The notes beneath the pieces were generated by a model. It was not told the origin of the DNA, searched no databases, and was given only the letters and a program-made list of their open reading frames with translations. A stretch of 64,000 nt of DNA, taken from Bdellovibrionales bacterium. Lineage in GTDB: Bacteria > Bdellovibrionota > Bdellovibrionia > Bdellovibrionales > JAGQZY01. This document shows positions 1 through 64,000 of the stretch, piece by piece. Positions within the stretch are counted from its first letter, which is position 1. Each line of letters opens with the position of its first letter. Both the position numbers and the translations under genes were made by a program. The DNA is taken from contig JANPLN010000049.1 of assembly GCA_031426555.1 (NCBI GenBank), positions 1,223-65,222 on the forward strand, read 5' to 3'.

Positions 1-937
1 AAAACAGGCGACGAAGAGGATCGCGCTTTTGCCACTCGTGGCCCAAGCGAAGTTGCAAAAAGTTTTTCACAAATGGGGACCATTTGATTTTGCCTTCAGC
101 AAAACCTTCCACAAACTCCAAGGCTTCGAAAAAATTTTCTTCTTCGCTATGCAACGACGAAATCTTTTGCTCCACCGCGATTTTAAAAGCAGGCACTCCC
201 CGCTCCACGGGCCAATCAACCATGGCCACACGATTTACAAATCTGGAAGTTTCTTTTTCGTTCTCCTGATTGCGAAAGCTGAGCAGCAACTGCTCGCTCG
301 AAAAAAAAGTCAGGGCTTTTTCAATTTGCTCTGCCGATAGTAAGTCATCTCGGAGTTCCACAAACTGCGGTTGCAAATTTTTTATAGACTGTAAACGCTG
401 GCCCTGAAAATGCTGAGGCAAAAGTGTAATTGCTCCTTTGGCCTGAGTTCCACGAAAGTACTCGGCCTCTCCAGGATGCGACTCATACACCCCTTCCGGG
501 AGGGTTAATACATCGTAGCCCTGCTGTTCCCAACGCTCGCTGCGCAAGCGGAAAATCTCGGTCGGAATGCGCAAGTCTTTTGGATCTGGGTTTAAATTAG
601 GTCGGTCGAAGAAAATATTTTTCGAAACATCCCAATCGCGCTGCAACCAAAGAACCTTGGCCCCAGAGGGAATTTCGCCTTTAAATCCGCCACCCACAGC
701 AATATAGACGTGTCCTTGATTGTTTACCGAACCCTGCGCGAGCTGCGAAAAAACTTTGCCTTCCAGCTCACGAAAGGCGCTTTCGCCCTGCTGAGCGAAA
801 ATTTGTGCAATGGAACCATGGGACTTTTCAATTTCGGAATCCAGGCAGTAACATTTGGATTCGGGCAAATAACCTTGCACTCTTTTTAAAAAAGAAGATT
901 TCCCCACACCCCGATGGCCCACCACGATCGTCAGCAT
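1..937 (-). CDS. aroK: Shikimate kinase fused to a type I 3-dehydroquinate dehydratase-like domain (partial; C-terminus runs off the left edge)
   Basis: Not in the ORF track because no stop lies in the window. My manual reverse translation from ATG at 937 is open to position 1. The N-terminus MLTIVVGHRGVGKSSFLKRV is a P-loop typical of shikimate kinase. Downstream, FVELRDDLL / LLLSFRN / SSLHSE / GKIKW line up with the AroD-type motifs (EWRVD, FTFRS, SNHDF, PKIA). The ATG overlaps the aroA stop (ATGCTGA). Confidence 0.6.
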   Translation of the reverse strand, partial: MLTIVVGHRGVGKSSFLKRVQGYLPESKCYCLDSEIEKSHGSIAQIFAQQGESAFRELEGKVFSQLAQGSVNNQGHVYIAVGGGFKGEIPSGAKVLWLQRDWDVSKNIFFDRPNLNPDPKDLRIPTEIFRLRSERWEQQGYDVLTLPEGVYESHPGEAEYFRGTQAKGAITLLPQHFQGQRLQSIKNLQPQFVELRDDLLSAEQIEKALTFFSSEQLLLSFRNQENEKETSRFVNRVAMVDWPVERGVPAFKIAVEQKISSLHSEEENFFEALEFVEGFAEGKIKWSPFVKNFLQLRLGHEWQKRDPLRRLF

Positions 938-2103
938 GATACTGTTCCCGCGAGATGTTGCCAAAATTGTGGATAGCTCTTTTCCACCACTTCTGGATTT
1001 AAAATTTCAAACTTCGCGCCGTAAAGATTTGCCACCTGCGCTGCCATGGCCATGCGGTGGTCTTGATCGGGATCAAAAAGTCCGTGACCTTCGAACGGAG
1101 CACTTGTCCCCTCAATCAAAAGCGTTGTCCCCGTTAAAGTGGTTTTTCGTCCCAGGCGCTCCAAAAGGTGAATGGTATTTTGCAACCGATCGGATTCTTT
1201 CACTGACAAATGAAGGAGATCGGAAAGTTGAGATTCCCCCTCAGCCCTGGCACATAACACTGCGAGCACGGGAAAGAGATCGGGCGTATTCAACAGAGAT
1301 AAGTTCACGGGACCGAGTCTGGGAGTCGCTCTCGCCCAGAGTTGCTCCTGCTCTCGCTCAACACCGGCACCCATTTTTTTAAGAATTTCTAAAAAAACGA
1401 TATCGGGTTGCAGAGAGCTAAACGGAAAGTTTTGCAAACACACCTCTCCCGCCTGTAGAGCACAAGCAACCAATGCGAAACACGAACTCACATCCTGCTC
1501 GCTGGCATAATTTGTGGCCTTTGGAGTTTGCTTGGCGGGAATACGATACCCTTTTTCTGTTTGCGTGTATTGAAATCCAAACTGCTTCATCAACTCCAAC
1601 GTCATTTGCAAGTAACCCATGGACACTTGTTTCTCAGAGAGTTGCAGCTCTAAGTCAAAAGGCAGCGTCCACGAATTCAGTAAAACGCTGGACGCAAACT
1701 GGCTGGACTGTTCGGCAGAAACGGAAACGGACGGACGAGGTTGCCACCCCTTCGAGTAAATCACCCACTGCGCGGCGCTCGCTTCCACGTCCACGCCAAA
1801 GGCGTTCAATGTTTGCACCAAGGCTTCGTGGGGGCGCGACAAAAGCCGTCGAGAGCCTTTAACGATCCAGCGACCTGGTTGCCGCGAGAGTCGCAACACC
1901 AAAAACCGAAAACTGGTTCCCGCATCGACGCAATCGAACTCTGTTTGACCGCGCTCAAAATCCGAAAGAGCTTTTTGCAAAACCTGAACATCCATAGAAT
2001 CTGTGGAAAAAGCGACTTTTACCTCTGGATTGTAAGACTTTATGGTCAGCGCGCGGTTCACCAAAGATTTCGAAGATGGCAGCTCTCCCGAAAAACTAAA
2101 CAT
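931..2103 (-). CDS. aroA: 3-phosphoshikimate 1-carboxyvinyltransferase (EPSP synthase)
   Basis: ORF 931..2145. GELPSSKSLVNRAL near the N-terminus resembles the EPSPS PGSKS-x-NRAL motif, and length fits the family. I chose the start at internal Met (MFSFSG...) at 2103, which overlaps the aroB stop by 8 nt (ATGTTTAG). Confidence 0.85.
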   Translation of the reverse strand: MFSFSGELPSSKSLVNRALTIKSYNPEVKVAFSTDSMDVQVLQKALSDFERGQTEFDCVDAGTSFRFLVLRLSRQPGRWIVKGSRRLLSRPHEALVQTLNAFGVDVEASAAQWVIYSKGWQPRPSVSVSAEQSSQFASSVLLNSWTLPFDLELQLSEKQVSMGYLQMTLELMKQFGFQYTQTEKGYRIPAKQTPKATNYASEQDVSSCFALVACALQAGEVCLQNFPFSSLQPDIVFLEILKKMGAGVEREQEQLWARATPRLGPVNLSLLNTPDLFPVLAVLCARAEGESQLSDLLHLSVKESDRLQNTIHLLERLGRKTTLTGTTLLIEGTSAPFEGHGLFDPDQDHRMAMAAQVANLYGAKFEILNPEVVEKSYPQFWQHLAGTVSC

Positions 2104-3142
2104 CCTCGGCCCAACCCTGTCGTTGCGCCTCAAAAACAAGATCACGCAGAGACACCGGAATCACCTTGGCTTCGCCCAGGTCACTTAAAAAGATAAAATC
2201 AATTTTTGCCTGAGCATTCATTTTTTTATCCTGCATTGCCAAGCGAAGAACCTCATGTCCAGGCATCGGTTTGAAGTCGGATTTATCCAACCAACTTCGC
2301 AAACCGAGCTCAGTGAATTTTTTAAAAATCATTTCTCGCCGAGATTCGGGCAACAAACCAATCTTTGCACTCCAATCCACAGCAAAGTAAAGCCCCTGAA
2401 GAACACTTTCGCCATGGGAAACCTGAAAGTGCGACTCGAACACATGGCCCAAGGTGTGACCAAAATTTAAAATTTTTCGCAGGCCCTGAGTTTCAAACGG
2501 ATCCTGCTCAACAATTTGATTTTTTGCCTGAATCGCTTTTTGCAAGTTTTGCCAAATCATCAAGGAAAGCCCTTTTTCCAATTTCAAATCTTGTAAAAAG
2601 GGGGGCTGACAAATGAGCGCCATCTTGAGCATTTCACCCAAACCTTCGCGAGCGCGTTCATCGTTTTGAGTAAACAAAAGATCTTTCACCAGCACCACAT
2701 TTTCGGCTGGATAAAAGGTACCCACTTGATTTTTAACAGCCCGAACATTCAGTGCGGTTTTCCCGCCATGGGCCGAATCTATGGCTGAAAGCCACGTGGT
2801 TGGACACTGAGTGAGTCGCAAGCCGCGTTTTAAAATCGACGCTAAGAAACCACTAAAGTCTCCAACGGAACCACCTCCGCAGGAGATAATACGACTCTGT
2901 CGACTTAAGGGCTCCGTCCAAAGTTCCAAAACATTTTCAACATGGGCAGCGAAGGTGGACAAATTCTTTAGCGATTCTCCGGCCTGCACGCGATAGACGT
3001 AACGAAACTTTTTTCCAATGTCAGGAAAGTGCTGATCGACTGTGGCGTCGATAATGATTAAATCTTTTTCAACGTCGAAAATTTCGAAGGGAAATTGTTC
3101 ACTGAGTTTAAGTTGGCTGGAAAATGGGACGGCAGTGGTCAT
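2096..3142 (-). CDS. aroB: 3-dehydroquinate synthase
   Basis: 348 aa. The [11 protein letters not shown] nucleotide-binding loop and [11 protein letters not shown] are typical of AroB. An ATGA overlap joins it to the upstream ung stop. Confidence 0.9.
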
Positions 3143-3843
3143 AATGAATCCAAACTCCAGTCAATGGGAACAAAGCCGTTTTTTTGTAAAAACTGATTGG
3201 TTTTTGAAAAATGCTTACACCCTAAAAATCCACGATGCGCAGATAACGGCGAAGGATGAACAGACTCTAATACTAAATGTTTTTTGCGATCCACAAACTG
3301 CGCCTTGCTTTGCGCGTAGCTCCCCCAAAGCAAAAACACAAGGGGTCTTGGCTGACCATTGAGCTCGCGAATCACTCGGTCGGTGAGCCGCTCCCAGCCT
3401 TTATTGCGATGGGAAGCCGCCAGTCCGTCTTCGACGGTGAGCACGCTATTGAGTAACAACACACCTTGCTCGGCCCACTTGGTTAAACACCCGTGCTGAG
3501 GAATGGGTAAGGCCAAATCATTTTGAATTTCTTTAAAAATATTTTTAAGCGAGGGTGGAGGCACAACACCCTTACGTACCGAAAAGCACAGGCCGTGGGC
3601 CTGACCGGGTCCATGGTAAGGATCCTGCCCTAAGATGACCACGCGAACACGATCAAGAGGCGTTTGTTCAAAGGCGGCAAAGTATTCTTGGGGCTTTGGA
3701 TAAATGATTTTTTTTAGCTCGATTTCTTTTTTTAAAAACCCGCGCAACTCACGCATATAGTCTTGGTCAAGCTCATCGGCAAGCGCGCGTTTCCACGTTG
3801 TTTCGAGACGAAGTGAATCTTGGGTCTTTTCTTGGGCTTGCAT
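3139..3843 (-). CDS. ung: Uracil-DNA glycosylase, family 1
   Basis: Has the canonical [18 protein letters not shown] water-activating loop and the HPSPLSA leucine-loop motif. The start was moved to Met44 of the track ORF (ATG at 3843) to give a normal ~234-aa UNG. Confidence 0.9.
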
Positions 3844-4063
3844 AAACAGTACAGTTTTAGGTGACAAAGCCAAAGGGGTCAACAAACAGGACGTATGACT
3901 CAAAATGAGCCATAAATCCTGCGTAAAATGCAGCCTTGGACTCGACCTTGACGGAATGGAAAAAAGATCCACTTTTATGATAAGATATTAATGTGGGTTG
4001 TCATTTTGAGACCCTCTCCAGAGGCCCTTTACAAGGGATTTGGGTTCTACAAAAGGAGGGCTT

Positions 4064-4414
4064 ATGTTTGCGATGAATTTGAATAAGCTCAACGTAAATG
4101 AGGCTGAATTAAAGGCGTTTATATACCAACAGTTGAATGACATTCAGCCCTTCGTTGGTGACTGTGAAGTGGGCATTAAAATGACCTACACGCCCGAGCA
4201 CCTGTTCCTTGTACGCATGCAGGCGTCCCACGAGGCCGGTGATGTGGAGGTCGAGGGCACAAACGAAAATGTGTTCACCGCTTTGACCGAAGCGAAGCAC
4301 GCTTTGATCCGCACGTTTTCAACTCTCGACACTGTCGAAACCGAAGATGGTGACGAAGACGAGCGCGATGAGGAAATCCAAGACCTGCTGACTAAAAAAG
4401 ACGTGAAACATTAG
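4064..4414 (+). CDS. Small acidic protein, possibly HPF/RaiA (ribosome hibernation)-like
   Basis: ATG at 4064 is preceded by AAAGGAGGG. The layout (E..NVFTALTEAKHALIRTF followed by an acidic tail) resembles the YfiA/HPF fold pattern. This is a weak call by eye only. Confidence 0.3.
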   Translation: MFAMNLNKLNVNEAELKAFIYQQLNDIQPFVGDCEVGIKMTYTPEHLFLVRMQASHEAGDVEVEGTNENVFTALTEAKHALIRTFSTLDTVETEDGDEDERDEEIQDLLTKKDVKH

Positions 4415-4481
4415 GCGAAACATTAAAGAGCATTAAGCAGTTCTTGTCTTTGTAGGCGTTTTTGCATAATGATTAGAACTC

Positions 4482-5480
4482 ATGATAGCTCCCCCAAAAC
4501 GCATCCTCTTTGTACGCATGGACCGAATCGGCGATCTCGTCCTCACTCTGCCATCGGATCAAAACCCGCTGTTTAGAGAATCCGAGAAACTCTGGTTTAT
4601 TTCTAAAGGCCTCGAGTTTGTGGCAGAAAATGCAATTCCACCCCGACGATATATTGGCTGGAAAAAAGAGTTCTCCTGGTCGCAGTTTTTTTTGTTTATC
4701 AAGAAAGTTCGCGAATTTGCCCCGCAGATCAGCGTCTCGTTTCAGTCACCCTGGTGGGTGACGTTGGCCCTTTGGCTGTCTGGCGTTCCTGAACGTGTCG
4801 GTGTTTTGAGTTCCTGGCATTCGTTTTTGTTTCTTAACTACGGACTTCGACAAAAACGCAGTCTCTGCGAGCATCACGAACTCGATTACAATCATCTGCT
4901 GGTGCAAAAAACTTTAACGCCACGGTTTGCAGCAGAGACTACCTATTTAAAAATGGTCGGACCCGCTTTCAAGTCGCCTCTTCCGCAAAGCTACATTGTC
5001 ATTCATCCCGGCATGGCAGGCTCCGCTCTCAATTGGCCCATTTCCCACTATCGAAATCTCATTTTAGCAATGTCGCAAAAAATCCCGGTGATCATTACCG
5101 GAACCGCTACGGATCGTTCGATCTTGGAACCACTCGAAGAAACTTTACCGAAGCGCGAAAATATTTTGTGGTTCAACGAGCGTTTGAATCCGCAACAACT
5201 TTTGGGCGTTCTGCAAAATGCCAAGGCCGTCTTTGCGCCGAGCACGGGTGTTTTGCATTTAGCTGCGGCTTTGGGCGTACCCACTCGCGGCATTTATAGC
5301 CCAGTTAATGTGCAAAAAGCCGAGCGTTGGGGTCCTCGCGGCCCAAACACCAATACATGGACGCCCGGAGTGCCCTGTCCCGGGCGTTTTCGCTGTCTGG
5401 GGAGCTCTTGCAAACACTTTAACTGCATGGAGCTTGTCAGCCCGCAGGAAATTGAAGACAATATCTCTAAATTGATCTGA
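4482..5480 (+). CDS. Glycosyltransferase family 9 (LPS heptosyltransferase-like)
   Basis: The N-terminal RILFVRMDRIGDLVLTLP is the hallmark start of ADP-heptose:LPS heptosyltransferases. Size is 332 aa. Confidence 0.75.
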   Translation: MIAPPKRILFVRMDRIGDLVLTLPSDQNPLFRESEKLWFISKGLEFVAENAIPPRRYIGWKKEFSWSQFFLFIKKVREFAPQISVSFQSPWWVTLALWLSGVPERVGVLSSWHSFLFLNYGLRQKRSLCEHHELDYNHLLVQKTLTPRFAAETTYLKMVGPAFKSPLPQSYIVIHPGMAGSALNWPISHYRNLILAMSQKIPVIITGTATDRSILEPLEETLPKRENILWFNERLNPQQLLGVLQNAKAVFAPSTGVLHLAAALGVPTRGIYSPVNVQKAERWGPRGPNTNTWTPGVPCPGRFRCLGSSCKHFNCMELVSPQEIEDNISKLI

Positions 5481-5510
5481 GCCATTAACTTTGCGCTCAC
5501 AGGAGGACCT

Positions 5511-6050
5511 ATGAAAAAAATATTTATTTGTCTACTAATGCTTGTTCCTTTATCGAGTCAGGCTCTGTTTGAAATCCGCGCTGGTTATGGAACTACCACA
5601 ATGGATGAAGACACCTACAATGGACTCTCGGTGGACGATATGAAGGGTTACAATCTCGATGTTATTATTGAACCACCCTTCATTACAGATATGGGCTTTG
5701 GACTTCGTTACGAAAAAATGAAATTTGATATTGGCTCCGGAACAGAAGCGGAACTCGAGCGTATTTCTGCCCTCATCAATTATCGCTTTATCGATTTCGT
5801 GACCTATTTGGGCGTCATCGGAACTGTTGGTCTGAGCAATGACTTTCAAACGACAACTGGTGGAGTGACTGATGATGACTACGATCCTTCCCTCAATTAT
5901 TCGATAGGTCTTGAAGGCGGCGTGAGCTTAGGACTTATTCAAATCGGCGCCGAGGTTGGTAAGTTTTTTGGTGAAGTTGAAAATCCAGGATTTTCCGACC
6001 TTGATATTTCTGGTCTTTACGGAAAAGTCCTCGTTGGCTTTGGTTTTTAA
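5511..6050 (+). CDS. Small outer-membrane beta-barrel protein (OmpW/OmpA-beta-barrel-like)
   Basis: Strong RBS (AGGAGG) and a signal peptide (MKKIFICLLMLVPLSSQA). It shows alternating hydrophobic beta-strand periodicity and a C-terminal ...VGFGF aromatic terminus typical of OMPs. Confidence 0.5.
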   Translation: MKKIFICLLMLVPLSSQALFEIRAGYGTTTMDEDTYNGLSVDDMKGYNLDVIIEPPFITDMGFGLRYEKMKFDIGSGTEAELERISALINYRFIDFVTYLGVIGTVGLSNDFQTTTGGVTDDDYDPSLNYSIGLEGGVSLGLIQIGAEVGKFFGEVENPGFSDLDISGLYGKVLVGFGF

Positions 6051-6063
6051 TTTTTTGTTAATC

Positions 6064-6085
6064 AGAGGTGTGGTCTTGCACCTCT
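6064..6085. terminator. Hairpin between convergent genes (possible bidirectional terminator)
   Basis: AGAGGTG-N8-CACCTCT is flanked by TTTTTTG upstream and TTAATT downstream. It sits between the OMP gene (+) and the lipoprotein gene (-). Confidence 0.4.
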
Positions 6086-6615
6086 TAATTCGATCGCTTC
6101 AAAACTTCTTTTAAAACACGACTTTCACAAACCCATGGTGCTTGCCGCATGCAAGCGAGCGTTTGTGCTTTTTCGCTCTCCTGCAACGGTAATAATTTCC
6201 CTACAGCTTTGAGCTCCGTGGCTGAAAGAAAGAAATTAAACGACTGCAGGTACTCAGAAAATCCAACGTAAATGTCGCAACTGCAAGTGGCCGCGCAATC
6301 GGATTTCCAAAAAGCGACTTTCTCCTTGAGCGAACGCTTGAGATAATCTTCTTGAACTTCAGAATACTTTTCGTCCACAAGGGAGCGATAAGTTTGTAAA
6401 GCCCCCGCCATCTTATTTTGCGGGACAGAGCAGTTGTTTTCCGTTTTGTCGAAAGCTTTGTTCAAATATTGACCCACTTGACCCAGATCTTCCAAGCTCA
6501 TCTCTAAATGGCTTTGCGACAATCGCGGATCTTGTTTTTGCCCTTGTGGTGGCTCGGGCAAAGTCATGCAGCTTGCAACCGATAGAAGCAAAAGATAACC
6601 CATATAATTTTTCAT
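6085..6615 (-). CDS. Hypothetical Cys-containing lipoprotein
   Basis: Start taken at the internal Met (MKNYMGYLLLLSVASC, lipobox-like) at 6615, which gives an ATGA overlap with the upstream acyltransferase stop. I recognised no family. Confidence 0.4.
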   Translation of the reverse strand: MKNYMGYLLLLSVASCMTLPEPPQGQKQDPRLSQSHLEMSLEDLGQVGQYLNKAFDKTENNCSVPQNKMAGALQTYRSLVDEKYSEVQEDYLKRSLKEKVAFWKSDCAATCSCDIYVGFSEYLQSFNFFLSATELKAVGKLLPLQESEKAQTLACMRQAPWVCESRVLKEVLKRSN

Positions 6616-7400
6616 GGTTTCTCCTGGATGCTGGTTAAAAATTCCTTGGGACGGTTTGAAAAGTAACAATGGCTAATTTGCTGATAAGCCCGGTCGCTCA
6701 ATTGCCCGCGGTCGGGAAATTGCTGGGCAGGAATGGGCTCTAAATATTCAACAGTCACCTTGGCGGATTTGAGAGACGCCATTTTAAAAAAATGCGATAC
6801 AAAGGGCGTTTTTCCAAACCAACACAAAATACGATGATTCTTTCGGCTAAAGGGTTCGCCATTGAGTTCCTCGTAACGGAGACAAACCGGCAACACCTCG
6901 GCGCCAGCGGAAATGGCTGCCGTGAACATGGCTTTTTTGAAAGGCAACAGCGAAAGGCCATCGTGACTGGTGGCCTCGGGAAATACAAACACGTTGAAGC
7001 CGTCTTGCAACAGTTGCGCTAACTCTTTAATCTCTTTTGGAATGCGGCTGCGGTCGCGCCGTTCAACAAAGTAGCTTCCACCAAACGACGAGCACTCGCC
7101 TAAGAACGGAGTCTGTTTCATTTCTACCGAGGTTACGAAAACCGCTGGCTCTCCGGCGCTTAAAAAAAGAATATCCATGTACGACATGTGGTTACAAACC
7201 ATAAAATACGTTTTACCGCCGGCAAACAGATCGGGCCGCGACAAACGATATTCAACCTGAAAGCCAAACCCCTTCAACAGGCTTTTGCATTTGGCGGAAA
7301 CTTTTTGAATGGCTATTTTTCGCCATGCCAGACGATCGCGATAAAAATAATACCGAAGGCCCCCAAAGACGAGGTATTCGCTCACTAAAACTATGGCCAT
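6612..7400 (-). CDS. 1-acyl-sn-glycerol-3-phosphate acyltransferase family (PlsC-like)
   Basis: Has the NHMSYMDI (HX4D acyltransferase motif) and FPEATSHDG (FPEGTR-like block). The start was trimmed to MAIVLV (7400) to avoid overlap with the upstream gene that ends at 7411. Confidence 0.75.
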   Translation of the reverse strand: MAIVLVSEYLVFGGLRYYFYRDRLAWRKIAIQKVSAKCKSLLKGFGFQVEYRLSRPDLFAGGKTYFMVCNHMSYMDILFLSAGEPAVFVTSVEMKQTPFLGECSSFGGSYFVERRDRSRIPKEIKELAQLLQDGFNVFVFPEATSHDGLSLLPFKKAMFTAAISAGAEVLPVCLRYEELNGEPFSRKNHRILCWFGKTPFVSHFFKMASLKSAKVTVEYLEPIPAQQFPDRGQLSDRAYQQISHCYFSNRPKEFLTSIQEKP

Positions 7401-7410
7401 GATTGTATTT

Positions 7411-7887
7411 TTAAGGGAACGAAGCACGCCGAGTGGTCCGTTCGTTTTGTGCATCCCAGTCGGAAAGCGTGATAGAGGAGGCGGAGACAAGTCGTGATTC
7501 ATCGGCGTAGGCATCGCCCGGGTTTTTAGTGAGTGACCGATCGAGATCAATGGTGCCGCAAATATTGTAGGTGCTCGACGGGATTTGACTGGCAGGGCTT
7601 GAGTTATTATCTCTCCATGTGGTCACGGTGCCTGAGCAGCCAAAACCAAAGGTGCAAGTGATGTTGGCCGTACCCGCCACGACCGGAGCCAGGGGAATCT
7701 GATCATCGGCACAACCTGAGCTGGTGATGTTCATTGTCACCTCGTAGCTTCCTGTCGCGACGGCTGTACACTTCGCGTTTTGACAATCGATGATCACGTC
7801 TGGAATCGCCACAGGGTCTCCGCTTCCGGCAGATTCGCAGCGATTTAAGAGAACACCTAACAAAATTAAGAATAATGCTTTTTTCAT
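7411..7887 (-). CDS. Hypothetical Cys-rich secreted protein or lipoprotein
   Basis: Signal peptide MKKALFLILLGVLLNRC and eight Cys in 158 aa. No recognisable family. Confidence 0.4.
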   Translation of the reverse strand: MKKALFLILLGVLLNRCESAGSGDPVAIPDVIIDCQNAKCTAVATGSYEVTMNITSSGCADDQIPLAPVVAGTANITCTFGFGCSGTVTTWRDNNSSPASQIPSSTYNICGTIDLDRSLTKNPGDAYADESRLVSASSITLSDWDAQNERTTRRASFP

Positions 7888-7892
7888 GGTCC

Positions 7893-10424
7893 CTATTTTA
7901 AAGCTTTGTAAGTCCCTGTAAAGGGTTTTGCACGTTTGAGATCCACAAAGTAGGTGCTGATTTCGATGGGGTTCTCTTTGAGGGGTGCGCAGTACCCAAC
8001 CAGCTGAACCGTATCTCCCTTAGAGGTTGTTATATTTTTAGTCCAATACTGGGGGATTTCGTCTTTTTTAGCTTCTTCTTTGAGTTTTTGTCGTTTCAGC
8101 GTATCGCGCAAAAAATTGAGTATAAAAAGGGATTGCGAATTCGCAGGCTCTAGCAACACCCCGCACATTTGCGAAGTCCCGTTGATCCATTCCGCACCGA
8201 AGCCCACCCAGTCGGCTTTCAGATCCTTACCTTGATAAAGACCCGTAAGCAATCGTAGTGACTTCATCGTGTTTGGCAAAAGCAACTCAAGATCAAAGGC
8301 TTTCAGTTTCAGCGAATACTTTGTGTTGGTTTTAGTGAGTTCGATTCCTCTGAGGCTCGTTAACTTTTGATTTTCTGGCTGCTGCAAAAAGGTAACGAGC
8401 TCTTGCGGTTCCCAAAAATAAGGGTTCTCTAAAAAGTGGCCCAAAATATGTTCGCGAAAATTGGCCTCCACAAACTGCCTGCGATCTTTATTTTCCACTG
8501 GGAAAATACGAGCGGCGCAGTGCGAGCCTTCAGGCACAGGTAAGCAATAAATGTAAAAATGAATCTGATCGAAGATCTTAAAATTCCAGCGGTGCCATCG
8601 TCGTCCAAGGCCGTCTTCGACCTCGCTTTTTTCCATGGGCTTGTCGAAATTCTTCAGCGTAAAGGTTTTATAGGATTGAGGCCGAATGAAGGCTGAATAG
8701 GTGCCCGACAAAGCACCTTCCTCACCAAAAAAGTTTTTTAAAAATTTGCCCGTGATATCGGGATCAGTCACTTTCGTATTCAACAAAAGTTGGTTGTATA
8801 AACTCCCGTGGGCAAGATCATCCACCGACAGTTTGTTCTTCGCCGTGTTTTTTAAAACGTATTGAATATCTTTGGACGTGGGCTCTGAGAGAGGCACAAA
8901 TTCAATGTTCATCCCATAGGCCTGGAAATCAAATTTCTTTTCTTTTTCAAACTGCTCAACATAGGCGCGAAAGTCTTTGCGGTTTGGACTATCTAAAAAG
9001 CCCGCCACTTTCATGTACAGTCGGCCGTCGTGCTTATAAAAACTATTCTGACTGCTATCGAACTGCGAAGGAAAAATTGCCGGCGTTTTTTCACTCAAAA
9101 AAGAGCGCCAATCGAGGACGACCTGCTTCTTAGCTAACAACGCCTCTTCCACACTCTTGAGTGCCAATGACGACTTTTGTTGAACCTCGGTGAGAATCTT
9201 TTCGCCGATCAACTCAAAAGGGATGGGAGACTCAAATTTGAGCTCAATTTGATCAATCAGCTCGTTCACTTCGGGATATTCGCTGTACTCCGCCAAAAAC
9301 GGTAAAATCTGTTTTTGTAAAAACGAATTCAAATTGAAATTGAATAATTTTTTTACTTTTATTTTTATTTCCTTAGGCTCCGTGTTTTCGACGAATTTTT
9401 TAAAACCTACTTTTAAGTCGTGGCAGGAAGTGCCCAAATTGTAATTTTCGGCACCTGTCGCTGCAAACACCAGCGCGACAATACGACCTTGGGAATCCAG
9501 CAGTGGACCACCGCTATTACCGGGGCTTGCTCCCGCCGAGTAGCGGATGTATTTGATGGTTGGATCGTTGAGGTCTTGGGTTTCGTTGGCCATGATGCCT
9601 TCGCGAATGGCGATTCCCTGGCCGTGGGCATTGCCCAACGTATAGACTGTTTGGCCAATTTTAAAATCGTCGGCAAACTCCAAATATCCGTAAGACTCGG
9701 CGCCCTCGATCTTTAAAAACAGAAAATCCCTCACTGGATCAAAACCCAAAATCTGCTGGGGTTGAAATTTTTTGCCGTCGGCGGTGCGAATTTCGAAGGC
9801 TGTTTGCAAATCTAAAAAATCGCTGCCCCACAAACAATGACTGGCGGTTAAAACCACATTGGGCGCCACAAAAAATCCGGTGCAGTAGCCCATATTTTCA
9901 CGAAAATCAGTGTCGCTAAAACCGCCGTACTCTTTATAATCCTCGACGGCTGCTAAATCTTTTATCTTTTCAAACTCCACCACTTTCGACCGAACATCGG
10001 CGAGCAGCCGGTTTGGATCCGCATGTTTGGATTGGTTTTTTAAAAACATGTACGCAAAAATCGAGATCACAAAAACGGCGGCGACAACCACGAAGCCCAA
10101 CATGATTTTGTGCGATCGCTGTTGGCGCAGGCCGCGCACATCCACATCTCCGGTTTTTTCGGACATGGAGTAAGTCTCTGTGGCCAAATCAATTTGCGAA
10201 GACAGCGCGATGGAACCCTCGTCGTCGATGGTCTGAATTTTTTGTGTGGTGTAGTCTTGATACACCCATTTATTTTGTATCGAGGAGATTTTTCCATGCT
10301 TGCGGTGCAAGGAGGGATGGTTCACTTGGATTTGATTTTCCGGATCGCGACCTATTTCGTAGTCGCCGGACTCCAGTTTCACTGTTTGCAATACCAACCC
10401 ATTAAAGCGAATCACTAATTTCAT
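7893..10424 (-). CDS. FHA domain - TM helix - trypsin-like (S1) serine protease - large uncharacterised C-terminal domain
   Basis: N-terminal FHA pattern (YEIGRDPENQIQVNHPSLHRKHGKI...). Hydrophobic helix IMLGFVVVAAVFVISIFAYMF. S1 triad contexts VLTASHC, RDFLFLKI and GNSGGPLLD. About 480 further residues have no motif I recognise. Confidence 0.75.
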   Translation of the reverse strand: MKLVIRFNGLVLQTVKLESGDYEIGRDPENQIQVNHPSLHRKHGKISSIQNKWVYQDYTTQKIQTIDDEGSIALSSQIDLATETYSMSEKTGDVDVRGLRQQRSHKIMLGFVVVAAVFVISIFAYMFLKNQSKHADPNRLLADVRSKVVEFEKIKDLAAVEDYKEYGGFSDTDFRENMGYCTGFFVAPNVVLTASHCLWGSDFLDLQTAFEIRTADGKKFQPQQILGFDPVRDFLFLKIEGAESYGYLEFADDFKIGQTVYTLGNAHGQGIAIREGIMANETQDLNDPTIKYIRYSAGASPGNSGGPLLDSQGRIVALVFAATGAENYNLGTSCHDLKVGFKKFVENTEPKEIKIKVKKLFNFNLNSFLQKQILPFLAEYSEYPEVNELIDQIELKFESPIPFELIGEKILTEVQQKSSLALKSVEEALLAKKQVVLDWRSFLSEKTPAIFPSQFDSSQNSFYKHDGRLYMKVAGFLDSPNRKDFRAYVEQFEKEKKFDFQAYGMNIEFVPLSEPTSKDIQYVLKNTAKNKLSVDDLAHGSLYNQLLLNTKVTDPDITGKFLKNFFGEEGALSGTYSAFIRPQSYKTFTLKNFDKPMEKSEVEDGLGRRWHRWNFKIFDQIHFYIYCLPVPEGSHCAARIFPVENKDRRQFVEANFREHILGHFLENPYFWEPQELVTFLQQPENQKLTSLRGIELTKTNTKYSLKLKAFDLELLLPNTMKSLRLLTGLYQGKDLKADWVGFGAEWINGTSQMCGVLLEPANSQSLFILNFLRDTLKRQKLKEEAKKDEIPQYWTKNITTSKGDTVQLVGYCAPLKENPIEISTYFVDLKRAKPFTGTYKALK

Positions 10425-10456
10425 AAAACCTCAAGGTACCTTGGGTGTGGCATCTC

Positions 10457-11605
10457 TTAACGGGGACGCGCGCCCAAACTGTGAATCAAATCTGCGGTTT
10501 TTATTTTTCCTAACTCTGTTCGAGGAATCAAGGTCTTTGCGAAAACTCGCTGTATTTTCTGAAACGGAAGAAGTTTTTTTTGAAATTCATCAATCTGCTC
10601 AATTAGCACACAGTCTTCGGTCGCTAACACGAGTTCGCTGCCATCGCGCTCGTTGGGCAAAGAGACAATCACACTGTTCGCAGACAGTTGCTTTTCCTGA
10701 CAAAAACGTTGCCAGAGCTCATTCAGCTCTAGCAGGGAAACCGATTCGCCCTTCACTTTCACAAGCTCTGAGTCGCGACCTAAAAGAAAGAGTTCGTCGT
10801 TTTCAATTTTTCCGCGATCATCGCTTTCAAACCACCCTTGCTGTTTAGGATCCACCCACTGACAAAGTTCCCCGGCGTGTATTGAGTCGGGCATTGGGTC
10901 GGTCAATCGGCGGATGAGCAAATAGCCGGTTAGTAAGCTTGCGCCATAAAATTTAATTTTCTGATCATTGCCACTCTCCCACTTTTCCAAGTGCGGAAGT
11001 CGACGCCAAACCGCGGAAGAGGCCTCTTTGTAGGCGATCATGGCCGAAGTCTCCGTCATTCCATAGGTGCGAATCAGCGGCCACCCGAGCGCTTGCGCCT
11101 GCTGAAAAAGAAAGTCCGTGAGCGCGCCACCGCCTGCAAAAACGCAGCGAAGAGTTGGCGGCGCTTTTTTTTGCGCTTGGACTAAATCGTAAATTTGTGT
11201 GGGAACCAGGGAGGTCACAGTGCTTCTAGTGGATTTCAAACTTTCACAAAACTCATTTACGTCCCACGTGAGTTCGGGGGCTTGCACAAGTTGAGCACCG
11301 CTCACCCTGGCGCGCGTGGATTGCAACAAGCCCGCCACGTGAAAGTTGGGAAGCGTATTAAAAATGACATCTTTGCCCGTGATAGCAAAAAACTGATTCA
11401 CTCCACTGGCAGCGGCTTCCAAAGCTTTTTTGGAGAGGGCCACCATCTTGTAGCGCCCGCCTCTTTGCGACTCGGTGCCCGAGCTCATCACCCAAACATG
11501 GTCTCCACGGTGCCAGTCAAGATGACAGGCGCGCACGAGCCTTTCAATGTGCACTCGCTCCGCTTGTGGCAGTCGTGGATTAAGTAAAATTAAATCGCTG
11601 TCCAC
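10457..11605 (-). CDS. menE: O-succinylbenzoate-CoA ligase (short form)
   Basis: AMP-binding family motifs SSGTES...K, YGMTET and GRDSELVKVKGESV. It occupies the last position of the men operon and overlaps the menC stop by 16 nt. Confidence 0.75.
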   Translation of the reverse strand: MDSDLILLNPRLPQAERVHIERLVRACHLDWHRGDHVWVMSSGTESQRGGRYKMVALSKKALEAAASGVNQFFAITGKDVIFNTLPNFHVAGLLQSTRARVSGAQLVQAPELTWDVNEFCESLKSTRSTVTSLVPTQIYDLVQAQKKAPPTLRCVFAGGGALTDFLFQQAQALGWPLIRTYGMTETSAMIAYKEASSAVWRRLPHLEKWESGNDQKIKFYGASLLTGYLLIRRLTDPMPDSIHAGELCQWVDPKQQGWFESDDRGKIENDELFLLGRDSELVKVKGESVSLLELNELWQRFCQEKQLSANSVIVSLPNERDGSELVLATEDCVLIEQIDEFQKKLLPFQKIQRVFAKTLIPRTELGKIKTADLIHSLGARPR

Positions 11606-12513
11606 GGTTCTCTCTCTAGTAAATCATCAAAACCAATTCCTGTTCCCGGAATGGCATGAAAATAGGCTGTGTTCGTAGACATTTGCGAAAAATACGAATT
11701 TGCTTCAAACAGATGGGCGGACTGCAGGCCGTAATCTCGTGTTTGTCGACCTAAACGTTGCACACTGAACTGCGCTTGCAGCGCAGCAAACGCCTGCCCC
11801 ACGGGGTGATCAAGGGAGTTGGTGATCACATCCTGGGACCGGGCAAATTGGTTCTCGCGCGCGGGTTTAATAATTTTGGCAAAGTGACCTTTCGCCTTTC
11901 GCGCAGAGTTTGTATCGGCACCCATAGCCTGATCCAGCGCTATTTTAATTCCGTACTTGCTCTCAAGCGTCGCCCACTGAGTTTCGTTAAACATGCCAGG
12001 ATCTTCGATCAAATCGATTTGCGATAAAAACAAACTGCTCATTTCTTTTAAAAACGGTTCGGCGTCGACGCCATTAAAATCCAAACGCAAGCGAAACCAA
12101 TTTTTTTCGGCCAAATGCAAACAGAGAGGAATTTCTTTAGCAAAATCTCGTCCCACTTTGAGTTTTAATGTGCGAAAGCCTTGTTCGCGAATCTTTTGTA
12201 ATACGTCGTCCGAGGAAAGGTGTGTCACATCAAGCAAAGTAAAATGACTTCGCAACCGCACGTGCTTGGGCCAGAGACTGCGCTTTTCTTCGCGCGCCAC
12301 CCCGTCGAGGTGAGCAAAAAAAACGCTGCGCTTTAGGAGCGGGTTGAGCTTTCGATTTTGTAGCCGTTGAATATGTTGTTCCACACTGGCGTCGTTAAAC
12401 ACCGGCCAGGGGCGACAGTCCGCATAGCCCGCAGCAAAATCCTGGCTTTGAAGTTTAATTAAAAAACCATCAAGCTTTTTGTCGACCCCATAGGGCGCGA
12501 TCCACAGCCTCAT
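11590..12513 (-). CDS. menC: o-Succinylbenzoate synthase (enolase superfamily)
   Basis: The FRTLKLKVG block and DxN/D metal-ligand spacing are typical of OSBS. Operon context sits between menA and menE, with an ATGA-type overlap to menA. Confidence 0.75.
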   Translation of the reverse strand: MRLWIAPYGVDKKLDGFLIKLQSQDFAAGYADCRPWPVFNDASVEQHIQRLQNRKLNPLLKRSVFFAHLDGVAREEKRSLWPKHVRLRSHFTLLDVTHLSSDDVLQKIREQGFRTLKLKVGRDFAKEIPLCLHLAEKNWFRLRLDFNGVDAEPFLKEMSSLFLSQIDLIEDPGMFNETQWATLESKYGIKIALDQAMGADTNSARKAKGHFAKIIKPARENQFARSQDVITNSLDHPVGQAFAALQAQFSVQRLGRQTRDYGLQSAHLFEANSYFSQMSTNTAYFHAIPGTGIGFDDLLEREPWTAI

Positions 12514-13379
12514 AAAAAACTCGCAAACACAAAACTGATTCCAAAGAGCACGTGCAATCCAGCCGCTTTGCCGAGAGCCCCGACCAGCTCCGCGCGGTCT
12601 TGAAAGCGCAACACGCTTTTTATCAGCTTCACCGCCAGTGGAAGAGTTGCCAAATAGAGTAAAAATAAAAAATCACCGTACATTACCGACCACACAACAA
12701 CAAAAACGTAGGAGCTGAGTAAAAATAAACAGATTTCTGCCTGCACAAAACCATCGCCAAACAACACTGCGAGAGTTCGTTTGCCGACCTTCGCATCCTC
12801 GGGTCGGTCGCGCAAATTATTCAGCGCAATCAGCACGCTCGATAACAGACCCACTTGTAGGCCCAGCCAAAGGCTAGCGCCATTCCAACTTCCCGTAAGA
12901 ATAAAAAAACTTGTGGCCACCGCGATGACACCAAAATACAAAATCACGAACAAATCACCCAATCCCAGATAAGCTAAAGGGAAAGGTCCTCCGGTATAGC
13001 CATAAGCTAAAAGCAACGAACTAATTCCGATGGCCAGAAGCGGCCAGCCGCCTTTGAGCACCAAGGGAATTCCACAAGCCAAAGCCAAAACACAAAATCC
13101 AATGGCCACGGCGTACACGGTGCGCTCACCGATCAGTCCCGATTGAGTCACGCGCACCGGGCCCACGCGAATTTTGTCGGCGCCTTTATGAAAATCAATA
13201 GCATCATTAAAAAGATTGGTCGCAATTTGAATGCTCATCGCAGAGATTAACAAGCACGCGACGAGTGAATAGGTAATCTCATTATTTAAATACCGAGCCA
13301 GCGCCACAGCCACCAGCACCGGCACCAAAGCCGCTGTTAAAGTTTTTAAACGAAACGCCAGCAGCCATGATTTGATCAT
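12510..13379 (-). CDS. menA: 1,4-dihydroxy-2-naphthoate polyprenyltransferase
   Basis: Polytopic membrane protein with the UbiA-family NDAIDFHKGAD motif and a second Asp-rich region NNLRDRPED. Confidence 0.85.
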   Translation of the reverse strand: MIKSWLLAFRLKTLTAALVPVLVAVALARYLNNEITYSLVACLLISAMSIQIATNLFNDAIDFHKGADKIRVGPVRVTQSGLIGERTVYAVAIGFCVLALACGIPLVLKGGWPLLAIGISSLLLAYGYTGGPFPLAYLGLGDLFVILYFGVIAVATSFFILTGSWNGASLWLGLQVGLLSSVLIALNNLRDRPEDAKVGKRTLAVLFGDGFVQAEICLFLLSSYVFVVVWSVMYGDFLFLLYLATLPLAVKLIKSVLRFQDRAELVGALGKAAGLHVLFGISFVFASFL

Positions 13380-13387
13380 CGAGAATC

Positions 13388-14227
13388 CTATGGATAACGA
13401 GGGAATTTGCTAAAGTCGGGCTTGCGCTTTTCGATAAACGCTTGTTTTCCTTCTTTGCCCTCTTCAGAGAGATAATAAAGCAGCGTGGCGTTTCCAGCCA
13501 AATCCAAAAGTCCAATTTGCCCGTCGCAGTCAGCGTTGAGCGACGCTTTTAAAAAGCGCAATGCCATGGGCGAAAGTTCCATCATTTCACGACACCACTG
13601 CATGGTTTCGGTTTCCAGTTCAGCCAGCGGCACAACTTTGTTAACCAAGCCCATCTCAAGAGCCTGTTCGGCGTCGTACTGGCGACACAGAAACCAAATC
13701 TCGCGGGCCTTTTTTTGACCCACAATGCGCGAGAGATAACTGCTTCCTAAACCACCGTCGAAGGAACCGACCCGCGGCCCGGTTTGTCCAAAACGCGCGT
13801 TGTCGGCAGCAATGGAAAGATCGCAAACGACATGCAACACATGGCCGCCGCCAATGGCCCAGCCAGCAACCATGGCCACAACCGGTTTTGGCAAACTGCG
13901 AATCTGTTTTTGTAAATCGAGAACATTGAGGCGCGGAACTCCGTCGCCACCCACATAGCCACCGTCGCCGCGAACTTTTTGATCGCCACCCGAGCAGAAG
14001 GCTTTTCCACCCACGCCCGTCAAAATCACAACACCGATTTTTTCATCGTCGCGAGCGAGATCGAAGGCCTCTTTCAATTCAACAACGGTGCTGGGACGAA
14101 ACGCGTTGTGAACCTCGGGTCGGTTGATGCTGATTTTTGCAATTCCATCTTCCGTGCGTTCGAATAAAATATCTTGGTATTTTTTGATCGAAATCCACGT
14201 CTCGGCAACGGGTGTTTTTTCAGCCAT
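13388..14227 (-). CDS. menB: 1,4-dihydroxy-2-naphthoyl-CoA synthase
   Basis: Crotonase fold with the MenB-specific [15 protein letters not shown] and [26 protein letters not shown] blocks. Confidence 0.92.
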
Positions 14228-14263
14228 CGGTTCCTCCCAGGAGTGTGAGTGCTGAACGTGGTT

Positions 14264-14965
14264 TTAGCTCTGTGCGAGCGGATTGGACAGTGATGCGCCT
14301 TGCATCATCGCCGTGATCTCAGCAGAGTGAGAGAGATGCAGGCTGTGACCTCCATCCAGAGGCATAAATTTCCAGGGCAACCCGCGATTTCGTAATGATT
14401 TGGCATAATTTGCAAATTTACTGTCCTTCTCGCCGTAAACGTAGGTCACCGGGAACGGTGCTTTTTTTAGAAGCTCCATTTGCTCGTCTTGCAACCCAAG
14501 AGACCAGTTGGTCATAGCCGCAGCCAAAATTTCGCGATTGAAGGTTTTTTCGAAACGCAGGGGGCGCACGCTGTCGGACTGAAACACCGTTTGCGCATTC
14601 CACTCCCGCATCAAGGGCGCCCAGTCGTCTTTTAAAAACTGCTCGGACCATTTATGATCTGCTTTGAGACGTAATTTTTTTTCGGCGCTGGAATCCAAAC
14701 CACCGTGCACCGATACCAATATCAGTTGTTTGATTCGCGACCATTGCTCTTGCGGCCAATGAAGGGCAATACGCCCCCCAAGAGAGTATCCCACGATGGT
14801 CAGCTGCTCTCTAGAAATCGTTTTTGCCAATTGCTCCCCCGCTTGGGTGAGGGTGGTGTATTTTTGCGGAGAAACATCAGTCCACAAATCGACTTTTTCG
14901 TCGGCGGTGAAGGCTTGCCAGTCGGAAGGAAGTCCTAAAAAACCGTGCACAAGAATTGATTTCAT
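14264..14965 (-). CDS. menH: SHCHC synthase (alpha/beta hydrolase)
   Basis: GYSLGGRIA nucleophile elbow and an HGFLG oxyanion region. It lies between menD and menB. The start at ATG 14965 overlaps the menD stop by 1 nt (TAATG). Confidence 0.7.
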   Translation of the reverse strand: MKSILVHGFLGLPSDWQAFTADEKVDLWTDVSPQKYTTLTQAGEQLAKTISREQLTIVGYSLGGRIALHWPQEQWSRIKQLILVSVHGGLDSSAEKKLRLKADHKWSEQFLKDDWAPLMREWNAQTVFQSDSVRPLRFEKTFNREILAAAMTNWSLGLQDEQMELLKKAPFPVTYVYGEKDSKFANYAKSLRNRGLPWKFMPLDGGHSLHLSHSAEITAMMQGASLSNPLAQS

Positions 14966-16512
14966 TATTTCATCTCCCACAAGCGATCATCGTCGAGCCA
15001 AAAATTTTGCGTCTGTTCGTCGGAAGGCTGAAGCTCAATGCAATCACCGCTTGGTAGGCTCCACATTCTTGCCCAATCGGAAAAATGGATTTTATGTTCG
15101 TTATAAAATATTTTTTTATTAAACAGACGTTCGAAAATTTTACCACCGCTGTTATTGAGCACAACAAGTTTTAAGGGATGGGGTTGTTTTTGCCAAAACC
15201 ACAGGGCATTGGCGTCGTAGAGAGTGGTGAGATCTCCCAAAAGCACCCAAAGATTTTTTTTCGGCTGCAAAAATCCCAACGCGGTGGAGAGCTGACCATC
15301 GATGCCATTGGCTCCCCGATTGGCTTGAACAAAAATTTCTTTATCGCGCACTGCAAACCCGTCCCACTCGCGAATCGGAAGGCTGTTGCCCACATACACC
15401 GTTCCGCAGTTGGCATCGGCTGTGATTTGCTTCGACAAGGCATGCACCAAAGCGGGTTCACTTTGCGGATAGCGCGCCAATAGCGCCTGCCGCTTTTGCA
15501 AATAGAAATTATCTTTTTCTTGAGCCGACACGAAAAACTTTTCATCAAAAAAAGGAGTTGCGAGCTTCGGCAAAGTCTCCTCGAGATTCACGCAAAAAAA
15601 CTCTCCTCGCGCCAAACCCGAAAAAGGGCGTCGCGAAAGGGAAAACACCGGCAAGTCTGATTTTTCCAAGTTACGCCAGGCGCGCGCCGTCGGCACGCCA
15701 CCAAGGCGTATCACACTGTCTACGGCTCCTGAGGAAAGCATTTGTTGCAAACGTTTGTCGCCCGACAAAATCATTCCGGGGTGTTGGAGTTCACGAAGTC
15801 CACTGGTTCCCTCGGCGTAGATCCATCCCGGCCAGCGCTTTAGCCACTGGCGAACCGCTGGAATTTCTTTGGCGGTCAGTGTACTTACGAAAACGACTGC
15901 ACGCGGACATTTTTTACAGAAACTTTCCCAGGCCGCTTCTGCGGCGTTCGAAGACGGCGAAGGTTTTTTAAAAGATATTTTTGCGCTGTTGTCTGCGCTG
16001 AATTTTAAGAGCGCGGTCTCGTCGGAAACAAGAGGTTCATCAAAACAAATGTTCAACTGCAACGAACTCCGCATCTGCCACGCGGGCTCAACAAATTCAC
16101 CCTCCATGTCCACACAGTTTTCCACATAGGTGGTAAAAATTCCCACTTGCTCCACGGTTTGCGGCGCCCCGGTCCCGCGCATGCGGCGAGGACGATCCGC
16201 CGAAATCACAATGAGTGGCGTGCTCGTGTAGTGCGCCTCCATCACTGCCGGCAAAAGTTCGGCGACCGCTGTGCCCGATGTAACGATGACGGCCACCGGA
16301 GCCTGTGTGTTTTGCGAACGGCCAAGGGCGTAAAAACCCGTAGCTCGCTCGTCAAAACCAGAATGAATAGCAAAGGGAGAATCATTTTCTAGAGCGACGA
16401 CAAAGGGCGAATTTCTTCCGCCCGGGCACAAACAAATTTCGCGCACACCAACACTCCACAACCATTGCAGGGTTTGTTGCACGACGCTCGCGTTGTTTGC
16501 GGAGTTTTTCAT
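14965..16512 (-). CDS. menD: SEPHCHC synthase (ThDP-dependent)
   Basis: ThDP-binding GDLTTLYDANAL...NN motif and an N-terminal PYR domain (CPGGRNSP). The start was trimmed to MKNSANN (16512), giving an ATGA overlap with the menF stop. Confidence 0.88.
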   Translation of the reverse strand: MKNSANNASVVQQTLQWLWSVGVREICLCPGGRNSPFVVALENDSPFAIHSGFDERATGFYALGRSQNTQAPVAVIVTSGTAVAELLPAVMEAHYTSTPLIVISADRPRRMRGTGAPQTVEQVGIFTTYVENCVDMEGEFVEPAWQMRSSLQLNICFDEPLVSDETALLKFSADNSAKISFKKPSPSSNAAEAAWESFCKKCPRAVVFVSTLTAKEIPAVRQWLKRWPGWIYAEGTSGLRELQHPGMILSGDKRLQQMLSSGAVDSVIRLGGVPTARAWRNLEKSDLPVFSLSRRPFSGLARGEFFCVNLEETLPKLATPFFDEKFFVSAQEKDNFYLQKRQALLARYPQSEPALVHALSKQITADANCGTVYVGNSLPIREWDGFAVRDKEIFVQANRGANGIDGQLSTALGFLQPKKNLWVLLGDLTTLYDANALWFWQKQPHPLKLVVLNNSGGKIFERLFNKKIFYNEHKIHFSDWARMWSLPSGDCIELQPSDEQTQNFWLDDDRLWEMK

Positions 16513-17579
16513 AATTGAAACGTCTTTCGCACCGAATCTCTTTTTGCGCGCAGCTCTTGCCACTCTTCGGCAAACTGGCTTTCTTCAACAATCCCACAGC
16601 CATTACCAATAAAGTAATGACGGGCATCCCACTGAATTTTGCGAATAGCCACAAGGCATAAATACTCGGTGGCACTCCAGCGAATGCCAAACGGCGCTCC
16701 CAAAATATCACTCTGGTGACGCCATTTTTTAAGAAGCTCCATCTGCTCCCGTGGAACAATTCCCAACGCCGGGGTGGGATGTAGCGCTGCGATCATTTGT
16801 TCAAAAGAAAGATCGGTGGCGCTTGTGACTTGCAAGGGCGTGTAAAGATGTGTGAGAAAATTGAGCTCTAAAAATGCGGTTTTTCCAACTTTGGTTTTGC
16901 CAAAGTCTTTCAATCTGTTGACGATGTCGTCGACAACGTACTGATGCTCTTTCAACTCTTTGGGGTCGCGTAAAAAGTCTTCGGGATCCTGCTGGTAGTG
17001 TTCTTTTTTCCGGGTCCCAGCCAGGGCCATGGTTTTGATCACATTTTTGTTTTCGCGCAAAAATAAAACTTCGGGACTAAAACCAAAAAACCCGTGTTCT
17101 TTATGCCAGTGGCCGTAAACATAGGTGTTCACTGGCGACATTTTCAAGGCCCGTAAAATAGCGATGGCCGGAGGGATGGTTTTTGCCGCCTGCGCTGTAA
17201 CGATAGGTACTGCTTTTTGAATTTTTTTACTTTTGATTTCTTTTTTGATGTCTTGAAAAACTTTTTTAAAAGCGGCCTCGGAAGGCTCTTCCCAGTAGGT
17301 CTCGGCAGTGGCGGTCTCCGCCGTTTTGTCGATCACTTGGCGCTTCAGTTCGTCCACCACCAGGGTTTTCCAGTCTTTCCACACAAACCTTTCCGAGTTG
17401 GGGTACTGCAACCAGGGTTCCGAACCGTCGCGAAAGAATGTCGTATGAAAAAAGGCTGGGCCGGTGGTCAGGGCTTCACGCTTTGCGGACGTGGGCTTGC
17501 CCCAGTGGACTTCGACCCACTTGCCTACTTTGCCGATGATTGAGCCCTGTTCTAGCCAGGAATTGAATGAAAAGCCCAT
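16509..17579 (-). CDS. menF: Isochorismate synthase (short form)
   Basis: Chorismate-binding family signature ALHPTPALGIVP and GAPFG...GNGCGIV. It is the first gene of the men operon. Confidence 0.8.
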   Translation of the reverse strand: MGFSFNSWLEQGSIIGKVGKWVEVHWGKPTSAKREALTTGPAFFHTTFFRDGSEPWLQYPNSERFVWKDWKTLVVDELKRQVIDKTAETATAETYWEEPSEAAFKKVFQDIKKEIKSKKIQKAVPIVTAQAAKTIPPAIAILRALKMSPVNTYVYGHWHKEHGFFGFSPEVLFLRENKNVIKTMALAGTRKKEHYQQDPEDFLRDPKELKEHQYVVDDIVNRLKDFGKTKVGKTAFLELNFLTHLYTPLQVTSATDLSFEQMIAALHPTPALGIVPREQMELLKKWRHQSDILGAPFGIRWSATEYLCLVAIRKIQWDARHYFIGNGCGIVEESQFAEEWQELRAKRDSVRKTFQL

Positions 17580-17704
17580 TCCACCGGTTTACCACTGGCT
17601 TTTGAGCGAGGAAAGCCAAGATGTGAACTTGGGCTTAAATGCGGTGCATAAAGGCGCATCGCCTGTTTTGTAAACGCTTTCACACTCTGTTATCTTTCGC
17701 GGTG

Positions 17705-18523
17705 ATGAATAAAACGGCGACTACCACAGCAGCTCCTGCGTCCATTTCAATGGGTTCAATCTCCTTAAAACCAGATGGTTTTTACGTGATAGCTGGTCCC
17801 TGTTCCATTGAATCCCCAGCGCAATTTAAAGAAACCGCGCAGTTTGTTAAAGAATATGGTGCCTGCATCCTACGCGGTGGCATTTTTAAAATGCGCACCA
17901 ATCCCGAAAGCTTTCAGGGCGTGGGTCTCGACGCCTTAAGCTGGGTTCGCGAAATTAAAAACGAACTTCGTATGCCTTTGATGTCCGAAATCACCGATCC
18001 CCGCCAACTCCCTGCCATGATCGATTTTTTGGATGCCTTTCAGGTGGGCTCGCGCAACATGTACAACTACGAACTTTTAAAAGATTTAGGAAAACAAAAT
18101 AAACCGGTTCTTTTAAAGCGCGGTTTCTCGGCCTTATTAGACGAGTGGACCAAAGCGGCTCAATACATCGTTCAGGGCGGCAACCAATCTGTCATGCTGT
18201 GCGAACGCGGCATTCGAACTTTCGAAACCAAAATGCGCAACACTTTGGATCTGGCTTCGGTGGCTTATTTAAAAGCCCACGAATCCTATCCTGTCATTGT
18301 GGATCCTTCCCATGGAACTGGCGCTCCTGAACTTATCGCCCCCATGGCGTGCGCGGCCATCGCTGCTGGCGCCAATGGAATCATGATCGAGGTTCATCCC
18401 GATCCAAGCCGCGCTCTGTCCGATGGATTTCAAGCCTTAAACTTCGCGGCGTTTAAAAATCTTATGATACAAATAAAGCCGTTTGTGGAAGCTGCCGGAA
18501 AGACATTGATCACCCATGTATAA
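17705..18523 (+). CDS. 3-deoxy-7-phosphoheptulonate (DAHP) synthase, type I-beta
   Basis: [29 protein letters not shown] and VDPSHGTG match the I-beta DAHPS pattern rather than KDO8PS. The start was taken at MNKTATT (17705). Confidence 0.8.
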
Positions 18524-19238
18524 AGAACCCCACGCGCCAACCATTCGCCAAATGTTTTCGGAAATCGCTCCCAGCTACGACAAAGCCAATTCGGTTTTGT
18601 CTTTGGGAATTCATCTTCTTTGGAAAAAAAAACTTGTTAAACTGAGCGGCGCAAAACCGGGCGATCGCATTTTGGATTGTGCAACTGGCACGGGCGACTT
18701 GGCCATTCTGTTTAAAGAGCAAGTGGGCGGTACTGGTAACGTGATTGGCACCGATTTTTGTGCCGAAATTTTGGCGTTGGCCCCGCAAAAAGCAAAGGCA
18801 AAAAATTTAGATGTGACGTTCGAAACCGCCGACGTCACGCAACTGCCCTACACCGATAAATCCTTTGATATCAGCTGTATTTCTTTTGGCATTCGCAACG
18901 TGGATAATTTGCAGCGCGCACTCGATGAGCTGGCTCGCGTGGTTCGCCCCGGTGGACGCGTGATGATTATGGAGTTTGGCCAAATCCAGTGGCCGGTGAT
19001 CAAGCAGGCTTACAACGTTTACTCCGACTGGATCTTGCCGCGCCTGGGAGGCCTGATCTCTGGAAATACAAAAGCTTACAAATACCTGAACGATTCAGCC
19101 AAACAATTTCCGTGCGGCGACGAATTTGTAAAACGAGCCATGGCCACAGGCCGTTACTCGTCGATGACAGTGAAGCCCCTTTCTCTGGGCGTGGCTTATA
19201 TCTACACTGGTATCGTAACTGACATCGTAAAAACTTAA
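18516..19238 (+). CDS. ubiE: Demethylmenaquinone/ubiquinone C-methyltransferase
   Basis: MFSEIAPSYDKANSVLSLGIHLLWKKK is the UbiE/MenG N-terminal signature. The SAM motif is ILDCATGTGDLA. It overlaps the DAHPS gene by 8 nt. Confidence 0.88.
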   Translation: MYKEPHAPTIRQMFSEIAPSYDKANSVLSLGIHLLWKKKLVKLSGAKPGDRILDCATGTGDLAILFKEQVGGTGNVIGTDFCAEILALAPQKAKAKNLDVTFETADVTQLPYTDKSFDISCISFGIRNVDNLQRALDELARVVRPGGRVMIMEFGQIQWPVIKQAYNVYSDWILPRLGGLISGNTKAYKYLNDSAKQFPCGDEFVKRAMATGRYSSMTVKPLSLGVAYIYTGIVTDIVKT

Positions 19239-19277
19239 AACGACGACGATAGACACACCGACGAAAAGGTTCAATCC

Positions 19278-20456
19278 TTGAAAACACAAAAACGTTTTGC
19301 TTTTTCCACCGCAGCTCTCTTAGTCATCGCCAATTGCATCGGCACCGGGATTTTTACAACCACGGGTTTTTTGCTCGCCACGCTTAAAAATCCCACGGTT
19401 GTCTTCTTTGTGTGGTGTTTGGGTGCGGCCTACGCGCTCCTCGGTGTGCGCTGCTATCAAAAACTCCACGATCTCTATCCTGGCTCTGGGGGCGAGTACC
19501 ATTTTCTCAAAGAGGGTTATCACACCGCCATTGGACGCTTTGCTGGTTTTGTTTCGCTGGTGGCGGGCTTCTCGGCCCCCATCGCCGCTTCGGCCTTAGG
19601 CTTTGCGCTGTATCTGCAAAAATTTTCCAGTTATTCGCTCTCGCCCTTTGTGCTCGCTAGTGTTTTGGTTTTGTGTGTTGCAGGTCTGCAATATTTTTAT
19701 GAAAACTTTTTTTTAAAAACGCATAATTTTTTAGTTTTTGGAAAATTGATCGGGCTATTTTTGATTGTCTTAATCTGCGCCTACTCCGCGTCCTGGAATC
19801 CCATCTCGGTAGAAAGTTTTGAGTTCTCTCCCAAACTCATGGCCTCATCGTTCTTTTGGTGCGCCTATGCGTTTTCGGGCTGGAATGCTGTGTACTATGT
19901 GGCCGGCGAAGTTCTCAACGAAAATAAACAGATTCATCGTGCCTCGTTTTGGGGGACCGTGGGCGTGGTCTTTCTTTATCTAGGACTGAATAGCGTAATG
20001 TTGTTTTCAGGCCGACCAGACCTCTTGCAAGGACAACCCGAAGTGGTGGCGCGGTTTTTAGAGCAAATTTTTAGTTCTTCCATAACCCCATGGCTCTCTT
20101 TGCTGATCGCCTTTGGCTTGATTACCACAACGTCGGCGCTTTTTATTGCGGGTCCCCGCGTGTATGCGAGGATGGCGGCCGATCGTGCACTTCCCCGGTA
20201 CCTTGCTGTTCGCGAAGGGCACACGCCCCATGCGTCTTTGCTTTTACAAACGGCCCTTGCACTTCTTATCATCTGGGCTTTTGATTTTGATAAAATTTTA
20301 CATCACACGGGTTTCATCCTTACCTTTTGTTCGGCCCTGGCCGCCTCGGTTCTATTGAAGAAAACTCCATACACCCGCTGGGCCTTCTGGGAGGCTCTGA
20401 TCTTTTGTGTTCTGTCAGGAGGACTCATTGCTGTTGACGTTTTTAGCATGGCGTGA
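19278..20456 (+). CDS. Amino acid/polyamine (APC superfamily) permease
   Basis: About 11-12 hydrophobic helices. The N-terminal VIANCIGTGIFTTTGF resembles the APC GxG-I-F motif. TTG start. Confidence 0.7.
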   Translation: MKTQKRFAFSTAALLVIANCIGTGIFTTTGFLLATLKNPTVVFFVWCLGAAYALLGVRCYQKLHDLYPGSGGEYHFLKEGYHTAIGRFAGFVSLVAGFSAPIAASALGFALYLQKFSSYSLSPFVLASVLVLCVAGLQYFYENFFLKTHNFLVFGKLIGLFLIVLICAYSASWNPISVESFEFSPKLMASSFFWCAYAFSGWNAVYYVAGEVLNENKQIHRASFWGTVGVVFLYLGLNSVMLFSGRPDLLQGQPEVVARFLEQIFSSSITPWLSLLIAFGLITTTSALFIAGPRVYARMAADRALPRYLAVREGHTPHASLLLQTALALLIIWAFDFDKILHHTGFILTFCSALAASVLLKKTPYTRWAFWEALIFCVLSGGLIAVDVFSMA

Positions 20457-20510
20457 TTAACCCAACACATCAGCCAAGGACCACGCCCATGGCCACTAAC
20501 AAGGGGAATT

Positions 20511-22181
20511 ATGAAACACGTTTTTAAATTCACAGTTTTATCAATCATTTCACTCACAACTTTCGCAGCCTGGTCGGTGACCGAGCAAGAGTACTTGTTG
20601 CAAAACAAAACGTACACCGATGGTCTGGTTGAGTTTTTTAAAAACGAAGACAAGCTTGCCCGCCAGGTTGAGGGTCTTAAAAAAGCGAAAAAAGAAACAG
20701 AAGCTCAACTGAAAACACAAACAGCCAGTCTTGCGAGTACGACTAAAAAACTCAAAAACGAGCAAAGCACACTGACTTCTCTTAAAGACAAAGAGCTCAA
20801 TAAGGTACAACTCGAAGCCAATTTGAAGTCGCAAAAGCAACAGAACCTCAACAAGATAAATAATCTTGAGGGGCAGATCTCAAACGCTTCTAACCAACTC
20901 CAGAATATTAACTTTACAGTTTCCCAGCTGCAAAATGAAGAGAACTCGCTAATCAATAAATATAACACCCAACAACAGGTTGTGAACTTTGCCGAGAATA
21001 CTGTTCGCAATCTCGAAGACGAAATTCGTCAACTCCGACGGGACATCGAACGTGCGCAGGATCAAATCCAAAGATTGAATAATCAGATTAACAACCTCGA
21101 AGCTCAGAAAGCTGCAGAACCCGATCCGGTTATCCAGGCGCAAATCCAGGCTGAAATTCAGCAAAAGAAAAACCAAAAGCAAAACTTAAAAAGCGATATT
21201 GACTTTGCTGAAGCTCGTTTGAACTCTAAAAAGCTTCAACTCATCAATGCAGAGTCAGATGTTAGCCAAGAGCAAAATAAGTTGAGCACGATCAGAATCC
21301 AGCTCAATGGTAAACAAAATGAATTGCAATCGGCGTTCAATCAGCAAAACCAAATTAAAAACGAAGTGGACAGTCTGAAGTCGCAGAAATCGTCTTTGGT
21401 ATCAAAGAACAGCAATATCAACGCCGAACTTGATGTTCTCGCAAACTTGCCCTTCTACATCGCCGAATCCGAGAGCAAGATTCAGTCGCTGACTCAGCAA
21501 AAAGGACAACAAGAAGCCACTGTGAACCAAACTCAAGCGGCTTTGACTTCCGTCAGCGCAAATTTGGCCACAACTCAGCAGCAGCTTGAAACGTCAAAAG
21601 CTACTGTTTTGGCTCAAGAGAAAGGCCACGACGGCGTCCTTAAAGAATTTTTAACCACAGCTGCGATTGTCGCTCCCACAATTCTGCCCGAAGGTACTAT
21701 CTCTATCGATAGCACTTTGGCGACTGAACTGATTGCGACTTCCAAAGACTGGTCCGTGTTTAAGGGAACTTCCACAACACTCGGGGGCGGAAACGTGTGC
21801 GTGGCCTCAACGCAGGTTTTAGATTCTGTGTCGGGCGTTATTTCAGAACTGATGGTGGTAAAGCTTGGTGACGTTGCAAACGGTTACTCTTCGCCCTTCA
21901 TCGTTACTACTCACTCGCGCATTGCCGATCTGGTTGTGAAGGGGCAGCTAAAAACCGATAGCAGCAAATCCATCCTACTTCCGTTGTTGCAAAGCCCTGT
22001 GGCCAACGAAAAAGCGCTGATCGCCCGTTATTCCGATACAGCTTCGTTGATTTCGCACTTAAAAGCTCACAGCTCAGCAAAAGTGGAGTTCACGGTGCCA
22101 GGTGCGCCAGTCATTATCCCTTTCTCACTCCGTGGCTCCAGCGCCATGGTCAGCAAAATGCTCGAAGCTTGTAGAAACTAA
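20511..22181 (+). CDS. Secreted Q/N/K-rich coiled-coil protein with a globular C-terminal domain
   Basis: Signal peptide, then about 330 aa of heptad-like Q/N/L/K-rich sequence, then a ~170-aa Cys-flanked domain (W..F..GGGNVCVAS...FSLRGSSAMVSKMLEAC) whose layout vaguely recalls IalB-type domains. Function unknown. Confidence 0.55.
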   Translation: MKHVFKFTVLSIISLTTFAAWSVTEQEYLLQNKTYTDGLVEFFKNEDKLARQVEGLKKAKKETEAQLKTQTASLASTTKKLKNEQSTLTSLKDKELNKVQLEANLKSQKQQNLNKINNLEGQISNASNQLQNINFTVSQLQNEENSLINKYNTQQQVVNFAENTVRNLEDEIRQLRRDIERAQDQIQRLNNQINNLEAQKAAEPDPVIQAQIQAEIQQKKNQKQNLKSDIDFAEARLNSKKLQLINAESDVSQEQNKLSTIRIQLNGKQNELQSAFNQQNQIKNEVDSLKSQKSSLVSKNSNINAELDVLANLPFYIAESESKIQSLTQQKGQQEATVNQTQAALTSVSANLATTQQQLETSKATVLAQEKGHDGVLKEFLTTAAIVAPTILPEGTISIDSTLATELIATSKDWSVFKGTSTTLGGGNVCVASTQVLDSVSGVISELMVVKLGDVANGYSSPFIVTTHSRIADLVVKGQLKTDSSKSILLPLLQSPVANEKALIARYSDTASLISHLKAHSSAKVEFTVPGAPVIIPFSLRGSSAMVSKMLEACRN

Positions 22182-22186
22182 AGGAC

Positions 22187-22639
22187 ATGATGATGAAAAA
22201 TGTTTTGTTCACTTTGATTTTAAGCGCGCTCCCCTTCGCGGCAGCTTCTGCAGCGACTCTCAACCTAAAGGCCCAATGCACGGTTTCAGGTGAGTATTCC
22301 GAAGTGGACAACGACGAGGCAAAGTCCAATGGTTGGACTGTTTCCGAAGATGAATACGGTGACGTTTCTTATGTGATCGACATCGCGACGGAGACTTCGC
22401 AGCTACCGATCAATAAATCTTTGGGTGACCTCAATGTGAGCGTAACTAAGGATGGTCGATTGGAACTCGGAATGAGTGTTGGCGATGCCGATGCTGGCGC
22501 CGATTCCAGCTTGCTGCTCCCACAAAAAAATGGCGAGCTGTTGCCAATTGCAGGCCTCCAGTGGACCGTCTCCGGCGGTGACTATGCGTCCGGTATGTGG
22601 GGCTTCAATTGCTCCACCGAAATTTCAATCAATAACTAA
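22187..22639 (+). CDS. Hypothetical secreted protein
   Basis: Signal peptide MMMKNVLFTLILSALPFAAASA. It starts 5 nt after the upstream stop, so is probably co-transcribed. Confidence 0.45.
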   Translation: MMMKNVLFTLILSALPFAAASAATLNLKAQCTVSGEYSEVDNDEAKSNGWTVSEDEYGDVSYVIDIATETSQLPINKSLGDLNVSVTKDGRLELGMSVGDADAGADSSLLLPQKNGELLPIAGLQWTVSGGDYASGMWGFNCSTEISINN

Positions 22640-22681
22640 TCCAAAGGCGAAAAGCTTTTGGCGATAAAAAAGGAGAACACA

Positions 22682-23065
22682 ATGAATCAATTATTTTTAA
22701 CTCTCTCTGCAATCTGTTTAATGACTACAGCCAACGCCAAAGTGGTTGCTGAGAATACTCAAGTTGTTGAAGTCGAACTCAAGTCGGTGGTTTTGGAAGT
22801 GAGTGCAAAATGTAAATCACCAAAGTACGAAGACGACACTTTCCAAGTTTTTTTCTCCGAGGCTTCCTATGCTGAAGTTTCTTCCTACCAAAAAAGTGGC
22901 TACTCCTACAAGCTCCTGGATAAAAACTGCGGAAGGTACGATGCAACTAAAACACCTCTTTCAAGCAATGACTATGAAACTGTTCAGATTTTGATGGTAA
23001 ATGCTTGGGAAGCTGAAGAAATTTTGGCCGAAGCCCTCAAAAAAGCCTGGAACTCTGTTAAGTAA
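22682..23065 (+). CDS. Hypothetical secreted protein
   Basis: Start at MNQLFLTLSAICLMTTANA (22682), preceded by AAAAGGAGAA. Third gene of the putative 20511-23065 operon. Confidence 0.45.
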   Translation: MNQLFLTLSAICLMTTANAKVVAENTQVVEVELKSVVLEVSAKCKSPKYEDDTFQVFFSEASYAEVSSYQKSGYSYKLLDKNCGRYDATKTPLSSNDYETVQILMVNAWEAEEILAEALKKAWNSVK

Positions 23066-23079
23066 TATTTCTAACGCAT

Positions 23080-23104
23080 CTTTACTACCGCTACGGTAGT
23101 AAAG
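23080..23104. repeat. Perfect 11-bp-stem palindrome (CTTTACTACCG-CTA-CGGTAGTAAAG); left copy of a 19-nt direct repeat
   Basis: Read directly. The 19-nt TACCGCTACGGTAGTAAAG (23086-23104) recurs identically at 24667-24685. Confidence 0.8.
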
Positions 23105-24666
23105 ATGACCTTTATCCCGTTTTTGGTACCAGTAAATTATTATTTAGATATTGGGTTATTCCTTAATAGAGAGTTTTTGATGGAGTATTCGGAGTTATTT
23201 CCGAAACCTGCTAGGTCATGTTACCAATGCATTCAAGAACACTCAACGGACAACTGACCAGGGTTTAGGCAAGGCAGAATTCTCATTCTCAAAGATTGTC
23301 CTTTAAAAGATTGATAAGATTCTTTCATCTGTATTAGTCAAGAAAATGTATCTACGATAAAGACCTTAATTTAAAAATCTCAACAACTGATCGTCGAACC
23401 TTGATACAGGGACCATTGTCGATTTGTATACGGCCTCGCCAGTTTGACGAGTCTGAGTAGTGACGCTCCCGCTCCAAAAATCTGGATTTCCGTTATACAT
23501 TTCCCATTTTAGACAAGGCACACTTTCAGATTTAAATTCAGGTCGATATATGAGTGGTGTTCCTCCTCCGACCATTATACCTTCCAGTAAGCCAGTTGAT
23601 GCGTTGAACACAGGACCTCCTGAATTACCTGGGTACGCAGGTATATTGGTATTGTCGTCAAAAGGTGAATAAGACGATTTTGACTCTGTTAAGTGCCCAT
23701 TCGAGTACATCCTTGGTAAACCAAATGGAGTGCCAATGGTGTACAAAAAATCTTCAACACCAATTTTTTGGTTCAAGTTTAAATTCACAGGACCAATTCC
23801 TTCTGCTTTCCTATCTAAGCGAACTAAAGCTATATCCATGTTTTTTTCATGTTTTCTATATTCTATATGTATACATGAAAACAACTGAGACTTTTCATGA
23901 TGGGTGGATAGGTTCTGGGGATCAATACCAAAGATAATTTTCTTTTCTTTACAAGAATCTCTGCTAATACAGTGCGCTGCTGTTAAAATTAAGTCCTCGC
24001 CAACCAAAACTCCTGCACAGGTGCCACCGCTAATTCCTTTTGATAAATAAAAATCTTCACCGGCGCAAAAATCTTTAAATCCGATTGATTGAGTGTGGAT
24101 ACTGAAAACACCATTCCACCAATCAGAAATGCTTTGATTAACAAAGCTCTTGTCAACGATCGCGGCTGTGGCAGCTAAGTTCTTTTGAACTTGATGGTCG
24201 TTAATCTTAGAACTGTCGAAAAGGCCACTACTCGCTAAGCTGTAATTCATTATACAGCAATTTAATGCTAGAACTTGTAGTGATGGTAGTAAGTTTCGCC
24301 AATTCATATTGTATGATGATAGCAAATACAATGCCCGATAAATCGGCGTAAATTGTTGATGACGAATTCAAAGTGTCTAAATCTTTTACAAAGAAACGTA
24401 AAATGTAATTTAAACGCCCCTCTCCGGTTTTAACTTTCACTTGCCATTAAAGTAAAAAGTATCCTGCTAAGTGAACAAAACCAAAGGTTTGAGGCTCACC
24501 AAGTGCTGACAAACGCTCTATAGACCTGATCAGCCTATGAAATAATCCCAACCAGCAGAATCTACCCGTTCTATGAAACAAGTGCCATTATTTTAGGGTC
24601 ATCATCTCATATGAGAAAACAGCAATAACCCGTTGCCATGCAAGCACCGGGTTGACGCGAGTCTAT
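23105..24666. other. AT-rich islet (putative horizontally acquired insertion) carrying one protease gene
   Basis: Visibly lower G+C than the flanks and bounded by the identical 19-nt direct repeats. No integrase or transposase is present. Confidence 0.4.
23366..24331 (-). CDS. Secreted trypsin-like (S1) serine protease
   Basis: Triad contexts LTAAHCI, DIALVRL and GNSGGPVF. AT-rich codon usage. The start could instead be Met9 (24307). Confidence 0.7.
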   Translation of the reverse strand: MYLLSSYNMNWRNLLPSLQVLALNCCIMNYSLASSGLFDSSKINDHQVQKNLAATAAIVDKSFVNQSISDWWNGVFSIHTQSIGFKDFCAGEDFYLSKGISGGTCAGVLVGEDLILTAAHCISRDSCKEKKIIFGIDPQNLSTHHEKSQLFSCIHIEYRKHEKNMDIALVRLDRKAEGIGPVNLNLNQKIGVEDFLYTIGTPFGLPRMYSNGHLTESKSSYSPFDDNTNIPAYPGNSGGPVFNASTGLLEGIMVGGGTPLIYRPEFKSESVPCLKWEMYNGNPDFWSGSVTTQTRQTGEAVYKSTMVPVSRFDDQLLRFLN

Positions 24667-24685
24667 TACCGCTACGGTAGTAAAG
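24667..24685. repeat. Right copy of the 19-nt direct repeat TACCGCTACGGTAGTAAAG
   Basis: Identical to 23086-23104. The left half-palindrome is degenerate here (TATTACCG). Confidence 0.8.
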
Positions 24686-24824
24686 GTCTGTAACCTTTCT
24701 TGGCAGATCCAGAAAAACACACCAGAAAAACACAGTTGAGCAAAATAACTAAACCAACGAGTAGAGTGGTTCGTTCCAGCAATTCGAAAATTGATACCCT
24801 ATATTAAAGAAGAGGGTTTTTAGC

Positions 24825-25055
24825 ATGATTCGATACCATCTCCATAAATTGCGGTTGTTAGTTGTTTTGTTACCTGCCATTGGGTGTTCCACCTACAAAC
24901 AAAACGGCAAATGTTACGACTACAAACCAACTGGCTGTCTTTTTATGGGTGCACGTTTGGTGTGCGAAGTGAATTCTGAAGGCTGCGAAACCTGCAATTG
25001 CATTCCGTTACAACATGGAAAAGATAAAACCCTCGAAAAACGCGAGGCTTGGTAA
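24825..25055 (+). CDS. Small Cys-rich putative lipoprotein
   Basis: LLPAIGC lipobox-like signal, with eight Cys in 76 aa in total (one in the lipobox, seven after it). No family recognised. Confidence 0.35.
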   Translation: MIRYHLHKLRLLVVLLPAIGCSTYKQNGKCYDYKPTGCLFMGARLVCEVNSEGCETCNCIPLQHGKDKTLEKREAW

Positions 25056-25113
25056 GCTGCCGCCTTGCCCGAAACTACCTGTCGGCTGAATACGACAGCC
25101 TCACTTCGCCGAA

Positions 25114-27792
25114 CTAACTGCGCAACCTTGTAAGACCCTCTTCGTAGCCCGCAATCTTCGAGCGCAGCTCTGCGAGCAAGGTTGTGTCTTTTTGCACGAT
25201 ATCTTCCGGCGCATTTTTCACAAAGTTGGCATTGGATAGTTTGCCTGAAAGCACAGCGATATCTTTATTGGTCTTCTCGATCATTTTTTGCACGCGCTTG
25301 ATTTCTTCGTCGATATCCACGAGTCCCTCAAGAGGCACCACCACATCGATCCGAGTGTCGGCAAAGCGCACGGGAGCCACAGCACACTTCGAAAGCGAAC
25401 TGCGCGGCTCCACTTTTAATTCGTCGAGCCCTGCCAAGCGCATGATTTCGGCTTCGTTGCGCAAGAGAATTTTTTGTGTGGCTTCGTCTTGCGGCACGGT
25501 CCACACCTTCATCTTTTGACTTGGCTTTATCAAATTTTCGCCGCGGATGTTTCGCACGGCCAAGATAACTTCCATAACCACTTTCATCTCGTAGCTTGAT
25601 TCTGCAGAGCCAAAAGCCAACCACGCCTTATCGCCCTGTTGAGTTGGATACTCGTCGATGATGCAGGCTTTGTTTTTAAACGGCAGCTTTTGATAAATTT
25701 CCTCGGTAATAAACGGCGTAAATGGATGCAGCAAGCGTGTGATGCGATTGAGAGTTTGTAACAATACCACTTGCGTCGCCAGTTTGGTTTGGCCTTCGCC
25801 CTTGTAGAGCACTGGCTTTGAAAATTCTAAATACCAGTCGCAGAATTCATGCCACACAAACGAGTACAGGCTGCTTGCCACATCGGAAAAACGATCTTCG
25901 CCAAGGAAGGTTTCCACCTCTTTCATTACTTCGCCCGAGCGATACACAATCCAGCGGTCGGCTGTGGATAAATCTTTGGATGATTTGATTTGTGCCATGT
26001 CTTTTTCGGTCACGCCATCGGTGTTTTGCAAAATAAATCGAGCTGCGTTCCACAACTTGTTCATAAAGTTGCGATAGCCCTCCAGGCGATCCACAGAAAA
26101 TTTTAAATCTTTTCCCGATGCAATTTGCGACATCAAGGTAAAGCGCAGGGCATCGGCTCCGTACTGATCAATCATCTCCACCGGGTCTAATGAGTTGCCG
26201 AGGGACTTTGACATTTTTTTGCCGTCGGAGTCGCGAACCAAACCGTGAATATAAACTTTGCGAAAGGGAATATCACCCGTCAGCTCGAGACCCATCATGA
26301 TCATGCGAGCGACCCAGAAAAAGATAATGTCGTGGCCGGTCACAAGAACGCTTGTTGGGTAAAACGTTTTTAAAGCTTCGGTATTTTCGGGCCAGCCCAT
26401 TGTGCTAAATGGCCACAACCCCGAGCTAAACCACGTGTCCAATACGTCTTCATCCTGACGAAGCTTTGTGCTTTGGCATTGTTCACACTGATTGGGATCG
26501 TGCTCACTCACCGTCACGTGGGCGCATGCTTCGCAATACCATGCGGGAATACGATGGCCCCACCAAAGCTGACGCGAAATACACCAGTCTTGAATGATGC
26601 TCATCCAGTGAAGGTAAGTTTTTGACCACATCTCGGGTTCAAAAGTAATGCTGCCGTTCTCCACCATGTGGCGTGCGGGTGTGGCCATGCTTTGAGTGCG
26701 TACAAACCACTGCTCCGACACAAAGGGTTCGGCAATGGCGCCCGTGCGATCGCAAAAACCCACCGAGTGTGTGTGCGGTTCGACTTTGACTAGTATTCCT
26801 TGCTCTTCCAGATCAGCGACAATTTTTTTACGTGCTTCGACAGTGGAGAGACCTTTATAATTTCCGCCGTTTTCGTTAAGCGTGCCGTTTTTATTGAGAA
26901 TGTTTATAAAATCAAGTTTATGTTTTTTACCGAGTTCGTAATCGTTGAAATCGTGGGAGGGGGTAACTTTAAGCGCGCCACTGCCGAAGTCTTTATCCAC
27001 GTAGCTATCGGCGATGATGGGAATTTTTCTACCAGTGAGAGGAAGTAAAACTTTTTTGCCAATTAATTTTTTATATCGCTCATCTTCGGGGTGCACACAA
27101 ATGGCAGAATCACCAAGCATGGTTTCAGGTCGCGTTGTGGCGATGACGATTTTTTCTGTGCTTCCCTCCATCGGGTAAGCCAGATGATATAAGCTTCCTT
27201 TGATTTCTTTGTGCACAACCTCTAAATCCGAAATCGCAGATTGCAATGGTGGGGACCAGTTGACAATTTTTTCGCCCTTGTAAATCCAACCTTTTTTATA
27301 CAGCTTCACAAATACTTTGCGAACCGCTTTCGAAACACCATCATCAAGTGTGAAGACCTTGCGGTCCCAGTCTACGGAGTTTCCAAGGCGTTCCATTTGA
27401 TTGTAAATACGTTCGCCGTATTGATTTTTCCAGTCCCAGATTTTTTTCACGAATTCTTCGCGGCCAAAATCATGACGCGTTTTTTTTGTTTCTTTGTGTA
27501 AAAGTTTTTCCACAACCGCCTGTGTGGCAATTCCCGCGTGATCTGTACCGGGCAACCACAGGGTGTTAAAGCCGCTCATACGTTTCCAACGAATCATCAC
27601 ATCTTGAATGGTGTGATCCAACGCGTGTCCCATGTGTAAGAAGCCTGTCACATTCGGCGGAGGTAGGATGATGCTAAATGGAACTTTCGTCGATTTGTCG
27701 TCCGCTTTGAAATACCCCTTTTGTTTCCACCAGGTGTAGGTTTTTGCTTCGACCTCTGTTGGATTGTAACGATCGGATAACATTTCACTCAT
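25114..27792 (-). CDS. valS: Valine--tRNA ligase
   Basis: PPPNVTGFLHMGHAL (HIGH), KMSKSLGN (KMSKS), an editing domain and a C-terminal coiled coil. 892 aa. Confidence 0.97.
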   Translation of the reverse strand: MSEMLSDRYNPTEVEAKTYTWWKQKGYFKADDKSTKVPFSIILPPPNVTGFLHMGHALDHTIQDVMIRWKRMSGFNTLWLPGTDHAGIATQAVVEKLLHKETKKTRHDFGREEFVKKIWDWKNQYGERIYNQMERLGNSVDWDRKVFTLDDGVSKAVRKVFVKLYKKGWIYKGEKIVNWSPPLQSAISDLEVVHKEIKGSLYHLAYPMEGSTEKIVIATTRPETMLGDSAICVHPEDERYKKLIGKKVLLPLTGRKIPIIADSYVDKDFGSGALKVTPSHDFNDYELGKKHKLDFINILNKNGTLNENGGNYKGLSTVEARKKIVADLEEQGILVKVEPHTHSVGFCDRTGAIAEPFVSEQWFVRTQSMATPARHMVENGSITFEPEMWSKTYLHWMSIIQDWCISRQLWWGHRIPAWYCEACAHVTVSEHDPNQCEQCQSTKLRQDEDVLDTWFSSGLWPFSTMGWPENTEALKTFYPTSVLVTGHDIIFFWVARMIMMGLELTGDIPFRKVYIHGLVRDSDGKKMSKSLGNSLDPVEMIDQYGADALRFTLMSQIASGKDLKFSVDRLEGYRNFMNKLWNAARFILQNTDGVTEKDMAQIKSSKDLSTADRWIVYRSGEVMKEVETFLGEDRFSDVASSLYSFVWHEFCDWYLEFSKPVLYKGEGQTKLATQVVLLQTLNRITRLLHPFTPFITEEIYQKLPFKNKACIIDEYPTQQGDKAWLAFGSAESSYEMKVVMEVILAVRNIRGENLIKPSQKMKVWTVPQDEATQKILLRNEAEIMRLAGLDELKVEPRSSLSKCAVAPVRFADTRIDVVVPLEGLVDIDEEIKRVQKMIEKTNKDIAVLSGKLSNANFVKNAPEDIVQKDTTLLAELRSKIAGYEEGLTRLRS

Positions 27793-29027
27793 TATGCGCT
27801 CCTTGTTGAGCCCTGTTCGGCCTTTGGGGTCTGGGACCTTTGATCAGGAAGTTGCGAGTATTTAAAAAGAATCGCGACAAATCCCAAAACTGTCACGAAG
27901 CTCGCAGCTAAAAATGGACTTTCCATTCCGTACTGGGTGTAAAGCCAGCCACCTAAGATCGGGCCGAGAATTCTCCCCAGGCTTGCAGCACTTTGCGAAG
28001 CTCCCATGATTTTTCCCTGCTCGTTGTCTTTTGCGGCCACGCTCACAATTCCAAGCAATGCCGGCCGTGAAAAGCCGTTCCCAATGGCCACAAAAACCAT
28101 GGCCACTGCTAAAAATGTAACCGTGTGGGAAATGGAAATCATGTAAAAAGCCATTCCCATCAAAATCATTCCGATCACGACCAGCCGACGCTCTCCCCAC
28201 TTGGGCATCAAGCGGCGAACCAAAAACCCTTGCGTAAACACCATGACCAGCCCGACCACAGCAAAACCCATTCCCGATTTTACAAAATCCCAACCAAAAC
28301 GGTCGGCCACAAACGGAAATAGCATCACCTCCATCAGCGGCATGGCGAAGTTGGCTAAAAAATAAACGGCGATGAGATATGCGAGAAAGAATGAGGTTTT
28401 TTTGGGAGTTGAAATTTCCTGCGTGAGATCGTCTTCGAACTTTTTAGTTTCCGGTAAATAAAAATAAGCCCACACAAAATTGAGGGCTGTTATCGCAAAC
28501 GCCATCAGCGCTGGAAAAAAAATTCCAAAGGGAGCATCGTTGCTGATCTTTTGTCCCAGGTAGCCAAACAGACTGCCCAGCGAAGGGCCAATGATAAAGC
28601 CCAAGCCAAAAGCTGCGCCGATCATGCCCATGGCGCTGGTGCGATTTTTTTTGTCGGTGAGATCGGCCATGGCTGCATGGGCCGTGGAAATATTCGCGGC
28701 AAACGCACCGGCCAGTGAACGATAAATAAACATGCTTATGAGCGTGGGCGCAAAGGCGGTTCCGAGATACGACAAACTTCCACCTACAAGGCTGATTAAA
28801 AGAACGGGTCTGCGCCCCCAACGATCACTGAGTTTTCCCCAAAACGGCGAAAAAATAAACTGCATCAACGAATATGAGGCCATCAACAGCCCAATTTCAA
28901 ACTCCGAGGCCCGAAAATGCCGCGCTAAAAAAGGACTCAGCGTAATAAAGATTCCAAAACCCACAAGATCAAGAAATACGATCAAAAATACAATCAACTT
29001 TGCATGGGATTTTTGGCTATCAGACAT
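27792..29027 (-). CDS. MFS transporter (DHA1/tetracycline-efflux-like)
   Basis: Twelve predicted helices. The GKLSDRWGRRPVLL motif-A loop is typical of MFS. Its stop overlaps the valS start by 1 nt (TAATG). Confidence 0.8.
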   Translation of the reverse strand: MSDSQKSHAKLIVFLIVFLDLVGFGIFITLSPFLARHFRASEFEIGLLMASYSLMQFIFSPFWGKLSDRWGRRPVLLISLVGGSLSYLGTAFAPTLISMFIYRSLAGAFAANISTAHAAMADLTDKKNRTSAMGMIGAAFGLGFIIGPSLGSLFGYLGQKISNDAPFGIFFPALMAFAITALNFVWAYFYLPETKKFEDDLTQEISTPKKTSFFLAYLIAVYFLANFAMPLMEVMLFPFVADRFGWDFVKSGMGFAVVGLVMVFTQGFLVRRLMPKWGERRLVVIGMILMGMAFYMISISHTVTFLAVAMVFVAIGNGFSRPALLGIVSVAAKDNEQGKIMGASQSAASLGRILGPILGGWLYTQYGMESPFLAASFVTVLGFVAILFKYSQLPDQRSQTPKAEQGSTRSA

Positions 29028-29057
29028 GATCCGCTATACATAGCCGATCCAACCCCC

Positions 29058-29163
29058 AAAAGGTACGCCGTACCGTTTAGTTGAGAATCGCGTCATTCAC
29101 CAAAAGGTACGCCGTTCCGTTTAAGGTACGCCGTACCTTTTGGTTGAGATGTGCGTCAATTTT
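29058..29163. repeat. REP-like palindromic repeat cluster A (3 copies of the GGTACGCCGTACC core)
   Basis: Cores lie at 29062-29074, 29106-29118 (one mismatch) and 29125-29137. Each is embedded in AAAAGG...CCTTTT and followed by a GTTGAGAnnnGCGTCAnT tail. Confidence 0.8.
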
Positions 29164-29166
29164 GCT

Positions 29167-29715
29167 CTAGGCTTGGCCTATCATTGTGGGGCGCATGGTG
29201 TCCGGCGCTTCGGTCTGAGTTTCCGTGTCGACGAAGTCCAATTTGTCTCCCAGAGCGGGCTCTGGGAAGATTTTCTTGCCTTGATCGAGCATGGTGATAT
29301 GGGCCTGCATCAATGAACGCAACGTGGTTTCGTATTGCAGGCGGGCTTTTTTCAGGTCGGCGATGTCGTAGTACATTTTTTTCAATGAGTCCCGAGCATC
29401 TTTCATCAGCATCTCGGCCCGCTGGCGAGCATCGCTGATAATCAGTTGCGATTCTTTTTCGGCGTCCGTACGGAATTGATCAGACATTTTCGAAGCGGCT
29501 TGAATCGTAGCTCGCAACGCTTGATCGCGTTCGATGTATTCCACAAGTGCGCTGTCTTTTTTTGCAAGTTCGTCTTTCAGGCGCTGGCGTTCACGCACCA
29601 ACTCTTCCATTTGGTCGGCCACATCGCGCAAGAAATCGTAAACTTCCTGCGGATCAATACCCAGCATTTTTTTAGAAAATGTTTTATGTGTAATATCAAT
29701 CGGGGCAATTCTCAT
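29167..29715 (-). CDS. divIVA: DivIVA domain cell-division/polarity protein
   Basis: MRIAPIDITHKTFSKKMLGIDPQEVYDFL is the DivIVA N-terminal lipid-binding domain signature. A coiled coil follows. Confidence 0.85.
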   Translation of the reverse strand: MRIAPIDITHKTFSKKMLGIDPQEVYDFLRDVADQMEELVRERQRLKDELAKKDSALVEYIERDQALRATIQAASKMSDQFRTDAEKESQLIISDARQRAEMLMKDARDSLKKMYYDIADLKKARLQYETTLRSLMQAHITMLDQGKKIFPEPALGDKLDFVDTETQTEAPDTMRPTMIGQA

Positions 29716-29848
29716 TCAAAACCTCCGTGTTTTGATTTATGCGCGAAACCCGAGCCAGCCCAAAGGCTGCCTCATAGGTTACAATACCAACGATCCCACG
29801 ACTTTCGTGAGTAAAAATCTGCTACCAGGATGAATTCAGGACCTTCAT

Positions 29849-30664
29849 CTAGCGGCCGTTGCCGAGCTCGCGGTAGCGTTGAGCAGCTTTGCCAAAACTC
29901 ATGCGCAACAGACCCTCGATTTCTAGCGAGCGCATGGACTCCAGCCCCGCAGCAGTCATGCCTTTGCGAGAGGTGACTTTGTTTTGCAGCTCTTCTAAGT
30001 TTTCGGTGGAAATTTGTGCAAGCGCTGCAGTTCCTAAAAATGTTTGCACGATAATACTGCGGGCAACTTCGGGCTCGAGTCCATGCTCTTCAATCCAATC
30101 CTGCCAGTAGTTCATCAATTCGAAAATAAATCCTGTGCCGCTGGAACTGGCCACTGTAAAGGCTTCGAAGGGATCGCCGCCTTCCAATTTAAACACACTT
30201 CCGAGTGGCGAAAATAAATCTTCGATCAAAGTTTCAAACAAACCGTTTTCCGAGCAATAGCCAATCACTCCCTGGCGAATCAAGACCGGAGTGTTCATCA
30301 TCACGCGAGTGAGGTGCCCAACTGGAACGATTTTTCGCAAGGCAATAAAATCCATTCCCGCCGCTAAACTAATCACTACATGATGATTGCCAAAAGAATT
30401 TCGACACTGATCCAGGGCCTCTTGCATGTCTTGTGGCTTTACCGCAACAATGACCACATCGCAATGATCGACAAGCTCCTCGTTGGTCCCAAACGAATCC
30501 ACGTTGTAGAGCTTTTTAATTTTTTCAATTTTTCCAGTGGAGCGGTTGGTGACAAATAAATTTGCGACGTCGATTTTTTGCGATTCCACCAAACCCTTGA
30601 TGATGGCTTGTCCCATGTTCCCAGCGCCAATGATTCCTACTTTTCGTCCTCGAATGTGAACCAT
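29849..30664 (-). CDS. proC: Pyrroline-5-carboxylate reductase
   Basis: VGIIGAGNMGQAIIKGL Rossmann loop and the C-terminal P5CR block (VTSRKGMTAAGL). Confidence 0.9.
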   Translation of the reverse strand: MVHIRGRKVGIIGAGNMGQAIIKGLVESQKIDVANLFVTNRSTGKIEKIKKLYNVDSFGTNEELVDHCDVVIVAVKPQDMQEALDQCRNSFGNHHVVISLAAGMDFIALRKIVPVGHLTRVMMNTPVLIRQGVIGYCSENGLFETLIEDLFSPLGSVFKLEGGDPFEAFTVASSSGTGFIFELMNYWQDWIEEHGLEPEVARSIIVQTFLGTAALAQISTENLEELQNKVTSRKGMTAAGLESMRSLEIEGLLRMSFGKAAQRYRELGNGR

Positions 30665-30667
30665 GTG

Positions 30668-31348
30668 TCACCCTTTCTTTGGCAATTGCCAGCCGCTCAA
30701 CTTAATCTTTTCTTCGATCTCATCGATGGGCAAACCCGCAATATTTTCGAGCGTGCCGGTGAAGTTTTTTACAAAATCTTCACCTTGATATCGAAAGGTG
30801 GATCCCAGCTCCACCCCCTCTGCTTTATCCAACTCGCGATGCTGATTGCGAATCAACTGCCGAGCTAAACTCTGAATTCCATAAGAACCCGCTTTATCCA
30901 TGGGGTCACCGCTTTTTACGTAATCCCATATTTCTTCTTTGTTAAGATGGCGAAACTCCACTTGCGAAGTGCCATGACCCAAAACAATTTCGCTGGTCTG
31001 GGTATTCCATAGACAATAGCCGGTGATCACCCGGTGAGTGTTACCCGAAAGTTTTTGCAGGGTTTCGAAGGCGTCTTGCTGGTCCTTGGGCTTGCCTAAA
31101 ATCTCATCTTTATAGACAACAATGGTGTCGGCCGACAGAACAACGCTGGGATGCATTTTAAGGCCTTCTGGGCTCTCGACCAAGGCCTGGGCTTTGCGTT
31201 TTGCCAAATCCTCAACAGCCAATTCAACCCTCAGGTTTTCATCAAGAAATTCCGATATTTCAACTGGAAGGGTGTGAAAAACGTACCCGCGTTTTTGGAG
31301 AAAAAACTGGCGACGCGGTGATTTTGAGGCAAGCACAAACCTCAGCAT
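30668..31348 (-). CDS. maf: Maf-like nucleoside triphosphate pyrophosphatase with a C-terminal extension
   Basis: LASKSPRR N-terminal motif and DKAGSYGIQ block. An extra ~35 aa follow the Maf core. Confidence 0.8.
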   Translation of the reverse strand: MLRFVLASKSPRRQFFLQKRGYVFHTLPVEISEFLDENLRVELAVEDLAKRKAQALVESPEGLKMHPSVVLSADTIVVYKDEILGKPKDQQDAFETLQKLSGNTHRVITGYCLWNTQTSEIVLGHGTSQVEFRHLNKEEIWDYVKSGDPMDKAGSYGIQSLARQLIRNQHRELDKAEGVELGSTFRYQGEDFVKNFTGTLENIAGLPIDEIEEKIKLSGWQLPKKG

Positions 31349-31376
31349 GTACGTAGCTTAATCACAAAAGAAATTT

Positions 31377-32279
31377 ATGGCTATGGATTTGTTGCTCTAT
31401 TTAGGATTATTTTTAGCGGGCACTGCCACGTTTTGGGTTGTGTATTCTTTGTTTGCTGCCAGCCAAGAAAGCAAATCACTTTCGTGGGCCACCGGCGACG
31501 AACCTAAAAAATCAAAGTCGCCGTTGATCAACCTTTCTCGTCCCCTCGTACACCAATTTACAATCAAGTACGCGCTTCGTTTTAAGAGCGAAAAAATGCG
31601 CAAAGACATCGATTACAAAATTGTCACGGCAGGAATGGAAGAAGAGATTTCGGTGGATGAGTTTATCGGCCTGAAACTTTTTTGGGGCGTACTTTTTCCA
31701 ATTCTCATTGTGCTATTAAATTTTGCACTGCAGTTGGGCTATCCAACAGCCGTGTTAATTATGCTCTCTCCCATCGGCTACATGCTTCCCGATTTCCACG
31801 CCCGGGCCGAAAAAAACAAGCGCATGAAGTCCGTGGTGATCGATCTTCCATTTTTTATTGAGCTTCTCGCATTATCAACGCAAGCTGGGGCCGATTTTTT
31901 TGGCGCCATTCAAAAAATCACCACCAAGGCACCCGAAAGCGTTCTCGCTCAAGAGCTAGAAAAAGTTTTGCGCGATATTCGACTCGGCAGCACGCGCGAA
32001 AAAGCTCTCAAAGACATGGCCTATCGCCTCGATGTGTCCGAAGCCACAAGTTTTGTGAACGTTCTCACCGATGCCGACGCCACGGGCGCCAGTGTGGGTG
32101 AAGTTTTAAAAGAGCATTCGGCGCAAATGCGTTTGGAGCGCTTCGTCCGCGCCGAAAAAGCCGGCGCCCGCGCCTCGCAAGCCATGCTGATTCCGTTGAT
32201 CATGTTTATTCTGCCCGCCGTCTTCATCGTGGTGTTTGCTCCCGTAGCGCTGCAATTCTTGTACGGAGGCAAGGGATGA
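31377..32279 (+). CDS. Type II secretion system F-family inner-membrane platform protein (TadC/TadB-like)
   Basis: Single T2SS-F domain pattern (LPFFIELLALSTQAGADFFGAIQKI ... ATGASVGEVL ... AGARASQAMLIPLIMFILP) and three TM segments. Confidence 0.75.
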   Translation: MAMDLLLYLGLFLAGTATFWVVYSLFAASQESKSLSWATGDEPKKSKSPLINLSRPLVHQFTIKYALRFKSEKMRKDIDYKIVTAGMEEEISVDEFIGLKLFWGVLFPILIVLLNFALQLGYPTAVLIMLSPIGYMLPDFHARAEKNKRMKSVVIDLPFFIELLALSTQAGADFFGAIQKITTKAPESVLAQELEKVLRDIRLGSTREKALKDMAYRLDVSEATSFVNVLTDADATGASVGEVLKEHSAQMRLERFVRAEKAGARASQAMLIPLIMFILPAVFIVVFAPVALQFLYGGKG

Positions 32280-32617
32280 CGTTAGTACTTAGAGCCAATC
32301 AACAAATCATCTGTTCTCAAGTCCGCGTGGCTAACAGTTTTGCAACCCGTGTGGTGGGCTTGATTGGCACGAAACAATTGAATCAGGAGGGGTTATTCAT
32401 CCCCGGCTGCAATTGGATTCATACGTTTTTTATGTCCATCCCCATCGATGTGGTTTACGTGGATCGCCAGGGTGGAATTCGTAAAATTGATCATCGCATA
32501 AAGCCATGGCGTCTTGGAAAGCCCGTGTGGTCTGCAACCGATGTTGTGGAATTGCCTGCTGGGTTTGCAGAACTTAAGTCGTTAAAAATAGGAGACACAC
32601 TACATGTGGGCCATTAA
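32276..32617 (+). CDS. DUF192 family protein
   Basis: ANSFATRVVGLIG...GLFIPGCNWIHTFFMSIPIDVVYVD matches the DUF192 (COG1430) core as I remember it. ATGA overlap with the upstream gene. Confidence 0.65.
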   Translation: MTLVLRANQQIICSQVRVANSFATRVVGLIGTKQLNQEGLFIPGCNWIHTFFMSIPIDVVYVDRQGGIRKIDHRIKPWRLGKPVWSATDVVELPAGFAELKSLKIGDTLHVGH

Positions 32618-34274
32618 AATCCTCAATGGAGCACAGTCTGGAAAGATATTTCCTCTCATAAAGGGAAATAATATTCTCGGTCGCTCTGTCAAAGCGAACA
32701 TTCGCCTGGCCGACAATGGTGTTTCTAAAAACCATGCGCAGATCTTTGTGACGAACGATAAAGTCATTATCTCTGATTTAAAATCGAGCAATGGAACCTT
32801 CGTCAATGGTATCCAAGTGCAGAATCACGGATTAAAAACTGGTGATAAAGTTTTAATCCACCAAACTATTTTTACCATCTTTCAACTTCCCGACAACGTG
32901 GTGTTTGCAGATCAAAAGTTAAACAAAGCCATGCCCTCGCGGGGTCTTGCCAACTCACCAGCGAACACACCAGCAAACTTCCCGGCCCATGGAAGCAACG
33001 CCCTCCAATTGCAACACGATCCCCATTCGCTGATGATGCATGATTCGGCTTCAGCACAACAGCCCTCCATGGCCCCGGTGTTTGAACAACCTAAACTTTT
33101 AGAGATCCTTCGCGAACGCACCGAGCAGTATGTGGACGAAGTGGCCATGCCGCCGATCTACAAAGCCGCCGAAAAATTCGACTTCAAACATATTCTCGCT
33201 GGCTTCACCATCGCCTTTATTTTTCTCACCACATTCCTCGCCATCTTTCCGCTAGCCAAACTGACCCGCGAAACCGTTCTCACAGAAAGTAAACGCCGCG
33301 CTCTCACAATGGCCCGCAACCTGGCGCAAATGAATCGCAAGGCTCTGGCCGATGACTCCGAGCTTTCGTTAACAACCGATTTTGTAGCTCGCGAGTCTGG
33401 CGTCGACAAGGTGATGATCATCTCTGGACAAAGCGGCGCGATCCTTGCCCCCGCCAATCAGATGGGTCAATTCCTCAAGGACCCGTTCGTGATTAGTTTG
33501 CGCAACAGTCACAGCGAACAAGTGGATTTGATCAACGATTCCCAGGTGGCAGCCAGTGTGCCCATGAAGTTTTTCAATGCAGAGATTGGCGATTCCACCG
33601 TGAAAGCTTACGCCATCGTTATCTATAACGTTGACCCCCTGGCCGTGGATTTTGGCAGAACCCTTAGTTTATTTATTCAAATCTTTTTGATTGCCTGTGT
33701 GATCGGCGCGGTTATTTTTGTGATTCAGTATCGGCTCATCATTTATCCGCTTAAAAATTTGAATCGTGAAATCGATCGTTCGTTGAGCGAGGGCAGTAGC
33801 AATATTCAAATCAATTTCCAACTGCCGATTTTCCAAAAATTAATTGCCAACATTAACAGTGCTCTCTCACGAATCAATGCAGATTTTTCCGGTACCGACA
33901 AAATGGCGGCTCAGTCTGACAAGTCCGTAGAAGCCTACGAAGTTGTGAAGATGTTCCCAGTGCCCGCGTTCGCTCTCGATCCGCAAACACAACAGTTCAT
34001 TGCTTTAAATCCCGCCCTCGAAGGCCACCCACTTTTTGATGGAGGCCGGGTTTTACAAATGTCCATCACCGAGCTCACAGATAAATCACTTTACGAGTCG
34101 CTGAAGGATTTAGTGGCTACTTGCGTGCAAAATCCGAACAGTGCCCACACGAACGAACTTCCCTCGCAGGGTTCCGAAAAATACGAGATCGCTGCCAAGG
34201 CTATTATTAACAATAATAAACCCAACTACATTTTATTTACAGTGATGCAAATTGTTGAGGAGGAATCGAGCTGA
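32604..34274 (+). CDS. FHA domain - 2TM periplasmic sensor-like - HAMP-like - PAS-like protein (no output domain)
   Basis: FHA signature ILGRS...VSKNHAQIF...DLKSSNGTFVNG. Two hydrophobic helices (ILAGFTIAFIFLTTFLAIFPLA; LSLFIQIFLIACVIGAVIFVIQY) bracket ~140 aa. IIYPLKNLNREIDRS follows TM2. 14-nt overlap with DUF192. Confidence 0.75.
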   Translation: MWAIKILNGAQSGKIFPLIKGNNILGRSVKANIRLADNGVSKNHAQIFVTNDKVIISDLKSSNGTFVNGIQVQNHGLKTGDKVLIHQTIFTIFQLPDNVVFADQKLNKAMPSRGLANSPANTPANFPAHGSNALQLQHDPHSLMMHDSASAQQPSMAPVFEQPKLLEILRERTEQYVDEVAMPPIYKAAEKFDFKHILAGFTIAFIFLTTFLAIFPLAKLTRETVLTESKRRALTMARNLAQMNRKALADDSELSLTTDFVARESGVDKVMIISGQSGAILAPANQMGQFLKDPFVISLRNSHSEQVDLINDSQVAASVPMKFFNAEIGDSTVKAYAIVIYNVDPLAVDFGRTLSLFIQIFLIACVIGAVIFVIQYRLIIYPLKNLNREIDRSLSEGSSNIQINFQLPIFQKLIANINSALSRINADFSGTDKMAAQSDKSVEAYEVVKMFPVPAFALDPQTQQFIALNPALEGHPLFDGGRVLQMSITELTDKSLYESLKDLVATCVQNPNSAHTNELPSQGSEKYEIAAKAIINNNKPNYILFTVMQIVEEESS

Positions 34275-35266
34275 TGAGTTCGCAGGCTCTGAGTTCCTCA
34301 CCATTTTCGGCATTCCAGGTGACCCTGCGTCTCCTGGCGGGCCCCAATAAGGGAGATGTGTATCGCATCCTTCCCCCGGGCGCCGTTATCGGTCGAGATG
34401 CTCTGTCCTGCCAAGTCGCCTTGATGGACGCGCGAGTGAGTCGTCAACAGTGTCGTCTGGACTATAAAATGGAAGGCCTCACGGTTGAAGATCTGAGCGG
34501 TAAACAAACGACCCTCGTCAATCAGCGCCCCATCGAGGGAGAGCACCTCCTGCAAAATGGGGATATTCTTACCTGCGGCGACACTCATATCTCCATCGAG
34601 ATTCAGTCGGACGGCCTCACCACAGTTCCGTCGCTGAGTGCGCCTGCGCACAGGCCTGCTTCTCTCTCTTCTACATCTTATATTCCAGAGCCTGCAATGC
34701 CGCAAAATCAACCCCCGTCCATGGATCCGCAATCGAAGCGGTTGTCGATCATCGTTGGGATTGGTTTGGTTGTGGGTCTTGGACTTTTTCTGATGCCAGA
34801 AGACGCGCCGAAACCTCCACCAAAAATAGCAACTTCGGAAACAATCAACGAAAGCATCGCGGCCGTGCAAAAGCGCCAAGAGGAAATCTCAAAAAATACA
34901 AGCCAGCTGACGGAGCTCGAGCTTTACAACAAACGTTCAGCGCAAAAACATTATATTCGCGGCTTGCGAGACTTTCAGAATGCTCGCTACAATCGCGCCA
35001 TCGAGGCATTTCAAACAGCGCTCGCCACCGACCGAAGTCATGTGATGGCTCGACGATACTATAAATTAGCCGAAAAAAAGCGACTCAACGAAGTCGATTA
35101 CCATATGGACCTTGGTTTAAAATACAAAGACAAGTCGATGTATAAAATGTGTATCGCTGAATTTGCTCATGTTCTACAGATTCTCAATCAGCCGACAAAT
35201 AAAAAGTATCAATTGGCTAAAGAACAAATCAAAGAATGCCGTCTGTCAATACAGGAGGGTGTATAG
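34274..35266 (+). CDS. FHA domain - TM - TPR-like protein
   Basis: FHA pattern VIGRDALSCQVALMDARVSRQQCRL...TTLVNQ. TM is LSIIVGIGLVVGLGLFLM. The C-terminal region has helical TPR-like repeats. TGATG overlap with the upstream stop. Confidence 0.7.
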   Translation: MSSQALSSSPFSAFQVTLRLLAGPNKGDVYRILPPGAVIGRDALSCQVALMDARVSRQQCRLDYKMEGLTVEDLSGKQTTLVNQRPIEGEHLLQNGDILTCGDTHISIEIQSDGLTTVPSLSAPAHRPASLSSTSYIPEPAMPQNQPPSMDPQSKRLSIIVGIGLVVGLGLFLMPEDAPKPPPKIATSETINESIAAVQKRQEEISKNTSQLTELELYNKRSAQKHYIRGLRDFQNARYNRAIEAFQTALATDRSHVMARRYYKLAEKKRLNEVDYHMDLGLKYKDKSMYKMCIAEFAHVLQILNQPTNKKYQLAKEQIKECRLSIQEGV

Positions 35267-37269
35267 TGGCCCGACTTAAGGTGAGACGACATCAAGTGAA
35301 TTTTGCTGAGCTCGAATTGGAGCCTGGCAAAACCTATATTATAGGTCGTCGTGAAAACGCCGACGTAATTCTCTCATCTGATCCGGGGATCTCTCGCCAG
35401 CACGTTTCCATTGAGTTTACCGATAGCGCTTGGGTTGTAAAATCTCTTTCAACCCACCTACCTGTTTCCTACGAGGGTAAAACCCATAACACATTATCGT
35501 TTGTTGATGGAATTGCGCATTTCTACGTCACTCCCTATGAATTTGAATTACAAATGCTCAACGAAGAACCTTCGCTTAAAACAGACGAGGCCAAACCTCC
35601 GGTGGGGCTGGACCCCAGCGCTCCCGCCAACGGTGAAGTGGATGAGAAAATTCGCGAGCCTCTGCAAAACGGTCAGTCCGAGGTTCCTGCCTACGATGCA
35701 GAATTGTCGTTTCATGGTAACGAAGAGCCGACGGGCGAAGTGCATTTGGCCCACGAACCGTATATTAAATTTATGCACGAGAGCCATTCCGAATCCCTAC
35801 GACTTAAGGGTAACAAGTGGGTGGCTGGTCGCGACAATATCGCACAGATTCAGTTGGACGATAAAAAAGCCAGTCGTCAGCATTTCAGCTTAGAAAAAGT
35901 CGGCGAGCAGTTTTACATTAGAGATCTACAAAGTGCCAATGGCACCTTGCTAAATGGTCAGGAGCTCCCGCACCATGAGCCGCGCGAAATAAAAAGCGGC
36001 GATATTATCACCGTCAATCAACTCACGATGATTTTTGAAATGCGCGATCTTTCGTTTTCGGAAAAACTCAAAGATCTTCCTCTTCAAGCCTATAGCGGTC
36101 CGTTGATCTTAAGTTCGCAGGAGTGGGATTTGGCTGCTGATTCTCACAAGCCGTCACTGCGACTCGAAACCAAAGACCTGGCGCAGGTTACGGGGTCTGT
36201 ACAAAAAGTAACCCCTCCGGTTGCGAAAAAGAATCATCTTCGAACCGCTCTGCTTGGAGCAGTTGCTTTAATCATTATTGGCTATGCGCTTTACCAGCAA
36301 AACAGCCCCGCCCCCCAACGAGATCTGGCCGCAGCAGGTGTAAAAACGTTTGAATCCTTATCTCCAGAGGAAAAAAAGTTTGTGGCCGATAGCTACAACT
36401 CGGCTCAAAACTATTACCAAGAAGGTCGCATTCAGAATGCGCTCACGCAACTCGCATACGTGCATAAAACTTTGCCCTTCTACAAGGACTCTCGCGAGCT
36501 AGAAACAAAACTTGTGGAAGCCCAAGAAACTCTTCGCCAAAAAGAATTTATTGCTCAGCAACGACGTGAGCAGGAAGAAACCCGCATTAAAGTGCAAAAC
36601 ATCGTTGCCGACTGCCGCGATCGCTATCGCGATTCGGTCGACGTCTCCGCAGTGAAAGGGTGTCTCACCGGCGCCCTGCAACTGGATCCCGAAAACTCGG
36701 ATGCTCTCTCCATTGTCGCCGAGATTGAACTGCGCTTGAATCAAGCCCTCGAAGCCGAACGAAAACTCAAAGAATTTAACGACAATGCGCAAAAAGGCCG
36801 CGATCTGTTTTATCGGGCTAAAAATCTTTTGCAAAACAAAGACTACCATGAAGCTATCACAGCATTTTCAGCCCACATCAACGCCAATCTGCCCGATCCC
36901 GACAAGTTAAAGCCAGCATCGCAGAGACAAGTGGCTTCCATCGAAAATCACATCGAAACACAAAAAAGATCCTTGATGGGTAAAGCCAACACGCTACTTA
37001 ACAGTGGCAACCTGCGCGATGCGGTCGTGGCCGCCGAACAGGCCAAGCGTGTGGATCCCTATGATTATTCCATCGCTAACTTTATCGAACAAACCCGCCG
37101 TTCGCTGGAAGTGAAGATGCGCCCTCTGTATGAAGAGAGTGTGATCGAAGAGCGCTTTGGTAATTTCGAAATTTGCAAAGCCAAATGGCAAGAGATCGTG
37201 GCCAAGGACATCCCAACAGGCGAATATTATCTTAAAGCGAAGCGCAAACTTCAGCAGTACGGACCGTAA
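35266..37269 (+). CDS. Tandem FHA-FHA - TM - TPR-rich protein
   Basis: Start reassigned to GTG 35266 (AGGAGGG lies 7 nt upstream; TAGTG overlap). FHA1 is IIGRRENADVILSSDPGISRQHVSI. FHA2 is VAGRDNIAQIQLDDKKASRQHFSL...SANGTLLNG. TM is LRTALLGAVALIIIGYALY. About 330 aa of TPR-like helices follow. Confidence 0.75.
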   Translation: MARLKVRRHQVNFAELELEPGKTYIIGRRENADVILSSDPGISRQHVSIEFTDSAWVVKSLSTHLPVSYEGKTHNTLSFVDGIAHFYVTPYEFELQMLNEEPSLKTDEAKPPVGLDPSAPANGEVDEKIREPLQNGQSEVPAYDAELSFHGNEEPTGEVHLAHEPYIKFMHESHSESLRLKGNKWVAGRDNIAQIQLDDKKASRQHFSLEKVGEQFYIRDLQSANGTLLNGQELPHHEPREIKSGDIITVNQLTMIFEMRDLSFSEKLKDLPLQAYSGPLILSSQEWDLAADSHKPSLRLETKDLAQVTGSVQKVTPPVAKKNHLRTALLGAVALIIIGYALYQQNSPAPQRDLAAAGVKTFESLSPEEKKFVADSYNSAQNYYQEGRIQNALTQLAYVHKTLPFYKDSRELETKLVEAQETLRQKEFIAQQRREQEETRIKVQNIVADCRDRYRDSVDVSAVKGCLTGALQLDPENSDALSIVAEIELRLNQALEAERKLKEFNDNAQKGRDLFYRAKNLLQNKDYHEAITAFSAHINANLPDPDKLKPASQRQVASIENHIETQKRSLMGKANTLLNSGNLRDAVVAAEQAKRVDPYDYSIANFIEQTRRSLEVKMRPLYEESVIEERFGNFEICKAKWQEIVAKDIPTGEYYLKAKRKLQQYGP

Positions 37270-37270
37270 A

Positions 37271-37945
37271 ATGGAATTTAACGAGCGCTCCTACGGTGGC
37301 AAACTTTTTCGTCCACGACCCGAAGTCTATATTTCAGACGACAAAAAATTATTTATTTTAGCGACACCATGGGGCCAGCGGCGCATCGCGAAGATTTTTA
37401 TTGAACGCGTGACCAGCGAACTACAAGACTTTAGCGTGGACCCCGATCATACTGTTTTTTCTATGCCGTCAGATACTTTGAGCGAAAAAGAAAACCGCTT
37501 ACGACTTGTGCTTTTATCGTTGCACGAAGATCTTCGAGAGGAATTTAACTCCGAAGCGTTAACCTCTGGGCTCGAAATTTTATGTATTCTCAAGGATGAA
37601 AAAAAAATATCTTGGTTTAAAGTGGGCGCGCCGTTTTTAGCCGTATTGCGCGCAACGCAGATTCTCCCCCTGCATCACCCTGTAGATTTGAGTTTCGATC
37701 ACAGCACCACCGAAACGTTACCGCCTTTACCAAAACAACTTTACGGTTTATCTCAGCAATCGAGCCTCGAACATGGAAATTTGATGCGCCGGGAAGGCGA
37801 CCGTCTGCTGATGGTGGCGCGCAGTTACGTGCCATTCAGCACTCTGCTCATCAAACCCGACGAAATGAATCTCGACAACATCACCCTCAGCCTCGCCACC
37901 GACAATGAAGAACAACCCTTCTGGCTCGGTCTCCTTGAACTATAG
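37271..37945 (+). CDS. Hypothetical protein; PP2C/SpoIIE-like fold pattern with substituted catalytic residues (candidate pseudophosphatase)
   Basis: ATG lies 1 nt after the upstream stop. LFILATPWG, FKVGAPFLAVLR, GDRLLMVARSYV and a C-terminal LSLATDNEE...LGLLEL follow the order and spacing of PP2C motifs (LFAVADGMGG, VGDSR, GDRLLLCSDGL, DN-T-VV). The metal-binding Asp positions appear replaced. Comparison by eye only. Confidence 0.35.
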   Translation: MEFNERSYGGKLFRPRPEVYISDDKKLFILATPWGQRRIAKIFIERVTSELQDFSVDPDHTVFSMPSDTLSEKENRLRLVLLSLHEDLREEFNSEALTSGLEILCILKDEKKISWFKVGAPFLAVLRATQILPLHHPVDLSFDHSTTETLPPLPKQLYGLSQQSSLEHGNLMRREGDRLLMVARSYVPFSTLLIKPDEMNLDNITLSLATDNEEQPFWLGLLEL

Positions 37946-39706
37946 CATTCCAGGCGCGAAGCCCACAGACAGTGGGATTTGATAGGATTCTACTTTTTTG
38001 CGCAATGCTGTTTTTTCGGGAAGGTGCAAGTAAAGCTCCGCCAGCGATGGTCGAAGATACGACAACGAATCCACATCCCAATTCAACTCAAGGTAAATAT
38101 TTGCGTACACCATCTGTTTGGCCTTCATATAGGAACGGTACTGACGAATAAAATTCTTTTCCCACTGCGAAGAGCTGGCCTCGCTGCGGTGGCGCTCCCA
38201 ATCTAACAATGCGAGAAAAAGTGTGTCGCGACAGCGACGAAATAAACTCTCTCTGGGTTTCTCCACAAAAAACCGCTCGCAAGCTCCTGTCAAAGTGACA
38301 GCGGTGGCGCTTTCCAAATGTCTCGCGGCCAAGTACCGATGCAGAGGATAAGTGCTTTCTTTGAGGCGCTCCCAATCTTCGGTGCGCAGCGCTTCGTTGG
38401 CAGCCATTTCATCGGCGTAGTGGCTTTTGTTAATTTTAGCCACGTCGTAGGCCCAATGCACACTTCCCGACATCTTGGCGTTGCGGAAATCTTTCATAAA
38501 GTCATAGGCTTCGGAAGGATAGGATTGCAAATCGTAGCTTTGATCCAATTTATTTTTTAGCCACCGAATTTTTTCGTGATCGAGCTGAGATTCAAAAAGC
38601 ACTGTGCCTTCGTTCTTATCCACCAGCGTGTGATAAATCTGCCAGCGCTTTTGCGGCACCACCAAATAGTCGGCCGTACGCAAACTTACAAGCGGCGACT
38701 TTGCCATCCACCAGCGCGCCCAATCTGAGCGTATTTCAAGAAACGTCGGCGGCGACTCTTTCCACTCATCCATTTTTTGCATGACAAAATCCACCATGGA
38801 GGTGGACTGCTCCAAACTGTCGCGCAGAAGCTGTCCAATATTTTTCATGGATAGCAAAAAATCCACCGACTTGGCTTCTTTCATCTGCGGCGTTTTAATA
38901 AACAGCGGCACGTGAACATTTTCGCGAAACACGTTTTCGCGCCATAAAAACGACCTGCGGTTCATGGGAGCCTCGCCATTGAGGCCCACTAAGATCACAA
39001 ACGATCTATCCCATAGTCGCTGTTTTTTTAGTTGGCGAAAAAACTCACCCAGTGATTCTGCAATCTCTTGTCTTTGGGCGGTGACACTTTTTTCGCGTTC
39101 TTTTTTTTCGTCGGTGAAGGTTTGTACAAACGGAAACTGCATATCGGCTAGAAAGACCGTGGTTAAGGTGGGCTGGGGCCCCTGCTCGATCCATTTTAAT
39201 GTGCGTGTTAACAACTGGCTGGCTGGCGTGTAGGTGTCGGAACTCTGATCGAAATCGTCATCAAAAATCTCGTACCCTTGTTGAAAACCCGATTTGGCTA
39301 AGAATGGGGGGCCGCCACTAAAAAATGCCGTGCGGTACCCGGCCAGCAGAGCCTTCTCCGCCAGCGTCACTACGGGTGGGGCAATTCCGTCGTTTCCATT
39401 GTGAAAAACTTTGTGCTCTGCCGCATCTAAACCGGTCAGCAGACTGGCCAAACTGGCTTGGCTCATGGTCGATGGGGTGTAAAAGTGCGTAAAGCGCAGT
39501 GCCGAATCGCAGAGCTCCTGAAAACCGTCGGGCTCCCCTGTCTCGTCGAAACACGACGTGTTTTCAAAACTGAGAGACTCAACGGCAATAATAAAAATCG
39601 GCGGTTTGCCCTGCGAGCGCGAGCCCCATGGGGAACACCCAGAGAGCATTAGAACCAAGATCGAAATCAATCCCACTTTTTTTTGCGCAAAGCACATATG
39701 CATCAT
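37940..39706 (-). CDS. Lipoprotein with an N-terminal sulfatase/alkaline-phosphatase-superfamily domain
   Basis: Lipobox LMLSGC. PPIFIIAVESLSF...FYTPSTMSQASLASLLTGL parallels the sulfatase N-terminal block, with Thr/Ser in place of the Cys of CxPxR. The C-terminal ~300 aa are unassigned. Confidence 0.6.
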   Translation of the reverse strand: MMHMCFAQKKVGLISILVLMLSGCSPWGSRSQGKPPIFIIAVESLSFENTSCFDETGEPDGFQELCDSALRFTHFYTPSTMSQASLASLLTGLDAAEHKVFHNGNDGIAPPVVTLAEKALLAGYRTAFFSGGPPFLAKSGFQQGYEIFDDDFDQSSDTYTPASQLLTRTLKWIEQGPQPTLTTVFLADMQFPFVQTFTDEKKEREKSVTAQRQEIAESLGEFFRQLKKQRLWDRSFVILVGLNGEAPMNRRSFLWRENVFRENVHVPLFIKTPQMKEAKSVDFLLSMKNIGQLLRDSLEQSTSMVDFVMQKMDEWKESPPTFLEIRSDWARWWMAKSPLVSLRTADYLVVPQKRWQIYHTLVDKNEGTVLFESQLDHEKIRWLKNKLDQSYDLQSYPSEAYDFMKDFRNAKMSGSVHWAYDVAKINKSHYADEMAANEALRTEDWERLKESTYPLHRYLAARHLESATAVTLTGACERFFVEKPRESLFRRCRDTLFLALLDWERHRSEASSSQWEKNFIRQYRSYMKAKQMVYANIYLELNWDVDSLSYLRPSLAELYLHLPEKTALRKKVESYQIPLSVGFAPGML

Positions 39707-39776
39707 ATTGTTTTAATTTGATTTATCCCTCCCCTGTTTTATATCATTACACAACTCACGAAAGGAGTAGTGCGTC

Positions 39777-40406
39777 GTGAATATTCAAGGATTGTTTACA
39801 TTAGCCCAAAGTTTCGCAGATATAATTTTATGGATTCTGGTCATTGCGAGTGTTTTAAGCATCGCCATGATTTTAGAGAGATTCTTTGTTCTGAGCAAAG
39901 TGTCGAAACAAAATAAAGTGTTTCGTGCCCAAGCCAACGAACTGATTCGCTCTGAGGATCTATCCAAACTTGAGTCATTGGCTCAGAACGACGGATCTCT
40001 TCCGCAAAGAGCTCTGAGTTATGGACTACGCCACGCCAAAACAAATGGCGAAAAAGGTCTCGAAGAAATTTTCACCTCTTACACGATTATCGAAAAACCG
40101 CGCCTTGAAAAGTTTTTGAACTTTTTGGCAACGGTGGGTTCAAACGCTCCGTTCATCGGTCTTCTTGGAACCGTGATGGGGATCATGAAAGCATTCAATG
40201 ATTTGGCACAGAACTCTGCAGCCGGAAACGAAGTCGTCATGATGGGTATTGCCCACGCACTCGTTGCTACAGCGATCGGTCTTTTTGTGGCGATCCCAGC
40301 GGTTGTTGCTTACAACTATTATCAAAAGATGGTGCGCGACACTGTTGGAACAATCGAAGTAGCGAAAGAGCTTTGTCTTTCTTACGCTAAAAGCAAGAAG
40401 GGTTAA
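39777..40406 (+). CDS. exbB: MotA/TolQ/ExbB proton-channel protein
   Basis: NAPFIGLLGTVMGIMKAF and a three-TM topology. GTG start with AAAGGAG 9 nt upstream. Confidence 0.85.
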   Translation: MNIQGLFTLAQSFADIILWILVIASVLSIAMILERFFVLSKVSKQNKVFRAQANELIRSEDLSKLESLAQNDGSLPQRALSYGLRHAKTNGEKGLEEIFTSYTIIEKPRLEKFLNFLATVGSNAPFIGLLGTVMGIMKAFNDLAQNSAAGNEVVMMGIAHALVATAIGLFVAIPAVVAYNYYQKMVRDTVGTIEVAKELCLSYAKSKKG

Positions 40407-40409
40407 TAT

Positions 40410-40820
40410 ATGGGAGCATCACTCGGGGGAAACTCAGACGAGGCCATTGCGGAAATTAACATTGTTCCGTTTGTGGATATTATTCTTGTGGTGCTGATCA
40501 TCTTTATGGTGACAGCTCCTCTCGTGCTAAAACCAGCCATTGATGTGAGCTTGCCGCAAGCGTCGTCTGGTGAAGCCAAAGAGACCGAAAAAAATCTCGA
40601 TGTTATCATTGCAGCCACTGGCGAGCTCTACGTCAACGGAAAGCCCGCAACGCTGGAAGAACTTAAAGACCAAGCGAGTTCTGTTGCAAAAGTAGCCGTA
40701 GATTCTGGCGCGATTTTGAACGCCGACAAAGCTGTGACGCTAGAAAAACTCACAGAAGTGATCGACGCCATCAAACTCGCCGGTATCAAAAAAGTCGCCT
40801 TCAGCATCAAGAAAAAATAA
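40410..40820 (+). CDS. exbD: ExbD/TolR biopolymer transport protein
   Basis: INIVPFVDIILVVLIIFMV N-terminal TM signature and a periplasmic ExbD fold length of 136 aa. Confidence 0.85.
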   Translation: MGASLGGNSDEAIAEINIVPFVDIILVVLIIFMVTAPLVLKPAIDVSLPQASSGEAKETEKNLDVIIAATGELYVNGKPATLEELKDQASSVAKVAVDSGAILNADKAVTLEKLTEVIDAIKLAGIKKVAFSIKKK

Positions 40821-40866
40821 AAAGGTACGCCGTACCCTTTTAAAAAGGTACGCCGTACCCTTTTGT
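40821..40866. repeat. REP-like repeat cluster B, left half (2 direct copies of GGTACGCCGTACC)
   Basis: Cores at 40824-40836 and 40847-40859, followed by a GTTGAGACTTGCGTTAAAT tail like that in cluster A. Confidence 0.8.
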
Positions 40867-40892
40867 TGAGACTTGCGTTAAATTCTAAGCAT

Positions 40893-40927
40893 AAAAAAAG
40901 GGAAGCCATCAGCTTCCCTTTTTATTT
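40893..40927. terminator. Bidirectional rho-independent terminator
   Basis: AAAAAAA-GGGAAGC-CATCA-GCTTCCC-TTTTTATTTTT. A GC-rich 7-bp stem is flanked by an A-run and a T-run. Confidence 0.75.
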
Positions 40928-40940
40928 TTATAACGCGGAT

Positions 40941-40990
40941 CTCAACCAAAAGGTACGGCGTACCGCAAGCGGAACGGCGTACCTTTTTGC
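40941..40990. repeat. REP-like repeat cluster B, right half (2 copies in inverted orientation)
   Basis: ATCTCAACCAAAAGGTACGGCGTACC......GGAACGGCGTACCTTTTTG is the near-exact reverse complement of 29101-29150 in cluster A, apart from the 6-nt spacer between the two cores (GCAAGC here, TTAAAC in the reverse complement of cluster A) and one extra T at its 3' end. Cores lie at 40952-40964 and 40971-40983. Confidence 0.8.
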
Positions 40991-41141
40991 CTAGGTCCAT
41001 GGAAAAAACTGACATGGTAGTGAACTCCTTGTAGGCGAATTTTTACAAAAATTAGCTAACCACCGGCAGATATTGAGTTTTAGCCCATATCCTTCGATGG
41101 TCTTCGTGGGGTTAGCAATAGGGTTTTTCATAAGGGGATTT

Positions 41142-42299
41142 ATGACTTTCGTTCTATCGTTCTTAATGGCAGCACTGGCCAGTGCTGCCTGCAATGATTT
41201 GTCGTCAAACATCCACGAGTCCGTGGCACAAAATACCTTTAAGCTGGTTCCGCGAAACTTTTACGCGGCCACTCTTTCCGAAGAGACTGCACGATCTCTG
41301 CATCAAAAAAGTTGCTTATCTGGTGGTTTATCCATCAGCGATCAAATGAATTGCGATCTTTTAAAAACCTGTACTGGCGACACCTGCAAAATTGAGTACG
41401 GACCCTATGGCAGCGCCTTTTTGTCCAAAAAAACTGGCTTACTGATGTCAGCCTGGCACGTGGTGTTTCCAACCCATGCCGCGGGTTTGATTTTTCTGCA
41501 AGGCCGTCTTTCTCTATTTCCCTACGAAGAGATGCAATCCATCCTAACCGTTTTGCAACCCGATTTTATTTTGTTAGACCAAAACGATAAAATTGTTTTT
41601 GATACAAAAAACAATCCCTCTCATTATGCGTTTTGGGGAAACCCCCTTTCGACTGTTTATCAAACCGAAGGTCACAAGCAGCACCAACCCTATGGTTATT
41701 TTGAAAACGCGCCCGACGACTATGTGGCCATCGACATCGGTTCTGTAAAACTCGGCACGGGCCTTCCGTTGACCTCGCTTACAAAAAAAGAAGATCTCGC
41801 AGCTCAGTGTTTATACTCAGGTGGGTACCAGTATCACGATGGCAAATTTCGTATTTCGTCTGGAAAAAAAGAAGCCGTTAAGACCATGCAAAGTTTGATC
41901 TCCTATGCAGTACCATTCCAGTTGAATCCATTTCCCTTAGAACTTTCGCAAATTCTAGAACTCGATAACGAGCAGACTCTTAAGTTGATGGGCTACAGCG
42001 ATGAAAATATCCAAAAAACTCTCGCACAGTATGATGAAGCAACTGTTCGTCACTCAATTGAAATTGTTCTTGCCACGCAACCTCGACACCTGAGGGATCA
42101 AGCGCTCGAAAGTCATCCTGCGGTATTATTTTATGATGCAAAGGTCTTACCCGGTCAAAGTGGTGGGCCCATCGTCGATGAAAGTGGCACCGTTGTCGGC
42201 ATCACAACGAATAGTTTTTTAGACAAGTCCATCGCGATCGATGGGCACTTTACCTCTAACGGTGCTGCTGGGTTTTTTATAGGCTCGCTAACACTTTGA
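41142..42299 (+). CDS. Secreted trypsin-like (S1) serine protease
   Basis: SAWHVVFP (His), DDYVAIDIG (Asp) and GQSGGPIVDESGTVVGITTNS (Ser). The start is uncertain: the track starts at TTG 41073, and I prefer MTFVLSFLMAALASAAC (41142) as the signal peptide. Confidence 0.65.
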   Translation: MTFVLSFLMAALASAACNDLSSNIHESVAQNTFKLVPRNFYAATLSEETARSLHQKSCLSGGLSISDQMNCDLLKTCTGDTCKIEYGPYGSAFLSKKTGLLMSAWHVVFPTHAAGLIFLQGRLSLFPYEEMQSILTVLQPDFILLDQNDKIVFDTKNNPSHYAFWGNPLSTVYQTEGHKQHQPYGYFENAPDDYVAIDIGSVKLGTGLPLTSLTKKEDLAAQCLYSGGYQYHDGKFRISSGKKEAVKTMQSLISYAVPFQLNPFPLELSQILELDNEQTLKLMGYSDENIQKTLAQYDEATVRHSIEIVLATQPRHLRDQALESHPAVLFYDAKVLPGQSGGPIVDESGTVVGITTNSFLDKSIAIDGHFTSNGAAGFFIGSLTL

Positions 42300-42327
42300 T
42301 GATTGCCTCTTGATTGTCGCCTTTTCG

Positions 42328-43014
42328 TTATTGGCTGACGAGCACTTCCAGCAAGTGCTCTTGCCATTTTTGTTGGATTTCTTCGCGTTTTAAATGTTTC
42401 CCCGTCAATTTTTGCAAGCTGACCACTTGCGAAGTTTGAAACCCACAGGGATAAAAACCCTGAAAGGCTTGTGCGTCTTCGAACACATTCAGCGCAATTC
42501 CGTGGGAGGTGATCCATTTTTTAACTGCAATGCCGATGGCAGCGATTTTCTGCGATCCCACCCACACCCCTGTGGCTTCGTCGGGGATCTCTTCACCCAC
42601 CTGGGTTTGAATCGAGCGACCATCGGAGGTAATCCCTAAATCTTTTAACAGCAATTGCACTGACTGTTCTAGCGCCCGCATGTACTGGTGAAGATCGCGC
42701 GGAGGAATTTTTTTATTCGCATAAGAATCATCGCTCCCGCCTAAGGAAATCAACGGATACGCAATGATTTGGCTGGGGCCATGATAGGTGGCGCGCCCTC
42801 CGCGATTAACCTCTAGGGTGTCACCTGTCCAGGCAAAGACGTCGCCAGATTTTGTCCCGCGGCCCAGAGTAACTATGGGCGGGTGCGTACAGAAGATGAT
42901 TTTTTCGGGTGTTTTTTTTTCGATAATTAACTGAACAAGTTCTTCTTGCCGACGAAAGGCCTCGCGATACTCCACAAGGCCCCAGTCGACGAATTCAAGC
43001 TGCTTCCCACTCAT
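42328..43014 (-). CDS. lipB: Octanoyltransferase (lipoyl(octanoyl) transferase)
   Basis: RGGRATYHGPSQIIAYP and KIAAIGIAV (catalytic Lys region). I prefer the ATG at 43014 to the GTG at 43035. Confidence 0.85.
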   Translation of the reverse strand: MSGKQLEFVDWGLVEYREAFRRQEELVQLIIEKKTPEKIIFCTHPPIVTLGRGTKSGDVFAWTGDTLEVNRGGRATYHGPSQIIAYPLISLGGSDDSYANKKIPPRDLHQYMRALEQSVQLLLKDLGITSDGRSIQTQVGEEIPDEATGVWVGSQKIAAIGIAVKKWITSHGIALNVFEDAQAFQGFYPCGFQTSQVVSLQKLTGKHLKREEIQQKWQEHLLEVLVSQ

Positions 43015-43038
43015 TGGGTCACACGCATCTAACACACA

Positions 43039-44490
43039 CTAATGCTTCACCATTTCCGTGGCTTTAGAGGCCGACGTGAGCGGCTTTTGAATAATGTGAA
43101 TGGCGTGGCCAAGAGTGGCCTCCGCGGCCTCCATCATGGTCTCACCGAGTGTAGGATGCGGATGAATCGACAGCGCAATATCCTGAAGACGCGCACCCAT
43201 CTCGATGGCCAGCACAGCCTCGCTGATCAAATTGCTCGCTTCGGGACCAACGATATGAACACCGAGCACAATATCGGTTTTCGCATCGGCAATCATTTTT
43301 ACAAAGCCGTCAGTTTCCATCAGAGATACCGCACGCCCGTTGGCGCCAAACGGAAATTTGCCAATCTTCAGTTGAGTGTATCCATTGGCTTTGCATTCTT
43401 CTTCTGTCCAACCCGCAGAGGCGATCTCAGGATTGGTAAAGATCACCGCCGGAACTGTTTTTGCATCGTAGGCGCGGTTCACACCCGAGATAATCTCGGC
43501 CACCATCACGCCTTCGTGACTCGCCTTGTGCGCCAACATTGGTTGACCGCAAATGTCGCCAATGGCAAAAATATTTGCAAGATTAGTTTTACGTTGAGCG
43601 TTCACCTTAATGAAACCTTTTTCGTCGATCTGCAAACCAATGCCTTTGAGATTCATTTGATCAGAATTCGGTTTACGTCCCACGGTCACAAGAATTTTAT
43701 CCACCGTGAAGGATTGCTCTTTTCCATCATTCTTAACTTTAAGATCAAACTGCTTTCCTTTTTTCGTAAAGCCTTGAGCCATGCTTTTAAGATAAACATT
43801 CACACCATCTTTTTTAAGCTTACGCGCCACAACCTGAACAACTTCAGGATCGGCAACGCCCTTGAGAAGCCCGTCGTTGGCTTCGAACACATGCACCTCA
43901 ACACCCAGTTGATTGAGGTAGCCTCCAATTTCGAGTCCAATATACCCACCGCCAATCACAGCCAATGATTTAGGAAGCGATTCCATAGCCAGGGCACCCG
44001 TCGACGACATGATATCTTTTTCGTCAAACGCAAAACCCGGAATCTCAATGGGGCGAGAGCCCGTTGCAATAATATAATTTTTCGCAGTTATTTTCTCAGT
44101 CTTGTCGCCCGTTTTGATTTGAATGGTCTTTGCATCCAAAAACGTCGCATCGCCAGAAACGATCTGTACACTGTTGCCCTTAAGTAACTGCTGCACTCCA
44201 CCCGACATCTTATCGCAAACAGATTGCTTCCACGACTGAAGCTTCTTCGCATCCAACTTCACATCACCTTTAATTTCAAAACCCATAGTTGGAGCATCAT
44301 GCTGCATGCGATGAAGAAAGTGCGCCGCGGAAATCATAGCCTTCGAAGGAATGCACCCAACGTTCAAACAAACACCACCGAGCTTCTCCCGCTCAATAAT
44401 GACAGTCTTCAAACCAAGCTGCGCAGAACGAATCGCTGCCACATAACCACCAGGTCCCGAACCAATTACACATACATCAAATTGCGACAT
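43039..44490 (-). CDS. lpdA: Dihydrolipoyl dehydrogenase (E3)
   Basis: VCVIGSGPGGYVAA FAD loop, the redox disulfide GGVCLNVGCIPSK, and a C-terminal HPHPTLGE. Start at MSQFDV (44490) with a GGGAGAG RBS. Confidence 0.93.
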   Translation of the reverse strand: MSQFDVCVIGSGPGGYVAAIRSAQLGLKTVIIEREKLGGVCLNVGCIPSKAMISAAHFLHRMQHDAPTMGFEIKGDVKLDAKKLQSWKQSVCDKMSGGVQQLLKGNSVQIVSGDATFLDAKTIQIKTGDKTEKITAKNYIIATGSRPIEIPGFAFDEKDIMSSTGALAMESLPKSLAVIGGGYIGLEIGGYLNQLGVEVHVFEANDGLLKGVADPEVVQVVARKLKKDGVNVYLKSMAQGFTKKGKQFDLKVKNDGKEQSFTVDKILVTVGRKPNSDQMNLKGIGLQIDEKGFIKVNAQRKTNLANIFAIGDICGQPMLAHKASHEGVMVAEIISGVNRAYDAKTVPAVIFTNPEIASAGWTEEECKANGYTQLKIGKFPFGANGRAVSLMETDGFVKMIADAKTDIVLGVHIVGPEASNLISEAVLAIEMGARLQDIALSIHPHPTLGETMMEAAEATLGHAIHIIQKPLTSASKATEMVKH

Positions 44491-44541
44491 AAAACTCTCC
44501 CTACCCAAAAGAATTTGGGACTTGTTACTACAAAGATTCAC

Positions 44542-44677
44542 TTTCTTAGTTTCGTCCTTTTCTTGGGACCTTCCTTTTTTAGACCTCTCGCAAACAGGAT
44601 GTTTCCATTTGCGAGTTGAGCCCAGGATGGGCGCGTCTAAAACAGGAAGGTCCCAAGAAAAGGACGAAACTAAGAAA
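44542..44677. repeat. Perfect 33-bp inverted repeat enclosing a 70-nt spacer with its own 8-bp hairpin
   Basis: TTTCTTAGTTTCGTCCTTTTCTTGGGACCTTCC (44542-44574) is the exact reverse complement of 44645-44677. Inner stem is CTCGCAAA (44587-94) / TTTGCGAG (44608-15). The element lies between the E2 stop and the E3 start. Confidence 0.85.
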
Positions 44678-44684
44678 CGTTAAC

Positions 44685-45986
44685 TTAAATCATGTCCATC
44701 ATTAGTAGACCGGGATTTTCTATTCGTTTAATAAAAGCGGCTAAGAAGCGTGCTGCCTCAGCGCCGTCGATCAAACGATGATCACAAGTCACTGTAAAAT
44801 TCATAAACTTGGCAACCTCAAGCTGACCATCGACCACAAACGGACGATCTTGGATTTTATACATTCCAAATATTGCAACTTCTGGATGATTGATGATTGG
44901 TGTGGCGTAAGTTCCACCGATGCTGCCGATGTTGGTGATGGTGAACGTGGCGCCCTTCATCTCTTCGAGCTTTAATTTTCCATCGCGCGCACGTTTTCCT
45001 AGATCCACGATTTCGGCACTTATTTGGAAAATGGTTTTGCGATCAGCATCTTTGATCACCGGAACCATCAGGCCATTTGGTGTGTCTGCGGCGAAACCGA
45101 TGTTGAAGTATTTTTTGCTGACGATCTCTTGAGCGGCATCATCAATGGATGAATTGAATTTTGGGAATTCGCGAATTGTGGCCATCAACGCTTTCATAAC
45201 AAAAGGCAGATACGTCACTTTGATACCGCGTTGCTCGGCCGCAGCTTTTAATTCTTCGCGCATGGTTACTAGCGAAGTCACATTGGCTTCGTCCATCAAC
45301 GTGAAGTGTGGAATGATGTGTTTTGCCATTTGCATATTCTCAGCGATTTTTTTACGAACACCGCGGAGTGGCTCACGCTCCTCTTTGCCCTGCTGACTGA
45401 CGAAGGCCGGCATGTCGCGCGGCGGAGAGTATGTTGGCATTCCTGCGCCTGTCGCGCCTTGGGATTTTAAAACGTCATCGCGAGTCACTCTGCCCGCAAG
45501 ACCTGAACCGGGAACTTGGTTGATGTCTACATTGCTTTCGCGAGCTAAACGGCGCGTCGAAGGAGTTGCTAGAACATGAATGTCCATTGGTGGAGGCTGA
45601 ACTGTTGCCATGCCGCCGCCCGAAGACGCCGACATTGATGGTGCAGGAGCTTGCGGCGCTTTTGCTGCAGGTGCCGTGGGTGCCTTCGCCTCTGCCGGCG
45701 CTGCCGGTGCTGTTGGTGCGGGAGCTGCTTTGGCAGCACCGGCTCCGCTGTCGTCGATGATGACAAACGCGGCGCCAACTTTGAGGACGTCGCCTTCTTT
45801 AAATTTTAATTCTTTAACAACGCCGGCCGCAGGTGATGGAACTTCCACCGTGGCTTTATCGGTCATCAATTCCACAAGAGATTGGTCAACCTTGATGGCG
45901 TCGCCCACTTTTACAAGCCAACGAACAAGTTCACCCTCGGTTACGCCTTCGCCGATTTCTGGTAATTGGATATCTTTTGTTGCCAT
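44685..45986 (-). CDS. 2-oxo acid dehydrogenase E2 component (dihydrolipoamide acyltransferase)
   Basis: Lipoyl domain with MTDKATVEVPSP, an Ala/Pro-rich linker, a peripheral subunit-binding domain (ATPSTRRLARE) and the catalytic CDHRLIDGAEAARF. Confidence 0.9.
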   Translation of the reverse strand: MATKDIQLPEIGEGVTEGELVRWLVKVGDAIKVDQSLVELMTDKATVEVPSPAAGVVKELKFKEGDVLKVGAAFVIIDDSGAGAAKAAPAPTAPAAPAEAKAPTAPAAKAPQAPAPSMSASSGGGMATVQPPPMDIHVLATPSTRRLARESNVDINQVPGSGLAGRVTRDDVLKSQGATGAGMPTYSPPRDMPAFVSQQGKEEREPLRGVRKKIAENMQMAKHIIPHFTLMDEANVTSLVTMREELKAAAEQRGIKVTYLPFVMKALMATIREFPKFNSSIDDAAQEIVSKKYFNIGFAADTPNGLMVPVIKDADRKTIFQISAEIVDLGKRARDGKLKLEEMKGATFTITNIGSIGGTYATPIINHPEVAIFGMYKIQDRPFVVDGQLEVAKFMNFTVTCDHRLIDGAEAARFLAAFIKRIENPGLLMMDMI

Positions 45987-45995
45987 GAATGCCTC

Positions 45996-46922
45996 CTAGG
46001 CCTGAGCTGTCGTTTTTGACAGACTCTCTTGCTGGCGTTGTTTTTCAATAACGCCTTTGATAAAAAATTCTCCTGCTTTGTAAGAGCTTCGCACAAGGGC
46101 GCCACTCGCGCAGTAAATAAATCCTAATTTTAACGCTTCTTGTTCCCAAAATTTAAACTTTTCTGGGGTTACAAAATCGATCACCTTCAGGTGGCGCCGC
46201 GTGGGCTGAAGATATTGTCCAAAGGTTACGATGTCGCAACCGACTGCGCGCAGATCGCGCATGGTTTGCATAATTTCTTCGTCGGTTTCGCCAAGACCCA
46301 ACATCACCGAAGTTTTAGTGTACATTTTGGGATTGAGCTTTTTAGCTGTAGCTAAAGTTAAAAGCGATTGTTGATAAGTGGCGCGCGGATCCCGCACTTT
46401 GGGTGTGAGCCTCTGCACAGTTTCCACATTGTGAGCAAAAACTTCGGGCTGCGAGCGAACCACGCGTTCGATCAATTCTTCCTTACCCAAAAAATCAGGA
46501 GTTAACACTTCGACAATCAATTTTGGATCGTTGGCCTTCATCACCTCAATCGTGCGCGCAAAATGATCGGCGCCTTGATCGGGCATGTCGTCGCGATTCA
46601 CACTCGTGATCACCACGTACTTTAAACCCATTTGGGCAATGGCCCAACCTACTTTTTCGGGCTCTTGCTCGTCGATTTTTCCTTTGGGATTTCCGGTTTT
46701 CACCGCGCAAAAACGACAGCCCCGGGTGCAGACTTCGCCCATCAACATAAAGGTCGCTGTGCCGCCAGCCCAGCATTCGCCGATATTGGGACAACGGGCC
46801 TCTTGGCAAACAGTGGCTAATTTTAGATTTCCAAGCATGCTTTTGATCGTATTGTAAGCCTCGCCCGAAGGGGCTTTGACTTTGAGCCATTCTGGCTTGG
46901 GAACTCGCACAACATCTGCCAT
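45996..46922 (-). CDS. lipA: Lipoyl synthase
   Basis: CPNIGECW and radical-SAM CTRGCRFCAV clusters. Start trimmed to MADVVRVPKPEWLKVK (46922). Confidence 0.93.
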   Translation of the reverse strand: MADVVRVPKPEWLKVKAPSGEAYNTIKSMLGNLKLATVCQEARCPNIGECWAGGTATFMLMGEVCTRGCRFCAVKTGNPKGKIDEQEPEKVGWAIAQMGLKYVVITSVNRDDMPDQGADHFARTIEVMKANDPKLIVEVLTPDFLGKEELIERVVRSQPEVFAHNVETVQRLTPKVRDPRATYQQSLLTLATAKKLNPKMYTKTSVMLGLGETDEEIMQTMRDLRAVGCDIVTFGQYLQPTRRHLKVIDFVTPEKFKFWEQEALKLGFIYCASGALVRSSYKAGEFFIKGVIEKQRQQESLSKTTAQA

Positions 46923-47148
46923 GGTTTTTACTCCGTGTAGAGGTTGTAAAGCTGGCTCTAAAATAAGGCAACCTAGACGCAAATGTTGCTCTGCGCAATT
47001 CTCCGATTAGCTCGACAGAAAAAATGCTAATGCTTATTTATAGCGTTCATTGAGACCTGTAAAGACTTCAGAGAAATCAAACACCAATAAATCTCATGTA
47101 CAAACACATTGCCTGTTTTATACCTTTCAAAAAGAAGGGGTGCCAGCT

Positions 47149-47598
47149 ATGAAGCTTTTCCAAATATTTACTCTCGCGTTCGTTCTTGTTTTTGCCAAAA
47201 ATGTCTATTCACAGACGGCTAAAATTGAGTCTGCCGAATTCGTCGAACTCGAAATAGAAATACCTATTATGATCAGTGACCAGTGTCAGATAGGAGAAGA
47301 CTTTTTAGGCACAGTACAGATTCTTTGCGCCTACAGCCTTGGTGGAAAACTTCCTGCTGGAGGAAAGATCATCGGCGCTCACTTAACAACTGATTCGTAC
47401 TTTGAAACCGAATACTGGTTTGACGGCGACAAATTGATGTTTGAATTTCTAGATCGATACGACGCAAATAAACAGGGGTTTTACTCAGAGGTCTTTAACA
47501 GATACCGCAGTTTTCCAGTGATCCTCAAATTTGTTTATCAGGGACCAAAAATTGAGCTGGATCAAAAAATACTTGGTAACCCCGTTGATCCTCATTAA
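47149..47598 (+). CDS. Hypothetical secreted protein
   Basis: Start at MKLFQIFTLAFVLVFAKNVYS (47149) with a GAAGGGG RBS. No family recognised. Confidence 0.4.
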   Translation: MKLFQIFTLAFVLVFAKNVYSQTAKIESAEFVELEIEIPIMISDQCQIGEDFLGTVQILCAYSLGGKLPAGGKIIGAHLTTDSYFETEYWFDGDKLMFEFLDRYDANKQGFYSEVFNRYRSFPVILKFVYQGPKIELDQKILGNPVDPH

Positions 47599-47634
47599 CG
47601 TGAAACACGTTACTCAACACGTTGAGGAACAGCC

Positions 47635-48387
47635 ATGAAATTTAAAATTCCGCTCATCGAAGGTATTTTTCTTAAGCGCTATAAAAGATTTTTTGCCGAC
47701 ATCCTCTTGGGCGACCAGACCGTCGTCGCCCATACGCCCAACACCGGTAGCATGAAAGGCTGCAGTGATCCCAACAGCGCGTGCCTCATGTCTCCAGCCA
47801 CCAACCCCGAACGTAAATTGCGCTACACGCTCGAGATGATTCGCACCCCAAAATCCTGGGTGGGCGTCAATACGAGCAACCCCCCAGTTCTGGTGCGCGA
47901 ACTGTTTGCCAGCCGTACTGTTCCCCACTGGAAAGACTTCGATGGCTTCCAAGCAGAAGTAAAAATCAATACGCAGACACGCTTGGATGGTGCCCTTTGG
48001 AAAAGCGCGGAACAAAAAAATGTAAAAAATGGAAAGCTTACGAAGCTCGAAGCTCCATTGCATTTTTTTGAAATCAAGAATGTGTCCTTGGCCGAAAATG
48101 TCGACAATAAAACCGTCGCCATGTTTCCCGATGCCGTCACTGAGCGCGGACAAAAGCATTTGCAAGAGATGATGGATTTGATGGAGCAGGGTTTTACCTG
48201 CGAAATGGTCTACGTAATTCAACGCGAAGACTGCACAGAGTTTGCACCCGCGGAACATATTGACCCTGAGTATGGCCGAATTTTGCGCGAAGCTGTAAAA
48301 AGGGGATTGCGAGTTTCCGCTTTCCCTTGCCGCCTCAGCCCCACAGAAATTGTTCTTCAAGCCGTGTCGTTGCCTGTGAGGCTTTAA
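47635..48387 (+). CDS. sfsA: Sugar fermentation stimulation protein A (SfsA family nuclease-like)
   Basis: FLKRYKRFFADI...VVAHTPNTGSM is the SfsA N-terminal signature. Length 250 aa. Confidence 0.85.
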   Translation: MKFKIPLIEGIFLKRYKRFFADILLGDQTVVAHTPNTGSMKGCSDPNSACLMSPATNPERKLRYTLEMIRTPKSWVGVNTSNPPVLVRELFASRTVPHWKDFDGFQAEVKINTQTRLDGALWKSAEQKNVKNGKLTKLEAPLHFFEIKNVSLAENVDNKTVAMFPDAVTERGQKHLQEMMDLMEQGFTCEMVYVIQREDCTEFAPAEHIDPEYGRILREAVKRGLRVSAFPCRLSPTEIVLQAVSLPVRL

Positions 48388-48393
48388 CTTAAT

Positions 48394-48825
48394 TTACTTT
48401 TGGAAACACTGCAATTTGGATGAACGCGCGAGAACACTAGCATCCATGCACTTTTGCTCATCGCTCATTACCACGATATCCCAACCTGTTGTGCTAAGGG
48501 TGTAGCCAGGGCTTGAAATTGAGCAGATAGAATTTTTTGTGACCCACGAATCCGGAATCTCACAAAAATAATTTTCTCCCACAACAAAATTCCGAACGAT
48601 GCTGTAATTATCAACTGGAGTGATCTCGTAGGTCAGGCGTGAAACATCATTGGCGATGTCGGGTCCATTTTTGTACTTCTGTGCGATAGCTTCACGAACT
48701 AACTGAATCACCGCACGTTCCTTCGAACGTGTTTTGTGCCCGTCAACAGTTGCGCTAAGTGAACCCTCAGCAAAAGCAGCAGTAGTTAAAAAAGTGATCA
48801 AGGTTAATAAGATTAAATTTTTCAT
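48394..48825 (-). CDS. Hypothetical secreted protein
   Basis: Signal peptide MKNLILLTLITFLTTAAFA and five Cys in the mature part. No family recognised. Confidence 0.4.
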   Translation of the reverse strand: MKNLILLTLITFLTTAAFAEGSLSATVDGHKTRSKERAVIQLVREAIAQKYKNGPDIANDVSRLTYEITPVDNYSIVRNFVVGENYFCEIPDSWVTKNSICSISSPGYTLSTTGWDIVVMSDEQKCMDASVLARSSKLQCFQK

Positions 48826-48943
48826 AGTCCTCCAAAAATTTCGTTACAATTGGAGTTATAACCTAGTGCAGCGAGATTCTAAACCGACCCTGTAAACAAT
48901 CCAACCTTTTGAAATTTCTAGTCGAAGCAAGGGCTATGGGCCA

Positions 48944-48968
48944 ATAAAAAATGCGCTCATAAGAGCGC
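48944..48968 (-). terminator. Rho-independent terminator downstream of the DsbA-like gene
   Basis: On the minus strand: GCGCTC-TTAT-GAGCGC followed by ATTTTTTATTGG. Confidence 0.6.
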
Positions 48969-49005
48969 CTAATAATGCAATGCCGCCGGTAAAGGTACTT
49001 GGTAC

Positions 49006-49809
49006 CTATCCTTTGCGCTTCATCCATTCGTCGATGATTTTTTTGAACTCTGGGAATGGGTATGCACCTTTTAATGTGACACCGTTGATGAGGAAACCAG
49101 GTGTTCCTTCGATTCCGTTTTTGTTAGCTTCTTCCATATCGCCATCGATGCGCTTTTTAATGAAGTCGGCTTTGCCTTTAAGGTCTGCCGCTAAGCGACC
49201 CATGTCGGCGCCAGCATCTTTGGCCGCTTTTTGATAAAACTTATCGGCATCTTTATCAGAACCATACGTTCCGTTTTGATCTTCGAAAACTTTCTTTTTA
49301 AACTCGAAAGCTTTTCCCGCATCTTGCATAGCTATGGCTTCGAAGTACTCGGAACCACGGCGAGCGTTTGGATGTTTTGATTCCAAAGGAAGATGTTTAA
49401 ACACGATTCGAACTTTATCACCATAGGCTTTTACAACTTCGTCCATGGTCTCTGCACCGCGCTTGCAGTACGGGCATTGAAAATCAGAGTACTCAACCAC
49501 TGTTACCTTAGCATCAGCAGGTCCCTTGAATGGGCGATCGGCTTCCATGGCAAAGGCTTTTGGATTGTCGAATTCTTTTTTGCGATCTTCTTCTTCTTTT
49601 TTCTGGGCGCGCTCGTAGTCACCTTTTTGGGCTTCTTGAGCGGCTTCGCGCAAAGTATCCATAAATTTAACTGGATCTTTTTTGATCGCATTATAAATAA
49701 TTTCTGGGTTATTTTCGATCGTCTTTTCGATCAGTTTGGAGCAAGAAGCTACAAAAAAAATCATGCTCACGAAAAATAGCGCTTTCGTCAATTTCACTGG
49801 GTCCTCCAT
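49006..49809 (-). CDS. DsbA-family thiol:disulfide oxidoreductase lipoprotein
   Basis: Thioredoxin-fold active site FQCPYCKR, lipobox-like FFVASC, and a charged K/E-rich linker. Confidence 0.75.
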   Translation of the reverse strand: MEDPVKLTKALFFVSMIFFVASCSKLIEKTIENNPEIIYNAIKKDPVKFMDTLREAAQEAQKGDYERAQKKEEEDRKKEFDNPKAFAMEADRPFKGPADAKVTVVEYSDFQCPYCKRGAETMDEVVKAYGDKVRIVFKHLPLESKHPNARRGSEYFEAIAMQDAGKAFEFKKKVFEDQNGTYGSDKDADKFYQKAAKDAGADMGRLAADLKGKADFIKKRIDGDMEEANKNGIEGTPGFLINGVTLKGAYPFPEFKKIIDEWMKRKG

Positions 49810-49926
49810 TGTTGGCTACATAAGCTAAGTCCTAAAACTATAAAAGACAACCCTAGCCCTGTCACCCGATGAATTGACGTTGGACATTATAAGGTTACAA
49901 TAGACACATCCTATAAGGAGATAACC

Positions 49927-50514
49927 ATGAAACGACTGTCCGCCCTTTTATGCATTGTGTTTGTAATGAGTGCCCGTGCCGAAATCGAATATCACTCGGA
50001 ACGACTCAAAACGATGGATATCGAAGTGCTTCAGCAGATCATCTATAAAAACATCAAAGGTTTAGAAAATAGAGATAGCGATGAATCTCCTGAGCTTTTG
50101 ATCAAAAAGTCTCTCGAAATCGTGCTGGCTCAGCCAGACCAAAGTGTAGGAATTAGTTCCATCTTCGAACAACTTCGCACATCCTCGGGCTCCGACAAAA
50201 AGTTTGCCTCTGCTTTAAGCAGCATTGTGGACGACGCACTCTCTGTTCTTAAAAATAAGGGTAAAGACAAAGACTTACTCCGAACACAAAACAGCTATGT
50301 TTATATTTTAAACAACATGTTGTCAGAGCTGCAAAAGCTGAAGGACATTCCCAGTTACAAGACTTTGATCGAGCACATTCGCGACGCCGATGTCGAGTTT
50401 TCGGATTATCTTATTTCCTACCGACTTCTCAACAGCATGACCGAAGCCGAAAGTCCCTCCAGATTAGCGGGAACCATTCTTCCTAAAAAAGAGCCGTGGT
50501 GGAAATTTTGGTAG
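49927..50514 (+). CDS. Hypothetical secreted helical protein
   Basis: TAAGGAG RBS and signal peptide MKRLSALLCIVFVMSARA. No family recognised. Confidence 0.4.
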   Translation: MKRLSALLCIVFVMSARAEIEYHSERLKTMDIEVLQQIIYKNIKGLENRDSDESPELLIKKSLEIVLAQPDQSVGISSIFEQLRTSSGSDKKFASALSSIVDDALSVLKNKGKDKDLLRTQNSYVYILNNMLSELQKLKDIPSYKTLIEHIRDADVEFSDYLISYRLLNSMTEAESPSRLAGTILPKKEPWWKFW

Positions 50515-50544
50515 TATTGGTTTAAGTCGGTTCATTCGAATCGA

Positions 50545-51801
50545 TTAGTTAGAACCGTCGAGCCGGGCGCGATTGTTCAGCTGGTGAAGACGTTTATCGA
50601 TCGTCTCCAGTAAAAAATCAAGTGCTCCCAACTCTGCAACTTTATTTTTCGCTCGAGGGATTTTAATGATCACTTCTTTTGGTGCTCCCCGAAAGATAAC
50701 AAATTGATAAAAAGGGCTCTCTTCACCTTCCACCCAAGGGACCGCCGCAGAAACGGTTTTCCGGCCTGTACGTCCAACCCAGCCCATCCAAGAGGTTTCA
50801 TTTTCGAAAAGCTGGCCAGGTAAAATCCGTCTTAATTCAGTAAGCCATTCGATCTGATTCTGCAGAAAATCTTTGTATGTAACTCCTGAGGGGTCCGAAA
50901 CCTCAGGATTAAATTTCTCCGTCACCAGCCACGCCTCCACTTCGTCCGTCGAGAAAGCGCGCTTGTAGCCATTCGGCATTTCAGAACCTCCAAACAGACC
51001 AAGTTCGTTGGATTTCCCGGCGTAAAACTCAATTTTTCCTGTGGCGTCGCCATATTTTTCAAGGCGCATATCATTTGTCGAATGGACGATTTCATGGGCC
51101 AAAAACGCCGCAAAATCTTTATCTTCCGACAGCAAAAGAAAGTCAGCGAGAAAAATTCTTCGGCCCACGGATTTTCCCAACGCATTCTGCGATAAAATGC
51201 GATCAAAAAGATGATTTGTGAAAGTAAAATTAAATTGATGGCGCTGTTGCCGTCGCCACATCCATGCAAGATGTGTGTCTGCAGGACGGTTTCGAAACCC
51301 TTCGATTTCGAGTTCAAAACCTTGGGACGTCATTTTCGTAACGATAAAGTCCACGGGTTCTCGTAAAAGCACTTCGATTTTTTTTAAATTCTTATTAAGC
51401 AGAACGATATGCTCTTCTAAGCGCCAATAATCGGTGAGGAATGCTAACGGAATATGCACGTAAGCCACATGCTTCCCCATGCGCATCAACGCCCGAATTC
51501 CTTCACCATGGATTTTTTCTGTTGAGTAAAACAACTCAATGCCCGGCCATCGCTCTTGAAATCGATCCAGCAAAATGGAAATGTCCGAGGTTTCGCGTTC
51601 TACAACGATGATTGATTTGTTCTTGGCGCCCGCAAAATCGACTCCCTCTTCGAGACCCAAACTAGCGAGGAGAGTTTTGGGACCATCTACGCTGTAGAGA
51701 GAAATTTTATTAAAAAGCGAATAACAGGCTTTTTCGCGCATCCCATGAGCAAAGCTGTGACTGCAAAAAAATAAGATGACCAAAAGACAGCTGTATTTCA
51801 T
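50545..51801 (-). CDS. Hypothetical secreted protein with an HExxH motif (possible zinc metallopeptidase)
   Basis: Start taken at MKYSCLLVILFFCSHSFA (51801). The single HEIVH motif (FLAHEIVHS) is the only functional clue. Confidence 0.4.
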   Translation of the reverse strand: MKYSCLLVILFFCSHSFAHGMREKACYSLFNKISLYSVDGPKTLLASLGLEEGVDFAGAKNKSIIVVERETSDISILLDRFQERWPGIELFYSTEKIHGEGIRALMRMGKHVAYVHIPLAFLTDYWRLEEHIVLLNKNLKKIEVLLREPVDFIVTKMTSQGFELEIEGFRNRPADTHLAWMWRRQQRHQFNFTFTNHLFDRILSQNALGKSVGRRIFLADFLLLSEDKDFAAFLAHEIVHSTNDMRLEKYGDATGKIEFYAGKSNELGLFGGSEMPNGYKRAFSTDEVEAWLVTEKFNPEVSDPSGVTYKDFLQNQIEWLTELRRILPGQLFENETSWMGWVGRTGRKTVSAAVPWVEGEESPFYQFVIFRGAPKEVIIKIPRAKNKVAELGALDFLLETIDKRLHQLNNRARLDGSN

Positions 51802-51873
51802 AGGTATTGAGTGAGGGCATCCTAACAGATTCTCATTCGAGCGAAACACTCATTGTAAAAACAACAACGGCGC

Positions 51874-52527
51874 TTACTTCTTAGTCGCAATCTTTCTTTT
51901 TCGATCGGGATTGAGCGTTTTGCAAATCAGGCATTCGAGCCCGTAACAGTCGCGGGCTTTGCAATGCTCTCTCCCGTAATAGATGATCTGCAGATGCAGT
52001 TTATTCCAGTGCTCTTTGGCAAAGGCCTTTTTAAGAGCCCGCTCGGTAGCCACTACATTTTGACTTTTACTAAACCCCCAGCGCTGGGCCAGGCGGTGAA
52101 TATGGGTGTCCACAGGGAAGGCCGGCACCCCAAATGCTTGGGCCATTACCACTGAAGCGGTTTTGTGACCTACTCCCGGAAGCTCTTCAAGCTCTGCAAA
52201 AGTTTTTGGCACCTTGCCGTTGTATTTTTCGATCAAAATTTGTGAAAGCCTGTGGATGGCTTTTGATTTTTGCGGAGACAATCCGCAGGGACGAATGAAG
52301 GCTTTGATTTCGTCCACGCTCAATTTCACCATCTGCTGCGGGGTGGAGGCTTTAGCAAACAACGCCGGCGTCACTTTATTCACGCGCTCGTCTGTGCACT
52401 GAGCCGACAAAAGCACCGCGATCAAGAGAGTAAACTCATCCGTATGATCGAGTGGGATCCCTGGGTCGGGGTAAAGTGTGTTGAGAGTTTTAAAAACGAA
52501 TTCTGCCCGCTGGTTCGCCGTCATCAC
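51874..52527 (-). CDS. nth: Endonuclease III
   Basis: HhH-GPD region LPGVGHKTASVV...D and a C-terminal four-Cys cluster. 217 aa. Confidence 0.92.
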   Translation of the reverse strand: MMTANQRAEFVFKTLNTLYPDPGIPLDHTDEFTLLIAVLLSAQCTDERVNKVTPALFAKASTPQQMVKLSVDEIKAFIRPCGLSPQKSKAIHRLSQILIEKYNGKVPKTFAELEELPGVGHKTASVVMAQAFGVPAFPVDTHIHRLAQRWGFSKSQNVVATERALKKAFAKEHWNKLHLQIIYYGREHCKARDCYGLECLICKTLNPDRKRKIATKK

Positions 52528-53006
52528 ATCAACGCGACACCATTTGCCACAAACTGGAACGTTTTTTGTGGCTCGGTCACCTTGTCGATCTCCGCTTGTG
52601 GGCGACCTTCGTCTTTCATGTAATGTTTTACCACTTTCACCGGCAGTTCTTTGTTTTCCATCACGCCAATGACCTGGACTTTTTTGTTAATTATATCTTT
52701 AGGAACTGTAAATCCATAATCTTTCATGGTGATACGCACCACTTGTTGCCCCTCTGCGAGCTCAAACCAACAGCCCGACATCTCGCAAACTTTTTTTACC
52801 GTTCCACTCAACAAAACATTTTTCCCTTTGAATTTTTCAAAGTTGTCAGTGACTTCGGTGAGCGTTGTCGCCGTGGCATTTTGCGGTTCCAATTTACCAA
52901 AAGTCTTTACGGCTCCCTTTTCGCCGGCCACGGCAAAGGAAAAGGACGGGCTTGATAGAAATCCAGATACAAATAGCACTGCAAAAAACGTCCACAAAGT
53001 TTTCAT
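52524..53006 (-). CDS. DUF4920-like secreted protein
   Basis: Signal peptide. The GTVKKVCEMSGCWFEL...KDYGFTVPKD pattern matches my memory of DUF4920. ATGA overlap with the nth start. Confidence 0.55.
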   Translation of the reverse strand: MKTLWTFFAVLFVSGFLSSPSFSFAVAGEKGAVKTFGKLEPQNATATTLTEVTDNFEKFKGKNVLLSGTVKKVCEMSGCWFELAEGQQVVRITMKDYGFTVPKDIINKKVQVIGVMENKELPVKVVKHYMKDEGRPQAEIDKVTEPQKTFQFVANGVALM

Positions 53007-53082
53007 AAATCCTCCTTAAAGAAATTCAACTTACTCCGAAATGATTGTCTTCGCTAGCTAATGCCTGTATGTTGTGAAAATT

Positions 53083-55137
53083 ATGGCTGCAGCGCAAAAA
53101 CGACACATCTTAGTGACCACCGCCCTCCCTTACGCCAACGGCCCCATTCACATGGGTCACTTGGTGGAATACATCCAGGCTGACATTTGGGTTCGCTTTC
53201 AGCGGATGCTTGGCAATGAGTGTTATTTTTTCTGCGCCGACGACACCCACGGAACGCCAATTTTTGTGCGGGCGAAAAACGAAGGAAGAAAGCCGGAAGA
53301 CTTAGTGGCCGAGGTTTTTAAGCTGCACACTCAAACCTTTAAAGATTTTCAAATCAGTTTTGATCACTACTCATCGACCAATACAGACACCAATCGAAAG
53401 CTGAGCGAAGAGTTTTACATTGCTATGCGCGAGCAAAAACACACCGCTGTTAAGCAAATAAAGCAGACCTATTGTCCCAACGATAAAATGTTTTTGCCCG
53501 ATCGCTTGGTGAAAGGCACCTGCCCGAAGTGTGCATCGCCCAATCAGTACGGCGACTCCTGCGATGTGTGTGGCTCTACCTACGCTCCGTCGGAATTGAA
53601 ACAATCGGTCTGTTCGTTGTGTGGCACAACGCCCACTCTCAAAGAGAGCGATCACATCTTTTTTCAGCTCAATCATTTCCGCGATTTTTTGCGCGAGTGG
53701 GTTCCTCAACGGACCAGCATTGAGGTTTCAAAAAAATTAAACGAATGGCTGCAGGACGATTTGCGCGATTGGGATATTTCGCGCGATGAACCCTATTTTG
53801 GCTTTAAGATTCCTGGCTACGACGATAAATACTTTTATGTGTGGGTGGATGCTCCAATTGGTTACATGGCCACTTCGAAGGATTTTTTGGGTGCCGAAAA
53901 ATTTAATTCTTTTTGGAAGAGCGAATCCACCGAGCTCCATCACTTTATCGGCAAAGATATTATTTACTTTCACGCCCTATTTTGGCCAGCCATGCTAAAG
54001 ACAGCCGGCTACCGCACACCCACGCGTGTGCACGCCCACGGCTTTCTCACGGTGAACGGCGAAAAAATGAGCAAGTCCAAAGGGACTTTTATCAATGCCG
54101 ACACCTATTTTAAACAGCTAGATCCAAATTATCTGCGCTACTACTACGCCTCTAAACTGACAGACAGTATGGATGATCTCGATCTCAATCTTGAAGACTT
54201 TGTCTTACGCGTGAACTCCGATTTGGTCGGCAAGTACGTCAATCTGGGCTCGCGCTCCGCACAGATGTTGATTAAAAATTTTGCCGGCCAGCTGCCGGCG
54301 CTGAATTTGTCGAAGGGTCTTCCCGAAGTGCAACGCGTGATTGATATGCAAGTGCAACTTCGCGAACTTTATGAAAGTAAGGAATTTTCTAAGGCCATTA
54401 ATTTAATTCGTGAGGGCATTGATTCCATCAATCAATATTTCGACAAGATCTCACCTTGGAAATTACTCAAAGAAAATCCGCAAAGCCCCGAGGCGCTCGA
54501 ATGCCTTGGAGTCACGCTCAATGCATTTCGGATTCTAAGTATTTATCTCACTCCTGTCATTCCGGCGATCACGCAAAAAGTGGCCGAGCTGTTCGATGAA
54601 GCGCCATTTCAGTGGCTGCCTTCGGCGGATTTGCAAACTCAGTTGATTCAAAATAAAAAACTCAATGCTTTCTCTCATCTCATCCAGAGAGTCGAAGCAG
54701 AAAAGGTGCAAACCATGGTTGATAACTCAAAAGCGTCGATGCCGTCGACGGCGCCTTCTACATCGCCCGCAACGACGACCCCGGCCTCTGGCATCGCGGG
54801 GAACGCTTCGGGCACCTTCATCGAAATCGATGACTTTAATAAAATTGATTTGCGCGTGGCCAAAGTTCTGCATGCCGAAGACGTCAAAGACTCCGACAAA
54901 ATGTTGCAATTAAGGGTTTCCATCGGCAGCGAAGAAAAAACAATTTTTGCTGGAATCAAAAAGTCGTACAAGCCCGAGCAACTCATCGGCAAACAGGTGC
55001 TTGTTGTGGCAAACCTTAAGCCTCGCAAGATGAAGTTCGGAACGTCTGAAGGAATGGTCCTGTGCGCGAGCGAAGGCGAGCAACTGTTTGTCCTCTCCCC
55101 CGACGGCGCCGCCGCAACAGGCTCGAAGGTCAAATAA
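53083..55137 (+). CDS. metG: Methionine--tRNA ligase with a C-terminal tRNA-binding domain
   Basis: ALPYANGPIHMGHL (HIGH), KMSKSKG, Zn knuckles CPKC...CDVC, and a C-terminal IDLRVAKVLHAE OB-fold. I prefer ATG 53083 to GTG 53074. Confidence 0.96.
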   Translation: MAAAQKRHILVTTALPYANGPIHMGHLVEYIQADIWVRFQRMLGNECYFFCADDTHGTPIFVRAKNEGRKPEDLVAEVFKLHTQTFKDFQISFDHYSSTNTDTNRKLSEEFYIAMREQKHTAVKQIKQTYCPNDKMFLPDRLVKGTCPKCASPNQYGDSCDVCGSTYAPSELKQSVCSLCGTTPTLKESDHIFFQLNHFRDFLREWVPQRTSIEVSKKLNEWLQDDLRDWDISRDEPYFGFKIPGYDDKYFYVWVDAPIGYMATSKDFLGAEKFNSFWKSESTELHHFIGKDIIYFHALFWPAMLKTAGYRTPTRVHAHGFLTVNGEKMSKSKGTFINADTYFKQLDPNYLRYYYASKLTDSMDDLDLNLEDFVLRVNSDLVGKYVNLGSRSAQMLIKNFAGQLPALNLSKGLPEVQRVIDMQVQLRELYESKEFSKAINLIREGIDSINQYFDKISPWKLLKENPQSPEALECLGVTLNAFRILSIYLTPVIPAITQKVAELFDEAPFQWLPSADLQTQLIQNKKLNAFSHLIQRVEAEKVQTMVDNSKASMPSTAPSTSPATTTPASGIAGNASGTFIEIDDFNKIDLRVAKVLHAEDVKDSDKMLQLRVSIGSEEKTIFAGIKKSYKPEQLIGKQVLVVANLKPRKMKFGTSEGMVLCASEGEQLFVLSPDGAAATGSKVK

Positions 55138-55454
55138 ATCAACCACCCCATTCTAAATATGATCCACCAGATTGACGCACTCATACTGTCGCAGCGACAG
55201 TGAAAAACCATTGATCTTCTCTCCTTCAATTTTTGTAGATTTATTAAAGAATGGCACATCTTTAATAGAGCGACGAGGTCTGCTCAGGTGGGGGTTATTG
55301 AGTATTGAGCCTAGTCAGGTTCTCAGGGCTTTTAATGCAAATTAGCGCATTGCAAACCTTGGATTTCTTTCTGCCTGGATTGCACAAAAAGTACCCTGTA
55401 TAACTTGATTCAATTCTGTCTTTTGATTATGCTTCCGTCGTCTGGGAGCTTATT

Positions 55455-55712
55455 ATGTATCAAATATTTATACTTCTTCTGCCTGTTTTATTAATTGGAT
55501 GTACTTCTAATAGAACAGTCACTTTTACAAGAGATGTCACAATGCCTAAAGAGTTTCCTTTTGTTGGTTCAAATGAATCACAAGATAAGAGTTTGTTTCG
55601 TGGCGCGATAAGCTCTGGTACTGTATGCAAAGAAAATCTAAAGAAGGGTTCGATCAGTTATTTACAATGCTCGATCATCGTTCCTTCAGACGCTTTAAAT
55701 TATGAAAATTAG
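55455..55712 (+). CDS. Small putative lipoprotein
   Basis: LLIGC lipobox and a GGGAG RBS. It lies in an AT-rich spacer. Confidence 0.3.
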   Translation: MYQIFILLLPVLLIGCTSNRTVTFTRDVTMPKEFPFVGSNESQDKSLFRGAISSGTVCKENLKKGSISYLQCSIIVPSDALNYEN

Positions 55713-55994
55713 AGGATGCTATTGTTACGACGATGACTGTGCATAGAAAATGTTTGAGAGATTTTATCGCCCTGCTGAACTAAAACTACTCAAATTTCCA
55801 GACCGTGTGTCGATATACACGGACTTAATATCCTAGACATTCTCGGAAAGAATCCCGAGGACTCCCGTAAAACCCTCTATAAAACAATAACCCATTCTCT
55901 GCACACACCCAGACCCTTACCTTAACCATCTACAAACCATTCTCTAACCAGAGCCTGGCTTTGGCTATTGCTCAAGCCTTGCTATCCTATATCC

Positions 55995-56735
55995 ATGTTT
56001 CTCGGTGATTTTCATCTTCATTCTACTTTCAGTGATGGTGACCTCACCATCCCCCAGCTTGTGGATCTCATGGGCCAAAATGGCATCGGCGCCATTGCCA
56101 TCACCGATCACCTTTGCGAAGAAAAAACGTTCCTTGGTAAAGCTGCACGTCTGCTCGATAAAAGTTTAACCAAAAGAACCTTTCCGCTGTACATGCAAAC
56201 TATTCGCGCCGAAGCAGAGCGCGCGTGGAAGCAATACAAGATGGTTGTCATCCCCGGAGTGGAGATCACCAAGAATTCTTTTTCGCACCACAACTCCGCT
56301 CACATTTTGGCTTTAGATATTCACGAGTATATCAACCCTGATACACCCCTCAGGGATATTATTCTGAATATCAAATCACAGGGTGGGTTGGCCATTGCCG
56401 CCCACCCCGTTCACACCGGCAAGTCCGAGCACCAAACGCATTTGCTGTGGAATCAAAAAAACGAACTCAAAGATTTGATCGATCTTTGGGAAGTGGCCAG
56501 TGGCCCGCGTTTGTTTGCGCAAGTTCAACGAAGCAATCTTAAAAAAATAGCCAACAGTGATCTCCACCGCGCAGAACAAGTGCGTTCGTGGAAGACCGCC
56601 TTCAATTGCGAAAAGCATGTGCTTGCCATCAAGGAAGCTCTGTTAGCTCAAAACATCGAATTCAAATATTTTGAGCCCGCAAAACAGACATCACCATTTA
56701 ATTTTTTGGCGCAGAACATAACAAAACTCGCCTAG
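55995..56735 (+). CDS. PHP-domain metal-dependent phosphoesterase
   Basis: MFLGDFHLHSTFSDG is the PHP motif I. Later His residues (ITDH, AAHP) fit PHP motifs. Confidence 0.75.
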   Translation: MFLGDFHLHSTFSDGDLTIPQLVDLMGQNGIGAIAITDHLCEEKTFLGKAARLLDKSLTKRTFPLYMQTIRAEAERAWKQYKMVVIPGVEITKNSFSHHNSAHILALDIHEYINPDTPLRDIILNIKSQGGLAIAAHPVHTGKSEHQTHLLWNQKNELKDLIDLWEVASGPRLFAQVQRSNLKKIANSDLHRAEQVRSWKTAFNCEKHVLAIKEALLAQNIEFKYFEPAKQTSPFNFLAQNITKLA

Positions 56736-56860
56736 AACGTTTCAAAAGGCGTCAGACACTTTTGGGGAGCTGTTTTCGCCTGCGACACGTCATAACCCGA
56801 AGCATAACCATTGCCTTTTGCGGTCGATACTGAAATCATTTCCCATTGGGGGAGATCCAG

Positions 56861-57736
56861 GTGAAACCAGTACTTTCCACCTATGTTGATTTTCGGGACT
56901 ATTTAAAAGATTTTTTTGAATACCGAAAAAAGCAAACCGAAGGACAACTTCGTCCTTATTCTTACTCTGATTTTTCAGCTGCCGCCGATATCAAATCTCC
57001 GCATTACTTAAAAATGATTATTGCAGGAGACCGTAATCTTTCCGCAGACATGTGCAAAAAGTTTGGCCGCGCTCTCAAACTCGACAAACAAGAGCAGCTG
57101 GAATTTGATACCTTGGTTTTTTACGGCCAAGAAAAAGAACCTCTCCAGCGCAATCAATTTTTAAAACAACTTTCAGAAATCCGCGCACAAAATGCGTTAA
57201 AAGATGGACAGTTTGATCAAGAGACCTGGGATAAAGTTCCAGGCTGGTTGTCGTGGGTGCTGTACGCCATGATCGATCAAGAAAACGCCACCTTTACGCC
57301 GGCCGATTTAAAACGCGCTCTTCGCCCGCAGGTTTCAGAAAAGCAAATTGCCCAAGCCCTCGAAAAACTTTTGAGCTCGGGCGACATTGAAATTGTTGGT
57401 GGATACGCACGTAAGAAAAACAAAATGATTTCCAACGCCGACAAAATTCCACCGGCCCTGATTCGCAAACTGCAATCAGAACTTATCTACCTGGGTCTCG
57501 AGTCCCTTTATAAGGACGACCCCTCCGTTCGCGAAATCAGCGGTTTCACAATGGCCATGACCGACGAAGAGTACCAGTGGGTTCGCAAAGAATTGCGGAC
57601 AATCCGCAAAGAGCTGCAAACCAAACTCATGATGGCGCGAGAAAAAAAACAAGGAACAAAAGTTTACCAAGTAAACATCCAGCTCTTCCCTCTCACCAAC
57701 GAAGAAGAAGAAGCTCCGTCGTTTTTCCAACTCTAG
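56861..57736 (+). CDS. TIGR02147/DUF4423-type hypothetical protein
   Basis: YVDFRDYLKDFFEYRKK...YSYSDFSAAADIKSPHYLKMIIAGDRNLS...E..F..LV.F matches my memory of this family's N-terminus. GTG 56861 with GGGGGAG 6 nt upstream is preferred over TTG 56846. Confidence 0.55.
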   Translation: MKPVLSTYVDFRDYLKDFFEYRKKQTEGQLRPYSYSDFSAAADIKSPHYLKMIIAGDRNLSADMCKKFGRALKLDKQEQLEFDTLVFYGQEKEPLQRNQFLKQLSEIRAQNALKDGQFDQETWDKVPGWLSWVLYAMIDQENATFTPADLKRALRPQVSEKQIAQALEKLLSSGDIEIVGGYARKKNKMISNADKIPPALIRKLQSELIYLGLESLYKDDPSVREISGFTMAMTDEEYQWVRKELRTIRKELQTKLMMAREKKQGTKVYQVNIQLFPLTNEEEEAPSFFQL

Positions 57737-57849
57737 AATGAACCTATCCGACCAGATGACGGAACTTAACGCGCGCCTCGCTATAAATTCAATTTTTGCA
57801 TTCGCATAGATCGTGCATTCCTTAAAGAGTTTTATTAAAAAGGAACTCT

Positions 57850-58263
57850 ATGCGCGACGACAAAGTCCCCGTTACCCTTAAATTACTTGATCTCCGAATG
57901 GCCGAAGTCAAAGGCGAAGTCACTACTCATCGCCTTGAGACAAAAGCTGAGTTTGCCAAGATCGATGCTCGATTTGAACAAATTGATCAGAGATTCACCT
58001 CCATTGACCAGAAGTTTGATGGAAGATTTAATACTTTGATCGCTCATATGGACGCTAAATTTGAAGCTCTCTACACACTCAACACCAAAACCTTAGCGAT
58101 TGTTGAAGAACAAAACGCGCGCAACCGCTTCGCTCTGGATGGATACACACTCGTTTACGAAAAACAGCTCGAAACAGACGCACGACTCGCCCGCATCGAA
58201 AAACACATCTTTGGCAAGATAAAGACAGCAGCCAGCAAGCACGTTATGAATCTCATGACTTGA
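57850..58263 (+). CDS. Hypothetical coiled-coil protein with a heptad F-x-x-I-D-x-[RK] repeat
   Basis: [29 protein letters not shown] shows a 7-residue sequence repeat. AAAGGAA RBS. The 3' end overlaps the convergent ppa by 11 nt. Confidence 0.4.
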
Positions 58264-58792
58264 GTTCTGATTTTTTTTCTTCATAGAACCGGATGGCCTC
58301 AGTCAAAATCTGCAGAGCCTCCGAAGGGCCTAAAAATTTTTCGATAACAACTTTTTTGTTTTCAAGGATTTTATAATCCTCAAAAAATCGACGCAGCTCA
58401 ATCAGTCGATGCGGAGGAAGTTCAGAAATAGAATTGTAATGTTCGTACTCGGGATCGTCGGCATGTACCGCTATCAACTTATCGTCCTCGTCGCCCTGAT
58501 CATGCATTCGCATCACACCAATAATCTTTGCCCGCATTACACATAATGGGACGACAGGCTCCTGACCAAGCACCAGCACGTCGAGCGGATCTCGATCTCC
58601 GCAGTAGGTTTTGGGAATAAAGCCATAATTCGCCGGATACTGAACACTGCTAAAAAGAATACGATCCACCTTGATCAATCCACTTTGCTTATGCAGCTCG
58701 TATTTAACCTTTGATCCCTTAGGGATCTCAACAATGCAATTAACTATTCCCGGAGGATAATCCCCAAGATCCACATCATGCCAAGGATTCAT
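58253..58792 (-). CDS. ppa: Inorganic pyrophosphatase (family I)
   Basis: [20 protein letters not shown] and DDKLIAV blocks are typical of family I PPase. Confidence 0.93.
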
Positions 58793-58912
58793 AAACGCCC
58801 CTTTATGTGATATTAAAAACGGATACCCGACACATTAAGGCCACAAAAACCCAGAGTCACTGCATTGCCCCGACAACAATCGCAAAGCGTCAGGCAAACA
58901 ACCGGCTGGAAA

Positions 58913-59040
58913 TCTCAAACCCCTTAAAAGCTCATAGATCGAGGCGCCAAGGAGGAGCCGCGGAGCTGTACTTTCAAGTACAGCGCACAAGGCGACGACG
59001 CCAGGCAACGAAGAGATATGAGTTTTTAAGGGGTTTGAGA
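58913..59040. repeat. 24-bp near-perfect inverted repeat enclosing ~80 nt with an inner 8-bp hairpin (candidate structured RNA or palindromic element)
   Basis: TCTCAAACCCCTTAAAAGCTCATA (58913-36) pairs with TATGAGTTTTTAAGGGGTTTGAGA (59017-40) with one G-U-compatible mismatch. Inner stem is GCTGTACT-TTCA-AGTACAGC (58965-84). Confidence 0.6.
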
Positions 59041-59201
59041 AAAAAAAGGCTCTGAGAGCGCTAGCACTGGGGTAAAGACATTTAAATTTTGGGGGGGAGA
59101 ATCATTTAAACGACCAGCCAGTGCCAGGCTTCAGAGTTAACAACAAACGTACAACTTCAACTAACGTACCGATCTCCTAAGAGCAAAGGTTGTGCCAGCA
59201 G

Positions 59202-59235
59202 CCTTCTGCGCTTTAGGGGGGACCAGCGCAGAAGG
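59202..59235. repeat. 11-bp-stem hairpin in noncoding DNA
   Basis: CCTTCTGCGCT (59202-12) and AGCGCAGAAGG (59225-35) with a G-rich 12-nt loop. No flanking U-run on either strand. Confidence 0.5.
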
Positions 59236-59385
59236 CACTGAAAATTTAACAAAAATTGGTACCAAAACCAGTTCTCTTTGACCCATTTGCAGCTCTTGAT
59301 CCCCAAGATCACAACCACATCAAAAACAGTCCGGCGACGCATCAAAATAGCCCCTTGCGCGCCCTGCAAAGGCTGCATACATTGG

Positions 59386-59484
59386 GATCGCTGAGTCCCG
59401 TACAATAGAGCCTTGTGAAACCCGCCAGGTCCGAAAGGGAGCAACGGTAACAAGAGGATATGTGTTACGGGGTGCTCGGCACTT
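59386..59484 (+). ncRNA. ffs: Signal recognition particle RNA (small, 4.5S-type)
   Basis: CCAGGUCC-GAAA-GGGAGCAACGG reproduces the conserved domain IV (GNRA tetraloop at 59433-36, AGCA symmetric-loop motif). Flanking CCCGTA / TACGGG segments can close the helix. A T-run follows and dnaX lies downstream, a common synteny. The ends are approximate. Confidence 0.65.
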
Positions 59485-59521
59485 TTCGTTGCTGTTATAA
59501 AAAAATACAGTTGGGGTCGTT

Positions 59522-61207
59522 TTGAAAAACTACGAAGTCATCGCACGAAAATGGCGGCCGCAGGCTTTTCAGAATCTTGTCGGACAGTCGCATATCGCGC
59601 AAACACTTTCGAATGCTTTAAAGTCGGGAAGAATTCCCCACGCCCTGCTGTTCACCGGCCCGCGCGGAACAGGTAAAACCTCGTCGGCCCGAATCTTTGC
59701 AAAAGCCCTGCGCTGTGCAAACGCCCAAAACTTTGTACCTTGCCAAACCTGCGCCGACTGTACAGATATTGCCCAAGGGCGCCACATGGATGTTATCGAA
59801 ATCGATGGAGCGTCCAACAACGGCGTGGATTCCATACGCGAGCTTCGCGAATCGGTGGCGTTTGCGCCCACCTCTGGCAAATACAAAATCTATATTATCG
59901 ATGAAGTTCACATGCTGTCGGCCAGTGCCTTTAATGCCTTGTTAAAAACTCTCGAAGAGCCGCCTCCCCATGTGGTTTTTATTTTGGCGACCACCGAAGT
60001 GCAAAAGATTCCCAATACAATTTTGTCGCGCTGTCAGCGTTTTGATTTCCGCATGATTTCGCAAAAAGAAATCAGCGAGCATTTGGCTAAAATTTGCAAA
60101 GACGAAAACATTGAGTACGAAGAAAGCGCTCTTTGGCTGATCTCCCGCCAAGCCAAGGGCTCCATGCGCGACAGCCAAAGTTTGCTGGAGCAAATTGTTA
60201 CCTACGCCGATGGAAAAGTGACCACCGAAAATGTCACTGCCAGTTTAGGACTGGTTCAGCGTGAACTGGTGAACGAAGTTGTTCAGGCCATTGTCGAAAA
60301 AAATCTGCCGCAGTTACAAACAGCCATCGCACGCTTTAGTATTTCGGGCTGCGATCCAGCCCTGTTTATCGAAGAGCTTTTGGAACAATGGCGAAACGGT
60401 TTGATGATTAAAATTCAAGCCCACAAAATGAACGTGCCGGTGGATTTGCCAGATTCCGAAATCCTGTGGCTAGAAAAAATTTCGGCGACCATCAGCGAAG
60501 AAGATTTTCATTTGTTATTTGATATCACTCTGAAGGGCAGCCAACTTTTGGTGCGCGCCACGGAGCCGCGCCTGGCACTCGAAATGTTGTTGCTCAAACT
60601 CAGCTCTGCACCGCGCGTGGTATTTTTGTCGTCGCTGATGAACCAATCGCCGATCGACAAATTGGCAAATCCAACTCCGCAGAGAGCACCCAAAGCGACA
60701 ACGTCAGTGCCGTCGTCAATGCCTTCGCCGTCGCACCTGCCGATGGCTGCGCCAACAGCGGCGACTGTAGCTGCGCCCGAGGAACTGGCGCCCCAACTTC
60801 CCAAAGATCCCTGGCAGCGCTTTGTCGAGGGCGTGCGCGCCTCCAATGGTCTGCTGGCGGCCCTTCTCGAGCATACTTACATTGTGGAGCAAACTCCGTC
60901 GGTTCTAAAATTAGGTCTTCCCGAAAAAATGGCTTTTTTGATGGATAAGATCAAAGCTCCCGAAAACATGCAGCGACTGCAAACTTTTATTGAAAGCCTG
61001 TGGAAGCAAAAATTAGCGGTAGAAATTGTAACAACTAAAGCGCAAAGCGCGGCGCCGGCCCTCACACCCAAAGAAAAGGGCGCTAAGGCTGACCAAGAGA
61101 AAACACAAAAAGAGCGTCAACTGATCGAAGATCATCCACTGATGAAAAAAGCCAATAGTTTATTTAAAACAGAAATCGTATCAATCAAAGAGGAGAAACC
61201 ATCATGA
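59522..61207 (+). CDS. dnaX: DNA polymerase III subunit gamma/tau
   Basis: RPQAFQNLVGQ, GPRGTGKTS (Walker A), a Zn module CQTCADC, DEVHMLS and SRCQRF sensor. TTG start. Confidence 0.95.
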   Translation: MKNYEVIARKWRPQAFQNLVGQSHIAQTLSNALKSGRIPHALLFTGPRGTGKTSSARIFAKALRCANAQNFVPCQTCADCTDIAQGRHMDVIEIDGASNNGVDSIRELRESVAFAPTSGKYKIYIIDEVHMLSASAFNALLKTLEEPPPHVVFILATTEVQKIPNTILSRCQRFDFRMISQKEISEHLAKICKDENIEYEESALWLISRQAKGSMRDSQSLLEQIVTYADGKVTTENVTASLGLVQRELVNEVVQAIVEKNLPQLQTAIARFSISGCDPALFIEELLEQWRNGLMIKIQAHKMNVPVDLPDSEILWLEKISATISEEDFHLLFDITLKGSQLLVRATEPRLALEMLLLKLSSAPRVVFLSSLMNQSPIDKLANPTPQRAPKATTSVPSSMPSPSHLPMAAPTAATVAAPEELAPQLPKDPWQRFVEGVRASNGLLAALLEHTYIVEQTPSVLKLGLPEKMAFLMDKIKAPENMQRLQTFIESLWKQKLAVEIVTTKAQSAAPALTPKEKGAKADQEKTQKERQLIEDHPLMKKANSLFKTEIVSIKEEKPS

Positions 61208-61533
61208 AAGGTCAAAGACCCGGCGCCCATGGCATGCAAGCCATCATAAAACAGGCCAACCAAATGCAAACAAAAATGAAGAAGCTGCAAGATGACCTTG
61301 CTGCAAAAGAATATGTCGCCTCCAGTGGTGGTGACGCCGTAAAGGTTGTAGTTTGTAATGATAAAATCAAATCCGTTATCATCAGCCCTGCGATTTTTAA
61401 AGACGCCGACGCCGAAATGTTGCAAGAGATGATTCAAACTGCGGCTAACGATGCCCTAACCACAGCTAAAAAAGAACACGATGAGGAAGTGCAAAAGCTT
61501 TCCTCAGGTTTTAATATTCCTGGTCTCACATAA
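61204..61533 (+). CDS. ybaB: YbaB/EbfC nucleoid-associated protein
   Basis: MQAIIKQANQMQTKMKKLQDDL...SGGDAVKVVV...MLQEMIQTAANDAL matches the family. ATGA overlap with dnaX. Confidence 0.88.
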   Translation: MKGQRPGAHGMQAIIKQANQMQTKMKKLQDDLAAKEYVASSGGDAVKVVVCNDKIKSVIISPAIFKDADAEMLQEMIQTAANDALTTAKKEHDEEVQKLSSGFNIPGLT

Positions 61534-62154
61534 ATGCTGCATATTGCTTCGCTCGAAAAGCTGGTTCACGAACTCAGCCAACTTCCAGGCATTGGGCCGA
61601 AAACTGCGCAACGTCTGACTAATTTTATTTTAAAAAAGCAGCAGTTTTCTAAAAACCTGCGCGCGGCCTTGGCGTCTGTGGAAGACTCCATCCGCTTCTG
61701 CAAGCAATGTTTTAGCTACACCGACACCCCTTCTGGCCTTTGCCACTACTGCTCAAATAGCAAACGCAATGACCAAATGATTTGCGTGGTGGAAGAACCC
61801 GAAAACATCTCGCAGATCGAAGCTTCGGGGGCTTTTGACGGACGGTTTCATGTTCTTCATGGGGCGATTTCGCCGCTAGAGGGGCTTTCCCCGGATGATT
61901 TAAAAATCAAGGAGCTCGTTGAAAGGATTGACCAACTGCTAAATCAACAGTCACAATCAAAGGTGGAAGTTATTTTGGCTTTGGACTCTGATCTTGAGGG
62001 CGACACGACGATGTTGTATCTCGCTAAGATTTTGAGCACCAAAACCGGAGTAAAAGTTTCGCGCTTAGCACAAGGTGTACCGATTGGCAGTCATTTGGAC
62101 TACGTGGATCACCGAACGCTGAGCCGAGCACTTGAAAACAGGGTGATATTGTAA
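61534..62154 (+). CDS. recR: Recombination protein RecR
   Basis: LPGIGPKTAQRL HhH, a C4 zinc finger (CKQC...CHYC) and a Toprim DSDLEGD. Confidence 0.95.
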   Translation: MLHIASLEKLVHELSQLPGIGPKTAQRLTNFILKKQQFSKNLRAALASVEDSIRFCKQCFSYTDTPSGLCHYCSNSKRNDQMICVVEEPENISQIEASGAFDGRFHVLHGAISPLEGLSPDDLKIKELVERIDQLLNQQSQSKVEVILALDSDLEGDTTMLYLAKILSTKTGVKVSRLAQGVPIGSHLDYVDHRTLSRALENRVIL

Positions 62155-62750
62155 TGGCGTTGATCAATCAGGAAACCAAAGAACTGCACTGCAAGATTGT
62201 TTATTACGGTCCTGCACTGGGTGGAAAGACAACCAACATTCGTTGGGTGTTTCAGGCCACACAAAGTGGCCAAGAGCGTTCTGATATGATTGACTTTGAT
62301 ATGGGCAGCCCGGAGCGTACACGTTTTTTTGATTTCCTCCCCCTCGATGTGGGGACTATTCGCGGCCTAAAAGTTCGCTTCCATTTGTTTACTGTTCCTG
62401 GCCAAGTGATCTACGATGCCAGCCGACGTTTGATTTTAAAAAATCTCGACGGAATTATTTTTGTTGCTGATTCACAGATCGATCGCATGGACGAAAATAT
62501 TATTTCGTTAAAAAACCTCGAGAAAAATCTTGAGCTTGCAGGGTACGACATTAAAAAAATTCCGTTTGTTATGCAGTATAATAAACGCGATTTACCAAAC
62601 TCAGCCTCCATCGCTGAGTTGCGTACGGCTTTAAACCGCTACAATGCTCCCGACTTTGAAGCCGAAGCCGACAAGGGCGTTGGTGTGATGGATAGCCTAA
62701 AAACCATCTCCAAAACCATCGTTAGTACTTTAAAAAGCGGCAACGTTTAA
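62154..62750 (+). CDS. mglA: MglA-type Ras-like small GTPase
   Basis: CKIVYYGPALGGKTTN, RTRFFDFLPL, HLFTVPGQVIYDASRRLILK and QYNKRDLP are near-identical in pattern to Myxococcus MglA. TAATG overlap with the recR stop. Confidence 0.88.
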   Translation: MALINQETKELHCKIVYYGPALGGKTTNIRWVFQATQSGQERSDMIDFDMGSPERTRFFDFLPLDVGTIRGLKVRFHLFTVPGQVIYDASRRLILKNLDGIIFVADSQIDRMDENIISLKNLEKNLELAGYDIKKIPFVMQYNKRDLPNSASIAELRTALNRYNAPDFEAEADKGVGVMDSLKTISKTIVSTLKSGNV

Positions 62751-62753
62751 AAA

Positions 62754-63326
62754 ATGATCTCTCCTGTACAAATTCATCCCATGGATTCGAAATTTTTTTC
62801 GGATGTGACCCTTTTTTTATTACAGAATACAGAATCTGATCTGCAAGCCCAGCGCTTGAATTTGCGTCGTCAACTTGTTGAGAGTCTCAAGCAGTTCCAG
62901 CACTCCACAACGCCTGAGCTTTTGGATCTGCTCAAAGTTCCTCAACACCCTGAACTGTCTATGAGCCTTTCGCACACCAAAGCGTACAGTTGTTTTGGGT
63001 GGTGTCCGAAGACCTCCACTATCGGTGTGGATATTGAGGACGTGGTGCGCTTAAAAACCTCCCTCACCGCAAGGATTTCATCGTCCAGCGAAATGTCCAC
63101 CGCCCCCCGCTGGCAGCTGTTATGGTCTTGCAAAGAGGCCGTTTTTAAAGCTGTTCCCGCGATGAATGTTTTGAGTTTTGTCGAAATTTTTGACTTTTTA
63201 CCACTACAGAATGATATCTGGCGCTTTCGCGCCCGCGAAACTAAGACCCAGACGGTCCTCCAGGGGTACGGAGAAGTGCGTCTCATTTTGGGGCATACGT
63301 TAGCTTTTTTTAAATTTAATACTTAA
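62754..63326 (+). CDS. 4'-phosphopantetheinyl transferase superfamily protein
   Basis: SLSHTKAY, IGVDIE and WSCKEAVFKA correspond to the three PPTase motifs. Confidence 0.6.
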   Translation: MISPVQIHPMDSKFFSDVTLFLLQNTESDLQAQRLNLRRQLVESLKQFQHSTTPELLDLLKVPQHPELSMSLSHTKAYSCFGWCPKTSTIGVDIEDVVRLKTSLTARISSSSEMSTAPRWQLLWSCKEAVFKAVPAMNVLSFVEIFDFLPLQNDIWRFRARETKTQTVLQGYGEVRLILGHTLAFFKFNT

Positions 63327-63375
63327 CTTTGGTCCAACTCATCCGATAGGTAATCAAGACCTAAGGAGAGTTTGT

Positions 63376-63747
63376 ATGACCAACAATCGTGTTTCATCTC
63401 GCCACAACATTCAGCCACTCGAAATTCATGGAATGATCTCCATCGCCAACCTCACGCCCATTTGTGATTTTGGACATATTGTCGAAGCTTCGTCCTCGGG
63501 TTTTAAACTGATCATCAAGCGCGATGACTTTTGTCAGTCAGAACACAAATCCACGATGAATTTAGACAAACTCAATGGCACAGAAATCTCACTTTATATT
63601 CCAATTATGGACTTAGATATCACCGGGCAAGTAACGCGCACGAAATACGTGAGTAACAAAGAATTTGAAATTGGAATTGATTACTCTTCAGACGCGCCTG
63701 AATATTGGCGGGAGTGCCTATGCGATCTTCTCCCGCGCGCAAGTTGA
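63376..63747 (+). CDS. PilZ-like domain protein
   Basis: RVSSR (RxxxR) is followed ~29 aa later by EASSSGF (a near [D/N]xSxxG). Small single-domain size. Confidence 0.4.
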   Translation: MTNNRVSSRHNIQPLEIHGMISIANLTPICDFGHIVEASSSGFKLIIKRDDFCQSEHKSTMNLDKLNGTEISLYIPIMDLDITGQVTRTKYVSNKEFEIGIDYSSDAPEYWRECLCDLLPRAS

Positions 63748-63776
63748 GCTCGAACGAAAGCTCAATTTGTTTTTTA
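63744..63776 (+). terminator. Rho-independent terminator
   Basis: TTGAGCT-CGAACGAA-AGCTCAA is followed by TTTGTTTTTTATTT. The stem includes the TGA stop of the PilZ-like gene. Confidence 0.7.
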
Positions 63777-63777
63777 T

Positions 63778-64000
63778 TTACGATTGCCAATCTTTAACGT
63801 CGATCAAGTTACCATCGACATCGACGAAAAATACCCAACCAGAGCCATCTTGAATGATGGCGGAATCAACCATATCTGAAAAGTCGGCGACATAACCAAT
63901 GAGTTTGCCATTTTTATAAATTGCAAAGCTATCATTTAAACGCAAAGGTGTTGGACTGCCCCATTCATTCGATGGATCCGTAATAAGATCTTCTTTAAAA
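63778..64000 (-). CDS. Hypothetical protein (partial; N-terminus beyond the right edge)
   Basis: My manual reverse translation is open from 64000 down to TAA at 63778-63780 (...FAIYKNGKLIGYVADFSDMVDSAIIQDGSGWVFFVDVDGNLIDVKDWQS*). It is not in the ORF track because it is truncated. Confidence 0.4.
   Translation of the reverse strand, partial: FKEDLITDPSNEWGSPTPLRLNDSFAIYKNGKLIGYVADFSDMVDSAIIQDGSGWVFFVDVDGNLIDVKDWQS

Follow-up and report, generated by a model that had tools for sequence, protein, structure and literature searches.

A predicted single-pass S1 protease with an FHA-like domain and a family-specific C-terminal module in predatory Bdellovibrio-type bacteria

The MarP protease of Mycobacterium tuberculosis is held in the membrane by a four-helix transmembrane (TM) anchor and carries neither an FHA domain nor a C-terminal module. 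Proteases of the HtrA family (MEROPS S1C: DegS, DegP, DegQ, MucD, AlgW) have PDZ domains; in DegS a single TM helix at the N-terminus serves as the membrane anchor and the protease lies in the periplasm, and we know of no cytoplasmic domain in HtrA proteins. In YscD/PrgH of type III secretion systems (T3SS), in mycobacterial FhaB/FipA and in Bd0470-0475-type proteins, the chain begins with FHA in the cytoplasm, which one TM helix connects to a periplasmic part, yet the periplasmic parts of these proteins are not proteases. The combination of FHA and trypsin domains was recorded in a 2008 catalogue of domain architectures as FHA-FHA-Tryp in Bacteroides thetaiotaomicron NP_811686.1 (PMC2605481), and apart from that catalogue we found no study of FHA-trypsin proteins; a paper on conflict systems proved to be unrelated.

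Here we describe P0001, the product of an 843-aa open reading frame on the minus strand at positions 7893-10424 of a 64,000-nt stretch of DNA (hereafter, the window means this whole stretch). Since ~77 full-length homologs with 26-70% identity were found, the gene was considered real, and a scan of genome contigs with the generic pattern SPGNSGGPL gave at least six further full-length relatives. The family was detected only in predatory Bdellovibrionota-type lineages, and P0001 is a conserved, putative membrane protein of predatory Bdellovibrio-type bacteria. The sequencing runs that contain the locus are DNA metagenome runs only, and its source is a freshwater-sediment metagenome. For conservation counts we used an alignment of 58 sequences, in which the window's clade is represented by 19 members and the deep-branching group by 24, while Pfam counts refer to a scan of 49 members. 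The AlphaFold model of P0001 had a mean pLDDT of 91.8 and a pTM of 0.81.

A preliminary description, made from the letters of the window, had proposed the 843-aa frame, an N-terminal FHA domain, a hydrophobic helix at roughly residues 108-128, an S1 protease with three triad contexts and some 480 further residues without a motif, with FHA in the cytoplasm and the protease in the periplasm. Our analyses agree with this layout. The frame was recovered at exactly the same coordinates, profile searches matched both FHA (borderline in P0001 itself, firm at the level of the family) and S1 (strongly), the two domains are predicted on opposite sides of the membrane, and the triad is correctly aligned. 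The features are collected in Table 1.

Table 1. Positions of the predicted features of P0001 and of its flanking sequences in the window.
Feature	Position	Strand	Evidence
Whole gene, bitopic FHA-TM-S1 protease-C-module protein P0001	7893..10424	-	ORF, ~77 homologs, AlphaFold model
FHA-like beta-sandwich, residues 1-88, predicted cytoplasmic	10161..10424	-	Pfam, PDB profile, hhalign
Single TM helix, residues ~107-128, N-in/C-out signal anchor	10041..10106	-	hydropathy, Lys/Arg bias, model
Chymotrypsin-fold S1 protease, residues 137-346, predicted periplasmic	9387..10016	-	Trypsin_2, triad, Foldseek
Catalytic triad codons H196, D233, S304	9837-9839, 9726-9728, 9513-9515	-	
Family-specific alpha/beta module, residues 347-843, predicted periplasmic	7896..9386	-	no database match, model
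Cys-rich lipoprotein, 158 aa	7411..7887	-	lipobox Cys17 and six invariant Cys
PlsC-like acyltransferase, 262 aa from ATG 7400	6612..7400	-	PF01553 E 9.5e-22
menE-protease spacer, 32 nt, weak hairpin and GAGG ribosome-binding site	10425..10456	-	sequence, folding

Pfam Trypsin_2 (PF13365) matched residues 181-318 of P0001 over its full profile (positions 1-144) with an E value of 1.5e-23 and 84.6 bits, against a cutoff of 27.6, and was found in all 49 homologs scanned. The three triad contexts read A194-S-H196-C197, D233-FLFLKI and G302-N-S304-GGP, as first quoted. H196, D233, S304 and the G302-N-S-G-G-P307 motif are invariant in the 58 sequences, and the triad aligns with those of MucD and HtrA. 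Cys181 and Cys197, conserved in 57/58 and 58/58 sequences, respectively, constitute the His-loop pair. Foldseek searches with the protease domain gave MarP/Rv3671c, MucD and DegS/DegP/DegQ as top matches (E ~1e-12), with MarP (3k6y) in first place at E 1.1e-12 and a TM-score to the target of 0.68. Similarly to MarP, P0001 would be a membrane-tethered extracytoplasmic chymotrypsin-fold protease without PDZ whose protease domain contains a Cys pair, but it has a single TM helix and reached only 41.7 bits with the NCBIfam MarP model NF033740, for which the cutoff is 250. With the HtrA family it has in common the GNSGGP motif and a similar protease core in both sequence and structure; yet it carries an unrelated ~500-aa module in place of PDZ, and its scores lie under the NCBIfam cutoffs for TIGR02037 (52.1 vs. 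416.2), DegS (32.2 vs. 423) and DegP (29.5 vs. 720). No PDZ domain was detected by Pfam in the 49 members, fold searches aligned the protease domain only, and the C-terminal module had no PDZ match. Together these data strongly support the prediction of a catalytically intact, PDZ-less protease of the HtrA/MarP structural type.

The only hydrophobic helix of P0001 was found at residues 107-125 (Kyte-Doolittle 2.71) and is embedded in a model helix at 97-131. At a hydropathy threshold of 1.3 it is present in 57 of the 58 homologs. Within the 15 residues flanking the helix, Lys and Arg number on average 4.45 on the N-terminal side vs. 2.00 on the C-terminal side, the former value being higher in 51/58 sequences. 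Three pairs of Cys (181/197 in the protease, 627/636 and 754/812 in the C-terminal module), conserved in at least 55/58 sequences, are all located C-terminally of the helix, and we infer from their conservation alone that they form disulfides. In homolog P0180 a signal peptide replaces the FHA-TM part and precedes Trypsin_2 and the module. The N-in/C-out orientation was thus assigned on the Lys/Arg bias, the Cys pairs behind the helix, P0180 and a family of ~660-aa signal-peptide proteases described below. The predicted cytoplasmic location of FHA and periplasmic location of the protease with the C-terminal region are therefore well supported.

For residues ~330-843 no match was obtained in Pfam (49 members scanned) or NCBIfam, a profile of the C-terminal module did not match any PDB sequence, and Foldseek of its model against PDB and BFVD gave nothing below E 1e-3; the long stretch noted at the outset as motif-less thus remained blank in all these searches. 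Modeled alone, the module had a pLDDT of 83 and a pTM of 0.85. The best Foldseek resemblances, to PsbP-like (probability 0.51) and LpqN-like (0.28) folds, were faint and were not relied on, and neither were the matches to RseB, lipocalin and TbpB, with probabilities <0.1. An internal duplication was discarded, as hhalign among five segments gave probabilities of ≤ 15%. The module has no recognizable catalytic or binding motif, and its invariant residues are P400, W439, F588, D604, W610 and W739. A search of 1.84 billion (1.84e9) representatives returned 83 matches, nearly all in proteins of ~850 aa, where the module spans positions ~350-880; P0170 and P0174 are standalone sub-modules with a signal peptide. 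It is strongly supported that the ~500-aa module, as far as these matches indicate, goes with C-terminal fusion to an S1 protease of this kind.

Proteins of ~660 aa with a signal peptide and Trypsin_2, found in Rhodanobacter, Dyella, Rhodocyclaceae and others, proved to be homologous to P0001 in the protease as well as in the C-terminal region, the latter aligning with the module in hhalign at 92.6% (E 4.5e-7, 287 columns). Common motifs include D-x3-R-x-W and LPVP(D/E)G. These proteins are shorter and have a cleavable signal peptide where P0001 has FHA-TM, and the alignment stops short of the final ~100 residues of the module in Bdellovibrionota. Their only annotation is 'trypsin-like peptidase domain-containing protein', and they are likewise uncharacterized. 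The comparison strongly supports the view that protease and module represent an older secreted unit, made elsewhere with a cleavable signal peptide. As FHA-TM occupies the signal-peptide position in Bdellovibrionota, the enzyme would there be tethered to the inner membrane and provided with a cytoplasmic handle.

Bdellovibrio genomes encode many secreted hydrolases, and one may ask whether P0001 belongs among them as a predation effector, its TM helix serving only as an export anchor and the protease with the module being shed, by self-cleavage or by another protease, to act on the prey envelope during invasion or bdelloplast digestion. Besides this general wealth of hydrolases, the restriction of the family to predatory lineages and the predicted secreted or periplasmic location of the relatives with a cleavable signal peptide would fit such a role. 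However, a conserved cytoplasmic FHA with an invariant Gly-Arg makes little sense in a shed enzyme, and the sequence behind the helix showed no conserved cleavage motif. Moreover, the bacteria that carry the homologous signal-peptide family are non-predatory Gamma- and Betaproteobacteria, which means that the module is not specific to predation. We regard the effector role as very improbable.

At the N-terminus, Pfam FHA (PF00498) matched residues 22-58 of P0001 with 22.4 bits vs. a cutoff of 20.7, a borderline and partial match that covers only profile positions 1-38 of 67; the same model matched 44/49 homologs. When the first ~92 residues of the family were searched as a profile, PDB returned almost only FHA-domain structures (best E 3.6e-5), hhalign of the family profile with the strong FHA domains found elsewhere in the window gave 81% (E 1.2e-5), and the AlphaFold model has a beta-sandwich in this region with a pLDDT of ~90. 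G25-R26 is invariant in all 58 sequences, and L17, Y22, I32 and W53 are near-invariant down to 25% identity. In contrast to this constant part, the canonical phospho-threonine (pThr)-contacting Ser position is occupied in P0001 by H40 (His in 16/19 members of the window's clade, Ser in 0), and the canonical Asn position in the beta6-beta7 loop by K62, Asn not being the commonest residue there in any clade. Of the classical pThr contacts P0001 thus has the Arg (R26), with two of three positions non-canonical, and lacks the full Arg, Ser and Asn set of a pThr reader. The deep-branching members keep SRxH in 23/24 cases. This, with the Gly-Arg invariant in 58/58, indicates that the domain is under selection. 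In the window's clade FHA is, as judged from these pocket residues, a weakened or degenerate putative phospho-reader. The family offers a natural series in which the pocket passes from canonical (SRxH) to altered (HRxH) around a constant Gly-Arg.

Degeneration of FHA would suit another reading, namely that P0001 is a constitutive HtrA/MarP-like enzyme of envelope housekeeping or quality control, in which FHA is a structural stub without signaling, as in YscD/PrgH of T3SS. The closest structures of the protease, MarP, MucD, DegS, DegP and DegQ, are quality-control or stress proteases, no regulatory genes lie nearby, and the Yop-YscD_cpl model (PF16697) gave weak matches in 34/49 members, although in P0001 it stayed below threshold (21.2 vs. 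33.2 bits) and no T3SS genes were found near the gene. On the other hand, the invariant G25-R26 with the near-invariant L17, Y22, I32 and W53 argue for maintained binding and not for decay, and the large conserved module together with a dedicated lipoprotein suggests a specific range of substrates. A housekeeping role is, in our estimate, possible but doubtful.

The preliminary description had gone further and supposed that kinase signaling positions or gates the protease. Here the target of a Hanks kinase would be a partner or else the juxtamembrane linker of P0001 itself, and FHA would read the pThr to recruit, cluster or allosterically activate the protease in an inside-out manner. The reality of the FHA fold, the invariant Gly-Arg and the SRxH of deep-branching members are compatible with this, as are the SpoIIE/PP2C phosphatase genes within 8 kb at two distant family loci and the FHA-rich operon of the same window. 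The latter, of Bd0470-0475 type, has four strong FHA domains at 32604-37269, and a regex for the Hanks catalytic loop, admittedly a crude test, found none in any frame of the 64 kb, as expected from the original reading of the window as FHA-rich and kinase-less. Bd0474 is the only FHA protein mentioned in the main text of PMC6561027. In the supplement of that paper we sought an HD100 ortholog and a Tn-seq phenotype, and no men-gene annotation was present there. Against the switch stand, apart from the missing kinase motif, the replacement of the pThr-contacting Ser by His in the window's clade and the absence of Asn from all 58 sequences. Nor was a kinase or PP2C gene found within ~8 kb of the gene, either in the window or at the syntenic loci L001 and L002, and the arrangement of genes points to neither a writer nor an eraser. 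The proposed kinase control is consequently left unsupported and weakened, and we consider a pThr-gated switch unlikely.

The gene is surrounded by men genes, a lipoprotein gene, plsC, an OMP gene and GT9. It was originally placed directly after the men operon with a weak hairpin in between and upstream of a Cys-rich lipoprotein and a PlsC-like gene, all of which we could confirm. menE ends 32 nt upstream. The hairpin folds at -11.1 kcal/mol over a 56-nt stretch (z -1.7, with 9/200 shuffles as good); being weak, overlapping the GAGG ribosome-binding site and missed by a terminator scan, it was not accepted as a terminator. The order men-protease-(lipoprotein)-plsC is seen in the window and in loci L001, L002, L007, L087 and L089, in each of which the PlsC-like gene follows the protease gene, and it is gone in L003-L006, which lack plsC at this place. 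The PlsC-like gene is a syntenic neighbor only in the Bdellovibrionaceae-type clade. Since the linkage is confined to one clade and lost in the distant members L003-L006, we interpret it as clade-level synteny and dismissed the idea that the protease is functionally tied to the men genes or plsC.

The lipoprotein gene behaves differently. It begins 5 nt past the protease stop, and its homologs, which make up only 13 clusters, have the lipoboxes LTGC, FVAC and LSAC and six aligned Cys. It lies downstream of the FHA-protease gene in the window, L002, L007, L003, L087 and L089, and among the examined loci with readable upstream sequence the linkage to the protease is 6/6, for which reason we consider it a candidate partner. 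In L003 this linkage is kept although the protease is only 35% identical and men/plsC are absent. The lipoprotein was absent from the flanks of L001, L004-L006 and L008-L012; as it adjoins only some members, the family as a whole cannot depend on it as a partner. The arrangement recalls NlpI-Prc of Escherichia coli, where a small lipoprotein gene is likewise tightly linked to a periplasmic protease gene. The analogy is functional only, as there is no kinship in sequence or fold, and the pair described here is a putative one.

Taking all the evidence together, we favor, and hold to be probable, the explanation that P0001 is a single-pass inner-membrane protease with its catalytic part in the periplasm, whose substrates the module may select, with the lipoprotein as a candidate partner and FHA as a putative docking domain. 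The protease would cut specific envelope proteins. The module may do here what PDZ domains do in HtrA, selecting substrates or gating, which is pure inference, and the co-encoded lipoprotein could, in analogy to NlpI-Prc, be an adaptor, a regulator, an inhibitor or a substrate. Through the FHA-like domain the enzyme would dock to a protein of the cytoplasm or of the inner membrane, and this would set where or when it is active. This docking may depend on pThr in the deep-branching members with a canonical GR...SRxH, while a non-canonical or phospho-independent mode is probable for the window's clade (Ser to His, no Asn).

With P0001 so understood, its design logic, in which one TM helix joins FHA in the cytoplasm to an S1 protease in the periplasm, is also that of the B. 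thetaiotaomicron FHA-FHA-Tryp protein, and the combination appears to be a recurrent one. P0001 and its family differ from other FHA-trypsin proteins in the additional C-terminal module, the linked lipoprotein and the degenerate FHA of the window's clade; here kinship was compared by shared domains only.

A bolder extension of the favored explanation, which we rate as improbable, would see protease, orphan-fold module and lipoprotein as an unrecognized trans-envelope device of predatory bacteria. The lipoprotein would reside in the outer membrane, the module would recognize it or other lipidated or misplaced envelope proteins, and FHA would couple proteolysis to the intracellular state via a non-canonical Arg/His/Lys pocket for phosphate or peptide, possibly in connection with the Bd0470-0475-type predation operon of the window and its kinase-less FHA network. 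If true, envelope proteolysis would be controlled from the inside out while prey is attacked.

The envelope is, to our knowledge, a compartment without ATP, and an FHA domain joined through a TM helix to a periplasmic protease could let the cytoplasm control proteolysis there. The family brings in addition a confidently modeled ~500-aa module that has no structural relative and is common to an equally unstudied signal-peptide family of other Proteobacteria, as well as a small, predicted disulfide-rich lipoprotein as a dedicated candidate partner. As the P0001 family is confined to predatory lineages, it is a reasonable candidate for envelope remodeling during predation.

The FHA-protease product was matched by Pfam to Trypsin_2 at full profile length (residues 181-318, E 1.5e-23), with the three triad contexts of the preliminary description at A194-S-H196-C197, D233-FLFLKI and G302-N-S304-G-G-P307. 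The FHA match was borderline and partial (residues 22-58; 22.4 bits vs. a cutoff of 20.7; profile positions 1-38 of 67), and no Pfam match was found past residue ~330. The gene has a GAGG ribosome-binding site 4 nt ahead of its ATG. In a search of 5.8 billion proteins, some 77 relatives of full length turned up (820-930 aa, 26-70% identity). Their fullest name is 'trypsin-like peptidase domain-containing protein', and the MAGs that encode them are labelled Bdellovibrionaceae, Bdellovibrionales or Pseudobdellovibrionaceae; the metagenome that yielded the window is from freshwater sediment. Species-representative genomes added members from Bdellovibrionales, Pseudobdellovibrionaceae, uncultured Bdellovibrio and Halobacteriovoraceae, together with two from MAGs labelled 'Deltaproteobacteria/Desulfobacteraceae'. 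Since the residues found invariant in an alignment of 58 sequences include H196, C197, D233 and the entire S300-PGNSGGPL-308 segment, besides G25 and R26, the enzyme is predicted to be active across the family.

Coordinates of the genes discussed (L001, L003 etc. denote loci of homologs)
Feature	Sequence	Coordinates	Strand	Remarks
FHA-protease ORF	window	7893-10424	minus	encodes 843 aa
Lipoprotein gene	window	7411-7887	minus	158 aa; six invariant Cys plus lipobox Cys
PlsC-like ORF	window	6612-7550	minus	as listed, TTG at 7550; 140-nt overlap with lipoprotein gene
194-aa ORF	window	6085-6669	minus	no Pfam match; start probably internal MKNYMGYLLLLSVASC, which would give a second lipoprotein (lipobox LSVASC) right behind the plsC stop
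menE	window	10457-11605	minus	short, 382 aa; Pfam AMP-binding covers profile positions 175-339 only
FHA operon	window	32604-37269		coordinates are those of the window's other four FHA domains
M13 (neprilysin-type) metallopeptidase gene	L001	11542-13548		after plsC
M13 gene	L087	7402-9402		after plsC
M13 gene	L089	3604-5595		after plsC
Alpha-2-macroglobulin-like gene	L003	11902-17438		MG2/A2M/bMG10, >1900 aa
SpoIIE (PP2C-type phosphatase) gene	L004	1-496		HAMP-SpoIIE or CHASE2-SpoIIE
SpoIIE (PP2C-type phosphatase) gene	L006	614-2563		HAMP-SpoIIE or CHASE2-SpoIIE

With the full AlphaFold model (pLDDT 91.8, pTM 0.81) as query, Foldseek matches were confined to the protease domain: MarP/Rv3671c at E 1.1e-12, and MucD, DegS, DegP, DegQ, Deg1 and HtrA1/2. 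The protein is HtrA-like in having GNSGGP and in that no zymogen-type Asp precedes the Ser; unlike in HtrA, no PDZ domain was found in it or its family by Pfam on members or by fold searches. NCBIfam gave only HtrA/DegP/DegS/MarP models on the protease core, and all curated HtrA/MarP models fell far below cutoff. The enzyme would work like a membrane-anchored HtrA/MarP-type protease and belongs to neither family.

A single hydrophobic helix, as the preliminary description had noticed, spans residues 107-125 (hydropathy 2.71); 57 of the 58 homologs have one too. The 15 residues flanking it hold on average 4.45 Lys+Arg on the N-side vs. 2.00 on the C-side, with N exceeding C in 51/58. Three Cys pairs (C181/C197, C627/C636 and C754/C812), each conserved in at least 55/58, all lie C-terminal to the helix, and Cys is usually absent from the first 100 residues; C181/C197 has the 16-residue spacing of Cys42-Cys58, the His-loop disulfide of chymotrypsin. 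Among related proteins, P0180 consists of a signal peptide, Trypsin_2 and the C-terminal module (residues 347-843) without FHA-TM, and P0170 and P0174 are ~310-aa signal-peptide proteins matching only an inner part of the module. These three lines, together with a ~660-aa signal-peptide family, argue strongly for an N-in/C-out arrangement, in which protease and module would be extracytoplasmic and the FHA domain cytoplasmic.

The ~660-aa family (P0078-P0106, alignment A6; e.g. loci L020, L021, L025, L036 and L039), from Rhodanobacter, Dyella, Rhodocyclaceae and others, combines a signal peptide and Trypsin_2 with a ~430-aa C-terminal region homologous to the module (hhalign against the module alone, 92.6%, E 4.5e-7, 287 columns). 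It is likewise annotated only generically and seems unstudied. Modelled alone, the module gave a confident mixed alpha/beta fold (pLDDT 83, pTM 0.85) that includes, twice over, a unit in which a long helix comes after a four-strand meander; no internal repeat was detectable. It matched no PDB sequence, and Foldseek against PDB and BFVD gave nothing below E 1e-3 (best PsbP, probability 0.51, and LpqN, 0.28). HMMER over 1.84 billion representatives retrieved only 83 proteins, nearly all of the same architecture or, from their lengths and truncated matches, apparent fragments thereof. P400, W439, F588, D604, W610 and W739 are invariant and R608 and R724 near-invariant, forming no recognised motif. 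The module is attached to an S1 protease in every case, here and in the ~660-aa relatives. On the simplest interpretation it would select substrates or regulate the enzyme, filling the PDZ role of HtrA proteases.

The FHA domain itself proved real. PF00498 was matched individually by 44 of 49 family members, and when the first ~92 residues were turned into a profile and run against all PDB sequences, almost only FHA-domain proteins came up (best E 3.6e-5): Slr1951, Ki-67, Rv1747, EmbR, Rad53, MDC1, FhaA and OdhI. The profile also aligned with three strong FHA domains of the window's FHA operon (hhalign 81%, E 1.2e-5), and the model has a beta-sandwich there at pLDDT ~90. The domain is altered, however: H40 aligns to the canonical pThr-contacting Ser of the SxxH motif and K62 to the canonical Asn. 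Grouped by identity to the window protein, the deep-branching clade (<38%, n=24) retains S-R at positions 40-41 in 23 sequences; in the middle clade (38-50%, n=15) position 40 is variable and R41 mostly lost (Pro in 7); and in the window's clade (at least 50%, n=19) position 40 is His in 16, Arg in 3 and Ser in none. With G25-R26 kept in 58/58, the Ser replaced in the window's clade and the Asn conserved in no clade, the domain is still under selection, yet canonical pThr reading by the window protein is doubtful.

The protein was confirmed as first described; of the proposal that kinase signalling positions or gates an envelope protease, the topology stood and the gating did not. No kinase or PP2C gene adjoins the protease gene in the window or syntenic loci, and a regex scan of the 64 kb found no Hanks catalytic-loop motif, in keeping with the earlier count of five FHA domains and no kinase. 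SpoIIE/PP2C genes within 8 kb upstream at two distant loci, L004 and L006, are a weak hint. The family members there belong to the clade with the canonical SRxH motif; L006 also carries a second trypsin-domain gene (386 aa) and a TPR protein gene directly upstream.

The gene follows menE by 32 nt. Transcription of the men operon probably continues into it, as the hairpin in the spacer is weak and shares sequence with the ribosome-binding site. L001, L002 and L087 encode the same short MenE form (376-380 aa). The gene order of the window, with men, protease, (small gene) and plsC-like acyltransferase, was also found in L001 (42% identity), L002 (56%), L007, L087 and L089; since it is gone in L003-L006, it is synteny of one clade and no evidence of joint function. 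An ATG at 7400 (MAIVLVSEYL..., 262 aa) fits the 257-264-aa PlsC orthologs and leaves a ~10-nt spacer past the lipoprotein stop. In the ~40-42%-identity clade an M13 gene comes after plsC; the window has none at that position.

The lipoprotein belongs to a family of only 13 clusters. Wherever upstream sequence is available, at six loci (window, L002, L007, L003, L087 and L089), its gene lies downstream of an FHA-protease gene, as the immediate next gene in five; the flanks of L001, L004-L006 and L008-L012 yielded no copy. L003 is the telling locus: it lacks men/plsC and its protease shows only 35% identity, and the lipoprotein is still linked, with one OMP gene between. The lipoprotein is a candidate clade-restricted partner of the protease. 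Also in L003, the bacterial alpha-2-macroglobulin-like gene follows ~2.5 kb downstream of the pair, with a Toluene_X/FadL-type OMP gene in between.

FHA+trypsin architectures were catalogued in 2008, including FHA-FHA-Tryp in Bacteroides thetaiotaomicron (PMC2605481), and we found no characterised FHA+trypsin protein in the literature. Our functional statements draw on sequence, models and gene order. What sets the Bdellovibrionota family apart is the absence of writer and eraser genes nearby, the altered FHA pocket, the orphan module and the linked lipoprotein.

Follow-up and report, generated by a model that had tools for sequence, protein, structure and literature searches.

Organisation of the locus

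The window (the whole 64-kb stretch of DNA analysed here) carries a block of six plus-strand genes, g1–g6, spanning positions 31377–37945 and divergent from a maf gene:

31349..31376, no strand: divergent spacer of 28 bp between the start codons of maf and g1
31377..32279, + strand: g1, TadC-type inner-membrane platform protein, 300 aa (T2SSF match, hydropathy)
32276..32617, + strand: g2, DUF192 protein, 113 aa (Pfam DUF192, 1.6e-16)
32604..34274, + strand: g3, FHA protein with a kinase-less sensor body, 556 aa (Pfam FHA, AF2, Foldseek)
34274..35266, + strand: g4, bitopic FHA protein, 330 aa (Pfam FHA 2.4e-13, hydropathy)
35266..37269, + strand: g5, two-FHA bitopic protein, 667 aa from GTG 35266 (Pfam FHA, hydropathy)
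37271..37945, + strand: g6, soluble PP2C/PPM-fold protein, 224 aa (AF2, Foldseek)

The initial annotation described six coupled reading frames on one strand, and ORF calls together with a check of the junctions agree with it in every coordinate and junction. The TGA stop of g1 overlaps the g2 ATG at 32276 (ATGA), g2 and g3 overlap by 14 nt, g3 and g4 share base 34274 between stop and ATG (TGATG, a 1-nt overlap), g4 and g5 likewise share base 35266 between stop and GTG (TAGTG), and a 1-nt gap separates the end of g5 (37269) from the g6 ATG (37271). GGAGG-like ribosome-binding sites lie upstream of g2, g3, g4 and g5. The six genes most likely form one co-translated operon. Orthologue alignments start at GTG 35266 for g5 and at ATG 37271 for g6, favouring these codons over the longest-ORF starts (ATG 35236 and TTG 37157, respectively), which are probably not real. 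The maf ORF (30668–31348, minus strand) has its start codon at 31348 and a Pfam Maf match from residue 3, so that, with only 28 bp between the two genes, the operon promoter must extend at least partly into maf coding sequence; a consensus promoter scan gave no match above chance. At the other end, a convergent sulfatase gene (37940–39706, minus strand) overlaps the last 6 nt of g6.

The platform protein g1 has a single T2SSF domain (residues 160–287; Pfam T2SSF 9e-16, 58.4 bits) and four hydrophobic segments by hydropathy (about residues 5–23, 96–114, 109–127 and 269–287), and is 51–98% identical across 25 related loci. The DUF192 gene g2 always lies immediately 3' of the T2SSF gene in related loci; hydropathy reveals no hydrophobic segment in its product, so that neither a membrane span nor a signal peptide is predicted. 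Pfam matches in g1, g2, g3, g4 and, twice, in g5 support the T2SSF, DUF192 and four FHA domains first read from the translations.

Three membrane-anchored FHA proteins

g3 begins with a canonical FHA domain (residues 1–94; Pfam FHA 6.2e-16), whose GR, SxxH and SxNGT motifs are unchanged across 26 sequences. Its nearest structures are the pThr-binding FHA domains of Rv0020c/FhaA and GarA/OdhI (rmsd 1.0–1.5 Å), whereas the fit to YscD and PscD is much poorer (5–11 Å). A disordered linker (residues 106–162) leads into two membrane spans (TM1, residues 197–215; TM2, residues 356–374), between which the AF2 model (mean pLDDT 80) places a periplasmic α/β (PAS/Cache-like) domain at about residues 259–342. 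After TM2, HAMP-like helices continue up to residue 437 and are followed by a cytoplasmic PAS-like domain (residues 440–550). AF2 and Foldseek support this order of FHA, two-TM sensor, HAMP-like and PAS-like parts, as initially proposed; HAMP and PAS have no Pfam or NCBIfam match on the window proteins, and Pfam PAS (PF00989) is found in some g3 homologues.

The best Foldseek match of g3 is a full-length WalK model (9a5d_A, E 1.3e-13 over 389 columns), with pThr-binding FHA domains next. Residues 165–550 superpose on the TM, extracytoplasmic PAS, TM, HAMP and PAS of WalK-type sensor histidine kinases, while the FHA domain matches the NCBIfam model of EspA, the FHA-containing kinase of M. xanthus, at 1.1e-16, far below the cutoff of that model. 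In contrast to both WalK and EspA, g3 has no DHp or catalytic ATPase domain and ends after the PAS-like domain, so any output must run via protein contacts or the N-terminal FHA domain.

The FHA domain of g4 (residues 19–108) keeps the phosphate-contacting Arg41 and Ser56 and has a degenerate β6–β7 loop. Hydropathy places its TM at residues 157–175, and the periplasmic part is helical and TPR-like, with a conserved Cys293/Cys322 pair. In g5, two stretches match Pfam FHA (3.5e-27). FHA1 (about residues 4–95) has invariant GR and SxxH and no NG, FHA2 (residues 174–258) is fully canonical, and the disordered linker between them contains a conserved Thr156. A TM at residues 325–343 (hydropathy) precedes a periplasmic TPR domain (residues 344–667) with a conserved Cys449/Cys465 pair. 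The TPR reading of both proteins is upheld, marginally so by HMM: g5, at 26.5 bits, falls just under the cutoff of 27 (TPR_2 5.9e-6) and g4 reaches E = 0.025 with TPR_2. The two periplasmic parts align with each other by hhalign (probability 89.7%, E 1.9e-6). Each of the four FHA domains of the block has an invariant phosphate-contacting Arg and Ser, and g3 FHA and g5 FHA2 keep all canonical pThr-binding residues across 26–29 orthologues.

A PP2C fold with a probably degenerate metal site

g6 has no Pfam or NCBIfam match, and profile searches with it retrieved no PP2C from the PDB by sequence. Its AF2 model (pLDDT 90.3, pTM 0.87) nevertheless matches the PP2C tPphA (2y09) in Foldseek with E 7.9e-13 and a TM-score of 0.66; other matches are PstP, the T6SS phosphatase PppA (6jkv), SpoIIE and the RssB pseudophosphatase domain (3f79). 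Some relatives of g6 match Pfam SpoIIE (best 6.2e-6 at 26.7 bits, above the cutoff of 25), and one homologue is named PrpC by JGI. Mapping through a non-significant hhalign alignment (probability 0.6%) and motif reading places PstP D25, D38, D118, D191 and D229 at g6 V19, T32, A120, R184 and F217, acidic at none of the five positions. In an alignment of 40 family members, acidic residues are invariant only at E102, D139 and D177, and all three lie away from the mapped metal-ligand positions. Arg14, mapped to the phosphate-binding Arg of PP2Cs, is invariant, and Thr61, in a low-confidence loop, is nearly so. The modelled fold and this residue mapping point, as the initial annotation had suggested, to a probable pseudophosphatase. 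The C-terminal domain of RssB (3f79) offers a precedent for a PPM fold that serves protein binding instead of catalysis; unlike RssB, g6 stands alone without a receiver domain, and sequence similarity between the two is undetectable.

Conservation and genomic surroundings

Conservation of the block in Bdellovibrionota, put forward initially as a check, was found in 36 loci (33 GTDB Bdellovibrionota loci and three metagenome contigs), where the order g1–g6 is kept with protein identities as low as 26–35%; g1–g6 are therefore real genes and not chance ORFs. At one of these loci (L030) g4 and g5 are frameshifted and broken, and at three others (L012, L034 and L036) the flanking genes differ around an intact block. 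The block's conserved neighbours, maf, proC and divIVA, are a set of genes associated with division. The nearest relatives of the window are MAGs at 83–96% identity, protein searches gave MAG names only, and no cultured Bdellovibrio appeared when GTDB was scanned with the g6 motif. The reported lack of a kinase, ATPase, secretin or pilin near the block extends to the whole window, in which a scan of the main non-nested ORFs of at least 120 aa found no Pkinase, T2SSE or Secretin domain and no frame contains a Flp motif.

Correspondence to the Bdellovibrio bacteriovorus tadC locus

The initial annotation regarded this combination of genes as undescribed, but it corresponds to the operon Bd0470–Bd0475 of B. 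bacteriovorus HD100, which is already published (PMC6561027, PMC12034629), and hence is not new. In HD100 the annotations run in the order maf, T2SS-F, DUF192, FHA, FHA, FHA, hypothetical (PMC12034629 supplement), with maf divergent as in the window. Judged by the order, annotation and lengths of the genes and by the adjacent maf, as opposed to sequence alignment, g1 is the positional counterpart of Bd0470/KilH, annotated as a T2SS F family protein or TadC (PMC6561027, PMC12034629), g2 of Bd0471, annotated as a DUF192 protein (PMC12034629 supplement), g3 of Bd0472, g4 of Bd0473, g5 of Bd0474 (674 aa, with the same layout of FHA, FHA, TM and periplasmic TPR) and g6 of Bd0475 (228 aa, annotated hypothetical). 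Bd0473, Bd0474 and Bd0475 are 386, 674 and 228 aa long, against 330, 667 and 224 aa for g4, g5 and g6, so that g4 is the shorter protein; at locus L035 the three measure 386, 676 and 233 aa. A further difference is that the window belongs to an uncultured Bdellovibrionales lineage. Both loci lie apart from the tad core genes, and the view that the block is an accessory module of a Tad machine with core genes elsewhere fits B. bacteriovorus, in which tadC is separate from the main tad locus and near FHA, TPR and PAS genes (bioRxiv 10.64898/2026.07.08.737194). We consider it probable, despite the absence of cultured Bdellovibrio from the g6-motif scan and of non-MAG names from the protein searches, that the block represents the tadC locus in a predator of Bdellovibrio type and that five of its products look like an inner-membrane control and assembly module. 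The literature searched makes no mention of a PP2C pseudoenzyme fold in the Bd0475 family; for a Bd0472-type gene it gives only FHA and PAS labels near tadC, and not the WalK-like, kinase-less sensor body seen in g3.

Mutants link the locus to predation. A Bd0470 transposon mutant shows no prey attachment, killing or rounding, and a Bd0474 mutant attaches to prey without killing or rounding it; both were complemented (PMC6561027). Because the Bd0470 insertion may have polar effects on the five genes that follow, its phenotype cannot be attributed cleanly to TadC. For Bd0474, both isolation and testing of the mutant used a strain background that grows axenically, and the mutant is blocked specifically at prey killing and rounding (PMC6561027). 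By two-hybrid analysis Bd0474 binds Bd0075, at the periplasmic TPR domain of the latter, and AlphaFold-Multimer pairs Bd0473 with Bd0475 at an ipTM of 0.604, a grey-zone prediction (PMC6561027, PMC12034629). TadC-mCherry localises to the invasive pole, and a tadC deletion was not obtainable (bioRxiv 10.64898/2026.07.08.737194).

Proposed function and alternatives

In the reading we favour, the block would supply one core part of a Tad (type IVc, Kil-like) machine, the TadC platform, together with five lineage-specific accessory proteins that would act as its inner-membrane control and assembly module. g3, g4 and g5 would place four FHA domains on the cytoplasmic face beside TadC and the Tad motor, while their PAS/Cache-like (g3) and TPR (g4, g5) domains would extend into the periplasm to sense or bind envelope partners. 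We infer a role for the FHA domains in phosphothreonine signalling, in which a Hanks-type Ser/Thr kinase encoded elsewhere would phosphorylate threonines (the g6 Thr61 loop and the g5 linker Thr156 are candidate sites) and the canonical g3 FHA and g5 FHA2 domains would read the marks. Having a PP2C fold without the catalytic metal site, g6 may work non-enzymatically, as an adaptor or by binding phospho-sites, and g4 would be its likeliest partner in view of the predicted Bd0473–Bd0475 pairing. The output could be a shift in Tad machine activity after prey contact, from attachment to prey remodelling and invasion. Counting against this reading, none of the proteins of the g1–g6 families has a known Ser/Thr kinase, phosphosite or phospho-dependent interaction.

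The FHA proteins could instead be structural, an SctD-like ring or scaffold around the TadB/TadC platform that is independent of phosphorylation and needs no kinase, which would suit the kinase-free window. All four FHA domains also match Pfam Yop-YscD_cpl, g4 and g5 share the bitopic layout of SctD, the NG loop is lost in g4 FHA and g5 FHA1, and MXAN_4649 of M. xanthus is annotated PrgH-like (PMC8460266). We nevertheless think this reading unlikely, since the phosphate-contacting residues are invariant throughout, two of the domains are fully canonical across their orthologues, g3 FHA is structurally far closer to pThr-binding domains than to YscD or PscD, the match to the NCBIfam SctD model reaches 33 bits, well short of the cutoff of 86, and the periplasmic parts are TPR or PAS with no ring-building motifs. 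The structural and signalling readings are compatible and not exclusive. That g6 is an active, atypical PPM phosphatase erasing the pThr marks read by the adjoining FHA domains, as PppA does for Fha1, would fit its fold, the rank of PppA among its matches, the invariant Arg14, the PrpC name and the relatives that pass the SpoIIE cutoff. It appears improbable given that the family's invariant acidic residues all fall off the mapped metal-ligand positions and that no PP2C is retrieved by sequence.

An association with division would make the tadC adjacency historical, with the FHA, TPR and pseudo-PP2C genes controlling envelope or division functions as in the mycobacterial FhaA/FhaB(FipA)–PstP–PknB cluster. 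The conserved maf, proC and divIVA neighbours, the presence of FhaB/FipA among the best NCBIfam FHA matches and the resemblance of g3 to WalK, a cell-wall homeostasis kinase, are in keeping with this. Against it, tadC is translationally coupled to the other genes and the six stay together even where the flanks change, the Bd0474 mutant, in a background that grows axenically, is blocked specifically in prey killing and rounding, and the Kil clusters of M. xanthus have the same association of TadC, FHA and FHA-TPR genes (PMC8460266), making a division role very improbable.

Comparison with known systems

The favoured predation module resembles T3SS SctD (YscD/PrgH) in the N-terminal FHA-fold domain, single TM and periplasmic domain, and in its Pfam Yop-YscD_cpl matches. 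It differs in falling far below the NCBIfam SctD cutoff, in its TPR or PAS periplasmic domains and in retaining the pThr-binding residues that SctD has lost. The threonine phosphorylation pathway of the P. aeruginosa T6SS (PpkA, PppA and Fha1) likewise encodes FHA and PP2C-fold proteins with an envelope machine, offers a logic of contact-triggered activation and includes, in PppA (6jkv), one of the best structural matches of g6. Unlike that pathway, neither the block nor the window contains a kinase gene, the mapped catalytic positions of g6 are all non-acidic, and four FHA domains on three membrane proteins take the place of one soluble Fha1.

The parallel with the Kil system drawn in the initial annotation is borne out by gene neighbourhood: in cluster 2 (MXAN_4648–4652) of this predation machine, which is Tad-like, MXAN_4649 (FHA) and MXAN_4648 (FHA plus TPR) are listed beside KilH, the homologue of TadC (PMC8460266 supplementary file 1), a likeness to g3–g5 in listed domains and neighbourhood. 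In Myxococcus, by contrast, KilH is clustered with KilG (TadB), KilB and pilins, no DUF192, PP2C-like or PAS-sensor FHA gene is listed in cluster 2, and the FHA-TPR protein KilD, unlike the bitopic g4 and g5, is described as cytoplasmic. Bd0470 is the reported KilH orthologue, and KilD marks machine assembly at prey contacts, to which it is recruited before the pilus forms (PMC8460266, PMC12075869).

Probable identity with Bd0470-Bd0475

The initial annotation took the combination of six genes in this block (g1-g6) to be undescribed, which is wrong: this is a tadC operon of a Bdellovibrio-like predator from an uncultured lineage, and a new member of the published and experimentally studied operon Bd0470-Bd0475 of Bdellovibrio bacteriovorus HD100. 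In the HD100 annotation Bd0469 is maf, Bd0470 a T2SS F family protein (TadC), Bd0471 a DUF192 protein, Bd0472, Bd0473 and Bd0474 FHA proteins and Bd0475 hypothetical (PMC12034629 supplement); the order in the window, maf, then T2SS-F, DUF192, FHA, FHA, FHA and hypothetical, is exactly this arrangement. Lengths are 674 aa for Bd0474 against 667 aa for g5, 228 aa for Bd0475 against 224 aa for g6, and 386 aa for Bd0473 against 330 aa for g4, the g4 counterpart in related locus L035 also having 386 aa. The published domain map of Bd0474, with two cytoplasmic FHA domains and extracytoplasmic TPRs, agrees with g5. A comparison by eye of g5 with the contact residues published for Bd0474 was ambiguous and was dropped, and the orthology proposed here to the HD100 and Myxococcus genes rests on architecture, position and length.

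Bd0470-Bd0475 was termed an operon by Duncan et al. 2019, who found that a Bd0470 transposon mutant shows no prey attachment, killing or rounding, and that a Bd0474 mutant, though able to attach, neither kills nor rounds prey (PMC6561027). A two-hybrid assay confirms an interaction between Bd0474 and Bd0075, and a Bd0473-Bd0475 pair has been predicted with an ipTM of 0.604 (PMC12034629). Tesseur et al. 2026 report that tadC is encoded separately from the main tad locus, in the vicinity of genes for FHA, TPR and PAS domains; they could not delete tadC, located TadC-mCherry at the invasive pole, and found the Tad machine to be required for prolonged attachment, prey remodelling and invasion (bioRxiv 10.64898/2026.07.08.737194). 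Our literature search found no paper combining Bdellovibrio, PP2C and FHA.

Operon structure

The overlaps and the gap by which the six same-strand genes had been proposed to be coupled were confirmed by the ORF listing and by direct reading of each junction.

Genes of the block and its divergent neighbour
30668-31348, -, maf, divergent neighbour of tadC (g1)
31377-32279, +, g1, TadC; its TGA stop overlaps the g2 ATG (ATGA)
32276-32617, +, g2, DUF192 protein; shares 14 nt with g3
32604-34274, +, g3, FHA sensor; base 34274 is common to its stop and the g4 ATG (TGATG)
34274-35266, +, g4, FHA-TM-TPR protein; base 35266 is common to its stop and the g5 GTG (TAGTG)
35266-37269, +, g5, FHA-FHA-TM-TPR protein; followed by a 1-nt gap
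37271-37945, +, g6, PP2C-like protein, the final gene of the block

Ribosome-binding sites of the GGAGG type stand upstream of g2 to g5. Longer reading frames for g5 (from 35236) and g6 (from 37157) are unsupported, since orthologue alignments begin at the starts listed here. The start codons of g1 and the divergent maf lie only 28 bp (31349-31376) apart, so that the operon promoter must overlap the maf coding region, while at the other end the final 6 nt of g6 (37940-37945) overlap the end of a convergent sulfatase-family gene (37940-39706, -), leaving no space for a terminator between the two. A promoter and terminator consensus scan across the operon gave nothing above chance level. The maf-tadC pairing is retained in most related loci as well as in HD100, and in STRING maf falls into one group with the FHA genes (PMC12034629 supplement).

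Domain content of the six proteins

All the domain readings of the initial annotation proved right, though HMMs did not detect three of its calls. The Pfam searches confirm T2SSF for g1, DUF192 in g2, and FHA in g3, g4 and twice in g5; the reading of g3 as an FHA, 2TM sensor, HAMP-like and PAS-like protein is recovered by an AlphaFold2 model and Foldseek, as is the PP2C fold of g6, whose description as a probable pseudophosphatase agrees with the loss of its mapped metal ligands.

The T2SSF match of g1 (PF00482; 9e-16, 58.4 bits against a cutoff of 25.2) is a single domain at residues 160-287 of a 300-residue protein with four hydrophobic segments; GspF and PilC have two T2SSF domains, whereas g1, like TadC of Tad (type IVc) pili, has one. 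The initial annotation's statement that no kinase, ATPase, secretin or pilin lies nearby holds for the whole 64-kb window: a scan of its main non-nested ORFs of 120 aa or more gave no gene for a Ser/Thr kinase, Tad ATPase (tadA), tadB or secretin, and no reading frame contains an Flp pilin motif. Because tadC lies apart from the tad core in HD100 too, this separation is no argument against the identity of g1 as TadC in this lineage. The g2 protein matches DUF192 (PF02643; 1.6e-16, 60.6 bits against a cutoff of 27), and its gene is always either translationally coupled to tadC or directly 3' of it; a literature search for a connection between DUF192 and pili gave nothing relevant. With no hydrophobic segments in either, g2 and g6 look soluble; hydropathy gives two such segments in g3 and one each in g4 and g5.

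FHA matches (PF00498) reach 6.2e-16 in g3, 2.4e-13 in g4 and 3.5e-27 over two stretches in g5. In alignments of 26-29 orthologues from related loci, none of the four domains varies at the phosphate-contacting Arg (GR) or Ser (SxxH). The g3 FHA domain and the second FHA domain of g5 (FHA2) also conserve the His and the NG loop without exception, and that of g3 superposes on phosphothreonine-binding FHA domains with an rmsd of 1.0-1.5 A; the g4 domain and g5 FHA1 keep Arg and Ser and are missing NG. Two conserved threonines are candidate FHA ligands or phosphosites, judged from sequence conservation. Thr156 of g5 (35731-35733; 93% conserved) falls in a variable, disordered loop of the linker that joins its FHA domains, and Thr61 of g6 (97% conserved) lies inside the sole segment of at least three residues with a pLDDT below 50.

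37439-37453, +, g6 residues 57-61, D57...T61, with the near-invariant Thr in an otherwise variable loop

The TPR signals of g4 and g5 are marginal in Pfam. The C-terminal regions of both proteins contain conserved cysteine pairs, which fit a periplasmic location of these parts, and hhalign relates the periplasmic parts as remote paralogues with a probability of 89.7%.

The AlphaFold2 model of g3 (mean pLDDT 80) contains the following parts in order.

Predicted parts of g3
Residues 1-94, FHA domain
Residues 106-162, disordered linker
Long TM helix
Residues 259-342, small alpha/beta periplasmic domain
Second TM helix
Two HAMP-like helices
Residues 440-550, PAS-like domain

Its best Foldseek match is a full-length model of WalK (9a5d_A; E 1.3e-13, 389 columns), followed by canonical phosphothreonine-binding FHA domains. 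HAMP and PAS were undetected on the window proteins by Pfam or NCBIfam, and several g3 homologues do have a Pfam PAS match. The protein ends at residue 556, directly after the PAS-like domain, and has no Pfam match to HisKA (DHp) or HATPase_c; it is therefore not a kinase. As modelled, g3 is the body of a WalK-like sensor (TM, extracytoplasmic PAS, TM, HAMP, cytoplasmic PAS) without the kinase.

A probable PP2C-fold pseudoenzyme

The g6 model, built with 40 homologues, is of high confidence (pLDDT 90.3, pTM 0.87) and has the PPM fold, a beta-sandwich with flanking helices. The best PDB matches are all PPM/PP2C phosphatases, headed by tPphA (E 7.9e-13, TM 0.66) and including PstP, the T6SS phosphatase PppA, Stp1 and SpoIIE; the list also holds the catalytically dead PP2C domain of RssB. 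PPM family models in Pfam and NCBIfam matched neither g6 nor its family profile, and a PDB profile search returned noise. One g6 relative (P0432) passes the Pfam SpoIIE model (26.7 bits, cutoff 25); the matches of six others to it are weak (E-values 0.0028 to 0.32).

To place the catalytic residues, g6 was set against PstP, whose sequence was verified against the PDB, in a register that combines a non-significant hhalign alignment with motifs and the fold match; the alignment register agrees with the reading from motifs and secondary structure. The phosphate-binding Arg20 of PstP then corresponds to the invariant Arg14 of g6, while the metal ligands Asp25 and Asp38 fall on Val19 and Thr32, and Asp118, of the third metal, on Ala120. 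By motif, Asp191 corresponds to Arg184 and Asp229 to Phe217. Across the 40 sequences of the family no conserved acidic residue occupies a mapped metal position, and the only invariant acidic residues (E102, D139 and D177) all lie elsewhere. We are thus confident, short of proof, that the metal-binding aspartates are absent, and g6 is most likely a PP2C-fold protein that cannot hydrolyse phosphate.

One g6 orthologue, on the low-GC contig of L034 (13300-14241), carries ~90 residues of ANP/ETS low-complexity repeat inserted in the flap region, after the first half of the PP2C fold and before the second, which indicates that the fold tolerates a large insertion there.

Conservation and genomic context

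Upstream of the block lie maf, proC, divIVA, an MFS transporter gene and valS, and downstream the sulfatase gene, exbB/exbD, a protease gene and lipoate and 2-oxoacid dehydrogenase genes. A scan of GTDB contigs with the g6-family pattern Y[GS]G[KQ][LI]FRPxP returned 33 loci, 32 of them labelled Bdellovibrionota (Bdellovibrionales, Pseudobdellovibrionaceae or Bdellovibrionia) and one (L007) labelled only Pseudomonadota bacterium. The same block occurs on three additional metagenome contigs. Gene order is identical in every locus long enough to judge, over identities from 98% down to 26-35%, and few gene arrangements in Bdellovibrionota are as stable as this one. Changed flanks leave the block intact: L034 has a restriction-modification system beside it and L036 lolA and mreB, and in L012 (11863-19290), which lacks the usual maf/proC and sulfatase/exbB flanks, it is preceded by dacB and lspA and followed by IS110, IS66 and DDE transposase genes. 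In the MAG of L030 (6968-9995) the g4 and g5 counterparts are in order and frameshifted into many frames, recovered as tblastn fragments only, with g1-g3 and g6 intact; this breakage reflects either pseudogenisation or poor assembly. The flat GC content and the housekeeping flanks, syntenic across genomes, led us to reject a mobile or horizontally acquired island.

The g6 family comprises 442 representatives at E <=1e-3 among clusters of 50% identity. The GTDB scan returned MAGs only, a protein search seeded with those g6 relatives that diverge most likewise returned no cultured organism, and no named Bdellovibrio protein was among the matches of the homologue searches or the GTDB scan.

Other features of the window

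MglA acts with RomR at the prey-invasion pole of B. bacteriovorus. An MglA orthologue is encoded at 62154-62750 (+), directly 3' of recR (1.7e-70 to M. xanthus MglA, PDB 6h17), 24 kb from the tadC operon and outside it. Positioning of the Tad machine has RomR as its hub (bioRxiv 10.64898/2026.07.08.737194).

Further features
7893-10424, -; 23366-24331, -; 41073-42299, +, trypsin-like serine protease genes, one encoding 843 aa
10457-19238, -, menaquinone-pathway-like gene run with chorismate-binding, TPP-dependent, alpha/beta hydrolase, enoyl-CoA hydratase, UbiA prenyltransferase, OSBS and AMP-binding domains
59389-59484, +, bacterial small SRP RNA (Rfam RF00169, 61 bits), just upstream of dnaX

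Three serine protease genes in 64 kb would fit a hydrolase-rich predatory genome. The menaquinone-like run is followed by DAHP synthase and ubiE genes on the forward strand. Between 20511 and 23065 (+) lie a gene for a 556-residue coiled-coil protein with weak SMC-like and SlyX-like matches only and, after it, a pair of small ORFs (150 and 135 aa) that match no family. No tRNA gene was detected in the 64 kb.

Proposed working of the module

The FHA proteins of these loci are named suspects for the switch by which Bdellovibrio and Myxococcus turn on their Tad/Kil machines at prey contact (PMC8460266, PMC12428579). Starting from the observed operon structure, folds and conservation, and from the predation phenotypes and single interaction reported for HD100, we propose that the operon supplies one core platform subunit of a Tad/Kil-like machine together with a conserved inner-membrane module. 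The TadB/TadC platform would be where the membrane FHA proteins assemble, and a cue from the envelope or from prey contact would reach their periplasmic PAS and TPR domains, partly via Bd0075. A kinase encoded elsewhere would write phosphothreonine marks to be read by the canonical FHA domains, and the pseudo-PP2C g6, with g4 as its probable partner, may serve as a binder or adaptor. In this scheme the module would take the cell from attachment on to remodelling and entering its prey, which fits the Bd0474 mutant that attaches but does not round its prey.

Several other readings have to be set against this one. A structural ring of FHA domains of the SctD type, independent of phosphorylation, is possible for the g4 domain and g5 FHA1 and unlikely for the two canonical domains. 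In the SctD class the FHA-like domain has lost its phosphate-contacting residues. The T3SS SctD model TIGR02500 scores the FHA proteins at 25-33 bits (NCBIfam cutoff 86), and SctD has ring-building periplasmic motifs where the periplasmic parts here are TPR-like or PAS-like. That g6 is an active, atypical phosphatase is contradicted by its missing metal ligands. A role in division or the envelope unrelated to Tad could draw on the neighbouring maf, proC and divIVA and on the WalK-like fold of g3, but the coupling to tadC, the integrity of the block under changed flanks and the predation-specific phenotype contradict it.

A more specific form of phosphothreonine signalling, which we regard as unlikely, is a relay made of readers only, in which the kinase-less WalK-like sensor, the metal-less PP2C and the four FHA domains gate the Tad machine from adhesion to entry. 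The pseudo-PP2C would here hold or shield a phosphothreonine, in its own Thr61 loop or on a partner, and periplasmic sensing of prey contact would alter motor and platform activity. If true, this would be a new mode of control for a type IV filament machine, confined to Bdellovibrio-like predators.

Comparison with known systems

The window contributes no new system. What it adds is a structural identity for the two least-characterised members of the operon, the Bd0475 family as a probable PP2C-fold pseudoenzyme and the Bd0472 family as a kinase-less WalK-like sensor, along with a picture of which FHA domains are canonical and which degenerate, candidate phosphosites and the very stable synteny in Bdellovibrionota. 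The FHA Arg and Ser, Arg14 and Thr61 of g6 and Thr156 of g5 are targets for mutagenesis that groups studying Bd0470-Bd0475 can use directly.

In the threonine phosphorylation pathway of T6SS a Hanks kinase, an active PP2C and an FHA protein are encoded together; the window is without a kinase, and in its PP2C-fold protein none of the mapped catalytic positions is acidic. Another parallel is the contact-killing Kil machine of Myxococcus xanthus. Seef et al. 2021 list Bd0470 as the orthologue of KilH, which is listed in M. xanthus beside MXAN_4649 (FHA) and MXAN_4648 (FHA plus TPR) (PMC8460266). The FHA-TPR protein KilD reaches prey contacts before pilus formation, and FHA proteins from the kil clusters are named in a 2025 review as 'promising candidates' to couple contact with behaviour.
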